The notes under the pieces are model-generated. The model was not told the DNA's origin. It did no database searches and was given only the letters and a program-made list of their open reading frames with translations. The translations under genes were made by a program, and so were the position numbers. DNA of 64,000 nucleotides from Eledone cirrhosa (Eukaryota): the NCBI GenBank assembly GCA_964016885.1, contig OZ024741.1, forward strand, positions 392,832,001 through 392,896,000. Reading direction: 5' to 3'. Positions 1 to 64,000 of this stretch are shown here, piece after piece. Position 1 is the first letter of the stretch. Every line of letters begins with the position of its first letter.

Positions 1-399
1 AGAAGGTATGGTGGTTGCGTCGGTAAAGTTACAAGCCGTTCCCTGGTGTTGGTTAATAGTTAGCCATGTGTTGCTGCTGCTGGATGGTACTTTGTGGTAG
101 CCGTTTTGAAATTTCCTCGTGGCGAAGTTTTTGAAATACTGCTAATTTTTTTTTTTTATATTCTAAAGAAAATTTGAATAATAAAAAAAATTATTTTCTA
201 TGAAAATTATTTGGTAATAAAATCCCAAGATGGCCGATTGAAAAATGCGTCAGTGATGAAGAAGCCGTCATGTGGCACGATGCAGCCAATCAGACGGCTG
301 GGATTGGAGAAGACAAGCTGTACGCGGGAAAACAAAATTTTTGAGTCTCCATTTGTAATTTCAACAGAACGCCGAAAGCAAAATTCCACATCCAGAGAA

Positions 400-437
<38 letters not shown>

Positions 438-874
438 CAAACTATGCTTGCAAGGCAAGTTGTTCTTAGTTGGTGGTCACCGTACTCATTTTATCAACTA
501 ATTGAAATATACCAAACCACCTCAACCGGATAGAAGACATCGTGTAATTTTCAATCCAAAAGGGAAATTTTTTGTTAGTCGTCGAAAAAACTCTTTTTTT
601 TGTGTTGTATTTTTGTGTTCGTCTGTATGCGTGAGTCACTTGTGTTACCATGAAAGTTATGGCAGAAACATTGTGCAGGCCGCGTGCTTCAACAAATGGA
701 ATATTATGAATTTTATGGACTTACGCTAAGTGAGTCTAGCTACCCGATTCGAACATTCCAAATGTTAAGCCACTCCACATAACCATTAAAACGAATGGCG
801 AATTCAAATAGGCTGCGTTTTCATACTTAATCGTCGATGGTCACCAATTTAGCAGAGAGTTATGTTTAGAGCGT

Positions 875-1307
875 TGTAATGTTGCCACGAGGAACCAGGT
901 TTGGTAGAAAGATATGATAGGAATATCGACAACGACTTTAGCTTGTTTTTACAAAGGTTATTTATTAACAAAGGTTAAGAAGTGAATTAAGTTGGCATGC
1001 CAAGAATAATGAAATAATCCAATTAAGATTACAAGAGAAAATACGGTCGACTGGCTGAGGCGTTTGGCCAGGTCCGTAGTAAAATTGTTGTGTCGTTACA
1101 TATTGTTTGTGCTTACGGAGCAAAAGAACAAGTGGTATTTACCTTAGCATGGTCAAGCTGCAAGTCAGTGATTTCTCAAATCTTCGCGGGCTATTTCTCC
1201 CTCAGAACACGTAGGGATACATCCTCTTCTCCTGGCGCTGATTGGCTGAGCTGAGCCAAATCACGCACAGAGAATGTATGTGAGCCCGCGGAATCTAGGT
1301 CACTACA
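875..1307 (-). mobile_element. Candidate solo LTR
   Basis: 433-bp segment bounded by TGTAATG...CACTACA (imperfect TG..CA inverted ends), with AATAAA on the minus strand (~960). No TSD and no second copy found. Confidence 0.25.
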
Positions 1308-1464
1308 GGTTAATTAGCCGAATAGAAGGGTTGTTAGCGAAATTGGGTTTGTGATCCTTCAGGGTAAAATGGGGAGAAATAGGGTTCAGAGGTTCGGTCT
1401 GGTCCTGGATGTTGAGTTCTGAAGTGATTTTAAACCCAGCATCGTTGATGTCATTAATGACTGT

Positions 1465-2298
<834 letters not shown>

Positions 2299-4266
2299 TA
2301 TAATAATAATAATGAAAATATTGTGTACAGTGCTCAGGTGCACTACAACTCATCAAAGGTGCATGTATAGTACATAGGGTAATGTACAAACATCAGGAAA
2401 ATGAACAGTGCATGAGTCATGATATACACATGTGTGCATGTGTATGGAAGGGGGACATCAGGTGCAGTTTTAGCGAATTTCGGGAAGCATGAGGGTATTA
2501 AAGGATGCAGTGTCTCGGCAGCTAACAACAGGCGCAGACAGTTTGTTCCGTGCTTCAGCAACTCTAAGCATGAAAAAATGTTTCTGAAAGTCATGGGAGT
2601 TGTGCTGTTTTCTGACTTTGTAGGCATGTCTACGTGTGTTAGACACATGGAGATCAAAAAGGTGCTCAGGGTTGTTGTTGGCGAGATGGTTAATAACTTT
2701 GTGGGTGTTTACCAAGTCCATTGCCAGACGTCGGGGCTTCAATGAATCCATGCCCAGGGAAGTAAGGCGTTCAGAGTATGGTAGGTGTCTGATGGAGGGT
2801 ATGCGCTTGGTTGCACGTCTCTGAACAGTTTCCAGGAGGTCAATGTTCTGAGCAAGATAGGGGTTCTAGACTGATGATGCGAATTCCAAGTGTGGTCGTA
2901 CCATAGCTGTATAGAGTTTTAAATAGATGGCTGGAGAGCGGCTAACAAAGGTCTTGCTGAGTGATGCCAAGACACCTTCGGCTTTCTTGACAATTTTAGA
3001 GATGTGCTTTGTCCAACGCAAATCGCTGCTGACAGTAATGCCCAGGTCACGTTCACAAGAAGACTCCTTGATATCAGTGTTGTGGAGGGAGTATGTGGAC
3101 GCTGGATTTTTCCTCCCAAAATGCATGGTGCTACACTTGTCCACAGCCAGCTTCAGTTGCCAGTCTGTGATCCATTGCTGCATTGTGTCCAGGTCTGATT
3201 GTAGGAAAGAGTTATATATTTCAGGATCAGTCCTTTTGATTTCAAGGTACAGCTTGATGTCATCTGCATATTTCAGTACCGTGGCATTCTTTAAGTTGGA
3301 ATCTATGTCATTAATGTATGCAACAAACAAAAGGGGACCAAGAACAGATCTCTGTGGTACACCACATGACATCTCATATGGTGAAGAATGCTGTCCTAGA
3401 ACCGTGACTACCTCTTTTCGTCTGATAATGAAGGATTTCAACCAGTTAAATAGATCATCCTTCACACTCATTGCAGAGAGTTTCGCCATAAGTCTTTTGT
3501 GTGGCACAGAATTAAAAGCCTTAGCGAAGTCAAGGTAAACAACATCCACCCATGAGCCGCTGTCAGTGATCCGGGTAATGTCTTCAAGGAACTCGATAAG
3601 CTGATCACAGCAGCTGGAGTTAGGGATAAATACAAATTGCGAGGGCCGGATGAGGCTGTGAGAGCTCCAGAAGTTCCAAAGTGTTTCTCTGACACAGGAT
3701 TCCATCAGTTTGGCAATACAGCTAGTAAGACTGACTGGACGATAGTTGACAGGTGACGTGTGGTCGCCCTTTTTGAACAGGGGAATGACACTGGCAGTTT
3801 TCCATTGCTCCGGAGTAGTACCATTGTTGAGACAGTATTGAAAGAAGAATGAAAGCTGGTGCAAAAGGAAATACCCACCACGTTTGAGAAGCAGGTATGT
3901 AACACCATCAAGACCAGGGGAGGCATAGTTGCGCTTATTCTTAAGGTGACGTCGCAACATTGCAGGTGTAAATTCCATAGTTGTTATGGAATTTGATGTT
4001 AGAGATGGTGGAGATGGTACATTCTGGTTTTCAACAGTAAAAATGCTTGCATAGCACTCAGCAATGAGTTCTGCGCATTCTTTGTGATCGTCAGTGACCT
4101 GGCTTGTGTGGGGATTGCGAAGAGGACCAACTGGAGAGTGAGGTCTCTGCTTTGAATGTACATATTTCCAGAACACCTTACTGTCAGGATTGGTTGTTAT
4201 GTACTGTTCAAATTCAAGCACTGCCTTTTTTGTCACTTGTTTGAGATGGTTGGAAGATTTATTCCG
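2299..4266 (-). mobile_element. 5'-truncated CR1-group LINE (RT and C-terminal part of ORF2), inactivated
   Basis: ORF 2866-4236 has SPGLDG, NYRPVSLTS, YLDFAKAFNSVPH, GVPQRSVLGPLLF, YADD, ERDLG and VRPHLEF motifs. A premature TAG at 2866 interrupts the SSVWNP motif, and the frame continues (NPYLAQNIDLLETVQRRATK). Short (TTA)n tail at ~2299-2312. Confidence 0.9.
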
Positions 4267-4267
4267 C

Positions 4268-4400
4268 TTTTTTTCTTTTTTTTCTTTTTTCTTTTTTTCT
4301 TTTTTCTTTTTTCTTTTTTCTTTTTTCTTTTTTCTTTTTTCTTTTTTCTTTTTTCTTTTTTCTTTTTTCTTTTTTCTTTTTTTTTTTCTTTTTTCTTTTT
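4268..4400. repeat. (TTTTTTC)n-type tract, probably the A-rich 3' tail of the adjacent CRE element
   Basis: Visible simple repeat lying directly downstream (minus strand) of the CRE 3' UTR. Confidence 0.75.
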
Positions 4401-6228
4401 GTGTGTATGTATATATTTAATTATGCTACAGTGTAATATCATAACTGTTTGTATAATAAACTAATGAAGCTTAATTAATTGAAATAAAAGAGAAGCTGAA
4501 TTGGTGCATTGCTCTCACGTTGTTAAGTTAGCAATGGTACATTTGACCTTTACTGTACACAATTGATAGGTTTATTTACAATAGTTTATAACTTTGCCTA
4601 TTAAGCCGTATACTCAGCAGATGGGATCCCACGTGCTGGCCTCCCCACAGCCCCGGCGGACAGGATGGAGAAGGCGTTTCCTCGGAGGATGGTAAGGGAG
4701 ATGCGCTGGAAGAGCCATTCCAGCTCGCGAGGCTCACACCTGCGACTGGCTAGCTTAGCGTCTATGGTGGTGAATAGGGAGGTAGGACACCAGAAATATC
4801 CACTGTCAAGGGCACGACCGCGAACCTGTTGGAGAGCGACTGGTACTTGGAGAGTTTGGCCTCCTCTGCCCGACGTTCAGCAATACCTGGGTTAGTCGCA
4901 GACTGCACCAGGTTGAGGCTGGGGAAAGTGTCGTTGCAAGTGGCATCCCAGACGAGGGGTTTGCCATCGTGGAACGGGAAGATGGTCATACCATCTGGCC
5001 TTTTGCTATCCCCTCGGTCCAGCCCAACCGGCTCGAGGTGGGAGGGGAAGCCTGCAGCGTCCAAGCCATACTTAATGACCTCGTTGAGGGCAACATGGCG
5101 TGTAAGGTGGCCGGCACCATAGCGACAGGAAAGCGGGTGGAGTCCGAAAGAGTCCACGGTGGATCTACAGTGACATTTATGTGGCTCGCGGATCCGGATT
5201 CCAAGCCGCAAGGAAACGCGGCAAAGCCAGCGAGATCGGAGACCGGAGGCCAAGTCCGCCATAACTGAAAGGTAAAGTGGCCTGTTGCCATCCAATGTCG
5301 TCAAACCTGACGTTGCATATCTCCTCAGCTGCCGCTCGGATACAAATTTCGAGGTCAGCGAGGAGGCGTGGCTGTAGTACGGAGCCCTGGGAAGGGTGTA
5401 GAGGAGCTTCGGCATGGCGAAGCAGTTCCCCAACAGGAAGAGGGCTGGGTGACCGTCGATCAAGCCCAGTTGGCTCGTGAGGGTCTGGAGTTGTTGGAGC
5501 CTAGACCTGATGTTGGATAACCGGCGAGTGGATCGGTGACCTAAGGATGAGGACATCCTCTTTGGGGGTCACCTGTACCTGGTGGAGAACGGACCACACG
5601 TCCAAGATGGAGGCTTCAAAGCTCTTAGCATCATAGCTTACATTCACCACCTCCGACTTGGACGAGTCGACCTGGAGGCCGATTCCCGCCAGGGCAGGAA
5701 CCATCGATTGAAGGTCATGGCAGACTGTCTCCATGGGTCCGCCCAGCGTAGCATCATCCAGGTACCAAACGTTGAGAGGGGCCGTGATACTCCGGGAAAT
5801 GTGGTCTATACCAAGGGAAAACAGGAGAGGGCCCAAAGGGTCGCCCTTTGGACCCCAGTGGCCGAAGGTATGATCGTGTCAGCAGCAAGAAGCATGCTCG
5901 GGGCTCCACATGACAAGTAGGCCAGCGAGTAAGTGGAGGGGGCTCGGCTGAGCCAGGCATTGAGCAGATGGTCTCGGTGTATGCAGTTAAAGGCATTCCT
6001 TGTGTCAAGCTTGACAATGAGGTGTCTGGAGACCCTGGATGCCGGTTCCGGCGGGCAGCTATTGAGGAACTGCCTGGTTGAATGTGCGCCCCCCTCACAG
6101 CCACCGGACACGCCGACACCCAGTTGCACCGGACTGAACTCCTCACCCAGTTCGGGTGATATGGACCTGCAGATCACCTTAGCAGCCAGCCTCCGGAATA
6201 CATTGCCCACAGCGATGGGGCGTATGCC
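4268..6228 (-). mobile_element. 5'-truncated CRE-clade non-LTR retrotransposon (RT plus restriction-like endonuclease), frameshifted
   Basis: Fragments RPIAVGNVFRRLAAK, QLGVG, D.RNAFN, GPLLFSL, WYLDD, then CHC..D..GLHPLSC, RH and RPDG...WDATC (ORFs 5806-6210, 5501-5836, 4762-5556). This motif set is typical of CRE/MoTeR-like elements. Confidence 0.85.
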
Positions 6229-6304
6229 AATTATTACTTTGATGATTTTAATAACCTGTCATTTTCGTTCAACTAATTTATTTACATTGGCGGGGGATTG
6301 GCAG

Positions 6305-6677
6305 TGTAGCGGTTGTCTCCCTTGTTTTGATTGGGATCTAGACGGGAAGTAGAACCCTTTCTGCAACTTCCGGTCAGAGCCCTATAAAACTAACAACTTT
6401 AAGCTCCCTAACTCTCATTGCCTTTTCGGCACCAGGTCAAGAGCCTCTCATTTTGGCTCTGCCATTCATTTGGCCAACAGGCGCCTGGCGTTAGCCAGGC
6501 GTCCTCTGCCAGCCGCGTTTGCCTGGCAATCAAAACGGTAACTACTAACTTTGTTTCATTCTAACATCTATTCCTATTGACATGTCAACTATACTATCTA
6601 CCATTGTTAATTAAATATTATACACACAAACCATGTCTCGTTTTGTTACATTCATACAACCCAGTATTCTCGCTATA
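6305..6677 (+). repeat. 5' LTR
   Basis: TGTAGCG...CGCTATA ends, TATA-like CCTATAAAA at ~6381, internal GGCGCCTGGC-GTTA-GCCAGGCGTC hairpin at ~6480-6503. Confidence 0.92.
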
Positions 6678-6678
6678 T

Positions 6679-6710
6679 TGGTAACCCTGACGTGATACGA
6701 ACACGCAGCC
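6679..6710 (+). promoter_or_regulatory. Primer binding site complementary to the tRNA-Trp 3' end
   Basis: TGGTAACCCTGACGTGATACGAACACGCAGCC, compared with the complement of metazoan tRNA-Trp recalled as TGGTGACCCCGACGTGATTTGAACACGCAACC. Confidence 0.85.
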
Positions 6711-8002
6711 GTTCATCGCTATAAGTGGTCACCCCCAAAAAAGAAAAAAATAGCACATCTGGTTTCGTGTGAGTAACATTACGAATACACAGTAAATTTA
6801 TCGACAAACTATGAAAATACTCAGTAAAAGAAACAAACGCACACACGCACATGTGGAATTCGCGTTCAGACAGACTTTTTTCTCTCACGCATCAACTAAC
6901 TGTCGCATTTCACGATATATATACATGTTTCTCGTTTCTTACAACGAACTCTTTCAAAACACACAAAAAAAAAAAAAAAAATTTGATATTCTTTAAAAAA
7001 ACATTTCAACAGGAACATTTATTTTCGATGAACCATTGCCTTTTTGTTCATCGTTTTCTTCATCGTTCAAGTTTTTTTTTCCCAAAGTTCACATCAATAA
7101 TTATGCTGAGTGAAGCCTTTCTTTTTCATCATTGTCACTTTCAAAATTGCACTATCATTTTCTCGCACGTTAGAAATATTATTTTTTTCAACCTTGTATT
7201 GGCACGTGTAGGCAGCACAAATTCTCGATTCACAGAGATGTCTCTACTCACAAACAGCCGCACGCCAGAGATAACATTTCTCACCAAGGATTCTTCAGCC
7301 TTAAGCTATATTCTTCTATTTGCCGGTTTATAAATTTACAATGTAAATTTGCCGTTGATAACCGCGCATTTATTGGGAATGCTTATTTCTCTGGTCGCTG
7401 GCCTCTTGACCCTTCCAGGTCAACGCATTCTCAACATCGACCATCAACTTCGGCTGCTATTTCTAGCACTTTGCGCAACTCATTTTTTCTAAAAAAAAAT
7501 TTTTACTGTGAATTTAAACACCGAATACGCTCACTCAGCGAGGCAACAGCAATATAACAGCAACAGCAATACATCAGCACAGCTTCACCAACAACCAGCA
7601 GAACGCCAGAGAATTTATTTTTGCAGCACTCTCCCTGTGAGAAGATCCATTCGGAGGTTGGAAATTTCACGATATACCACAGAACAGAAACCACCTGCAT
7701 TCATTCTCTGGAACACACTTTCTTTCCTGCTGTCATGTGATTGCACACCTGTGAACTATATTTTGTACATTTGAACTTTGAGCTCTTCTATTACTTTTAC
7801 TTTTTTACATTGTATCTTTGGGTGATGGATAGATGGATGTCCAGTCGTTCTCTGGCCAAGAGCGGTTGGCTACCTTGATATCTATCATTGATTTTTCCAA
7901 ACATTCTTTTGTCGTAATTTTCATGCCTGTTACAACATTCTCGCCAACTTGCTACATATTTTCATTTCGATTTTTATACACTAAAATTCTGGCGGGAGGT
8001 TA

Positions 8003-8375
8003 TGTAGCGGTTGTCTCCCTTGTTTTGATTGGGATCTAGACGGGAAGTAGAACCCTTTCTGCAACTTCCGGTCAGAGCCCTATAAAACTAACAACTTTAA
8101 GCTCCCTAACTCTCATTGCCTTTTCGGCACCAGGTCAAGAGCCTCTCATTTTGGCTCTGCCATTCATTTGGCCAACAGGCGCCTGGCGTTAGCCAGGCGT
8201 CCTCTGCCAGCCGCGTTTGCCTGGCAATCAAAACGGTAACTACTAACTTTGTTTCATTCTAACATCTATTCCTATTGACATGTCAACTATACTATCTACC
8301 ATTGTTAATTAAATATTATACACACAAACCATGTCTCGTTTTGTTACATTCATACAACCCAGTAATCTCGCTATA
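8003..8375 (+). repeat. 3' LTR
   Basis: Near-identical direct repeat of 6305-6677. Confidence 0.92.
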
Positions 8376-8552
8376 GCAGTATCGGTAGAGAGTCGGACGA
8401 CATGCTTTTCAGCATAGTTATGTCCCTTTATGGTCTGAGTTCAAATCCCGCCGGGGTTAACTTTGCCTTTCATCCTTACGGGGTCGATAAAATAAAGTAC
8501 CAGTAATGTACTGGGATAATTGCTGGCCTTGTGCCAAAAGTAGAAACAATTA
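8376..8552 (+). mobile_element. tRNA-derived SINE (family 1), body; the head at 6288-6304 was split off by the LTR insertion
   Basis: Joining GGCGGGGGATTGGCAG to TATCGGTAGAG recreates the head of the intact copy at 12217. B-box GAGTTCAAATCC and core GCCTTTCATCCTTACGGGGTCGATAAAATAAAGTACCAG present. Confidence 0.88.
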
Positions 8553-9050
8553 TTCTTGACTCTGGAGCCGAGAATCATTCGGTTTCCTAAATAGAATTTT
8601 AGTCTAATGACTTCATTTATACCATAAACGTGGTTTTGTCTTTGCGTTAAATTGTTCTCATCGCTCCACATAACGCAATTCATTGCAAGGGAACGTCTTC
8701 ACGAACCAAAGTATCGTCTTCCTGTTTTCCTTCGGTTGCAACGTTTTTCGAAATATTTACTTCTGCTTTCACAGATTCATTTTTTTTAGTTTCAGAAGAT
8801 CCCGTTAAGGGTGAAAGCAGCGATTCTTTGCAGCCTAAAGCAGCCTAATGGCAAATAATAAACAAATATCAAGACAAGAAAAGGAAAAAGAGGCGGTAAA
8901 AAGAATACAAAGGTGAGCTGTGCAAAGGTAGGAGAGGGGCGCAGTTGAGATATGCTGTCTAGCCAAGAGATTAGGGTTTCTCCACTCATTTCGTCTTCAT
9001 GTTGTAAATAGATAAGCGTGATGTCGAACTAGAATGTGTACAATGATGAA

Positions 9051-9251
9051 GGTGGATTGGCAATATCGGTATAGCATCGGACATGCTTTGCAGCATATAG
9101 TTAGTCCTTTTACGTTCCGAATTCAAATCCCATCTAGGTTAGCTTTGCATTTCATCTTTATGGGGTCGATAAAATAAAGTACCAGTAACGCACTGGGGTA
9201 GCCTTTCCCTCTCCCAAAATTGTTTGCCTTGTGCCTAAATCAGAAACCATT
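9051..9251 (+). mobile_element. tRNA-derived SINE (family 1)
   Basis: Same head, B-box and core as the copies at 8376, 12217 and 20049. Confidence 0.8.
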
Positions 9252-11024
9252 AAGAGGGAAGAGCCACGGAGATAGAGACACGGTAGTAAGGAAGAAGTAA
9301 ATGCCTTAAAATTAACGAGGCAGAGCGAAACAGAGTTAAATATGTGTGCACGCGAGAGTTAAATAAGAATAGTCACTATCAATTAAAGAAGAAAAAAGTG
9401 AACTGGGGAGAGAGATATGCATTGACAGTGCTGGGGGACAGCTGAACGGTACTTGCATTAAAATAAAATGAAATAATGTATAATATTCAATAGACAAAAG
9501 CAGGCAGCAGATATGAGGCTCTGTTTCTGTGTTTTTGTTTCGAATTATTGGGGGAAAGAAAAGTTAGTTTAATAACCGTATGCAGTTCTCATGCGAAATA
9601 TTTTTCCTTTAGTTAATAACACAACAATGCAGATTAGGAAGAAGTATAATTCTAATTATTCATAGGATATTTACAATACTTCAAGGAACATACACACATA
9701 CACATATCTACAATTTTAACTACGCTTGTGAACTGGTATTCCACGTATCTGTCGTGTATTTTTTTTATTGAATGACCTACGCAAAATTATCGATATTTTA
9801 CAAACGTGAACGTATATTTTCAACGCAATAGTTATATTTACTTAACATTTTTTTATTTTCTAATATTTTTATTTACAGAAGGAATATTTACAAAGGAATA
9901 AGAAAATGAAGAATAGAAGAAATAGAAAAGAAATAACATTTAACAAACGGTTACTCACTGTTCTATATGAACCACTTGGTTTTGTATCTAAAATGAACAT
10001 TCTTCAAATGAAATATAAAAGCAACGAGGTTAAACAGGTAAATTAAAAGTTTGAATATGTACCAGCCGTTACATGACTACGCCAGCTGTAATAGATCGGA
10101 GGAAACTCTTCATATATTTGCTATTATCATTATTCACACCAATCAAACCATTCTTCAAAATCATTCATCAGTTCACAGTAATTGTCTGAAAGACATGTTT
10201 TTAAATTATATATACGTATGTGTGTGTGCGCGCGCGCGCATGCATGTGTATAATTATGGGTGCATTCCTGATTGGTATCAGAAGATGTATATGTATCAGT
10301 AATTTGATACTCTTTTAAATAGAGTTTATTTTACATTATCAAATGGCCACAAAGAAGCTAACCTCTGTGACCCCATATAAAAGTTTACATTGTGAATGGG
10401 TTTTTGAGTCGCTAGTATGTCAGATTTTGACATATCAAAGGATCATCTGTTTGTTCTCAGGTCTCGGAGACAAAGGAAGAAATATCCATAAGTAGTCTTC
10501 TCCCAGAGTCAAAGAGGAGAGTTGCAGGGTTGATTCCTAGGAGTTAAGATGTAGTCCACTGCTTTAAACGGACCCTATGGGTCCCCCGTCTCTCGACCAA
10601 GCCAGCTAAATTCATCCCATCAACAGAAGTTTGGTAAATACATTTTTAATAAAACCCTTACAAGCTAACACACACACACATGATCTGGACAGAAAAGTCA
10701 GAAGATATGTTGTCTTGAATTATTTAAACTACATTTATTCATTGCTACGTTCTGTATGTAACGTATTTAGAGAGACTAAACATGTCAGCAGGGTTCTGCA
10801 GTCGTACAGAAAAGTTTTGTGTTAAATCGATATTAATAATAGATTTATTGAGTGGGGGAAAACAAATATTTATTGTTAATTAGGTTTTATTTCATGAAAG
10901 AACGATACAAAATTAAATCGTGAGTATTATTTTCTGTATTAGTAAGCAGCCAGGCGCTCTGTCGACTAATAGGTAATACAATCACCAGGGAAGCATATTA
11001 TAATACATATTTATTATTTTCTAA

Positions 11025-11283
11025 GTGGTTTCAGTCATTAGATTGCGGCAATACTAGAGCACCGCTTAAAAAGGATTTAGTTTATGATACTTATTTCATC
11101 GATCGTTACGGGATGAAATGTAGACGTAAGCACACACATGACACGCCACCACACAGTTTTTATCTAACGAATTTCACCCACAAGCCGTTGATGAACCCAG
11201 GATTATAGTATAAGACACTTACCCAAAGTGCCACATAATGGGACCACGTGGTTGTGAAGTAAACTCCTTAATCACACAGCTAT
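11025..11283 (-). mobile_element. Degraded tRNA-derived SINE (family 3, octopus-type)
   Basis: Minus strand begins GCTGTGTGATTAAG...ACCACGTGG...GGCACTTTGGGTAAGTGTCTT, resembling (from memory) an abundant Octopus CORE-type SINE. Confidence 0.6.
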
Positions 11284-11447
11284 ACATGTGTGTGTGTGCA
11301 GGCTATTTTCCAACTGTGAAGGATGCTAATCAATGAAGTACTCAATACGTTTCAAGATGCAAAACGGGTATATATATTAAGAGCATAGCCTGATTAGATG
11401 ATTCGCACATTGAAATACTTAAATGGAGTAGTTTTCCCGGTTTTCTA

Positions 11448-11753
11448 GCCGTGCGTGGTTAGGGTGTTTGGGTCACGATCGTAAGGCCATGAATTCGATT
11501 CCTGCATCAGGTGATCCGTTGTTACCTTGAGAAAGACACTTTATTTTACGTTGCTCCAGTCCACACAGATGGCAAAAAGTGAGTTGTGCCTGGGAGCCAG
11601 CCTTCTCACTTATTGTATCACGTTGAATCTGAGAACTACATGAAGGGTAAACGTGTCTATGGGATGTTCGGTTGCACATTAATTTCACGAACAGGCGTTC
11701 CGTAGATTGAATCAATTGGGATAGTCGTCGTCGGAGACGACGGAGATCCAACA

Positions 11754-11755
<2 letters not shown>
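11448..11755 (+). mobile_element. tRNA-derived SINE (family 2)
   Basis: A-box-like CGTGGTTAG, B-box-like TTCGATTCC, CORE-like CCTTGAGAAAGACACTTTATTT, ending in (TG)n. Related to 32030-32200 (minus strand). Confidence 0.7.
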
Positions 11756-11786
<31 letters not shown>

Positions 11787-11884
11787 TGTGTGTACATATT
11801 ACCAATGACACGGTATCCGACCATTAAAAGTACCAGTAATGCACTGGGTAATTGCTGGCCTTGTCTACTACAGACACAAGGTCA

Positions 11885-12072
11885 GCAATATTGGGGAGGG
11901 GAAAGTCAATTAAATCGACCCCAGTACATTACTGGTGCTTTATTTTATTGACCCTCGTAAGGATGAAAGGCAAAGCTAACCTCGGCGGGATTTGAACCCA
12001 TAACGTAAAGGGACGCAACTCTTTGTCACAAAACATTATCCGACGCCCTACCGACTATGCCAATCCACCGTT
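11885..12072 (-). mobile_element. tRNA-derived SINE (family 1), inverted
   Basis: Reverse complement of the family-1 head and core. Confidence 0.8.
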
Positions 12073-12216
12073 TACATTGCTCTCTGCGTCTGTAAACTCA
12101 CTTAAATAGGCTCATAGCTTAGTGTAATAAGTTGGTACTAATTTTAGTTTTATTTAAATTAGTAAGTGTATTTTGTGACGTGTGTTTTTAGCTAGTTTAG
12201 ATATATTATATTTAAA

Positions 12217-12395
12217 GGGCGGTGGATTGGCAGTATCGGTAGAGGGTCGGACGTCATGCTTTGACGCATAGAATTACGGCCCTTTCCATTCTGAGTTCAA
12301 ATCCCGCCGAGGTCAACTTTGCCTTTCATCCTTACGGGGTCGATAAAATAAAGTAACAGTAATACACTGGCCTTGTGCCAAAAGTAGAAACAATT
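12217..12395 (+). mobile_element. tRNA-derived SINE (family 1)
   Basis: GGCGGTGGATTGGCAGTATCGGTAGAG head, B-box and conserved core (resembles the Meta/MESC-type SINE domain). Confidence 0.85.
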
Positions 12396-12497
12396 ACATT
12401 TTATTGTTTGTTGAAGACAATTATGTGTGAAGACAATTATGTATACATATATATATATATATGTATACATGTGTATATATATATATATATATATATA

Positions 12498-15400
12498 CTA
12501 ACAGAAGTGCCCGGCGTTGCTCGGAGTTTAATTGCTTTAAAGTACTTTTAATGATTCCACTCAATTATGAATATTGAGGCATTGAAAGTAAAGACAGGTA
12601 AGTTTGAAAATATACAACAATAGCATCTACTCACTATATGCCAGACTGGCAAGACTGCAGTGGTGCTGAATAGAGGAGTCACAACACTTCTATGTAGACC
12701 ACATTTTTTGTTCTGCCTTTGGGTGCAAGTATGAATAAGTTCTGCTTGCATCCCACTCTTGAGCATGCGACGTATAATTGGCCGTGTGAGAAGCACGGCT
12801 GGGCTAAATACAGGCCTGCCGTTGATAGCGTTTGGCCTTGGGACTTGTTGATTGACATTGCGAAGCAAAGTTTAACGGGGAATTGAAGTCGGTACAGAGT
12901 ACAGGGGCAGTCCGTACCTAATGGAGTTAATGGTATTCTGAGTATGAAGACGTTTTCTCCAGTGCCGCAGCCCGTGAGAATTGTGGCTTCAATTACATGC
13001 GGCAGGAGGTTTCTTACCACTAACCGTGTTCCGTTGCAGAGACGTGGTGGTTCCAGGTTCCTCAACAGCATGACTGGAGTCCCAACTTTGATGCGCAGTT
13101 CATGAGGTGGCAGTCCAGAGAAGTCCAAGGAATTGAGGAATTCTGTTGGAAAATCGTCAACCTCATCTTTGTCCACCACTTTGTCCACAGATTTGTAGGT
13201 ACGGAGGTTTCCAGGAATGCGTTGCAGAAGGTCCTCATTGATTTTTGCAACTGAGACATTTTTGGGAGCCAATATGGCTCTATCGCATAGCCAACTCGTG
13301 TTTTTGTAGTTGGTCGCCATATTGGGAAAGACAGAGGCTGTGAGGTCGTCAACTTGCGAGACTGCCATTTCTCCAGCTGCATCTGAAGGTGCAGTGCCGT
13401 CACCAACTGTTAAGAGGTCCTTTGAGAAGTCGGCTGCTGAGTGGTCACCGAGCAGTGGGCTCTCATGTTTGTTGTGAGGGTCAGGATTTTCACTTCCTGC
13501 CACAGGGGAGATGACTTAATGCAAGCCCTCACAGTGTCGGCCCTGGTGGCTTTTGGAACAACTGGAAGAGTTTGTCGAAAATCGCCAGACAGCAGTAGAG
13601 GTACTCCTCCCATCAGCTGGTTGCATTCCCTGATGTCTCGTAGGGTCCTGTCTAACGCCTCAAGGGACCCTTTATGGGCCATTGTGCATTCGTCCCACAT
13701 AATTAGGTGGCATCTTTTCAAGACTTCAGCTTTGTCAGAGTCCTTGGTGATGTTGTAGGTTATTGTGTCGTCTGAAGTCGTGTTGAATGGCAGTTTAAAT
13801 GCGGAATGAGCTGACCTACCTCCGGGCAGCAGAGTTGCGGCAATGCCAGAAGAAGCCACAGCCAGGGCGATTCCTTTCTGCTGTCGCACTTTGGCGAGGA
13901 GGAGTTTATTGACGAATGTTTTACCAGTTCCTACTGGGGCGTCCAAAAAGAAGATACCTCCTCTGTGTTGACGAATGGAAGTGCAAACTGTGTCATACGC
14001 CTGCCGTTGGTCCTGTAACAATTTCGGCTCGTTTTCGTTAATGAACAGTTCGAGGGCGTGAACGTCGTAGGCAGTTTCCTGAATTATGCCCGTTCGCTGA
14101 ACTTTTGGCAGTCCATAGAATGGAAGGTCATTTCCGCCGGCAGTTAGGATTTTGTCCTCGATGTCAATGAGAGCTTTGTTGAAGAATTCGTCGCTGAGTC
14201 GTACGTCGGAATGAGGGAGTAGCAGTTGTCCTTGGTGTATGTAGTCATCGGAAAGGTCCTCTTCGTATTTGTCCTATAAGGATGCAGGGTCGCTTAACTC
14301 GCATGTCTGCAGTAGCACCGCAAAGAGTTGCCGAATAGTTCGCGCTGAGCGTATTGTAGCTGCCTCCGCCAATGTTGCATCCCACTGAGCGCCATCTTCC
14401 AGTAGACCCCGTCTAAGGCAGGCTGTGCGGAATGAAGTACAAAGCTCTCCGTTGATTGTTTTCAGATCGTCGAAAGATGTCGGTCCCACCACATCATGCA
14501 GTAGAAGGCGGAGATAAAAGCATTCCTGTTGGTTAGGATGAATGGTGTACACTCTTCCAAGGGTAGGGGACATTTTAATGTCTGGATGTCCCTCGATGGG
14601 ATGTCCTTTCACCCTTCTTAACCAAATTCTGTTGTCTGTGTTCCATGTGTAGTATTATGGCACCTGAGAGTAGAAGATGGTCTTGGCGAAGGGATCGTTT
14701 CGGCATAACTTAAAAAATGCCGTAAGTGTGGTGTCCTTGGGTTCCTCTGCTATCTCAGCAGCGGTGGAGGCGGTGAAGTAGACTCTTTGACCGTGTTCAA
14801 GGTGCTCCGCCAACTGTTTGATTGGGGGTAGTTATGGTGTATTGCAAAGTGGAAGAATCAGCAGAACGCTTCATTGCTGCTGATGTATCGGCCGACCTGG
14901 TATCGAGTTACTTCGTCTCGATTGTTCTCCATTGTAAGACCAAAGGACGTAGCATCGGACCCCTTATTGATATACTTGCAGACGTACTTTATCGATTTGA
15001 CGGAGTGGCAGTATTCAACGTTAATGTGGGCGTTAAATAATTTAAGCAGAAGTGGGCAGTAGGGTACAATCCACCGGTTGTCGACGTTGTGATGTGGTGT
15101 TTTCGCAACAATTCCTCCGTCCGCTGGCTCCCTGCGGAGGTATAATGGATAACCGTCGCCACCTGTCCGAGTTTCTCGGAGGAATGGTCTAGGATACCTC
15201 TTGGTGCACCTTCTTTCTTTAATGCATGGAGAATTCATGTTGAAACCTTTTCCGCATGGCCCATGAACCATGTGAGCAGTGACGATGTTGTGGAGTTCTC
15301 TGTCCAATTTTGGGTCGGGTATTTCTGCTGAAATGATGCTGTAAATGCTGCTTGCGTTGATTTTCGTTATCAGCCAAATGAGTAGGTGAGCGTGTGGCAG

Positions 15401-18175
15401 GCCTCTCTTTTGCCACTCAACGGTGTATACGTAGCACCTAACAGGTCCAAAGGCCTTACCTGATTTTAGGAGTTCAATAAGTTTTGTCAACTTCAAGTGA
15501 AAGACTCGTGCCGTAAGATCGTGTCTGTCTGACACCCTTTGTCCGGGGAATAATTCCGCGGTAATTTCATTCCACTTAGGGTTGCATGTTGAAGTGATGA
15601 AGAGATAGGGTCTGCCGTAGAGACGCACGTACGTCATAGCATCCTGTGTGCGTTCACTCATGTATTGGGGACTCCCAATGAAGGTCCACGGAAGGATACA
15701 ATGTTTTCCTAGGTTCTCAGGATCGACGTCATTCCTTAATCCATCCCGTAAGTGAATGTAGCTGTCCGAACGAAGGCGTGCTTGATTGTTCCTTATGTAG
15801 CACAGCCTTTCAGATTCCATCTTTGCGCACGCGTCTACAGCAAGCTGGTTGAAGAGTACTCTTGCACGGTGGAGTTGGTTAAAGCAGCATTCGCGGACCA
15901 TGAATCGGTAGGTGTATAATTGCATAGAGGAAACAGTTTTGTTGCTGTTGCACAAAGGAATTCCAAAGTGGTATCCGTCGTCACCGAATGGGAAAAGTAG
16001 GGGATATTGGAATGCGTCGTAGGACCTATGCGTCTCGCTGATCCGTTGCAGACTATTGTCCCTACACTGAAGTATGATGTCCCGCTTGTTCTACTGTTCT
16101 CCATGAAGAAGCGCAGCTATTTCATTGCACGTGGGAGTGTTAAAACGTCTGGCATGGGTGTCTGGTGGTTTCCTGTCAGCGTCGATTATAACAGCAATAT
16201 TTGGCAACGGAGCAGCCTCCAATGCGCATTTAAAACTGCGAATGTAGTTGTTGTTTTCGTGCAACATTCTCTGGAGTTGCAATAGAATTTCCATGTCTGT
16301 GCCAGGCGAAATTGAAGCGCGTCATTCCGCTTGGTCCAAATATTCAGTGACAAAGTATAGCTGTAGGAACTGGGGCTGTCCGTCTGTCGTGGGCAGTAGC
16401 GTACCGATTGTGTGGTAAATTTGTCCTTGAACTTTAAAGGTAGGCATGAAGCCGTCCCGCGTATGATGTTAGCTCCGAAAGAGGTCATTTGGAAGGCAGC
16501 GTTTTATTTCCTGGAACATCGAAGGAAGTGTTCCGACTCCGCTGTGGCACCGGTCAGTAGAGACTTCAAAGTTTGTGGTGGTTCCTGTAGAGGAGGCAGT
16601 TTCACTTTGCCGCCAGAGCAGCACATCCCTGAAGTCTCCCCAGGCCATTTTTTTGCCCGACAATATTGGCAAATGACAGACATGGATCCAATCTGAACTT
16701 CTGGCATCAGTGCATAGTTTACTGTTGGGTCATAGTGGAAAGCCTTATGAGACCACTGACTGCAACTGATCCTCTGTGTACCTCGTTTAGCACTCCTGCG
16801 GAGTGCGTTGGCGTTTATCCTTTGTATTTGAATTTGCGCAGTCTCTGATGCGCAAACGGAAGCTGTTGAAGCGGCGTCTGTATGTTCACGTCTGGAACGC
16901 TGCCCTTCGTCCTCGGCAGCACGTGACGCAGCAGTTGAGGCGGCATCTCTTCGTCGTCGACTGTAACGGTGTTCTTCGTCCTCACCGTCACATGCTGCAG
17001 CGGTGGAGGCCGCATTTTTGCTTCGTCGTCGAGAATGTTGTTCATCGGTTTGCGTTGCACGTGCAACTGCAGTTTCAAATGCATTTCCGGAAAGGCGGAT
17101 GCTCCTCTTTTTTTCTGTCTCGGTTGCCCGGGTAATTGCATTTCGAGTTGCATTTTGTGACAACCGAGTCAATTTTTCTACGGACAACTCTGTAGCTCTT
17201 CTTCGTTTGGCAGTAGAAGCAGCTTTAGTTTGGCGACTAAGTCGTGGTCTTTTTGGGGGTGGCATGACCGTAGATTCAAAGAATCTGTTTGGTAGCGAAA
17301 ATGTTCAAATGAACTTTGAATTAGTTTAAAGCGAGTACTATGTTGTAGCAGGACCGAACACGTAAATATTTATGCAGGTAATGGAGCATGAAAGGGGGAG
17401 TAGCCAAAACTTTCAATTGAACGGTGAGTAAGTGGAAAGTGAGTACTAAGTAAGATCTATGAAGAATACACATCAAATAATAGGTGAAACCTGTAAGCCA
17501 AGCCTGTCTGAGTTATAGCACAAAAGAGCGTAAACAGGGGCGTTATTTTGGAGCACACTGGAAAATAATCATCGAAATCGGACGTCCGTTAAAAAAGTTT
17601 TCTCATTAATTTTTTGTCTCATATTGAGAAAAACAAAGAAAGAAAAATTACAAAAAGGACAACAATAAAATATGTCTTTGTTGAGATTCAAGTAAATGAA
17701 CGCTTAAGCGTCGTTATTGTTACGTTTGTTGTTTTATAAATTCATCTGTTGCTTTTGAATATTTGTTATTTGATGTAAAATGTAACGTTGAGAGAGCAGT
17801 ATGTATTTAGTGTTATCGGCTTTTTAAATTTTGATATTTGATGTATGACGAACGAAGAGGGTGAATGATCTATTATAGAGAGGGAAGATTTGTCGTTGTT
17901 CTAAACTGTAATGGAGATGGAGGCAGTAACCTTTTAAAGAGAGTTGCAGAGGAGATTGAGGTAGTGAGAGGAATGAAGCGTGTAAGAGAGAGGGTTACAG
18001 CATGTATTTAGTTTTATCGATTTTTTTCATAGAAGCAGGACATTTTTGGCAAAAGTAATTACGCTTTGACCTGCCCTGATAAATTTGGAGCACATTGAAA
18101 AAGAATCATCAAAATCGGTAGAGAAATGTGGAAATGCATAACAATCATACACACACACACAGACAGACATCTACC

Positions 18176-18192
<17 letters not shown>
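12498..18192 (-). mobile_element. Full-length Helitron with a disrupted Rep-Helicase, inserted in (TA)n
   Basis: 3' end CCGAGCAACGCCGGG hairpin-like motif followed by TTAG|T (CTAG variant) at 12498. 5' end TATATATAAAACGGTAGATGTCTGTCTG merges into (TA)n at ~18181-18222, so the 5' TC cannot be placed exactly. RepHel fragments lie inside. Confidence 0.92.
12679..17265 (-). pseudogene. Helitron Rep/PIF1-type helicase, broken by several stops and frameshifts
   Basis: CQYC..ETSGMCC..G zinc motif; Rep motifs VEWQKRGLPHAHLL and YVCKYINKG; helicase motifs GTGKT, WDE, GDFRQTLPV, LCNGTRL, SINKSQGQTL, FSHGQLYVACSRV. Confidence 0.93.
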
Positions 18193-18231
<39 letters not shown>

Positions 18232-18754
18232 TCGGCTGAGCTCCTGCCGTTCAATTTATATATATTTGTATATATATATAAATGCAAGTATGTATGTATA
18301 CGTACATACACATATGTATACAGACTTACAGTAGTATGTATATATATACATACATGCACACATATATATATGCACGTATCGGTTTACCGAACATTTATTA
18401 TAATGCTCGGTTTATTTGTAAACAAACAAACAGCCCGAATTACGCCGTACAGTGTTTAGGCAACCACGTCACCTTTTTGTTCAACGCTGACACATTTAAG
18501 TAACTGCCGTAATAAGAGTGAGAAATGAAATTTCGTTTCATTCTATTCCATGTATATATATATTTATCAATTCAAACTAAAAAATATATTTGTAGCGAAA
18601 TCTGTCCACGCCTTGAACCCTGGGTGACACCTAAAAGTCAAATCTAGGTCACCATCCTCTTCGGTGTGAACAGGTTCATGCGTGGGCTATCCTCGAGGTG
18701 GGAGACAGAAAGCGACAGTGATATAAAGCCTGTATGACACAGAGAGATCGGAGC

Positions 18755-18761
<7 letters not shown>

Positions 18762-18851
<90 letters not shown>
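18762..18851. repeat. (CT)n microsatellite
   Basis: Directly visible. Confidence 0.97.
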
Positions 18852-18853
<2 letters not shown>

Positions 18854-20048
18854 GGTCGCAGACTAAACCAGCCTCATGAACCAACAACAAAATAATATTG
18901 TCAACCTTCGCAACTCAATGGTAACTTGTTTATTATTCTTTTTGACTGAAGTGAAGTAAAACTATTATATATAAATTAATTCAGCTATTCTTTCATTCTA
19001 ACAACCACTACTAATACCCTTTGTTACATATTTAGAGATAGAGAGAAAGAGTCATATATCATTCGAGAAACACCTAGTATTTTGTACACAGGTGGAAAAA
19101 GGTGCAAAAACTAATTTTTTTTTTTTTTTGTAGTGCCGTTTTAAAGTTCGATAATTGATTTAAGTAATCAATTATCGATTAAAAGTGCTGATTTTGGTTA
19201 AGTTACGGAAGACGCAAACTAATTGTTTGAGTAATCATCGTTAGATATGTCCCGCACTGTACAAAACACCTTTATCGGGATCTGATGGTTAGTTAAAACC
19301 CTACAACGCACGGTGTGAAAAAAAAGTTTCAACAGTCAGAGCAGATACGTCGGAACCGCTAGAAAGAGGTGGGAAGTACACAGTTTAAGGAATTCAACAA
19401 ATTAAGAATCTGGAGCTGTTATACACCATGTTAAGGTATCAGAACATACATAGTATGTATGATGATTATGTTTCTCAATAAAAAAGCCCAATGGACCTTG
19501 GCTGGCCCAGAGCATCATCAATAATTCAAATTAAAAGATATATGTATTCTATATATATATAGAGAAAGAACAATATATCGTTTGAGAAACAAAGTATTTT
19601 GTACAAATATATAAATATATTCAGGAAAAAGTACATACTTTAAGGTAGAAATACCATTACACACACTTATATACATATGGATCGTAGAGGTGTATTTGAA
19701 GGCGTATAATAGACGTAAAAGAGTCTATTATTGAATGAATATTTAAAATTGTTATCATGTTACAGCTATCTCTGTATAGCTGTTTTGCGTATGAAACACC
19801 GACTGGGGATGTTCATTGGCACAGAGTGAAAATAAAACATCGGCTCATTTACATATAGTGAGAACTTTATAAGCGTGGAAAGCTTAGGCGGACTCTCATT
19901 TACCACCCAAACCATGTCTTTCCTTCAAATGTACATTTGTATATATATGCACACATATTTATATATATACACACACACATATATATATTAACACACACAC
20001 GTATGCTTTATGTATCAAATCTTTAACCTGTCTTAATATACAGCATTA

Positions 20049-20240
20049 TGCGGTGGATTGGCTGTATCGGTAGAGGGTCGGACGCCATGCTTTGCAGCAA
20101 AGAATTACGGCCCTTTATGATCTCAGTTCAAATCCCGCTGAGGTTAACTTTGCCTTTCATCCTCACGGGGTCGATAAAATAAAGTACCAGTAATGCACTG
20201 GGATAATTGCTGGGCTTGTGCCAAAAAGTAGAAACAATTA
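20049..20240 (+). mobile_element. tRNA-derived SINE (family 1)
   Basis: Matches the copies at 12217 and 8376. Confidence 0.85.
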
Positions 20241-20685
20241 TATTTGCCCATACATATTTACATGCGCGCGTGCACACACCCACCCACTGCAGTGTGTGCC
20301 GGCCAGGTACCCTTGAGTTTGCCGCTTATATTCTCGGTCCCCTACGATACTGTACATAAGCGAGACATAGATCCCTGACCTGTCTCGGAGATCAGTAGCC
20401 CCACTTCACTACTGACTTGGTCTATGTAGACCCTTCCAACCCTGGCAAGCAGAAAAGGCGGACGTTAAAACGACGATGCTGATGTGACCCAAAAGTCCCG
20501 TCCCCATGAACGTGACCACATGGTCGACCGCTCCCGTGTGTGTGTGTGTGTTTGCTCATTTCTTGACGCTGTATATTGAGGAGATTATCTTCATATGAAA
20601 AATGCAATTCAGCAATGATTGACACGTCGGAAACCCCAACGATATTATTGTTCACCTCTTGTGGCCAAAATATTCAAGGAAAGAT

Positions 20686-20784
20686 AACTCTTAATATTTT
20701 TCTTGGAATTATTTCCCTTGTGTTGCCGTTGGCAGAAAACTCTTAATATTTTTGTTGGAATTATTTCCCTTGTGTTGCCGTTGG
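20686..20784. repeat. 52-bp tandem duplication
   Basis: AACTCTTAATATTTTT(C/G)TTGGAATTATTTCCCTTGTGTTGCCGTTGG occurs twice. Confidence 0.9.
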
Positions 20785-21959
20785 AAGGTACTGTATTTAA
20801 CATCAACGTTTACAGTATCATAACAATGTCATTGGTACACCCCATCTCATGTACATCCAGCTTATACTTTAAAGTATCGTAACTATGACTGTATAGCATC
20901 ATAAATTAAAGTCTTTATTTAGTTTACTGCAATGTTTTAAAAACAATCTGTCCATTATTGGAAAGACAGTAGCCTGCCTAAGGAAGAAACCCCGTGAGGT
21001 CGAGTGGCTGTTGCAGCGGGTATCGCTGGCCATTCTATGCGGCAAAACCTTTCCCAATTTATCCGCAGGGTGCCACTGAAGTCTGCCATGCCTCCACCTT
21101 TATTTCGTTGCTTAATTTCTTGGGGGTTTTTTCTTACTAATTTTGCCATGTATTGCCTTTTATATTGTACAATTTTTTTCTTTCTTTTTATTATTGTATA
21201 TTTTGTATTGCAATAAATTCTATGTTTTATGCATTCCCTGCCTGTCCACTAGCATTCCCTCATTATCGAAGGAATTCTATGTGGCTGCTTTGTTTACCAT
21301 GAAGCTAAACTTGTACTTCAAAAGTTATAAGTGGTCATGGCGATCCTACGTAAGTGGTAGATAAAATGTAAACAAATGAATTTTCTTATCTCAGCAGATA
21401 AGTAGCTATTACAATATTTTCCCAAATTCTTTATTAGTTAAAGGGAAGGAATTATCACAAAATGCATGGACATGAGATCACCTCTTTTACCGTATTTGCA
21501 AGAATTTGACTTATTCGTAAAATAAAATGTTTAAAATATATTTAGGCTTCATAATAATTAAACAAAATATGACCGCAAATGATTTTAATAGTTACATTTC
21601 AGCTTAGTTACGGAGAATGTCAGAATATGTCGATTAATTTAGATATAAGTGACGTAAAGAAGACGACTCCAATAGTTTCTGCACATGTAGGAAGGGAGGG
21701 AGGAATGAAGCAAGCAAGCATGTATACATGCATGCATGTATGCATGTATGCATGCATGTATGTATGTATGTATGTTCTGGTTTTATAATTTCACAAATTT
21801 TTGCCAATAAAGAGAGAGCCGGTTTCTAAGATAGACACAATACTCTCTCATTGGAATTTACACATCAACTAGGTAGATATGTATGTATGTCTGCATGCAT
21901 GCATGTGTGTGCAGGTGTGGATGTGGATGTTTTGAGTTGTAAGTGTGCATGAACATATG

Positions 21960-23245
21960 TTTTGTATCTGTACAAGTGTATACGCAGTTATTAGATGCAG
22001 AATTGTTGGAATGTTTTACATATTTTTACTGTTCCATTAATGGATTGTACTTGTAATTTCCTAACTAGTTGTGTTCTTTCTGTTTTTGTGAAGAACAGCT
22101 GCTCAAGATTTGTATTGAGGCAGTTACTAACATATCCTAGTGCGCCAATAATCACAGGTATATCAGAAGGTGGAGTCAGGGTGGAGTATCTGTAGATTTC
22201 TCATTAGTTCTGCATAGATATCCTCCTTTTCGCTAATCTTTGATATTATATTGGCATCTGTTGGGCAGCTAACTTCCACTACTGTGCATGCCTTCTTTTC
22301 CCTGTCCCATATCATTATGTTTGGTGTTATGCCTGCATTTTATTAGGGTTTTGACTGGAACATTCCACCAGTACTCTTTCATATTCTATATGTATATGTC
22401 CTCCACATTGTTGTAGCTTTTAATATGTTTATTGTTGGAGCTATCTTTTCTATAGACTGCATTGAATAGTGTGTGGACCACTACATCATGATTCATATGT
22501 AGATAATACCATGATGACATCTTTGGACAGTTGCTTATGACATGGTAACATCTTTGATGTTAATTCTGCAGAGTCTTCTCTTGTTGTCACATCTAGGTGT
22601 TTTGCTTACATCCCTATCTCTTTTGTGAATCAGGTATTTTGTGTTAATTTCCTATTCTTGGATTGCAAAATCATATCCTTCAAAGTGGGAGCTAATATAG
22701 CGGTTGTTGGTCCAAGATAGACTACTTTGCTTATCTATATTACTCTCACTCTGGAGCTTCCTGGCAACATGCAGGTTTTCATCCATGGATTCACTGCTGT
22801 ATTGCTGGGCAATTTCCCTGGGTGTGAGTTTTTGATTATCATTCAGGGAGTGTCTTTCAAGGAGTTCGTTCCCAACTCTCATGATCTTATGTGTCTCATG
22901 CAGACAGACTTGCTCAATAGATAGGCTTGGAGGTTTGTAAATGCTGTTGGAGGGATATGATGTGACACCCAAATTCTGTCTGGACTGATGTTAGGCCTCT
23001 GCCTCCCTGCTCACGTTTCAAGTAGAGGCAGTTTATGTCACTGTTGATGTAGAAGTTTATGGTGTTGTTTAGAACTTTTTGAGTTTTAATATCAGTTGAT
23101 CGGATTTCATCTATCGTCCAATTGAGTATTCCAAACATTAGTGTTAGGACAGGTACAACAAACACATTGTGAGCCACTGTTTTATTGTGTGCAGAGTTCC
23201 GATGACCATATTTTTCTTAATCGGGTGTAATATTCCCTGGTTACG
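21960..23245 (-). mobile_element. Degenerate R4/Dong-type RLE retrotransposon (3' part, family E)
   Basis: PVLT..FGILNWT, LYLKREQGGRGL, HFEGYDFAIQE, followed by RLE remnants (HDVV, WWNVPVKT, WDREKKACTVVEVSCP). Confidence 0.75.
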
Positions 23246-23261
23246 TGTTTTTTATTACAAA

Positions 23262-24860
23262 TACATTTTATTACATTAACACATTCGGGAAAACCAGTCG
23301 GTACTTGTCAGACAGTTGGAAGCATCTGAGTAGGTTGGCAAGGCTGTTACACTCTCCTCCTATCCGCTAGCCACACACAGTCCTAGCGTGCATCCAAAAT
23401 ACCGTTCCAGTCGCCCATTAAAACTAAAGAGCAGGCAGAAATCAGGCCATCCTGCATCTGTAGGGGCATAGACAGCCACAAGCCTGAAGATCTGCTCTTC
23501 TCTGCTGGTCACGTCTAGCACCACCAACTTACCTTCTGGATCCAGGAAGACGGTCTGTATCACAAGATCCAGCCCCTTCCGAAATAGCACAACAACTCCG
23601 CCCCCAGATCCCAGACGGCTTGGAGAGGCACACACACCCATAGCCACCGAAAATGAATGCAAAAGTTCGTGCATTGGAAATTCTGGTCTTGCTAATGGTC
23701 ACCACATCTATCTTTAGTGACCTGAGGTCGGTTAGCAGGTGACCCTGTTCCAAGACAATCCTAGGCCACGTGCATTTACACTGCCTATCCTGGGTAAACC
23801 CTTGTTCGATGAAGAAAAGGAAATATTGGGAAAGGCCACCTACCTTAGTCTTTTGGGGAAAAAAACGGTTGGTCTGTCTCCTGGTCACATGTGGATTCGT
23901 TTGTATGTCTCTGTATGTCCTTCTGGAGAGTGTCCCTCGGTATTCACCAATTGCCCCGGGGAATTTTGTTTTTAAATTTGTGTACGTTTTTTTATCTATG
24001 TTTATAATTTTTGTGTGTGGGTGGTGTGAATTATTTGGGTGTTGTGTGATGTATTTTTGAAATGCTTGTTATGTTGTATGTAGTTGATTAGATTTTAGTT
24101 GTTTATGTTTATTGTTGTATAGTGATACAGGTTATATCTTTCTGTTGGATTTACTTTTGTTGTTGTGAATGTGGATTTGGTTGTGTTTGGGATGTTGTTG
24201 GTGCCTGCGGTGTCTGTTGTGGTGTTAATGGTGGTGGTGGCGGTGGTGGTGGTGGCGATGGTGGTGAAAGTGGTGGTGGTGGTGGTGGTAGTGGTGGTGG
24301 TGGTGGTGGTGATGGTGGTGGTGGCAGGGTTGTTGGTGTTGATGATGGTAGTGCTAGTGGTGATGGTGATGGTGGTGCTGGTGATGGTGGTGCTGGTGGT
24401 GGTGGTAGTGGTGGTGATGGTGGTGGTAGCGGGGTTGTTGGTGTTGATGATTGTGGTGCTGGTGGTGGTGGTGGAAGTGGTGATGATGGTGCTGGTGATG
24501 TTGGTGTAGGTGTTGGTAATAGTTGCTTCAAGGATTTAGCTTTCTTTTTCCTTCTTGTTTTCCCCCTTTTGAGGGTGAAATCAGAAAGTTCTTTTCTCTT
24601 TTTGTTATTGTGGAAGACGGTTTGCCACTCCTCACGTCCAATTCTTTGACGTTGGGTAGGGGCTTGTTTCCAACACATGTTGGTGTTGGTGCTGGTGGGG
24701 CTGCTGCTTCAGTCTTTGCTGTGTTTGTTGCTGGTGTAGCTGCAGCTGTTCCTAACAGAAAGCGCTTAGATGGGTGTTTGTACCACACATATAACATCGG
24801 GGCCGCTTCCCATCCACAGCTACAAACAGTTGTGTGCCATTTGGCAGTTCAATAATATCA
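23262..24860 (-). mobile_element. Tx1-clade LINE fragment (Pro/Thr-rich ORF1 tail and start of the APE endonuclease)
   Basis: GHLLTDLRSLKIDVVTIS..., SRLGSGGGVVVLFRKG and FRLVAVYAPT match the ORF2 start of the element at 50662. Confidence 0.85.
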
Positions 24861-24869
24861 GCAATCTTT

Positions 24870-27800
24870 TATAGCCTTTCCTGATTTAATTGAAGCAAAA
24901 GCTCCATCCCAAATCCGCTCCAGCTCTCCTGACATGATGTTTGAATTTGGAGGACGTCACACTTCCCCTCCACTAGTCCTCTATTGAATGCCAAGGTGGA
25001 TGTTCCACTGATACTAGTGCCAAGCTGGTAGAAGGCTGTGAGCGCTTGGAGACATTCCAGCTTCCAAGCGCTATCCCTCGGTCTTTTCCTGATCCAGGAC
25101 TGCAGGTCCGATACGATGAACGCATTCGCCACCTCTTCCCGACCTTCCAGGGACAGCTTCCTCTCGGCTCATTTCTGCGTGAGAGAGGCCACGCTGTTCG
25201 TCATCTCGCTCCAGGTTTTCTCCATTTGGAGGTCCCGACCGAACCAGACCCCGAGCAATTTAACCGATCCTTCCGTCCAGCGCCCCACCACGCTGTCGGG
25301 CGGCATGGACTTGCCTCTCCAGGTGCCGAGCTGCAAGTCCACCGACTTTTCCTGGTTTAACTTTGCTCCTGTCACTGCTTCATATTCCTTGAGAGCGGTG
25401 CCGAGCATCTGGACATGTCCGGTGCTTGACTGACACTGCCACGGTGATGTCGTCGGCGTAAGCCGATGCGGGTCTCCCACATCCCAGTTCACGTGGGACG
25501 TCTCTCATCACCTCCAATTTGTGCAGTAACGGCTCTAGGGCCAATACGTACAAGAGTGACGAGAGGGGACAACTCTGACGGACTGAGCGCATGATGCTGA
25601 ACGTCTGTGACAGATGACCGTTCACCTTCACAACTGAGCAGATGTCGCTGTGCATCGCAGTGATCCAGCCCCTGAAATTGGGCCCGAAACCAGCCGTCTC
25701 GAGGACTGCTGCCAGGTACCGATGGTCGACCCTATCAAATGTCTTAGATTGATCCAAGTTGATCAGGGCCCCACCCGTGCCAGGTTCCTTAACCACCCTC
25801 TCTATGATGTATTGCATGAGGTGGAGGTTATCGTGGATGTATCTGTCTGGAATGGCGCATTTCTGCGCCTCTTCTACCAGATTACCTACGACAAGCGCCA
25901 ATCTAGTTTCTAACACCTTGGCCAAAATCTTGAAATCTGTGTTTAATAGTTATGGGCCTGACGTTGTCTATAGCGTCCCTTTGTTTGGGTCTTTTCTCAA
26001 CAGCGTCACCGCTCCCCGGCTCACAAAACTGGGAATGCTCCCGTTCTGCTGCCAGTTGCAGTAGACGTCTGCCAAGAGGTCGCCGAACAAGTCTGACATG
26101 TACGCATAAAGCTCGTAGGGCAGACCATCCAAAGCTGGCGATTTACCCCTCGGGATGTCAGACTTCTCTTCCCGTATTTCACCTGCTGTTATCGGCTTTA
26201 CGCAATACTGCACTGCGGTCGTCGAGAGCTGCGGCAATCCCTCGAGGTATGCACTGAAGTTCATACTAATATCTGGCCCGCCGCCGCTCCCAAACAGTTG
26301 AGCAAAGAGCTGCTGCAAAGCCTCACACATCTGGTCGCGGTCGATTAGCATGTGCCCGTTTTGGTCAGGCAAGGATTGAATTGTGGCTTTGTTGCCACGT
26401 CGTGCCTCCACCACTCAGGCCCATTGGACAGCTTTTGTCCCCTCTTGTCTCAGAGTACACGCTCGAGCTCTGGCAACGCAGCCTTCATGCTTTGCGTTGA
26501 AGAGTTGATCGAGTGCCAATCTTGCCGCAAGCACGTCGGTTGCGATGCCTGTCCTAAACGCCTCTTCTAGCTTTCTAACTAACTCTCCCTCTACTCTATT
26601 TTCCTCTATCTTTACTCCTTTGCTAAACTTTATCGATTCTACTCTAATTGCCCTTTTCAGGGTAAGCCACCACCTGTTGTTGACGATTGCACCCGTCAAC
26701 GCACGCTTAACTAATTCGCTTATCCGGTCTCTGTAAGCTTTGCGCGCCGGGAAAGACGCGTTCAGCTTCCAGTAACCGGGTCCTTGTCTATGAAGTATAT
26801 CTACGTCAACTTAACAGATCACAAATGTGTGGTCCGAGTAGCCGACTACTTTAAATTGTGGACAACTTACGCTAGCCTTATCTGTTTCCCTACACAATAC
26901 CCTATCTAGATACAATCTGGATGACCCGATGCGGTTTGCCCATGTCCACATTGGCACATTCGGATAATCCAGTCGATACCTGTCAGACAGTTGAAAACGT
27001 CTGAACAGGTTGGTGAGGCTTTTACACCCTCCTGCCCTGTCTAATAGCCCCACATAATCCCAGCGTGCATCTAAGATACCGTTCCAGTCATCCACTAACA
27101 CTAACGAGCGGGACGTTCCAAGAAAGGTCTCTAGACGTCTGAAGAAATCTGGCCGCCCTGTCCCTGTTGGGGCGTAGATGGCTACTAACCTGAAAGCATT
27201 GCCTTCGCTGCCTGTCATGTCCAGTACCACCGACTTACCTTCTGGGTCCAGGAAGATGGCCCGTATGGCAAGATCCAAGCCTCTCCGAAAAGGCACAGCA
27301 ACTCCGCCCCCCGCTCCCGGACGGCTGGGAGATGTGTATACATCGTAGCCGCCGAAGATCGGTGCAATGTCTCGTGCTTCGGAAATTCTGGCCTCGCTGA
27401 TGGTCACCACATCTATGTTTAGTGACCTGAGATCGTTAAGCAGGTGGCCCTGCTTCCAAGATGACCCCAGGCCACGTACATTTATACTGCCTATTCTAAG
27501 TAAGGCCATGTTGGGTAAGGAATGGAGTAAGTGAGAGAGGATCACCTACCCTGATCGTGTGGGAAAGGGACAGTTGAACCGTCCCTTTGGCTGGTCATGG
27601 CTGTCTCAGAGAAGATGTCGGTGTATATCCTCTTGGTAACCGACCCTCTGGAGTCTCCAACTGCGTTGGGGAATTTTTCTTTTAAATGTTTATAATGTTC
27701 TATTTTAATTTCAATAATGTTTATATTTTTCGGGAGAGTTCTTGGTGTTGGTGGGGTGTAGTAATTTTTGTCCGTAATGTCTGTGTGCTGCTTTATATAT

Positions 27801-29036
27801 TCTAAGAGTTATTTTTTTTGCCATGTTTATAGCTGTGTAATGTTTTTTGGGGGGGATGGTTTTGATGCTGTCTTCTTGTTGCTGCTGTTGGGTATGTTTG
27901 TCTTGTGTTTGCGATGTTGATGTTTGTGGTGATGCTGGTGGTGGTGGTGGTGGTGTGGTGATTGTTGGTGGTGATGGTGGTGGCGTTGCTTCGAGTCGCC
28001 TTGCAGCCTTGCAGCCTCTTTGTTTGCCTTCGCTTTTGGAGGGTGAAGCTCAGGGTTTTTTCTTTATTGTTTGTTTTTTTTGTGGCAGACCGTTTGCCAC
28101 TTCACTCTCGCCTCAGACTCCATATCGGATTCCATGGCGTCTGGGAGGGGCATGTTCTCCACGGATGTTGGTGGTGGTAGTAGAGCCCCCTCCAGCGATT
28201 TTGTTGCTGGTGCAGCTACTGCAAATGTAGCTACTGCTGTTGCTGCTTTAGTTGTCCGTGGCCTTGGTACGGGTGCCACGGACGTTGCCCTCCTACTCAC
28301 CGTGGAAGGGTTTTCTGCGTTTGTTGCCTGCCCTGCTCTTGGTAGCAGTGGACCAGGCATTGGAAGGAGGGGGGGGGGGCTTCTTCTTCGCTGTCTTCTG
28401 CGGGCAAAAGGCCCTGAGGTGACCCTTTGACCCACAGAGATAACATTTTGGCCGTCTTCCGTCCACGCTTTTAAAGAGTTGGAGTCCTTCCTCGTGGTTT
28501 ATGATATCGGGGATAGTCTCGATACACTCCTGGTCAGTTTGTATAAGCATTTGCATGCCTATACCTGACCAGTTCTCACTCCCTATTTTCTCTACTTGCA
28601 GCATGGTCGTCTTGTCCTCGATTCCAGCAAGGACAGACGCGGCCAGCCAAGGTATGGGCACGTCGGGTGGGATCTGGGTCACTTTGACCCTCACAATGTT
28701 CTGCCCGCAGTAGTAGGGCACCAAGATTATCTCCTCACTCTTTAGGGTTTCAAAAAGTACGTCTACTGTGGCATACTTTCTGCCTCGGGTGATGTGGGTT
28801 TTGCGCGCCCAGGCGCACCCCAAGGCGTTTTGGATTTGACCCTCCGTGGCTCTCTCCATCCGATGTGAGATTTTGCTTACGGCGCGGTAAGTCACCGTCC
28901 GTAGCTGTTGGTCCTTGAAAAAATCGGGTGGAGGTTTCAGGGAAACTCTATTGGCGTTTCTTATCACCATGGCCCTTGCGACCGCCATCTCCTCTTCTGT
29001 GACTAACAGTTTCGCTATTTCGGACTACACCTGCTA
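24870..29036 (-). mobile_element. Tx1-clade LINE, degenerate (ORF1 with CCHC knuckle; ORF2 APE-RT)
   Basis: ORF1 28293-28988 ends CYLCGSKGHLRAFC. The APE ORF 26811-27545 carries INVRGL, GGVA and YSDH. RT fragments 25169-26699 include LDQSKTFDRVDH, VRQSCPLS and YADD. Confidence 0.9.
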
Positions 29037-29037
29037 A

Positions 29038-30508
29038 AGGGGAATGTGATAGGAGAACTTGATCAAGAAGAAACCTATATTTATCTAGGTGTTTGTGAAG
29101 GAGACGGAATCAAGCACTCGACAATGAGGGAAAGGATAAGGAAGGAATGTTATCACAGAGTAAGAGCAATCTTAAGAAGAGAGTTGAATGCAAGGAATAG
29201 GGTCGATGTCATAAACACACTTACCATACCAGTAGTAACTTACAGTTTCAATGTCATCAACTGGTCAAGCAATTAGAAAATTCTTAACCATGCTCAGAAT
29301 GCATCACCCTAAGGCAGATACAGATAGAATATATCTCCCTAGGAAATAAGGAGGACGTGGATTAATCCAGTTAGATATTGCTTTGAAAACTGCAACTATT
29401 GGATTATCTACATATTTAAGGGAATCACATGATTGGAAGATCAAACTCGTTTTGAAACACGAAAGCATCAAAAGATCATATTCCATTACAAAAGATGCAC
29501 AAAGATACAGTAATGGACTACACATTTCAGAAGTCCCATTTACTGCTGAAATGGAAAACACAGAAAAAGCAAAGCAGGTAAAAGTAACTGCAAAGAAAGA
29601 ACTGCTACAGAAACTGGCTAAGAAATGGCAAGAAAAGCCTCTGTATGGAAAATACCCAGAAAGAGATAACAATCCTGATGTTGACAAAACTTTAACCCAT
29701 CGGTGGTTGGCATCCTCTGGACTGAAATTGGAGACTGAAGGACTGATTATATCAGCACAAGATCAGTGTCTGCAAACAAAAAATTACCAAGCCAACATAA
29801 TAAAACATGGATGCAACCCATTATGCTGTGTATGTAAAAAAACAACCAGAGACCATTGATCATATAATTTCAATGTGCAGTCCTATAGCTCCAACCGAAT
29901 ACTTAAACAGGCACGACAGAGCTGCACAATACATACATTGGGTAATGTGTAAGCATTTTGACCTGCCCCATCAAAAGAATTGGTGGGAGCATCAACCACC
30001 TCCCGTACTTGAAAAAGGTCACATCTCAATTTTGTGGAACTTTAGCGTCCAAACACACCGAAAAATAGATGCAAATAGACCTGATAAAATACTGAAGGAC
30101 TTTAAAAATTGACATGACCGTTCCTATAGACAAGAATGTATCTATAAAAACATTTGAAAAATTGAGCAAGTATAAAGACCTGGAGACAGAGATTGGGAAA
30201 ATGTGGAAGTTGAGAACTAAAACATTACCAGTGGTTGTAGGCGCTCTAGGAATGATACCTAAGGGGTCTAATAATTACTTAATCCTGCGTATAGAAGAAA
30301 TACAAAAGATGGAAACTACCCATATACTAAGGAAGATTCTGTCAATATAAATACATCACCAGTCTAAACACCTAAAGATACATGTGTACGTATGTGTTTT
30401 TTTCTTGAACATGGTGGACCTTGTTGTCTCTTGAAGTCCCTGGTTGTGATTTGGTGATAACTCGTATGAACATAAAGCAAGAGGAATGAAAAAATAATAA
30501 CAAAAGAG
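29038..30508 (+). mobile_element. 5'-truncated R4/Dong retrotransposon (family B), degenerate
   Basis: Colinear with the 3' half and 3' UTR of 45827-48350; ends in a short TAATAA. Confidence 0.88.
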
Positions 30509-31275
30509 CAAGCGCAATTAGCATCAAAGTGGGAGCGGAAACCTCTGCATGGCAAATATGTGGCCCGTAGCAAACAAGCTGATGTTGACCAAAAGCACAC
30601 CCATCAGTGGCTATGTAGCTCAAGGCTAAAAGCAGAGAGCAAAGACTTCATCTTAGCTGCCCAAGATCAAAGCTTACTGACACGGAGTTACCAGTCCAAT
30701 GTGATGAAAAATGGAATAAATCCAAAGTGCCAATTCTGCAATGTTGAGGTTGAAACAGTGGACCACCTAGTCTCTGGATGTAAAGTTTTAGCCCCAGTAG
30801 AGTACAAATATAGACATGACAGAGTTGGCTAATATCTACACTGGGTAATATGTCGGCATTATAAAATCAAAGCTGCTGACAAGTGGTACAATCATCACCC
30901 TGAGGCTGTAACTGAAGGAGAAAAAGTAACAATTCTTTGGGACTTTCCTGTAGATACTGACCCGACTATAAAAGCTAATAGACCAGATATCATTGTAAAA
31001 GACCAATATAGCAAGGTCTGTTTATTGATTAATATGAGCATCCCATGTGATCACAATATCGCGGCAAAAGAATTCGACAAGCTAAGAAAAAATGTGGCAT
31101 CTCAAGGCCGTTACAATACCAGTAATTGTGGGGGGGACTTGGAATGATCAAGAAAGGAACAGAACAGTATTTGCGAATGATTCCTGGTTTACCCTCTCTG
31201 CACGAGGTGCAAACAATTGTTTTGACTGGTACTGCATACGTATTGAGAAGAGCACTATCTCTGTAAGAATGATAT
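30509..31275 (+). mobile_element. 5'-truncated R4/Dong retrotransposon (family C)
   Basis: KPLHGKY, FILAAQDQSL, CQFC..ETVDHLVSGC, RHD and NRPDI remnants. Confidence 0.82.
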
Positions 31276-31443
31276 CCCTCCATGTATGTAAATGTGGATG
31301 TGTGTGTTCGTGCATGGATATCTTTTATTTATATGTATGTATATGTATATGTATGTGTATGTGTATATATGTGTATATGTGTATGTGCGTATGTGTGTGG
31401 ATATGTGTATGTGTGTATATGTTTGTGTGAGTACATATGTATG

Positions 31444-31474
<31 letters not shown>

Positions 31475-32029
31475 ATATATATATAGAAGTGGATGGATAC
31501 TTCAACAGGTACAATGTACTTGTAGAAATATTCAAGTTGTTTATAATACATGTGGTTCAATGGTACTAATTCGAGATACCAGAACAATATAAAAGAAGCG
31601 AAGCAAGCGGTTATTAAACAATTTTCCAAATAAATTAAAAAATGATAAAATAATCACCTGTTCAGATGCTGTTACCGACGGTTTCATCATTCCGAAAGAT
31701 TGAAAATCTAACGAATTTCCAATGGAAAGAAATGAATCTTCAGACAGCCCTATTTCCACGCCATAAGGTATCAAGCCTTATAGCAAGTAAATATTATGCT
31801 CCCTGCCCAACGCATGCGGTCAAGCCGTTAAAATGACACACGCATAATCAGGTCGCTGATAAAAGCTGGATATTATAAACATGTCGAATTGCTACTAAAA
31901 TTAGCAGCATTATTCAACGTTTTGTTCTCTACATAAGGAGAATAATTATAGAAGTGTATATTTATATGTGTCTGCGTGTGTGTGACAGTCGATAGACTTT
32001 CGTCTAACCGGATCGAAGAAACAATGTTT

Positions 32030-32200
32030 CCGTTGGTCTTTCCAATTGCTAATACTATCTATCGGTCGCAACTCCAGGTAGAAGGAGGAACGTGAAATAA
32101 AGTGCCTTGCTCAAGGACATAACGCATCGTCCGGTCCAGGAATCGAACTCACAACCTCACGATTGCAAATGTAATTCTCTAAAACTCAGCCACGCACCTT
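32030..32200 (-). mobile_element. tRNA-derived SINE (family 2), partial
   Basis: Minus strand reads GGTGCGTGGCTGAG...GAGTTCGATTCCTGGACCGG...GTCCTTGAGCAAGGCACTTTATTTCACG. Confidence 0.72.
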
Positions 32201-32202
32201 TA

Positions 32203-32205
<3 letters not shown>

Positions 32206-32280
<75 letters not shown>
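32206..32280. repeat. (CA)n microsatellite
   Basis: Directly visible. Confidence 0.97.
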
Positions 32281-32293
<13 letters not shown>

Positions 32294-32349
32294 GTGCGTG
32301 CGTGTGTGAGTGTATAAATAATTGTACCTATATATAAATATATAAACAT

Positions 32350-33833
32350 CAATCGATGAGACGTTCTCAGAAGGGCCCACAGACGCCTGAAGAAATCTGG
32401 CCTTCCCGCCCTAAACACACCATCTTCGATGCTGCTCACGTCCAGGACCACCAACTTACTGTCCGGGTCCAGGCAGATCGTCCTTACCTCGAGATCCAGA
32501 CCTCTCCTAAACAGCACTGCCACTCCACCTCTTATTTCGGGTCGACTAACAGACGCGTAGAGCTCAAAGTCGTCGAAGATGGGGGTGAGTGTGCGCATGT
32601 CGGAAATCCTTGTCTTGTTGACGGTTGTCACTTCTATCGCTAGTGACCTAATGTTGTTGAGGAAGCGGCATTGCTTCCAGGATGATCCCAGGCCACGTAT
32701 ATTTAAACAATCTACTTGTAGAACAGCCATGTCAACCGGAAAGAACAAAATAAAGTGGGGGGGGGGGGTTACCTATCCCTCGGGTGCCTTTGAGGGTTAG
32801 GTGGTTCGGCCTCTATTTTTGATTGGGTTCATTTGGAGACCTTTTAAAAGCTTATTTGGGGCGTTTACATCAGGGGTCCCCACGTCGTAGATGAAGCTCT
32901 CCCTAATGTTCTTGTATGTTTGTAGCGGCATCCGCACCATCAAAAGGTCCGGAATCCTGTCGATTTTTCCGTTTTGATCTGGAGCAGTAGTTCTAGACAG
33001 GTTCCTGACCAGGATTCCCTCTGGGTTCTTTTAGCCTTCAAGAGTGTGTTCTCGTCCTCTGGTGCAATGCTTGCCAGGGCCCACCAGATGTCTATTCTTG
33101 GCGGGATCCCGGCTATCCGGATTGCTATTGGTCTTCTTCCCATGTGGGAATGGAACAGAACGAATTCCTTCGCTTGTACTGGAAGTACAGTGTTTTCTTG
33201 TGGGGGCTTCGCATACATATTTCCACTCTTTCTCCATGTGCTCTGTCTGGTACCAAGTCCTTCAGAACTGCCTCTACGTGTGATGGCGGATCCAATTCCG
33301 GCTCCCAGGACTTGATGCCTATACATTTGTAGGTGACGGTGCGCCTATTGATGTCTGTCAACACAGCCGGGGGAACATTTATGTGTGCCGTATTATTTTG
33401 ATTTTTTTTTTAATTTTCTAGCCTCTGATAGTCGTGTTATTTTTTTCTGGAATGTCCCTTTCATAACAAACGGTATTTTTCGCCGCAGTCGAAACAAAAG
33501 ATTTTGTTATTGTTGCTATTGTTGTTATCCTTATTGATACTGTTGCTGTTACTGCTGCTGGCAGTGCTATTGCGGCTTTTGCTTTTATTACCACTGCTGC
33601 TGCCGTTGTTGCCATTGCTGATGCTGCTGTTGCTGCTGACATTGCTGTTGCTGGTGTAATTTCTACTGCTGTTGCTGCAGTTGTTGGTGACGGCGGCCCT
33701 GGCGTCCATGATGCTGATGTGGGCTAAGGTGGTGGTGACGGCCTTTGGACCGTCACGTGACATCATATCTATACTTATACTTAATTTGGAGGGGGTGGCA
33801 CCTACATTTAAAAAAACAAAACTAATGCCAACA
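32350..33833 (-). mobile_element. Tx1-clade LINE 5' fragment (ORF1 remnants and APE start)
   Basis: RRTVTYK, ESWSGTCLELLLQ, LNIRGLGSSWKQ and GGVAVLFRRG. Confidence 0.8.
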
Positions 33834-33872
33834 AATTTTTTTACTCGATTGCATTAATCGAGTAAAAAAATT

Positions 33873-35024
33873 GACAAAACAAAAAAATATCAATAACAGA
33901 ATTCCCGAATACGGGTGATGCCACCCAGGGGTGAAGTTAAGAACCGCACAAATCCCAACCCACCATTTTCTCTAAATGCACTCTAGGAGGGCACTCCTCT
34001 CTCCATCCATCTTTCCAGCCTACAGGCAGAGTGGGCCCATTCACGCGGGCCATTCTAGCAACAATCACCCACCTTTCAAAAAATGTTCTGGGAGCAGCAT
34101 TCCTCGCTTCACCCTTATCTTCCTTTCCAAGTGGTACTTGAAAAAGTTGACGAGGGATTGACCGAAAAGGAAAGTGTCTGTCTTCAGACATTTCAGTCGC
34201 GTCCACCACAAAATCTCTTTCGCTACAGCTATCAGACAAAGGAAAACTTCCTGCGGCGGGGCGATCTTCACTATGGACTCGGTTGATAGCCGGATCCGTC
34301 CCACACGCGATAACAGTTGTTCGACATAATTCCATAAGCCACCAACACACGTGCACTGAACGAGTGAATGCAAAACAGTTTCGTCGCTCTGCGTGCATCT
34401 CGGACAGCTCCGTCTGAGAACACTACAGTGCCTATAGAATTTATCTCGAACCGGCAGGGCTCCCCGGTAGCATTGCAAATCGAGAGATTTCTGGAAATTG
34501 TCCATAGTTCCCGACTCAAAAGTCCTCTGCAAAAGATTGGCTAGTTAATTCTCGTTGACGCCTAGAATCTCCCCGAGAGCGTCGTCGCACTTGCGCACAA
34601 CTAATCTTCTATAGAAGGCTAAGGTGGAGTTTCCACCGATCGCAATGTCAGACTGATCGAGGGCTGTGAGCGCCTGAAGACATTTCAGTCTCCAAGCGCT
34701 TCCTCTCGGTCTTCGTTTGACCCAGGACTGCAGCTCCGTCAAGGAGACGAGCTGAGGAAAAACGGGTTTAACAAACAGCGTCCACACGTATTCACCATCA
34801 AGGAAGAGCTGGAGATGCCCTAGCCTGAGCGTATGTCTGTGCATCATCAACCACGGCATGCCCTGCCCTCCACATAATGGGTGTTGACAGCAAATGTTAT
34901 ATCCTTTGTTTTTGTTTATACATATAATTTAGTTTTTTTACAATAGAAATGCCCATTTATACCGTCCTGTGCTGTCCTTAATGTTATACTTTATGTCAAC
35001 CCTTGTGGTTAATAGAGAAAGCAT
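33873..35024. mobile_element. Tx1-clade LINE 3' portion with inversion (33873-34893 minus strand; 34895-35024 plus-strand 3' UTR and tail)
   Basis: The minus part matches the ORF2 C-terminus (MPWLMM, CPRC..DETVLHSLVQC) and the start of the 3' UTR. The plus part matches the 3' end at 54230-54325 and is followed by (TTA)n. Confidence 0.8.
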
Positions 35025-35039
35025 ATTATTATTATTATT

Positions 35040-38000
35040 TCCATTATTGTAAGTCCTGGAGTTTTGGCTTTGTATTTGTGTGTGTGTGTTTTTGTATCAT
35101 TCCTAGAGCACCTATTATTATAGGTATCGTTTCTGTTTTCATTTACCACATTCGAGTTATTTTTACCTCTAGATCCTTATATTTGGAGAGTTTCTCTATT
35201 TCCTTAGAAGATTTATTGTCGTATGTCCCCCACATACGACAATAAATCTATAGATACATCTATTAAAAGATACATCTATTAAAAGGCATTTTTTGTGGTC
35301 TTTGACTATAATATTTGGTCGGTTGGCCTTGATCTCTCTGTCTGTATGTATTGGAATATCCCATCCCAGAGAATGGTTGCTTTGTCATTCTGTGACACTT
35401 TTTCTGGTATGTGTTTGTACCTTTTTTTTCTGTTGGTATTCTATAATGCTGGCATAATTTCCAGTGTATGAATGTCTCAACTCAATCATGCCTGTGGATA
35501 TATTCTTTTTGGGCTAGAGCTGAGCATCCAGAGACTATGTGGTTGATTGTTTCTTTCACATAGTCTACAGTTACTTATTGTGCTTCGTTTCATTATATAT
35601 TTCTAGTAGTTTCTGGTAGTTTCCGTCTCAGCTTTTAGTCCAATGCTTCGGAGACAGTTCTATGTATTTTCATTGTCTACTTCCCTTCTATTTAGTTTTT
35701 TGGGTATTGCCATCGTTTTATCATGGCATTTGGGATGTCAGTTTTCAATTTAAATTTTATGTCTTTCACAATTACTATTGTTGTTTTTTCTTTGTTTTCA
35801 TTTTCCTCACAATTATCTGTTAGTCCAGTTTCTGATTTGAATTTTTGGGCTTCTTTGAAGACCGGGAACAGTTTTTTTTTTGTTTTGTTCATGTTTCGTG
35901 GCTATTTGTATTAGTTTTCCTGTGTTTTTTATTAAGTATTTTTGTAGTCTTACAGTAGTTATTTTATAAGAGTTTTCTAGTTGCATAAGGCCCTTTTCTC
36001 TTTGTGTTCTTGGTCAGTATAATCATTCTACGCCTGATTTTGGATAGTGTATTCTAAATGTGGTCATTATTTTTCTTGTTTTTCTATCTATTCTAGCTAG
36101 TTCTTTTAGTATCGAGTTCAGAATGTTAAAGCTGTAACTCATTAATGGGACTGCTAAAATGTTGATAGCAATCACCTTATTCTTTGCATTTAGTTCAGTT
36201 TTAAGTACTAACCGAATTTTTCTGTAATATTCTTTTCTCATCTTTTCTTTCATCTGTGTGTGTTGAATCTTATCTAGTTCGTTGATTATTAAGTATTTGT
36301 ATGTCTGAGTTTAGTCTAGTTCTCTTATTTCTGTTTCTTTATCTAACATGATACTATTGCTTTTCACTAGTTTCCATCTCTTCAGAGTTGCCTTGACACA
36401 TTTTTCTAATCCAAATTTCACACCTATTTCTTTTGTGAATCCGTGTACAGTTTGGAGCAGAGTTTGGAGTTGTTTTTCATTTGTAGCATACAGCTTTAGA
36501 TCATCCTTATATAGGAGATGGTTAATTTTTTCCATTGTAGCATTTATATCTTAGCCCAGTTTGGTTTAGATTTTCAGATAATGGTGTTAATGCTAGGCAG
36601 AAAAGCATTGGTGATAGGGAGTTTCCTTGAAATATGCCTCTGTTGATTGGGATAGGCTCTGTTTTTATTGTTTTATCCTTTTTCAGCAGAATTGTTTGCC
36701 ATTTACTCATGTCATGTTTGATAAATGTTGCTATTTTTGTTGATACCCTATTCATGGCTAGTGTGTTGAGTATCCATGTATGGAGAATACTGTCAAACAC
36801 TTTTTAGTAATCAATCCAAGCCATGCTGAGCTTTTTTTGTTTGCTTGTTTTTTTTACAGTTATGGCTTTATTTATTAACAACTGGTATTTGCATCCATAT
36901 GAGTTTCTGCAGCATCCTTTTTGTTCTAGGAGCAGGTTGTTTTTTCCAGGTGTTTGGATATTTTCTGTGGTAGTATTGAAGTTAAGGTTTTCTATGTAGT
37001 AGGCAAGCATGTTATGAGCCAGTAATTTTGGGGGTTTGCTGTGTCATTATTTGGGGTCAGGGTAGTTATTTTGGGGTAGTTATTTTGGGTCAGCGTATTT
37101 TGGATCAGGGTAGTTCTTTTCCTTAGTGAGCCAGTCAGGTGTTTTTTCTGGTTCTATCAGAATTTCATTAGATTCCTTTGCAAGTATATCATGTGTCCCT
37201 GTTAAATATTTTATCCATAAATTTGGGATCTTGTCATGTCCTGGTATCTTCCAGTTGCTTTCCCTTCTCAGTGTGACTGACACATCATCTGCTGTAAATA
37301 TCCTCCTATAGTTGTTTGTCTGCTGTGTTTGCTGTTCTTGCTAGTTTTGTGCATGGTAATTTCTTTTCTCCTTCTGCCCATATTATTCTCCAGAACTCTT
37401 CCACTTCTTTTACTTTCGGGGCTACATGAACTTCTATTTTGTTTCTATTGAGTTCTTGGTAGAATCATTTTGGGTTGGAGTGAAACAGCTGATTTTGTTG
37501 AAAAAACTTTTGGCACTTTTCATATCTCCGGATTCTTTGTGCCTTTGCCAGTATTTGTTGTTTAGGGCTTTTCTTACTGTTTGGTATTTCCCTTTCTTTT
37601 ATGTTATATGTTTTAGTGTTTTTATTTTTTCCCTGTTCTTAGTTTTGTTGTTTTTTTCCTATTTCATTCAAGATTGAGAGGTCTTTTCTATTATTTTCTA
37701 TCTTTTTTTTAATCTTTTATTTCTATGTTTGTGTGGATTTTGTTTTTCTTGCTTCTATAGCTCTCAGGGGATATCCACTGTCCTTTGTAACAACAGTGGC
37801 TGCTGCATATATTATATTGTTCAAATCTGTGATATTAGTGGTTTTATTCATATATATTAAGTCTGTGATGTCTGGGTTAGCGTCTTATAAGGGTTACTAC
37901 TTTATTAATTTCTATCTTTGGGAGATTTACTCTTTGGTCCATCGGGGAATCGCCTATTGTTTGGAGTACTTGAAGTATTTCCTTCTTTATCCTATTGTCA

Positions 38001-38320
38001 TCTTGAATTTCGTCTTTAGAGGTTATTTTCTTTCCATCTTTTTTTTCATATTTCTTTTTATTTGTATTTTTGGTTGTGTTGTTTTGAATTGTTTTTTTTT
38101 TTTGTTGATTAGCACTCTGTGTGTCTTTTATGGTTGCGGCTTGTTGTGTTTTGCTGTTTACTTTATCTATTTAGCTATGTCGGTTTTTACGTCATGTTTT
38201 AAATTCTCTGTATGTTTATGTTCGTTAATTATTGTTATCATTATTTGTGTTTTCGTTATGAATTTGTTCTTTTAGCTGTTCGATTTCAGTGTCTGATGTT
38301 TGTTTGGTGTTGTTTTTATT
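35040..38320 (-). mobile_element. Degenerate R4/Dong retrotransposon (family D, copy 1)
   Basis: NWKIPGHDKI, EQKGC, QLLINK, MAWIDY, GIFQGNSLSP, HLLYKDDLKLY, EYYRKIR and RLE remnants, with many lesions. Confidence 0.88.
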
Positions 38321-38528
38321 ACGACATTAAAACAGTTATGATGAAAGCATAAATATGCTTGAGAAACTGCTTATTACGTTGAAAGGTTATGTTAGCGTCA
38401 TCAATAGAAACCACTTGCTTATTTTTTTTAAAAGGTAAGCATCATTTTTTCCTTTTAGCACAATAAGCATAGGACAACTAAGAATATAAACCCAGTAACA
38501 GTCAAAATTCATCTACAATACGCTTGAA

Positions 38529-39065
38529 ATGGCGGAATTGGATGATGTTTTTCGTGCATTCACTAAACTTGCAGGTGCAAAGAACCCTGAAGATGAAAAA
38601 CAAATGAACTCTAAAGCTTGTGCAAAAATGGTTAAAGACTGTTTACCAAAAGAAGTTATAACAATAGCAGATGCATCAGTATTCCCAAAATATAAAGAGA
38701 GAAACAAACCATATCTCCTTATTAATAACTTTCAAAGTTTCGTACGTGGTTGTGCACATGAGTACGCCAAATCAAAAACCAAAAATCTTAAATTGCCAGA
38801 AAATGATCCACACGTGGATAAATATTACAAAGAATTTGTTGAACGCTTAAGAACTGGGAGACCAAACGTTAAAGAAATAAAGGTTTCTGAAACAGGTAAT
38901 GTCTCTGGTCTTACAGATGCATCGAATTATACAGGAAGCCACAGAGAACGTTTTGATAGGGAAGGAAAAGGAAAAGGAATAACTGGTCGAAAGGATATGA
39001 TGGACGATCAGGGTTACGTCAAAGGATATAAAGGTGAAGGGACATATGAGGAAAAAAATAAGTGA
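38529..39065 (+). CDS. TPPP: Tubulin polymerization-promoting protein (TPPP/p25-alpha family), single coding exon, 178 aa
   Basis: Intact ORF with GAAATGG start context. N-terminal F.AF..., MNSK...K..KDC, VF.K; C-terminal LTD..NYTGSHRERFD..GKGKG..GR and GYV.GYKG.GTY, which are diagnostic of p25-alpha. Confidence 0.93.
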   Translation: MAELDDVFRAFTKLAGAKNPEDEKQMNSKACAKMVKDCLPKEVITIADASVFPKYKERNKPYLLINNFQSFVRGCAHEYAKSKTKNLKLPENDPHVDKYYKEFVERLRTGRPNVKEIKVSETGNVSGLTDASNYTGSHRERFDREGKGKGITGRKDMMDDQGYVKGYKGEGTYEEKNK

Positions 39066-39329
39066 CTTTTAAATTTAGATTTGAAGATCAACAACTTTCA
39101 TATTCATAGAAATTGTTACTGGGACTATATATCTGATATTTTACTATATTTCCAATCTTGATGTATCTGTCAAGAAAAAATATAGAAAAAATACAACTTT
39201 TGTTGAATGTTTCTAAATTGAACTTGCAACAGATGTTATACATAACTAAAAGCATCTGTGGTTGATTAGACTTATAAAAAGTATTCAAGCAGTCCTTTTA
39301 TATTAATTGTATTTCATTTAGAAATTATT

Positions 39330-41098
39330 ATCATTTTTTTTCCTTAAAGTTTCAGTCATTGATGTTATTTAACTGTAAAGTTTGTTCCAATGAACATCAA
39401 GCCGCTACCTGCAGCCTCAGATATTTAGGACGTATCGGAGGGTTCTTGCTGTTCCAAGCAAGCATGCCCTTTGAAGTGTTAAAAAAGGGGGGCTGGACTA
39501 ATGTTTTTTAACCATCCTTGAAAACTCATCGAGATAGTACCTAGTGCTCCTATGACAATCGGGATGACCTTGATCTCATGACAGTCCTAAATCATTTTTA
39601 ATTTCCACTTTAAATCCTGGTATCGGTTAATTTTCTCTTTCTCCTTTTCTTGCACTCTTGTGTCAATGGTGCAACCTAGATCTACAATCAGGCAAGATCT
39701 TTATTCCAGATCAGGCCTATTGTGCTCCTCTAATTTCTTGTGTGTATCCTGAAATCCCGTAGTACCTTCACTTGATCATTTTCTATTACCGACTCTGGCT
39801 CATACCACTTCTCAGAATGAGGTAAATTATCCAGTTTGCATAAATGCCAGTGAATCATCTTTCCTATCACATCATGTCTCCAGCCTTTATAGTGAGTCGG
39901 GGCTAGGTGTTTACACTCGGATACGATCTCTTTAAGTAGAGTCTATCAACATCACTCCTCTTGTGGAACATGTAGATAGTCATTAGCTTCCTAGTCTTCC
40001 TATCCATTTCTTTTTTTTTCAGTAACATTCCATTTCAGAATTCCCGCACTGTAGCTAATAATAGACACAGCTCGGGAATTTACTGCACTTATGACATTCC
40101 TACTATTTAGATGTGATTTTAGTATGTTCGTTACTCTCCTTATGTATTCAGATCTTATCAATTCTTTCATTTTATTGTTCTTGATGTCATCTGCCTCCAG
40201 AACACCCAAATACCTATATTCCTCTTCAGTGTCGATTTCCTTTATCATCTCAGCCATTGGTACCTGGATTATGTTGCTTCTGTTCAATTTACCCCTCTTC
40301 ATCACTAGGACTTCACACTTATTAACACCAAATTACATACATATTTCATTGCTGAAAATACGAACAGTGTCAACAAGTACATCCAACTCCTCCTCGTAGA
40401 TCGTCCGTGAAGAGGAGGTGGTTGATGGTAAACTCTCCTCTTCCCAGCTTGTATCCTGCTTTCACTTTCGCAATATGAGGGACAAGGTTATGAGGGTGAG
40501 GACAAAATAAAGGGACAAACTATCTCTTTGGAAGATACCTCTCTTGATCTTCACTCCTCCCAAGGATTCCCCACCTGAGGGCACTTCACCCGACACGAAG
40601 CAGTCATTGAACATGGCTGTCAGTTTTGGGTGGAAGGACGTTATGTTTTTTGTCCAATATCCTTGCACACCATCTGGGCCTGGTGATTTCCAGTTGGGTA
40701 GTTTATTGGCCCCCTTTTGAAGAGTTTCAACCGTGATACTCAAATCAAGTTGTTGGTGTCCTTGTTCACTAATTTCCTTTTTTAATTGTCTCAATCTACA
40801 CTTGCTTACTATTTTGTTCAACATCCTGCTTCCATATTCCTCTCCAGAATGCCTTAGTCTGTTCAGCCTCAAGGATCACACCGTTACCTCTTTCTTTCCT
40901 TTCAAGTTGTTCAAATAACATCTTCTGGTTGTTGTAAAACATGCGGTTCTGTCTATACTGACTAACTCTGTTCTCATATCGTTTAATCTTTGCACTTTTT
41001 GCTATAACGCGTTGCTTAAGTTCGTCTTTGATAACATTTAGCTCTTTTCCCTCAGTGTTGTATTTTATTTTCAATCTATCTTTAGTGTTTATGTTTTG
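39330..41098 (-). mobile_element. Degenerate, internally deleted R4/Dong retrotransposon related to family A
   Basis: Homologous to 54361-61339 (ELKQRVIAKSAKIKRYENR, NWKSPGPDGVQGYW, YLGVLEAD) and has the same 3' UTR. Confidence 0.88.
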
Positions 41099-41104
41099 TA
41101 ATTA

Positions 41105-44100
41105 TTATCATTTCCGTTATTATTTTTATTGCGCATCATTACTGCTTTACCGAGCACAGCTCTGTGTGCCTTGGGTATGAGCAGTGTAGTTTTTGATGCT
41201 GTTGTTTCTATTGTATTGATAGTACTTTTCGTAATATGTGTGCAGTGTCTAGTAGTGCTATCTTTTGTATGCTGTATATATTTTGATGTCCATGGGGTTT
41301 TGGTTATGTATTTGTGTGTTTTTTAATCATTCCCAGAGCACTTATTATTATAGGTACTAGCAGAAATACCACCCATCGGGTGGTTTTCTGCTAGCATGTG
41401 TAGTGTGCATATTCATATTATACGCAAATATACATGCAATATAATCGTAATTGACATCAAATATAATCGTAATTGACAATACGCACAAAAATTAAACATA
41501 GACAGTGTAATCAGTAAAGTAATCCATGATATATTTAAAAAAAAGACGATATTATATATAAACTGCATTACGGTGAAATGTAATGAAAACGTTATGATAT
41601 AACGATGCAAATATATGAATGTGATATAGTATACGTAATTCACATTTGAAGTATTGACATTTGAACATTTTAGAAGTGAATCTTAAAATAAGCAATCATT
41701 ATATATAAGAATATTTATGTTTAATCAACAGCTATGAAATTGGGTACATAAATTATGTAATATTCATTCGTTATTTATTTAAAGTAATCCAACTTATTTT
41801 TCTAACTGGATAAAAAAATATATTGCGGACACAATCCCACATTTATCCCTTTTTTATATTATGATTGTGTTTGTTTTCATTTTCCACATTCAAAGTATTT
41901 CCATCTCTAGATCTTTATAGTGGGAGAGTTTCTCTATTTCCTTGGAAGTTATATTGTCGTCTATGGGGATAGATACACATATTGGAAGGCATTAGTTTTC
42001 TTTGTGGTCTTTGACTATAATATCTGGTTGGTTGGCATTGATCTCTCTATGTATTGGGATATCCCAGAGAATGGTTGTTTTGTCATACTCTAACACCTTA
42101 TCTGGTGTGTGTTGTACCATCCTTTTTCTGTTGGTCCCAACTCTATCATGTTTGTGGATATATCCTTTTTTGGCTAGAGTTGGACATCCAGAAACTATGT
42201 GGTTGACTGTTTCTGCCCTATATTCACATATTCTACAGTCAGTTTTCTGGAGGTCAGTTTTCAATTTAAATTTTTGGTCTTTCACAATTTCTGTTGTTTT
42301 TCCTTTGTTTTCATTTTCCTCACAATTACCTGTTAGTCCAGTTTCTGATTTGAAATGTTTGGCTTCCTTGATGATCGAGAACAGTTTTTTGTTTTGTTCT
42401 TGTTTCGTGGCTATTTGTATTAGTTTTCCTTTGTTTTTTATTAGGTACATTTGTAGTCTTACAGTAGTTATTTTATAAGAGTTTTCTAGTTGCATAAGGC
42501 CCCTTTCTCTTTGTGTTCTTGGTCGGTATAATCTTTCTACGTTTGATTTTGGATGGTGTATTCTAAATGCGGTCATATTTTTTTGTTTTTTCTATCTATT
42601 CTAGCTAGTTCTTTTAGTGTCCAGTTCATAATGTTAAAGCTGTAGCTCATTACTGGGACTGCTAAAGTGTTTATGACAATCACCTTATTCTCTGCATTTA
42701 GTTCAGTTTTGAGTATTAACCTAATTCTTCTGTTGTATTCTAATCTTTTCTTTCATCTGTGTGTGTTGAATCTTATCTAGTTCGTTGCTTCCTCAGTATT
42801 TGTATGTCTGAGTTTAATATAGTTCTTTTATTTCTGTTTCTTTATCTAACATATTATTGCTTTTCACTAGTTCTCCTCTCTTCAGAGTTGCGTTAGTATA
42901 TTTTTCTAGTCAAAATATCATGCCTATTTCTTTTGTGAATCCGTGTACAGTTTGGAGCAGAGTTTGGAGTTGTTTTTCATTTGTAGCATACATATATAGG
43001 AGAGGGTTAATTTTTCCATTTATGGCTTTATTTATTAATTACCGGTTTTTGCAGCCATATGAACCTCTGTGGCATCTTTCTGTTCTTCTGGGAGAAGGTT
43101 GTTTTTTCCAGGTGTTTGGTTATTTTCTGTGATAGTATTGAAGTTAAGGTTTTCTATGTAGTAGGCAAGCATGTTGTTGGGTTTGCTGTGTCATTATTTT
43201 TGGGAATCAGTATTGTTTCCCCCTTAGTGAGCCAGTCAGGTGTTTTTTCTGGTTCTATCAGAATTTCATTAGATTCCTTTGCAAGCATATCATCTGTCCC
43301 TGTTAAATATTTTAACCAGAAGTTTGGGATCTTGTAATGTCCTGGTGCCTTCCAGTTGCTTTCCCTTCTCAGTGGGATTGACACATCATCTGCTGTAAAT
43401 ATCCTTCCATAGTTGTTTGTCTGCTGTGTTTGCTATTCTTGCTAGCTTTGTGCATGGTAATTTCTTTTCTCCTTCTGCCCATATTATTCTCCAGAACTCT
43501 TCCACTTCTTTTACTTTCAGGGCTACATGAACTTCTATTTTGTTTCTATTGAGTTCTTGGTAGAATCATTTTGGGTTGGAGTGAAACAGCTGATTTTGTT
43601 GAAAAAACTTTTGGCACTTTTCATATCTCCGGATTCTTTGTGCCTTTGCCAGTATTTGTTGTTTAAGGCTTTCCTTACTGTTTGGGATTTCCCTTTTATT
43701 TCTATGTTTGTGTGGATTTTGTTTTTCTTGCTTCTATAGCTCTCAGGAGGTATCCACTGTCCTTTGTAACAACAGTGGCTGCTGCATATATTATATTTTT
43801 CAAATCTGTGATATTAGTGCTTTTATTCATATATATTAAGTCTGTGATGTCTGGGTTAGCGCCTTATAAGGGTTGCTACTTTATTAATTTTTATCTTTGG
43901 GAGATTTACTCTTTGGTCCATCGGGGAATCGCCTGTTGTTTGGAGTACTTGAAGTGTCTTTAGAGGTTATTTTCTCTCTATCTCTTTCTTCATATTTCTT
44001 TTCATTTGTAATTTTGGTTGTGTTGTCTGGAATCAGTTTTTGTTGATTAGCACTCTGTGTGTCTTTTATGGTTGGGGTTTGCTCTGTTTTGTTGCACACT

Positions 44101-44150
44101 TTTTGATTGTATTAGTGGTAATTGAGGATTAGAGTCCGGCCCATTATATC
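41105..44150 (-). mobile_element. Degenerate R4/Dong retrotransposon (family D, copy 2), interrupted by a Helitron
   Basis: Near-identical in long blocks to 35040-38320; CRIC..ETVNHIVSGC, HD and NQPDI motifs. Confidence 0.88.
41357..41864 (-). mobile_element. Non-autonomous Helitron (508 bp)
   Basis: Minus strand starts TCATAATATAAAAAGGG and ends in hairpin ACCACCC-GAT-GGGTGGT plus ATTTCTGCTAG. Inserted at A|T with no TSD. Removing it restores the Dong frame WKMKTNTIPIIISALGMI. Confidence 0.88.
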
Positions 44151-44484
44151 ATTATCATTTTTGTTGGCTATCAACTTTGATGCGTCTGTGTTTTTACAGT
44201 TTTGTGCGCATTTGTTTTCGTATAATTTTTTACTAAAGTTCAAAGAACGAACGTCTGTACATCTGTGTAATTAGTTTGTGTACATTTTCCGTTATGTTCA
44301 TAATACAAGCATTTGTAATACAATCAGTAAAGTTTGTTACTTACATGTATCGTTATTCTTTTTGTTTTTATTTCAAACTCTGTGTAGTGTTGCGGCTAAT
44401 TTTAAACTTGTTGCATTTTACTCACATGGCCGCAATTTTAATAAAGAAAATTATGCTATAAGGACAATACGTTATGTAGTTTGA

Positions 44485-44754
44485 GAAATGGAAAAATTGA
44501 GAGAGGGCGCTTGCCCTGGAGGTCAGGGTGGCCATGGTCTTTTGTGTGGTTTTCGCCACGAGTAACCCTCGGAGGTTTCCTCCCTATTGGGGAATTTTTT
44601 CATTGTTTCAATTTTCATTTTTATTGTTTATAAATATATATGTTTCTATGTCTTTTTTTTCTTTTCTTATATAACTAATAAAAATCTTTACACGCACAAA
44701 ACCCACATCGTATCGTCCTGTGCCGTCTGTAATATTTTTCTTGTGGCCAATAAA

Positions 44755-44756
<2 letters not shown>
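44485..44756 (+). mobile_element. Tx1-clade LINE, 3' UTR only (severely 5'-truncated)
   Basis: GAGGGCGCTTGCCCTGGAGGTCAGGG and CCCTATTGGGGAATTTT match 54099-54196. AATAAA is followed by (TTA)n. Confidence 0.78.
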
Positions 44757-44825
<69 letters not shown>

Positions 44826-44835
44826 GTCGTTATTA
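44757..44835. repeat. (TTA)n spacer between Tx1 and Dong 3' ends
   Basis: Directly visible. Confidence 0.97.
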
Positions 44836-45805
44836 CTCTTTGAGTCTCAGTATTTTGATGTTAGTTAACTGGAAAGTTTGTTGAAATGAATATCAAGCCA
44901 CTACCTGCAGCCTCAGATATTCAGGACGTATCGGAGGGTTCTTGCTGTTCCCAGCAAGCATGCCTTTTGAAGCGTTCCAAAAAGCGTGAAAGGGCCAATT
45001 TTCTCTTTAACCATCCCTGGAAACCTTTTGAGATAGTCCCTAGTGCGCCTATGACAATCGGGATCACTTTGACTTCATGGCAGTTCCAAATCCTTTTTAC
45101 CTCCCACTTTAAGTCCTGGTATCGGTTAATTTTCTCCCTCTCCTTCTCTTGCACTCTCGTGTCGAATGGGCAGGCCACATCCACAATCAGGCACGATCTT
45201 TTTTCTTTGTCCACAACCACCAGGTCAGGTCTATTGTGTTCCAGTTTCTTGTCCGTCTGTATCCTAAAATCCCACAGCACCTTCACCTGATCGTTTTCTA
45301 TCACCGACTCTGGCTTATGCTCATACCACTTCTCAGAATGTCGTAAATTGTTTACTTTGCATAGGTGCCAGTGGATCACCCTGCCCATCACATCATGTCT
45401 CCAGCCCTTATAGTGAGTCTGGGCTAGGTGTTTACACTCGGATACAATGTGAGCCACAGTCTCCTCTCTCTCTCCACAGATCCTGCACAGTGGGCTAGCC
45501 TCCTCCTTGTAAATATGGTGTTTCAACCACTTCGTTTTGAGGGCCTGCTCCTGCGCAGCCATTAACATTCCTTCTGTAGCCTTTTTAAGGTCTCCTCTTT
45601 TCAACCAGTTCTATGTCTGTGGATCTCTAAATTCAGTTTTCTCAAAGAAGGTACTATGAAGGGATTTTTCATGAAGGCTGCTCTTTCTCCTTGATGTTAT
45701 TTCCTCCTTGGACATCCCCTGGCCTATTGTCCCCTCCTTCAGTACAGTTCTGAGTATTGGCTCCTTACTATCAGTCACGTATTTGTGTAGGTTGTTTTTC
45801 TCCAT
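44836..45805 (-). mobile_element. 5'-truncated R4/Dong retrotransposon (family A)
   Basis: AAQEQAL, CRIC..ETVAHIVSEC, RHD, NRPD..D, EKINRY. Bounded by (TAA)n on both sides. Confidence 0.92.
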
Positions 45806-45826
45806 TATTATTATTATTATTATTAC

Positions 45827-48348
45827 AGTTGCATTTATCTTGCTTTATGTTCATACGAGTTATCACCAAGTCACAACCAGTGACCTCAAGAGACAACAAG
45901 GTCCGCCATGTTCAAGAAAGAACATATATACTCACACATGCATCTTTAGTGTTTAGACTTGTGATGTACTTATATTGACAGAATCTTCCTTAGTATATGG
46001 GAAGGTCCCATTAGTACTATCTTTTGTATTTCTCCTATACGCGGGTTTCCTGGGATTTGCGATAAGTAATCAATAGACCCCTTTGGTATCATTCCCAGAG
46101 CGCCTACAACCACTGGTATTGTTTTAGTTCTCAATTTCCACATTTTTCCAATTTCTATCTCCAGGTCCTTATACTTGCTCAATTTTTCAAATGTTTTTAT
46201 AGATACATTCTTGTCTATTGGAACAGACATATCAATTAGCAGGCATACCCTCTTTTTAAAGTCCTTCAATATTATATCAGGTCTATTTGCATCTATTTTT
46301 CGGTCTGTTTGGATGCTAAAGTTCCACAAGATTGAGATGTGATCTTTTTCAAGTATGGGAGGTGGTTGATGCTCCCACCAATTCTTTTGATGGGGCAGGT
46401 CAAAATGCTTACACATTATCCAATGTATGTATTGTGCAGCTCTGTCATGCCTGTTTAGGTATTCGGTTGGAGCTATAGGACTGCACATTGAAATTATATG
46501 GTCAATGGTCTCTGGTTGTTTTTTGCATACACGGCATAATGGGCTGCACCCATTTTTTATTATGTTGGCTTGGTAATTTTTTGTTGGCAGACACTGATCT
46601 TGTGCGGATATAATCAGTCCTTCAGTCTCCGATTTCAGTCCAGAGGATGCCAACCACTGATGGGTTAAAGTTTTGTCAACATCAGGATTGTTAGCTCGTT
46701 CTGGGTATTTTCCATACAGAGGCTTTTCTTGCCATTTCTTAGCCAGTTTCTGTAGCAGTTCTTTCTTTGCAGTTACTTTTACCTGCTTTGCTTTTTCTGT
46801 GTTTTCCATTTCAGCAGTAAATGGGACTTCTGAAATTTGTAGTCCATTACTGTATCTTTGTGCATCTTTTGTAATGGAATATGATCTTTTGATGCTTTCG
46901 TGTTTCAAAACGAGTTTGATCATCCAATCATGTGATTCCCTTAGATATGTAGATAATCCAATTGTTGCAGTTTTCAACGCAATGTCTAACTGGACTAACC
47001 CACGTCCTCCTTCTTTCCTAGGGAGATATATTCTATCTATATCTGCCTTAGGGGGATGCATTCTGTGCATGGTTAAGAATTTTCGAATTTTTGTATCGAG
47101 CCTACGGATCTCTGTGCTTGACCAGTTGATGACATTGTAACTGTAGGTTACTACTGGTATGGCAAGCGTGTTTATGGCATCGATCCTATTCCTTGCATTC
47201 AATTCCGTTCTTAAGATTGCTCTTACTCTGCGGTAACATTCCTTCCTTATCCTTTCCCTCATTGTCGAGTGCTTGATTCCGTCTCCTTCACAAACACCTA
47301 GATATTTGTAAGTTTTTTCTTGATCAAGTTCTCTTATAAAGTTCCCCCGATCAAGATTAATGTCTGAACTCTTCAGCAGCTTTCCTCTGGTGAACGTTGC
47401 TTTGGCGCATTTATCTAGTCCAAACTCCATTTTAATGTCATCACTGAACTGCTTCACAGTGGATAATAGCCCTTGCAATTGTTCATCATTTTTTGCAAAT
47501 AGTTTCATGTCATCCATGTAGAACAAGTGATTAATGGTTTTGTCATAGACTCTATATCCATGTTTTGTTTCATTGAGCATTTTACTTAATGGTATAAGTG
47601 CGATGCAGAATAAAAGCGGTGATAAAGAGTCACCCTGAAAAATTCCACAATTAATATTAACTTCTCCAGCTTCCAGTGATTTTGTTTCACTATTCAAAAG
47701 GAGTGTCGTTTTCCATGTCTTCATACTGAATGACAAAAACCTCCCGACAACGGTGGATATTTTGAAAATCTCTAAACATTTTTCAATCCAACTGTGTGGC
47801 AAACTATCGAATGCTTTTTTATAATCTATCCAAGCAATCGATAGATTTTTGTGTCTATTATGACAATCTTCCAGTATCATTTTGTTAACCAGAAGCTGAT
47901 CCTTACAGCCATATGAGCCTCGTTTACACCCTTTCTGCTCAATGGGAAATAGGTCATTTGCTATCAGGTGGTCATATGTGTATTCAGTTAGGACTGATGT
48001 TAAAATTTTATACATTGTGGTCAAGCAAGTTATCGGTCTGTAATTTTTGGGATTGTTTGTCTCATCATTCTTCGGAAGCAGGAATGTAATGCCGTTAACT
48101 AGCCATGATGGTATCTTTTCTGGCTCCTTAACTATTTCATTGTAAAGTTGGGCTAACAGCTCATGAGACTCTGTGAAGGCATTTATCCAAAAGTTTTGTA
48201 TTTTGTCTTTTCCTGGGTATTTCCATTTGCTGGTTTTTCTTAGAGCCAAGCGCAACTGTTCAACTGTTATATTTTCCCATATTTGTTCCTCAAGGTGAGA
48301 TGTATCTTTCATTTGTCTGTCTATCCATGGGGCATGTATGTTATGAAC

Positions 48349-48350
<2 letters not shown>
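45827..48350 (-). mobile_element. 5'-truncated R4/Dong retrotransposon (family B), young
   Basis: Uninterrupted ORF and 3' UTR, with (TAA)n at 45806-45826 and 48352-48413. Confidence 0.95.
45970..48312 (-). CDS. R4/Dong ORF (RT, CCHC zinc knuckle, restriction-like endonuclease), N-terminally truncated, 780 aa open
   Basis: NYRPITCL, EQKGC, WIDYKKAFDS, GIFQGDSLSPLLF, FYMDD, CRVC..ETIDHIISMC, RHD, NRPD..D, EKLSKY. Confidence 0.9.
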   Translation of the reverse strand: MKDTSHLEEQIWENITVEQLRLALRKTSKWKYPGKDKIQNFWINAFTESHELLAQLYNEIVKEPEKIPSWLVNGITFLLPKNDETNNPKNYRPITCLTTMYKILTSVLTEYTYDHLIANDLFPIEQKGCKRGSYGCKDQLLVNKMILEDCHNRHKNLSIAWIDYKKAFDSLPHSWIEKCLEIFKISTVVGRFLSFSMKTWKTTLLLNSETKSLEAGEVNINCGIFQGDSLSPLLFCIALIPLSKMLNETKHGYRVYDKTINHLFYMDDMKLFAKNDEQLQGLLSTVKQFSDDIKMEFGLDKCAKATFTRGKLLKSSDINLDRGNFIRELDQEKTYKYLGVCEGDGIKHSTMRERIRKECYRRVRAILRTELNARNRIDAINTLAIPVVTYSYNVINWSSTEIRRLDTKIRKFLTMHRMHPPKADIDRIYLPRKEGGRGLVQLDIALKTATIGLSTYLRESHDWMIKLVLKHESIKRSYSITKDAQRYSNGLQISEVPFTAEMENTEKAKQVKVTAKKELLQKLAKKWQEKPLYGKYPERANNPDVDKTLTHQWLASSGLKSETEGLIISAQDQCLPTKNYQANIIKNGCSPLCRVCKKQPETIDHIISMCSPIAPTEYLNRHDRAAQYIHWIMCKHFDLPHQKNWWEHQPPPILEKDHISILWNFSIQTDRKIDANRPDIILKDFKKRVCLLIDMSVPIDKNVSIKTFEKLSKYKDLEIEIGKMWKLRTKTIPVVVGALGMIPKGSIDYLSQIPGNPRIGEIQKIVLMGPSHILRKILSI

Positions 48351-48351
<1 letters not shown>

Positions 48352-48413
<62 letters not shown>
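48352..48413. repeat. (TTA)n spacer at the Tx1 5' end
   Basis: Directly visible. Confidence 0.97.
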
Positions 48414-48623
48414 GGCGTAGTAAATCGTATCATCGTAGTAAATCGTATCATCGTGAGCTCCGCAAAGGTTTGTTATTTCCGTTTGTTAAAAATTGTCATT
48501 TATGGAAAATTTTATTGTTAACTGTTTATAAGCGCACATACATTGTTTTCCGAAAAGGACACCCAAAAAGATGTGCCCAGAATTTAAACTTTTATTATTA
48601 TCAAAAAATTTCTTTGAAAAAAA

Positions 48624-50627
48624 ATGGCTAATTCACCTCTGCACCAAGCAGCTGAAAGCCTTCCTCACAAATTAACACCTCACACCGACACCACCATTGT
48701 AAATGTTACTACGTTTGCCAACACTACAAAAAATATAAGCAGTAGCAATATTTTAAATTTGTCTCAGGCAGACTTTCATTTCCCGCCATTACCAATGACT
48801 GCAGGTGTTAAAGCCTCCACCACCACCACCACCGCGACAACCACCACCCCCACCACCGCCGCGACAACAGAAACAAAAGAAGAAAAAAATAAATTAACTC
48901 GTGATGTCGAAATGAAATCAAGCAAAATGGACTCTTCCCCACCAAAGACGACTGACGTCACGACCACCACAACTGAAACTAAAATTAATATTAACACAAA
49001 TAACGATAGCAACAACAACAACAATGACATTATAAACCTCCCCCCCCCCTCAGTTTCGCCAGAGTAGCAAAACAGTTCGAAGCATTTACGGTAACTCAGG
49101 AGGATTTAGAAAATGCCAAACAAATGGTAAAGAAAGATTGGTACAGGGTCAGCCTCACCCCCACCCCCCACCTAATAAAATGGAGCATCGGCGCCTAGGC
49201 ACCGTGTCGTATCGAACGATAAATGTAAAATCGCGCCGAGTGGAACGGGCATCCGAGTCCCAAATCCAAAAAGCTTTGGGACATGTGTGGGCAAGAAAAA
49301 CCCACATCAGACGTGGGAAGAAGTATGGAACCGTGGACGTGTTCTTTGAAACACCAGAGGAGGCTAGAGAACACTCCATGGCCCCATTAAGAAGTGACGA
49401 CTTCACACTCGTCCCAAGCTATTGTGGCCAGAGACTCGTAAAGATCAGGGTGACCCACGTTCCACCGGCCATCGAAATTCCCTGGCTAATAGCGGCCGTC
49501 CTCGCCGGCATCGAAGCCAACACAAAAATAATAGCAATAGCAAAAGAAAAGCAGGAGAACTGGTCCGGATCTGGGATGGAGCTCCTGATCCAAGCGGACC
49601 AAAAAAGCATTGAGGAGATCCCAGAGGTAATAGACCTCACTGACGGCAGCCACCTCACCGTAATTGTCGAGGGCAGAAGACCTAGGCGTGTCGTTTGTGG
49701 TGAAGGAACCCACCTAAGGGCTTTCTGCCCTCAGGCTAAAAGGTTGAGGCCACCTCTGCTACCCACCCCAGTGACACAACCATCAACACCACCAGTAGCA
49801 GAGATGGCAGCAACAACTGTAGCAGCAACAACAGAAGCAACTATAACAGCAACAACCCCAGCAACAGTAGCAAAACCAACACCACCACCACCACCAGCAA
49901 AACCAACACCACCACCACCCAACGCTTCAGAACTAGCACCAGCGCCTACACCATCCACCACGCCACAACCAAAACTAACGGCTGTGGAGGATTTTCCACT
50001 CCTCGGCCTATCACAACTGGAGACAGATTGTGACGACGAGGAGTGGGAAACGATATCCGGAAAAAAAAAAGAAACCAAAAAAGAAAAAATTCTCTTCCTT
50101 CCCCCTCCAAAAACAAAATACAGAGGGAAACAAATAAATTAAGAAACAAAAAAGTTAGGACAGATATGCCACCATCCACACCAGCATCACCAACCCCATC
50201 AACCCAAACACCAACACCATCACCATCATTAACCCAAACACCACCATCACCTACACCACAAAAGTCACCAAAATGCGAAACAGAAACAAACCCACAACAA
50301 ACGCAAACAAAACAAAACAACCAAAACGATACACACTACACAGCATTAAATTTGAACAACAAGCAATTATTACACTACATCCAACACAACACCAGCATCA
50401 CAGAAAAAGACTACACAACAACCCCAAAATTCACACCACCTCCACACATACAAATCACTCGCATCACACAGAAAACGTACATGACACTAAAACAAAAATT
50501 CCCCAAAGACATCGGAGACTTCCGACAAGCACTCTCCAGGAGGATTTATAAGGACATCCTTCCTGAGGAGGCCACAAGCAGTGAAAAGGATGGAAAAGCC
50601 GTCCTTCCCCTACGAGAAGTAAGGTAA
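48624..50627 (+). pseudogene. Tx1 ORF1 (Thr/Pro-rich, RRM-like region, degenerate CCHC), frameshifted
   Basis: Three consecutive pieces (48624-49067, 49138-50142, 50043-50627), homologous to 28293-28988. Breaks lie near homopolymer runs. Confidence 0.8.
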
Positions 50628-50661
50628 GTGGTCTTTCCCATCTTTTCCACTCCTTTTCAAC

Positions 50662-53600
50662 ATGACCTCACTCAGAATAGGCAGCATAAATGCGCGTGGC
50701 TTGGGGTCGTCATGGAAGCAGGGCCACCTGCTCAACGACCTCAGGTCACTAAACATAGATGTAGTGGCCATCAGCGAGACCAGAATCTCCGAAGCACGGG
50801 CTTTCGCACCGATCTTCGGCGGCTACGATGTGTACGCATCTCCCAGCCGTCCGGGATCGGGGGGAGGAGTTGCTGTGCTTTTTCGGAGAGGTTTGGATCT
50901 TGCCATACGGGCCATCTTCCTGGACCCAGAAGGTAAGTTGGTGGTGCTGGACGTGACCAGCGGAGACGGGCAAGCTTTCAGGTTAGTGGCCGTCTATGCC
51001 CCGACAGGAGCAGGGCGGCCTGATTTCTTCCGGCGTCTGGAGACCTTTCTTGGAACACCCGCTCTTTGGTGTTAGTGGGCGACTGGAACGGGATCTTAGA
51101 TGCACGCTGGGACTGTGTGGGATTAGTGGATAGGGGTGGAGGGTGCAAGAGCCTCACCAACCTGCTCAGGCGTTTTGAACTGTCTGACAGGTACCGATTG
51201 GATTTCCCGAATGTGCCAATGTGGACTTGGACAAATCGCATAGGGTCATCCAGATCAAATCTAGATAAAGTATTTTGTAGGGAAATAGATAGGTCTAGCA
51301 TAGGCTGTCCACAATTCAAGATAGTCAGCTACACGGACCACAAATTCGTGATCTGTGTGCTTGACTTAGATAGGCTTCATAGACGAGGACCCGGCTACTG
51401 GAAGCTAAACGCGTCCTTACCAGCGCGCAAGGCCTACAGAGACCGGATTAGCGAACTAGTTAAGCGGGCGTTGACGGGGGCCATCGTCAACAACAAGTGG
51501 TGGTTTGCTCTGAAAAGAGCAATTAGAATAGAGTCCATTAGGTTTAGTAAGACTTTAGCAATAGAGAAAAATAGAGCAGAGGGAGAATTAGTTAGAAAAT
51601 TAGATGAGGCGCTTAGCAAAGGCATCGCGACCGACGTACTTGCGGCGAAATTGGCCCTTGACCAATTCTTCAATGCAAAGCACGAAGGCTGCGTTGTCAG
51701 AGCTAGGGTGCGTGCTCTCAGACACGAGGGGACGAAAGCCGTTCAATGGGCCCGAGTGGCGGAGGCGCGTCGTGGCAACAAAGCCACGATCCGGTCTTTG
51801 GTGGACCACGACGGGCGCATGCTACTCGATCCCGGGCAAATGTGTGAAGCTTTTCAGCGACACTTCGCTCAACTGTTCGGGGGCAGTGGCGGGCCGGATC
51901 GAGGGATGGACTTTAGTGTCTACCTCGACGGACTGCCGCGGCTTTCGGCCACTGAGGCGGAGTGTTGCGAAAGGCCGATAACAACCGCTGAAGTACGGGA
52001 TGCAATGACTAGTTGCACAAGAGGTAAATCGCCTGGTTTGGATGGTCTGCCCTATGAACTTTACGTACAAATGCCAAACTTGTTCGGAGGCCTCTTGGCG
52101 GACGTCTACTGCAACTGGCAACAGAACGGGAGAATTCCCAGCTCTGTGAGCCGAGGAGCGGTGGCGCTGCTGAGAAAGGATCCGAACAAGGGGGATAACA
52201 TAGATAATTTTAGGCCCATAACTCTGCTAAACACAGAGTTCAAGATTTTGGCCAAGGTGCTAGCAAAGAGGTTGGCGCTTGTCGTTGGTGGTCTGGTGGG
52301 AGAGGCACAGACATGCGCCATTCCCGACAGATCCATCCACGACAACCTCCACCTCATGCGATACATCGTAGAGAGGGTAGCTAGGGAACCTGGCACGGGT
52401 GGGTCTTTGATCAATTTAGATCAGTCGAAAGCCTTCGATAGGGTCGACCATCGTTACCTAACGGCAGTCCTGAGGGCGGCTGGCTTTGGGCCCGTCTTCA
52501 GAGGCTGGATCGCTGCCATGCACAGCGACATCTGCTCTGTAGTGAGAGTGAACGGTCACCTTTCGGAACCGTTCAACATCATGCGCTCGGTCCGCCAAGG
52601 ATGTCCCCTCTCGTCCCTATTGTACGTATTGACTCTCGAGCCATTACTGCACAAACTGGAGACGTTGAGGGGTTCCCGCGCGAACTAGGATGCGGAAGAT
52701 CCGTGTCAGCATATGCCGACGATGTCACCGTAGTGGTGTCGAACGCCAAACACATCGAGGCGATCGGCACTACACTAAGAGAATACGAAGCGGTGACAGG
52801 AGCAATGATCAACCAGGAAAAGTAAGTGGGCCTGCAGCTCGGCACCTGGAGAGGCAGGTCCATGCCGTCCAACAGCGTCGTCGGGCGCTGGACGGACGGA
52901 CCGGTTAAATTGCTAGGGGTCTGGTTCGGTCCAGACCTCCAGACGGACAAAAACTGGGACGAGGTGACGAGCAGGGTGGCTTCTCTCACCCAGAAATGGG
53001 CCGAGAGGAAGCTATCCCTGAAAGGTCGAGCGGAGGTGGCGAATGCGTACATCGCATCCGTCATCTACTACCGCCTGACCGTCGTACCTTGTCCTAAGCC
53101 CCGCCTGACTGCGCTGGAGCGTTTGCTCTTTCGCTTCTTGTGGAAGGGACGCGCTCCGATGGTCAGGCGGTCCATCTGCTGTCAACACCCGCTACGTGGA
53201 GGGCTGGGCATGCCGTGGCTGATGATGCGCAGACACGCGCTCAGGCTACGACATCTCCACCTCTTCCTCGACGGTGATCAGGTGTGGTCGCCGTTTGCTA
53301 GACACGTATTGCCCCAGCTCGTTTCCTTGACGGAGCTGCAGTCCTGGGTCAAGCGAAGACCGAGAGGGAGCGCTTGGAGACTGGAATGTCTTCAGGCGCT
53401 CACAGCCCTCGACCAATCGGGCAATGTGATCGGTGGAAACTCCACCTTGGCGCTCTATAGGGGATTAGTGGAGGGGAAGAGCGACGACGTACTTGGAGAA
53501 ATTCTAGGCGTCGACGAAAATCAACTAGCCAATCTCTTCGGAAGGACTTTCGGGCCGGGGCCTATAGACAACTTCCAGAAATCCCTGGCCTGGCAGTGCT

Positions 53601-54078
53601 ACCGAGGAGCTTTGCCAGTTCGGGATAAACTCTACAGGCATGGAGGTGCCGTCAGCCGGGCATGTCCGAGATGCGCGCAGGGCGACGAAACCGTCCTGCA
53701 CGCACTCGTCCAGTGTCCGAGCATTGCTGACTTGTGGGTTTATGTCGAACACCTGCTGTCACGTGTAGGACGGATCCAGCTATCAGCTGAGTCCATCGTG
53801 AGGATTGCCCCGCCCCCTTCCTTTAGCCTGGAAGGGCAGGCAGTTTTTATCTGTCTGGTGGCCATGGCGAAAGAGATAGTATGGTGGACACGTTTGAAAG
53901 GGCTGAAGACGAGCACTTACCTCTTCGGTGATGCCCTGATTAACTTTTCAAATTTCATTTGAAAAGGAAAATCAGGGTAGAGAGGGAAGTGCTCTCTTCC
54001 CAGCATTTTGTTGAAAGATGGGTGAGAGAAGCAAGTATGGCCCGAATGAATGGGCCTTCTCTGAGTATGTGTCTGTAA
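50662..54078 (+). pseudogene. Tx1 ORF2 (APE endonuclease, RT, C-terminal CCHC) with about 4 lesions
   Basis: INARGL, SET, GGVA, VYAP, GDWN, YTDH, GYWKLN, KSPGLDG, FRPITLLN, LDQSKAFDRVDH, VRQGCPLS, YADD, CPRC..DETVLHALVQC. Frameshifts at ~51060, ~52680 and ~53950, and a stop at ~52823. Confidence 0.92.
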
Positions 54079-54321
54079 ATTAAAGGTGGAAAACTGGGAG
54101 AGGGCACTTGCCCTGGTGGTCAGGGCCACTGTGGTCTTTTAATGGGCTTTCTCCACAAATGTCCCTTGGAAGTCTCCCCCCTATTGGGGAATTTTTCTTT
54201 GTTGTTTTATTTCAACCTCTGTTTTTTTACACGCAGAAATGCCCATTTGTACCGTCCTGTATTGTCCTGTACTGTCCTTAATGTCTACTTTATGTGAACC
54301 CTTGTGGTTAATAAAGAAAAC

Positions 54322-54360
54322 ATTATTATTATTATTATTATTATTATTGTTATTGTTATT
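54322..54360. repeat. (TTA)n/(TTG) spacer between the Tx1 tail and the Dong tail
   Basis: Directly visible. Confidence 0.97.
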
Positions 54361-57300
54361 CCTTGAATCTCAGTCATTGATGTTGGTTAACTGGAAAGTC
54401 CGTTGGATTGAATATCAAGCCACTACCTGCAGCCTCAGATATTCAGGACGTATCGGAGGGTTCTTGCTGTTCCAAGCAAGCATGCCTTTTGAAGCGTTCC
54501 AAAAAGCGTGAAGGGGCCGATTTTCTTTAACCATCCCTGGAAACCTTTGGAGATAGTCCCCAGTGCGCCTATGACAATCGGGATCACTTTGACTTCATGG
54601 CAGTTCCAAATCCTTTTCACCTCCCACTTTAGGTCCTGGTATCGGTTAATTTTCTCCCTCTCCTTCTCTTGCACTCTCGTGTCGAACGGGCAGGCCACAT
54701 CCACAATCAGGCACGATCTTTTTTCTTTGTCCACAACCACCAGGTCAGGTCTATTGTGTTCCAGTTTTTTGTCCGTCTGTATCCTAAAATCCCACAGCAC
54801 CTTCACCTGACTGTTCTCCATCACCGCCTCTGGCCTATGCTCATACCATTTCTCAGAATGTGGTAGATTGTTTACTTTGCACAGGTGCCAGTGGATCACC
54901 CTGCCCATCACATCGTGTCTCCAGCCCTTATAGTGGGTCTGGGCTAGGTGTTTACACTCGGACACAATGTGAGCCACAGTCTCCTCTCTCTCTCTCCACA
55001 GATCCTGCACAGTGGGCTAGCCTCCTCCTTGTAGATATGGTGCTTCAACCACTTCGTTTTGAGGGCCTGCTCCTGCGCAGCCATTAGCATTCCTTCTGTA
55101 GCCTTTTTGAGGTCTCCTCTTCTCAACCAGTTCCATGTCTGTGGATCTCTAAATTCAGTTTTCTCAAAGAAGGTACTATGAAGGGATTTTCCCTTAAGGC
55201 TGCTCTTCCTCCTTGATGTTATTTCCTCCTTGGACATCCCCTGGCCTATTGTCCCCTCCTTCAGTACAGTTCTGAGCATTGGCTCCTTACTATAGGTCAC
55301 GTATTTGTATAGGTTGTTTTTCTCCATCTGAACACAGTCCTCTATGCTGATAAGACCTCTTCCACCCTCAGATCTCCTTAGGTAGAGTCTATCGACATCA
55401 CTCCTCTTGTGGAACATGTTGTAGATAGTCAATAGCTTCCTAGTCTTCCTATCCATTTCTTTTTGTTCAGCAACATTCCATCTCAGAATTCCCGCACTGT
55501 ACCTAATAATAGACACAGCTCGGGAATTTACTGCGCTTATGGCATTTCTGCTGTTCAGATGTGACTTCAATACGCTCCTTACTCTCCGAATGTATTCAGT
55601 TCTTAACAATTCCTTCATTTTTTTGTTCTTTATACCATCAGCCTCCAGAACGCCCAAATACTTGTATCCTTCCTCAGAGTCAATTTCCTTTATCATCTCA
55701 CCTGTTGGTATCTGGATCCCGTTACTTCTGCTCAACCTACCCCTCCTCATCACAATGACTCCACATTTACCAATACCAAACTGCATACATATATCACTGC
55801 TGAAAATACGGACAGTGTCAACAAGCACATCCAACTCCTTCTCACTTTTCCCGAAGAGCTTAAGATCGTCCATGAAGAGGAGGTGATTGATGGTAAGCTC
55901 TCCCCTTCCCAACTTGTATCCTGCTCTCACTTTTCGCAGCATAATGGTCAAGGGCATCAGGGCAAGGACAAACAACAGAGGGGACAGGCTATCTCCCTGG
56001 AAGATACCTCTCTTGATCTTCACGCTTCCCAAGGATACTCCCGTTGATGTCAACTCTGTCTCCCAGGACCCCATACTCCTGCCCAGCAACTGTCTGATGT
56101 TATCTGCCACCCTGAAGATCTCCAGGCTTTTGGTGATCCAGGAATGAGGCACCATGTCAAATGCCTTTCTGTAGTCTATCCATCCCATGGCAAGATCAGT
56201 GTGTCTCCTCCTGCAATTCCCCATTACCATCTTATCAATAAGCAACTGGTCCTTTGTACCACGTGACTTCTTTCGGCATCCTTTCTGTTCGTCCGGTAAC
56301 AAGTTGTTTGTGTGGAGGTGATGGTAGATTTCCTCAGACACAATGCTCGTCAACAGTTTCCACATTACGGGCAGACATGTGATAGGTCTATAGTTGGTAA
56401 CATCATTACCCTTGATTCGGTCTTTCATTATCAGAACTGTGGTACATTTTGTCAACCACTCTGGCACCTCACCCGACACCAAGCAGTCATTGAACATGGC
56501 CGTCAGCTTCGGGTGGAGGGATGTTAAATGTCTAATCCAATACCCCTGCACACCATCTGGGCCTGGTGATTTCCAGTTGGTTAGTTTTTTGGCTTGCCCC
56601 TTAAGAGCTTCAACTGTGATACTCAAATCAGTCTGTTGTTGTGCCTGCTCACCGATCTCCCTCTGTACTGTCTCAATCCACCCTGCCTGGGCATTGTGTC
56701 TAACATCCTGCTCCCATATTCCTCTCCAGAATGTTTTAGCTTGTTCCGCCCCAGGGATCAAGTCGTTGCCTCTTTCTTTCCCCTCAAGCTGTCCAAACAG
56801 CATCTTCTGGTTGTTGTCGAACATGCGGTTCTGTTTATACTGACTGACTCTGTTCTCGTATCGCCTGATTTTTGCACTCTTTGCTACAATGCGTTGCTTC
56901 AATTCCTCTATGATAATATTTAGCTTTTTACTCCTAGTTTTGTATTTTATTTCCAGTCTATTTTTAGTGCCTATGTTTTTTAGTGTCCCATTCAGTAGTG
57001 ACTCAAGCTTTCCTATGTCATTTCTCATTTCCCCGATTTGCCCACTCAGTCGCTTCTTCCACCACGGCTCTGCTCTTTCTTGTCTGTTGTTTCCTCTCGC
57101 TTTTATACCAAGTAGTTTCCTCACCGTATTTGCTGTTGCTTTGAGGATATTGTTGCACTGGTGAAGGCTTCTCGCCTCAAGGTATGGGATGACTTTGTTT
57201 ACCTTAGCTGTTGTTTCTTTTAACTTTTTCCTGTCTACAAATCTTAGGTTCATAGGTCTCCCACTATCATTGTTCAATTCATCTACCACTAAATTTAGGA

Positions 57301-57835
57301 TGTCAACCGAATCTTGTCCTAGCCCGTCAGCATTCATCTCCTCAGTGGCCGTATCTCTGTTCCAGGTATTATTTATCTCAGAGTCAAGGGGTGGTGGCGG
57401 CGGCGATGGGATAGTGGTGGTAATGATGGCCGTAGTGAGCGGTGGCGGTGAAGGTGAAAATGTCGTTATCTGGCTGTTGTGTTTAGTGTACACAGATGAT
57501 GGGGTGGGTGGTGTATCTAGTTTCTGGTGTTGGTGAGTTTAGCTGTCCTATATAGTGTAGCCAGAGGAGAGGAGGGGGGGGGGGGGGGTTCTTCTTCTTC
57601 CATTTATAGCCATTTTCTTTTTTGGATATACAGTGTACAATACAAAGTTGAATATTTGAATATTTGAGCCTTATAACAATATATTTTGGGTCCGAATTTT
57701 TTGGGGCTCAAGCCGGGTGCTTTACGTAGCATTTGTACTAAGAGTTGTTATTTCACAAATGATTTAAATATGTTAAAAATTCAAAACTTACGGGAGCGAT
57801 TTCATGACCTCCGTCACCTCGTGCGTCTTCTTCCC
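54361..57835 (-). mobile_element. R4/Dong retrotransposon (family A, copy D1) with a ~1.06-kb internal deletion
   Basis: Same 5' end (GGGAAGAAGACGCACGAGG) and 3' end as 57877-62720. Deletion junction at 57380/57381. (TC) expansion frameshift at ~54985. Confidence 0.93.
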
Positions 57836-57950
57836 TTATTATTATTATTATTATTATTGTTATTGTTATTGTTATTCCTTGAATCTCAGTCATTGATGTT
57901 GGTTAACTGGAAAGTCCGTTGGATTGAATATCAAGCCACTACCTGCAGCT

Positions 57951-60900
57951 TCAGATATTCAGGACGTATCGGAGGGTTCTTGCCGTTCCAAGCAAGCATG
58001 CCTTTTGAAGCGTTCCAAAAAGCGTGAAGGGGCCGATTTTCTTTAACCATCCCTGGAAACCTTTGGAGATAGTCCCCAGTGCGCCTATGACAATCGGGAT
58101 CACTTTGACTTCATGGCAGTTCCAAATCCTTTTCACCTCCCACTTTAGGTCCTGGTATCGGTTAATTTTCTCCCTCTCCTTCTCTTGCACTCTCGTGTCG
58201 AACGGGCAGGCCACATCCACAATCAGGCACGATCTTTTTTCTTTGTCCACAACTACCAGGTCAGGTCTATTGTGTTCCAGTTTTTTGTCCGTCTGTATCC
58301 TAAAATCCCACAGCACCTTCACCTGACTGTTCTCCATCACCGCCTCTGGCCTATGCTCATACCATTTCTCAGAATGTGGTAGATTGTTTACTTTGCACAG
58401 GTGCCAGTGGATCACCCTGCCCATCACATCGTGTCTCCAGCCCTTATAGTGGGTCTGGGCTAGGTGTTTACACTCGGACACAATGTGAGCCACAGTCTCC
58501 TCTCTCTCTCCACAGATCCTGCACAGTGGGCTAGCCTCCTCCTTGTAGATATGGTGCTTCAACCACTTCGTTTTGAGGGCCTGCTCCTGCGCAGCCATTA
58601 TCATTCCTTCTGTAGCCTTTTTGAGGTCTCCTCTTCTCAACCAGTTCCATGTCTGTGGATCTCTAAATTCAGTTTTCTCAAAGAAGGTACTATGAAGGGA
58701 TTTTCCCTTAAGGCTGCTCTTCCTCCTTGATGTTATTTCCTCCTTGGGTATCCCCTGGCCTACTGTCCCCTCCTTCAGTACAGCTCTGAGCATTGGCTCC
58801 TTACTATAGGTCACGTATTTGTATAGGTTGTTTTTCTCCATCTGAACACAGTCCTCTATGCTGATAAGACCTCTTCCACCCTCAGATCTCCTTAGGTAGA
58901 GTCTATCGACATCACTCCTCTTGTGGAACATGTTGTAGATAGTCAATAGCTTCCTAGTCTTCCTATCCATTTCTTTTTGTTCAGCAACATTCCATCTCAG
59001 AATTCCCGCACTGTACCTAATAATAGACACAGCTCGGGAATTTACTGCGCTTATGGCATTTCTGCTGTTCAGATGTGACTTCAATACGCTCCTTACTCTC
59101 CGAATGTATTCAGTTCTTAACAATTCCTTCATTTTTTTGTTCTTTATGCCATCAGCCTCCAGAACGCCCAAATACTTGTATCCTTCCTCAGAGTCAATTT
59201 CCTTTATCATCTCACCTGTTGGTATCTGGATCCCGTTACTTCTGCTCAACCTACCCTCCTCATCACAATGACTCCACATTTACCAATACCAAACTGCATA
59301 CATATATCACTGCTGAAAATACGGACAGTGTCAACAAGCACATCCAACTCCTTCTCACTTTTCCCGAAGAGCTTAAGATCGTCCATGAAGAGGAGGTGAT
59401 TGATGGTAAGCTCTCCCCTTCCCAACTTGTATCCTGCTCTCACTTTTCGCAGCATAATGGTCAAGGGCATCAGGGCAAGGACAAACAACAGAGGGGACAG
59501 GCTATCTCCCTGGAAGATACCTCTCTTGATCTTCACGCTTCCCAAGGATACTCCAGTTGATGTCAACTCTGTCTCCCAGGACCCCATACTCCTGCCCAGC
59601 AACTGTCTGATGTTATCTGCCACCCTGAAGATCTCCAGGCTTTTGGTGATCCAGGAATGAGGCACCATGTCAAATGCCTTTCTGTAGTCTATCCATCCCA
59701 TGGCAAGATCAGTGTGTCTCCTCCTGCAATTCCCCATTACCATCTTATCAATAAGCAACTGGTCCTTTGTACCACGTGACTTCTTTCGGCATCCTTTCTG
59801 TTCGTCCGGCAACAAGTTGTTTGTGTGGAGATGATGGCAGATTTCCTCAGACACAATGCTCGTCAACAGTTTCCACATTACGGGCAGACATGTGATAGGT
59901 CTATAGTTGGTAACATCATTACCCTTGATTCGGTCTTTCATTATCAGAACTGTGGTACCTTTTGTCAACCACTCTGGCACCTCACCCGACACCAAGCAGT
60001 CATTGAACATGGCCGTCAGCTTCGGGTGGAGGGATGTTAAATGTTTAATCCAATACCCCTGCACACCATCTGGGCCTGGTGATTTCCAGTTGGTTAGTTT
60101 TTTGGCTTGCCCCTTAAGAGTTTCAACTGTGATACTCAAATCAGTCTGTTGCTGTGCCTGCTCACCGATCTCCCTCTGTACTGTCTCAATCCACCCTGCC
60201 TGGGCATTGTGTCTAACATCCTGCTCCCATATTCCTCTCCAGAATGTTTTAGCTTGTTCCGCCCCAGGGATCAAGTCGTTGCCTCTTTCTTTCCCCTCAA
60301 GCTGTCCAAACAGCATCTTCTGGTTGTTGTCGAACATGCGGTTCTGTTTATACTGACTGACTCTGTTCTCGTATCGCCTGATTTTGGCACTCTTTGCTAC
60401 AATGCGTTGCTTCAATTCCTCTATGATAATATTTAGCTTTTTACTCCTAGTTTTGTATTTTATTTCCAGTCTATTTTTAGTGCCTATGTTTTTTAGTGTC
60501 CCATTCAGTAGTGACTCAAGCTTTCCTATGTCATTTCTCATTTCCCCGATTTGCCCACTCAGTCGCTTCTTCCACCACGGCTCTGCTTTTTCTTGTCTGT
60601 TGTTTCCTCTCGCTTTTATACCAAGTAGTTTCCTCACCGTATTTGCTGTTGCTTTGAGGATATTGTTGCACTGGTGAAGACTCCTCGCCTCAAGGTATGG
60701 GATGACTTTGTTTACCTTAGCTGTTGTTTCTTTTAACTTTTTCCTGTCTACAAATCTTAGGTTCATAGGTCTCCCACTATCATTGTTCAACTCATCTACC
60801 ACTAAATTTAGGATGTCAACCGAATCTTGTCCTAGCCCGTCAGCATTCATCTCCTCAGTGGCCGTATCTCTGTTCCAGGTATTATTTATCTCAGTATTCA

Positions 60901-61339
60901 GATCATTGTCTGCTTCGGGTGGTTCCTCCGTTCTCAGGACCTCCTCACCTTCATTTCCCGCCGGCTCGCTTGTCTGGCATACTACACCCGCCATCTCCAA
61001 GCCATTCTCTCTGCTCAGTTCCTCCAGTTCTAGCTCGCTTATCCACCCATTAGTTCTTATTACCCGAGCCTGCCCGGCCAATTTTTGTTCATCTAATTTA
61101 AATAAACCAATCTCGTTCCAGATGTTATGCATCCGTCTCCTGTAGCCCCTCTCCTTGGGGTTACTTTTCAGGTAGCATTGCATAACAGTTCTATTCAATT
61201 CTTTCGTCCAGTTGGTTCTGGCCCCTTTCCTTCTTCTTCCTCCAACATCAGCAGTATTTGGTTGACAGTCAGGTTCCTGCTGCTGAGCCAGGGGGCACCT
61301 GTTGGGTGAGAGTCTGTCACATGACGTTCTAGTCTCCAT
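57951..61339 (-). pseudogene. R4/Dong polyprotein (~1129 aa if a 1-nt deletion at ~59255 is corrected)
   Basis: N-terminal WT.E.N..VM.CY..S.P..RGYRRRM..IW motif, RT (FMDD), CCHC and RLE (RPD..D). The sister copy D1 has the missing C. Confidence 0.9.
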
Positions 61340-61908
61340 TTCACCGTTATTCGAACTGTTTATGTTCGATATTTAAACACTCTTATCGAGGATTGGCGAA
61401 TGTATGTTTACATAGCCATCTGTGGATCCGCCATCCCACTTGGCCCTTGTGTGGCATTATCACCACGCTGTATACGGACACACATAAACAAACAAACACA
61501 CGGGCAGAAAGGGCCCCAAAAATGAATAAGCATAAGTTTCATTGTAATGTAGTATTCGAATGTCTGACTTAGTTTTTGTTTTTTAAGTTTTACTTTTTCC
61601 CCCCTCTTCTCTGTCCGTCCGCCTGCTTCTCTCTTCATTCTTATTTTCTTTACGTTTTTGGGGTTTCTTTTTTTGTTTTTGTTTTTCTCTGTTTTTCTCG
61701 TTTTTTACTGTTGTTGCTGTGCTGCTTTTGTTGTTTGTTTTTTCTTTTTTCTTTTGAGTCTATCTATATATTTTGATGCCTTCCTCTTTGTTAGTAGTAG
61801 GAATTCTATAATGTGGAAGTGGTAGCCAGCAGAGACTGGCGGCGTTGGCGATACTGAGACAGTGGTGGTGGTGATGTCGATACCGAGGCAGTGGTGGCGG
61901 TGATGCGA

Positions 61909-62554
61909 CCGTATTACTGTAGTGATGGTGCTGTAGCGGTGGCAGCAGCAGTGAAGGAGTCAAGGGGTGGTGGCGGCGGTGATGGGATAGTGGTGGTAAT
62001 GATGGCCGTAGTGAGCGGTGGCGGTGAAGGTGAAAATGCTGTTGTGTTTAGTGTACACAGATGATGGGGTGGGTGGTGTATCTAGTTTCTGGTGTTGGTG
62101 AGTTTCGCTGTCCTATATAGTGTAGCCAGAGGAGAGGAGGGGGGGGGGGGTTCTTCTTCTTCCATTTATAGCCATTTTATTTTTTTTGGGATATACAGTG
62201 TACAATACAAAGTTGAATATTTGAATATTTGAGCCGTATTACTGTAGTGATGGTGCTGTAGCGGTGGCAGCAGCAGTGAAGGAGTCAAGGGGTGGTGGCG
62301 GCGGTGATGGGATAGTGGTGGTAATGATGGCCGTAGTGAGCGGTGGCGGTGAAGGTGAAAATGCTGTTGTGTTTAGTGTACACAGATGATGGGGTGGGTG
62401 GTGTATCTAGTTTCTGGTGTTGGTGAGTTTAGCTGTCCTATATAGTGTAGCCAGAGGAGAGGAGGGGGGGGGGTTCTTCTTCTTCCATTTATAGCCATTT
62501 TTTTTTTGGATATACAGTGTACAATACAAAGTTGAATATTTGAATAATTGAGCC
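61909..62554. repeat. ~325-bp tandem duplication in the D2 5' leader
   Basis: Units start at 61909 and 62234, with CC microhomology at the junction. Confidence 0.92.
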
Positions 62555-62720
62555 TTATAACAATATATTTTGGGTCCGAATTTTTTTGGGGCTCAAGCCG
62601 GGTGCTTTACGTAGCATTTGTACTAAGAGTTGTTATTTCACAAATGATTTAAATATGTTAAAAATTCAAAACTTACGGGAGCGATTTCATGACCTCCGTC
62701 ACCTCGTGCGTCTTCTTCCC

Positions 62721-62813
<93 letters not shown>
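62721..62813. repeat. (TTA)n spacer
   Basis: Directly visible. Confidence 0.97.
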
Positions 62814-64000
62814 GTTCTTTGAGTCTCTGTCATTGATGTTATTTAACTGGAAAGTTTGTTGAAATGAATATCAAGCCACTACCTGCAGCCTCAGATATTC
62901 AGGACGTATCAGAGGGTTCTTGCTGTTCCCAGCAAGCATGCCTTTTGAAGTGTTCCAAAAAGCGGGGATGGACTAACTTTCTTTAACCATCCTTGGAAAC
63001 TCTTTGAGCTAGTACCTAGTGCGCCTATGACAATCGGGACCACTTTGACTTCATGGCAGTTCCAAATCCTTTTTACCTCCCACTTTAAGTCCTGGAATCG
63101 GTTAATTTTCGCCCTCTCCTTCTCTTGCACTCTCGTGTCGAATGGGCTGGCTACATCTACAATGAGGCACGATGTTTTTTCCTTGTCCAAAACACCAGGT
63201 CAGGTCTATTGGGTCCGTCTGTATCCTAAAATACCACAGCACCTTCACCTGATCGTTTTCTATCACCGACTCTGGCTTATGCTCATACTACTTCTCAGAA
63301 TGTCGTAAATTGTTTACTTTGCATAGGTGCCAGTGGATCACCCTGCCCATCACATCATATCTCCAGCCTTTATAGTGAGTCTGGGCTAGGTGTTTACACT
63401 CGGATACAATGTGAGCCACAGTCTCCTCTCTCTCTCCACAGATCCTACACAGTGGGCTAGCCTCCTCCTTGTATATGTGGTGTTTCACCCACTTCGTTTT
63501 GAGGGCCTGCTCTTGCGCAGCCATTAGCATTCCTTCTGTAGCCGTTTTAAGGTCTCCTCTTTTCAACCAGTTCCATGTCTGTGGATCTCTAAGTTCAGTT
63601 TTCTCAAAGAAGATACTATGAAGGGATTTTTCCTGAAGGCTGCTCTTTTTCCTTGTTGTTATTTCCTCCTTGGACATCCCCTGGTCTATTGTTCTCGCCT
63701 TCAGTACAATTCTGAGCATTGGCTCCTTACTATCAGTCACGTATTGGTGTAGGTTGTTTTTCTCCATCTGAACATAGTCCTCTTTGCTGATAAGACCTCT
63801 TCCACCTTCAGATCTTCTTAAGTAGAGTCTATCGACATCACTCCTTTTGTGGAACATGTTGTAGATAGTCAATAGCTTCCTAGCCTTCCTATCCATTTCT
63901 TTTTGTTCAGCAACATTCCATTTCAGAATTCCCGCACTGTACCTAATAATAGACAGTGCTCGGGAATTTACTGCACTTATGGCATTCCTACTGTTCAGAT
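62814..64000 (-). mobile_element. R4/Dong retrotransposon (family A, copy D3), 3' part; continues beyond the window
   Basis: DVDRLYLRRSEGGRGL, AAQEQAL, CRIC and the family-A 3' UTR, with several lesions. Confidence 0.92.

Follow-up and report, generated by a model that had tools for sequence, protein, structure and literature searches.

Dong retrotransposons target (TAA)n, SART and TRAS elements occupy one repeat in opposite polarity, and tandem arrays can arise by repeated insertion. Described Dong/R4 elements include Dong of Bombyx mori, DongAg, DongBg, and Darwinula Dong1/2. The Dong-like elements studied here resemble these in their single ORF, with RT, CCHC and C-terminal RLE, and in showing no N-terminal zinc finger. 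Unlike them, they comprise two families with several subfamilies, form long stacked arrays, and share their target with an APE-type element, an arrangement that none of the papers searched describes. Tx1 families with described targets include Kibi at (TC)n, Koshi at (TTC)n, crocodilian Tx1 at (TTCC)n/(TTTC)n, and Keno at U2 snRNA. Our Tx1-like element shares their two ORFs, their APE-RT-CCHC ORF2, and their target specificity. However, its target, (TTA)n, is not one of those given for the listed families. Its 3' end, AATAAA...CA directly followed by (TTA)n, also differs from theirs in having no poly(A). As with SART1 and TRAS1 of Bombyx mori, a single tandem repeat receives two families in opposite orientations. 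Recognition by SART1/TRAS1 needs just two to three repeat units (PMC7265360). Both are APE-type R1-clade elements, mostly in telomeric (TTAGG)n, whereas here one partner is RLE-type and the other APE-type. Furthermore, the target here is a dispersed (TTA)n microsatellite that has no known role in the host. Tandem elements formed by double insertion, including R1 arrays, retain the junction target, which allows a further insertion at that site (McGurk and Barbash 2018; PMC5932611). Such tandems are mostly same-family dimers, whereas the arrays here are mixed-clade and polarised, reach at least 13 pieces, and appear to gain target with each insertion. The literature covered, outside Repbase and the supplements of PMC4494074, reports no (TTA)n-specific Tx1-like family. 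Similarly, outside Repbase, it reports no mixed RLE/APE (Dong/Tx1) arrays on one microsatellite.

The window, a 64,000-nucleotide stretch of the Eledone cirrhosa genome, is on a 416-Mb contig, about 23 Mb from its end. The original prediction listed seven consecutive insertions, with only (TTA)n at six junctions, in an array built wholly on (TAA)n. All seven LINE pieces were found in that order and on those strands (Table 1), and pure (TTA)7-30 tracts occupy 6/6 junctions. The wording needed trimming in two places: TTG/TTA variants lie beside Dong-A 3' ends, and TTA is absent from the 5' edge of the leftmost Tx1 fragment. For comparison, (TTA)3 occurred on a given strand, within 40 nt of a random position, in 50/20,000 draws (0.25%). 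Hence, a tract in one polarity at all six window junctions greatly exceeds chance expectation. The whole array is about 41 kb long and has 13 LINE pieces. D3 is followed by six more, up to a right end at window-equivalent position 85761 (G000:C2:392917761). Two junctions in this extension have no tract. Every element copy within the window lacks an unbroken ORF of full length.

Table 1. Elements and junction tracts of the array (window positions).
Feature	Position	Strand	Remarks
Tx1-like 3' fragment (UTR), older subfamily, left array end	44485..44757	+	5' side without TTA
(TTA)22 junction	44758..44823	.	pure tract
Dong-A, 5'-truncated, sister subfamily, ~1 kb	44824..45805	-	CCHC knuckle and RLE region encoded
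(TTA)7 junction	45805..45825	.	pure tract
Dong-B, 5'-truncated, 2.5 kb	45826..48351	-	793-aa open frame: RT (YMDD), CCHC, RPD..D..K RLE motif
(TTA)20 junction	48352..48411	.	pure tract
Tx1-like, full-length, 5.9 kb	48412..54322	+	ORF1 region and ORF2, both broken
(TTA)8 junction, followed by D1 tail variants (TTG/TTA)	54323..54346	.	pure tract before variants
Dong-A D1, both ends present	54347..57835	-	~1.4-kb internal deletion; frameshift near 54990
(TTA)7 junction, then D2 tail variants	57836..57856	.	pure tract before variants
Dong-A D2, full length, 4.86 kb	57857..62721	-	ORF 57954-61372, one frameshift near 59255
(TTA)30 junction	62722..62811	.	pure tract
Dong-A D3, sister subfamily, 3' part	62812..64000	-	runs to ~67685 past window

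Dong-A and Dong-B proteins share 40% identity. Among the Dong-A copies, D3 and the copy at 44.8 kb belong to a sister subfamily and share 90-95% identity with D1/D2, and the 5' UTR of D2 carries a 330-bp duplication. Elsewhere in the genome, several Dong-A copies retain an unbroken natural frame of 1141 aa, with RVT_1, CCHC at 952, and RPD..D..K at 1037; Dong-B is arranged likewise. In a PDB search, R2 proteins were the sole matches. The predicted architecture is that of R4/Dong: one ORF with RT, then CCHC and a PD-(D/E)xK RLE, and no APE. The R4/Dong clade has a divergent N-terminal Myb/SANT-like domain and no zinc fingers (PMC7998251). Pfam found neither Myb nor an N-terminal zinc finger in Dong-A. 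For residues 40-140, unnamed mollusc, arthropod and cnidarian clusters score 0.89-0.90; a Rap1-Myb cluster scores 0.85, which is a lead only. In a quick tree, built from sequences other than named references, Dong-A and Dong-B join unnamed homologues, one of them from the insect Diaphorina citri. Protein searches and cluster look-up returned unnamed or hypothetical homologues, none labelled Dong, R4 or Tx1. At Dong ends, the sense strand reads into (TAA)n in 85/86 cases from three Dong search sets. The TTG/TTA tail recurs, as the same 15 nt, in 13/29 other Dong-A copies; only 6/29 have pure TTA. These variants are an inherited part of the Dong-A tail.

In the full Tx1-like copy, a broken ORF1 region (~48630-50620) precedes an ORF2 (50665-54075) encoding APE, RT and CCHC, with its frame interrupted by frameshifts. 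The leftmost fragment is only ~78% similar to this copy. Elsewhere in the genome, one Tx1-like ORF2 is unbroken. Domains identified are Exo_endo_phos, RVT_1 and zf-RVT and, among solved structures, human L1 ORF2 is closest (181 bits, versus 80 bits for R2). Hence, the predicted layout, ORF1 plus an ORF2 with N-terminal APE, RT and C-terminal CCHC, is that of the Tx1 clade (L1 group). In the same quick tree, made with sequences other than named references, ORF2 and unnamed relatives (~40% identity) make up a separate branch that excludes two U2-inserted elements. The best BLAST match outside this branch is one U2-inserted element, L300 (30% identity, 472 bits; U2 by Rfam). L300 may be termed 'Keno-like' from its target, and the tree does not nest the Tx1-like ORF2 with U2-inserted elements. 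Among 17 distant relatives inspected in metagenomes, none had a (TTA)n flank and two end in U2 snRNA. Full-length Tx1 copies abut (TTA)n at 29/29 3' ends and 29/29 5' ends, and the 5' junction phase is identical in all 29. Tracts before these 5' ends have 6-29 units, with a LINE across the tract in 23/29. PMC4494074 sets the threshold for a target preference at over 20% of flanks belonging to a single sequence type. The (TTA)n preference of the Tx1-like element is far above this threshold.

The same organisation is apparent genome-wide. Note that the search sets contain top-scoring, hence young, copies. Outside the window, 143/144 element ends abut at least three TTA units. A neighbouring element lies across the tract at 106/144 ends (64 Dong, 31 Tx1, 11 SINE). 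The polarity predicted from the window, with Dong-like elements reading into (TAA)n and Tx1-like elements into (TTA)n, recurs in 104/106 neighbours, which refutes random orientation. Nor do most copies lack the 5' repeat, since it adjoins 28/29 full-length Dong-A copies as well as all those of Tx1. The proposed likeness to an interstitial SART/TRAS system was correct for fixed opposite orientation, but not for membership of an R1-clade APE pair on telomeric (TTAGG)n. Both clades are mixed at 12/20 sampled loci, and 4/20 have at least six LINEs within 20 kb. Among tracts with at least 10 units, contact with a LINE was seen for all of the first 14 listed on C1, which fall into six clusters, and for 5/6 in an evenly spaced 590-kb sample. 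Against this background, the window locus itself is unremarkable; its special status was overrated, since such arrays are common across the genome.

Truncated copies indicate where the 5' repeat originates. In 5'-truncated Dong copies, picked by their 3' ends, a tract was present at the 5' junction in 12/12 Dong-A and 8/11 Dong-B cases, with scattered truncation points. Since copies broken at scattered positions still carry the tract, the 5' repeat belongs to the target rather than the element. A tract is present at 42/53 truncated Dong junctions. Microhomology of at least 2 nt at Dong 5' truncations (5/16, versus 22% expected) was not clearly enriched. For 5'-truncated Tx1, only 6/14 junctions have a tract, and the breakpoints of these six differ. 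On inspection, the eight misses were four internal deletions, two two-unit tracts, and two real misses. Targeting of the repeat is not absolute. No target-site duplication of the LINEs is readable where the flank is pure repeat.

A host repeat, in which (TTA)4 is normally followed by (TA)n, permits comparison of filled and empty sites (11,117 exact copies). At C1:67.10 Mb, one copy reads (TTA)17-Tx1(+)-(TTA)19-DongB(-)-(TTA)33-DongA(-)-(TTA)9-(TA)n, amounting to 78 TTA units over four tracts. Another, at C1:235.0 Mb, reads (TTA)11-Tx1-(TTA)14-TATATA. Altogether, three Tx1 copies, two of them full-length and one truncated, lie within host-repeat tracts. As anticipated by the original prediction, tracts flank each insertion on both sides. 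Of host-repeat copies whose tract has six or more units, 22 of the first 30 were empty, which rules out the idea that long tracts require insertion. Because long tracts also arise without insertion, lengthening driven by insertion is unproven, and not all long tracts are hit.

We conclude that the window is, with high probability, a large example of genome-wide arrays in which (TTA)n tracts separate Dong-like (RLE) and Tx1-like (APE) elements, each clade keeping a fixed polarity opposite to the other's, and that these arrays were likely built by repeated target-primed insertion. The notion of a self-renewing landing pad for both element types gains support from tracts at both ends, fixed polarity, frequent neighbours, and the filled host repeat. 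By analogy with the known TPRT pathway, the strand nicked by the Dong RLE would be TTA, and priming would use an RNA with UAA repeats at its end. For the Tx1-like APE, the nicked strand would be TAA, and the priming RNA would end in UUA repeats. Nicks on opposite strands would therefore place the two clades in opposite orientations. Each event would split one tract in two, likely lengthening both through the RNA-borne tail, target duplication and later slippage. An array of k elements would thus offer k+1 targets, and would grow by preferential attachment. Seeds could be element or SINE tails, or tracts expanded by slippage, and tandem duplication contributes to some arrays.

Could Dong alone be sequence-specific? 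Tx1-like elements might carry (TTA)n as their own tail, perhaps also 5', insert loosely at AT-rich ATTAT sites like the SINE, join arrays passively, and supply Dong with tails. SINE insertions occur at short ATTAT(T) sites, carry duplications of 10-20 bp, and for the most part lie outside long tracts. The final bases of the SINE agree with the Tx1 3' end at 15/20 positions (shuffle p ~0.01). Hence, machinery common to both may be loose. The few truncated Tx1 junctions scored positive (6/14), and the leftmost window fragment without a 5' tract, fit this account. Conversely, all 29 full-length Tx1 5' ends follow tracts of at least six units, mostly with a LINE across; the six truncated copies with differing breakpoints follow tracts too, and three copies lie within host-repeat tracts. 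We therefore regard passive entry of Tx1 as unlikely. Still less probable is array growth mainly by recombination, with unequal exchange or tandem duplication through tracts or elements, rather than new insertions. R1 arrays are reported to expand by recombination after double insertion (PMC5932611), and one sampled array (L240/L241) contains a duplicated block with identical truncation point and tract lengths. However, block duplication was seen at only 1/20 sampled loci, and the window array has no repeated unit; its families, subfamilies and truncation points differ. D1 and D2 are 99.17% identical, below the identity of D2 to dispersed copies (up to 99.64%). As each is nearer to dispersed copies than to the other, they are separate insertions, and tandem duplication of D1/D2 is ruled out. 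An assembly artefact, joining repeat copies from different loci through (TTA)n, is the least credible account. All window junctions are simple repeat and no read or contig spans the array. But the tracts measure just 21-90 bp and separate distinct copies that are kb-long and carry private variants; one polarity rule holds at more than 100 junctions; nested cases restore host repeat on either side; and the unique flanks on both sides occur, at low depth and differing at 0-1 positions, in a public run, which may be the source sample and so is not independent.

Returning to repeated target-primed insertion by both clades, we lean slightly towards a broader reading. Most long (TTA)n in this 3-Gb genome may be retrotransposon-made, reused junctions. 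The RLE clade and an undescribed (TTA)n-specific Tx1-like lineage would nick opposite strands and multiply each other's targets. The polarised arrays produced by this feedback would number in the order of ten thousand, and the SINE would ride on Tx1-like machinery.

If true, (TTA)n is a new target among Tx1-like site-specific elements, and the two clades form a natural pair whose endonucleases, unrelated in fold, recognise a single repeat on opposite strands. Because young copies with unbroken ORFs exist, direct assay is possible. The mechanism would also be a simple, testable explanation for LINE hot spots where Dong-R4 and L1-Tx1 were recently active. Such recent activity is reported for Octopus vulgaris, with the cause unstated (PMC13282606). 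In such genomes, (TTA)n markers are predicted to be mostly transposon junctions.

The original prediction described seven consecutive LINE insertions, beginning at 44485, with Dong-like copies (RLE-type families Dong-A and Dong-B) on the minus strand and Tx1-like copies (an APE-type family) on the plus strand. Self-comparison, Pfam and translated search of the window (G000:C2:392832001-392896000, in the 3.0-Gb assembly) recovered this order and these strands. As claimed, (TTA)n separates the seven pieces at all six junctions, in each case as a pure run. No (TTA) tract was found at the left array edge (44485). In the 40 kb downstream of the window, the array continues to window-equivalent 85761. 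The whole array spans 41.3 kb and contains 13 pieces of LINEs and four of SINEs. The extension has five further inter-element tracts, of 7-21 units each, and two junctions where a tract is absent.

Tracts within the array, and SINE copies in locus L091 (SINE positions are window-equivalent, continuing the window numbering downstream)
Feature	Pure TTA units	Position
(TTA)n tract	22	44758-44823
(TTA)n tract	7	45805-45825
(TTA)n tract	20	48352-48411
(TTA)n tract	8	54323-54346
(TTA)n tract	7	57836-57856
(TTA)n tract	30	62722-62811
SINE copy		65808-65922
SINE copy		66784-66968

Older, decayed copies immediately upstream (34932-38400 and 39324-44104) obey the array polarity. Here, a Tx1 3′ end (plus strand) is followed by (TTA)4, at 35026, and a Dong-like 3′ end (minus strand). 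These intervals also contain further decayed Dong-like copies, on the minus strand. Decayed Dong copies also flank an unbroken TPPP/p25-alpha ORF (38529-39065, plus strand). Since the ORF is intronless, and two paralogues elsewhere on the contig (50-71% identity) have three exons, it is likely an old retrogene with its frame retained. A broken Helitron with Rep and PIF1 domains occupies 12682-17304, and a further, RT-bearing LINE fragment lies at 2869-6258, both on the minus strand.

Dong-A has a single ORF (1141 aa, stop to stop), unbroken in several copies outside the window; it encodes RT, CCHC and an RPD..D..K motif. Dong-B shares this layout, is 40% identical to Dong-A, and matches only R2 proteins in the PDB. 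The Dong-A N-terminus gives a weak match, a Myb-like lead that fits the divergent Myb domain of R4/Dong elements described in passages of PMC7998251. The Tx1-like family has ORF1 and ORF2. The latter (APE-RT-CCHC, 1138 aa) is unbroken in one copy outside the window, and its nearest solved structure is human L1 ORF2. Among copies in the window, none has an unbroken full-length ORF. In a quick tree, made with no named references, the Tx1-like family branches separately, together with unnamed proteins at ~40% identity; outside this group, its best match is a U2 snRNA-inserted element. Therefore, 'Dong' and 'Tx1' are labels by architecture and target, and phylogenetic membership of these clades is putative. 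Two metagenome Tx1-like elements (L298:4675-4885 and L300:5815-5977) have a 3′ poly(A) joined to U2 snRNA, which is the Keno-type arrangement. In the Dong-A 5′ UTR (61909-62561), a 330-bp unit is present once, twice or three times among young elements. Twin-priming inversions are familiar from L1, not from RLE elements. Two Dong-A loci, L087 and L250 (in L250, the 5′ portion of the Dong-A copy on the left), have an inverted 5′ segment, then a TTA tract, and resemble such inversions.

For each of five own-genome searches, 40 candidates were scored and the best 30 loci used. Note that these are top matches and, hence, young copies. Removing six loci of the present array left 144 ends, with one junction (L003/L158) counted from both sides. 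At least three TTA units adjoin 143 of the 144, in the expected polarity (Dong-like elements reading into (TAA)n, Tx1-like into (TTA)n); the background is 50/20,000. The original prediction placed 5′ junctions at the repeat, and this held among these young copies for 28/29 Dong-A and 29/29 Tx1 ends. Equivalent 3′ counts are 29/29 (Dong-A), 28/28 (Dong-B) and 29/29 (Tx1). For Dong copies selected by 3′ end, and with the match ending inside the locus, a tract follows the truncation break in 12/12 Dong-A and 8/11 Dong-B cases. A broader tally of truncation-like junctions found tracts at 42/53 for Dong and 6/14 for Tx1, and is biased because many copies came in as tract neighbours. The Tx1 misses, on inspection, comprise four internal deletions, two junctions with two-unit tracts and two real misses. 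The phase of full-length Tx1 5′ junctions is identical in 29/29; that of Dong-A varies. Junction (TTA)n often grades into (TTC)n, (TTG)n or (GTC)n (L012, L075, L154, L170, L177, L186, L216), so compound microsatellites may originate there.

Across the tract, a further element is present at 106/144 ends (64 Dong, 31 Tx1, 11 SINE). The claimed fixed orientation relative to (TAA)n was borne out by 104 of these 106 neighbours. The exceptions are an inverted segment within a Dong-A copy and an apparent SINE-like piece in a Dong-B library entry. For 20 of the loci, 20-kb views show both clades mixed in 12 and at least six LINEs in four. Among 59 evenly spaced 10-kb stretches, seven family matches are confined to three, and 5/6 tracts of at least 10 units adjoin a LINE. 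An exact ten-unit search gave 196,920 overlapping matches, or an estimated ~27,600 tracts, assuming the first 100 matches are typical. The first 14 tracts listed (six clusters) all contact a LINE: nine on both sides, two with a SINE opposite, and three on one side. A geometric model of array size, rough and based on young copies (LINE-neighbour probability 95/144), puts at least seven elements in 8% of arrays and at least 13 in 0.7%. Therefore, on this rough estimate, the 13-piece array is large, yet dozens like it would be expected genome-wide. The array is real, and the first reading of it was correct. It is one case of a genome-wide regime, not a special place.

Empty and filled sites were compared using an abundant host repeat, (TTA)4 then (TA)n, with 11,117 exact genomic matches, compared with 231 matches that carry six or more TTA units. 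The first 30 long copies listed comprise 22 empty expansions, four leading to a LINE, three to a SINE and one to unknown sequence. Two filled copies read host-(TTA)17-Tx1(+)-(TTA)19-DongB(-)-(TTA)33-DongA(-)-(TTA)9-(TA)n and host-(TTA)11-Tx1(+)-(TTA)14-TATATA. Thus, a mixed, polarised array is nested within a single host tract, and target repeat remains on both sides of each element, as originally proposed. The empty expansions show slippage on its own to be enough for long tracts, many of which receive no element, so tract lengthening through insertion is only likely.

Origin of D1 and D2, two Dong-A copies in the array, as one duplicated unit was rejected. Their mutual identity is 99.17% over 3 kb, while the best identities to dispersed copies are 99.37% (D1) and 99.64% (D2) over 3 kb. 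Judged by identity, they are separate insertions, because each is nearer to dispersed copies than to the other. In one sampled array (L240-L241, G000:C2:325580503-325600502), a block of Dong-A, SINE and truncated Dong-A is duplicated, with identical breakpoints and tract lengths, so recombination or assembly duplication contributes at some loci. Public contigs, which may be from the source sample, include the unique sequence on either side of the array, at low depth and differing at 0-1 positions, but do not extend across it.

The abundant 185 bp SINE has ATTAT(T) as its insertion site and is flanked by target duplications of 10-20 bp (L091, L095-L153). Its 3′ end shares 15/20 bases with that of the Tx1-like element (shuffle p of 0.003-0.014 in three subfamilies and 0.11 in a fourth), and its orientation in arrays is the Tx1 polarity. 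The SINE is a candidate partner of the Tx1-like element.

Passages in the literature already describe Dong insertion into (TAA)n (PMC3812793, PMC7998251), opposite-direction insertion of SART1 and TRAS1 into telomeric repeats (PMC7265360) and tandems arising by double insertion (PMC5932611). Dong-R4 and L1-Tx1 are among recently active LINEs in Octopus vulgaris (PMC13282606); compared with that paper, genome size and repeat content here suggest that the host may be an octopod. Whereas the Tx1-like family here targets (TTA)n, passages of PMC4494074 give Tx1-clade targets as (TC)n, (TTC)n, (TTCC)n/(TTTC)n, U2 genes and transposons. The background passages of PMC4640811, PMC4758252, PMC8967140 and PMC3747384 mention no TTA-targeting Tx1. 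In openly accessible literature, with Repbase outside the scope, we found neither a (TTA)n-specific Tx1-like family nor arrays that combine RLE and APE elements on one microsatellite.

Repeat on both flanks, a fixed polarity, stacked elements and host tracts filled by nested elements were all observed directly. In established TPRT, the cDNA-priming strand is the first to be nicked; the predicted cuts are thus in the TTA strand for Dong and in the TAA strand for the Tx1-like APE. Dong-A tail variants are inherited, which suggests that RNA terminating in the repeat could base-pair with the freed primer. At every insertion, one target would become two.
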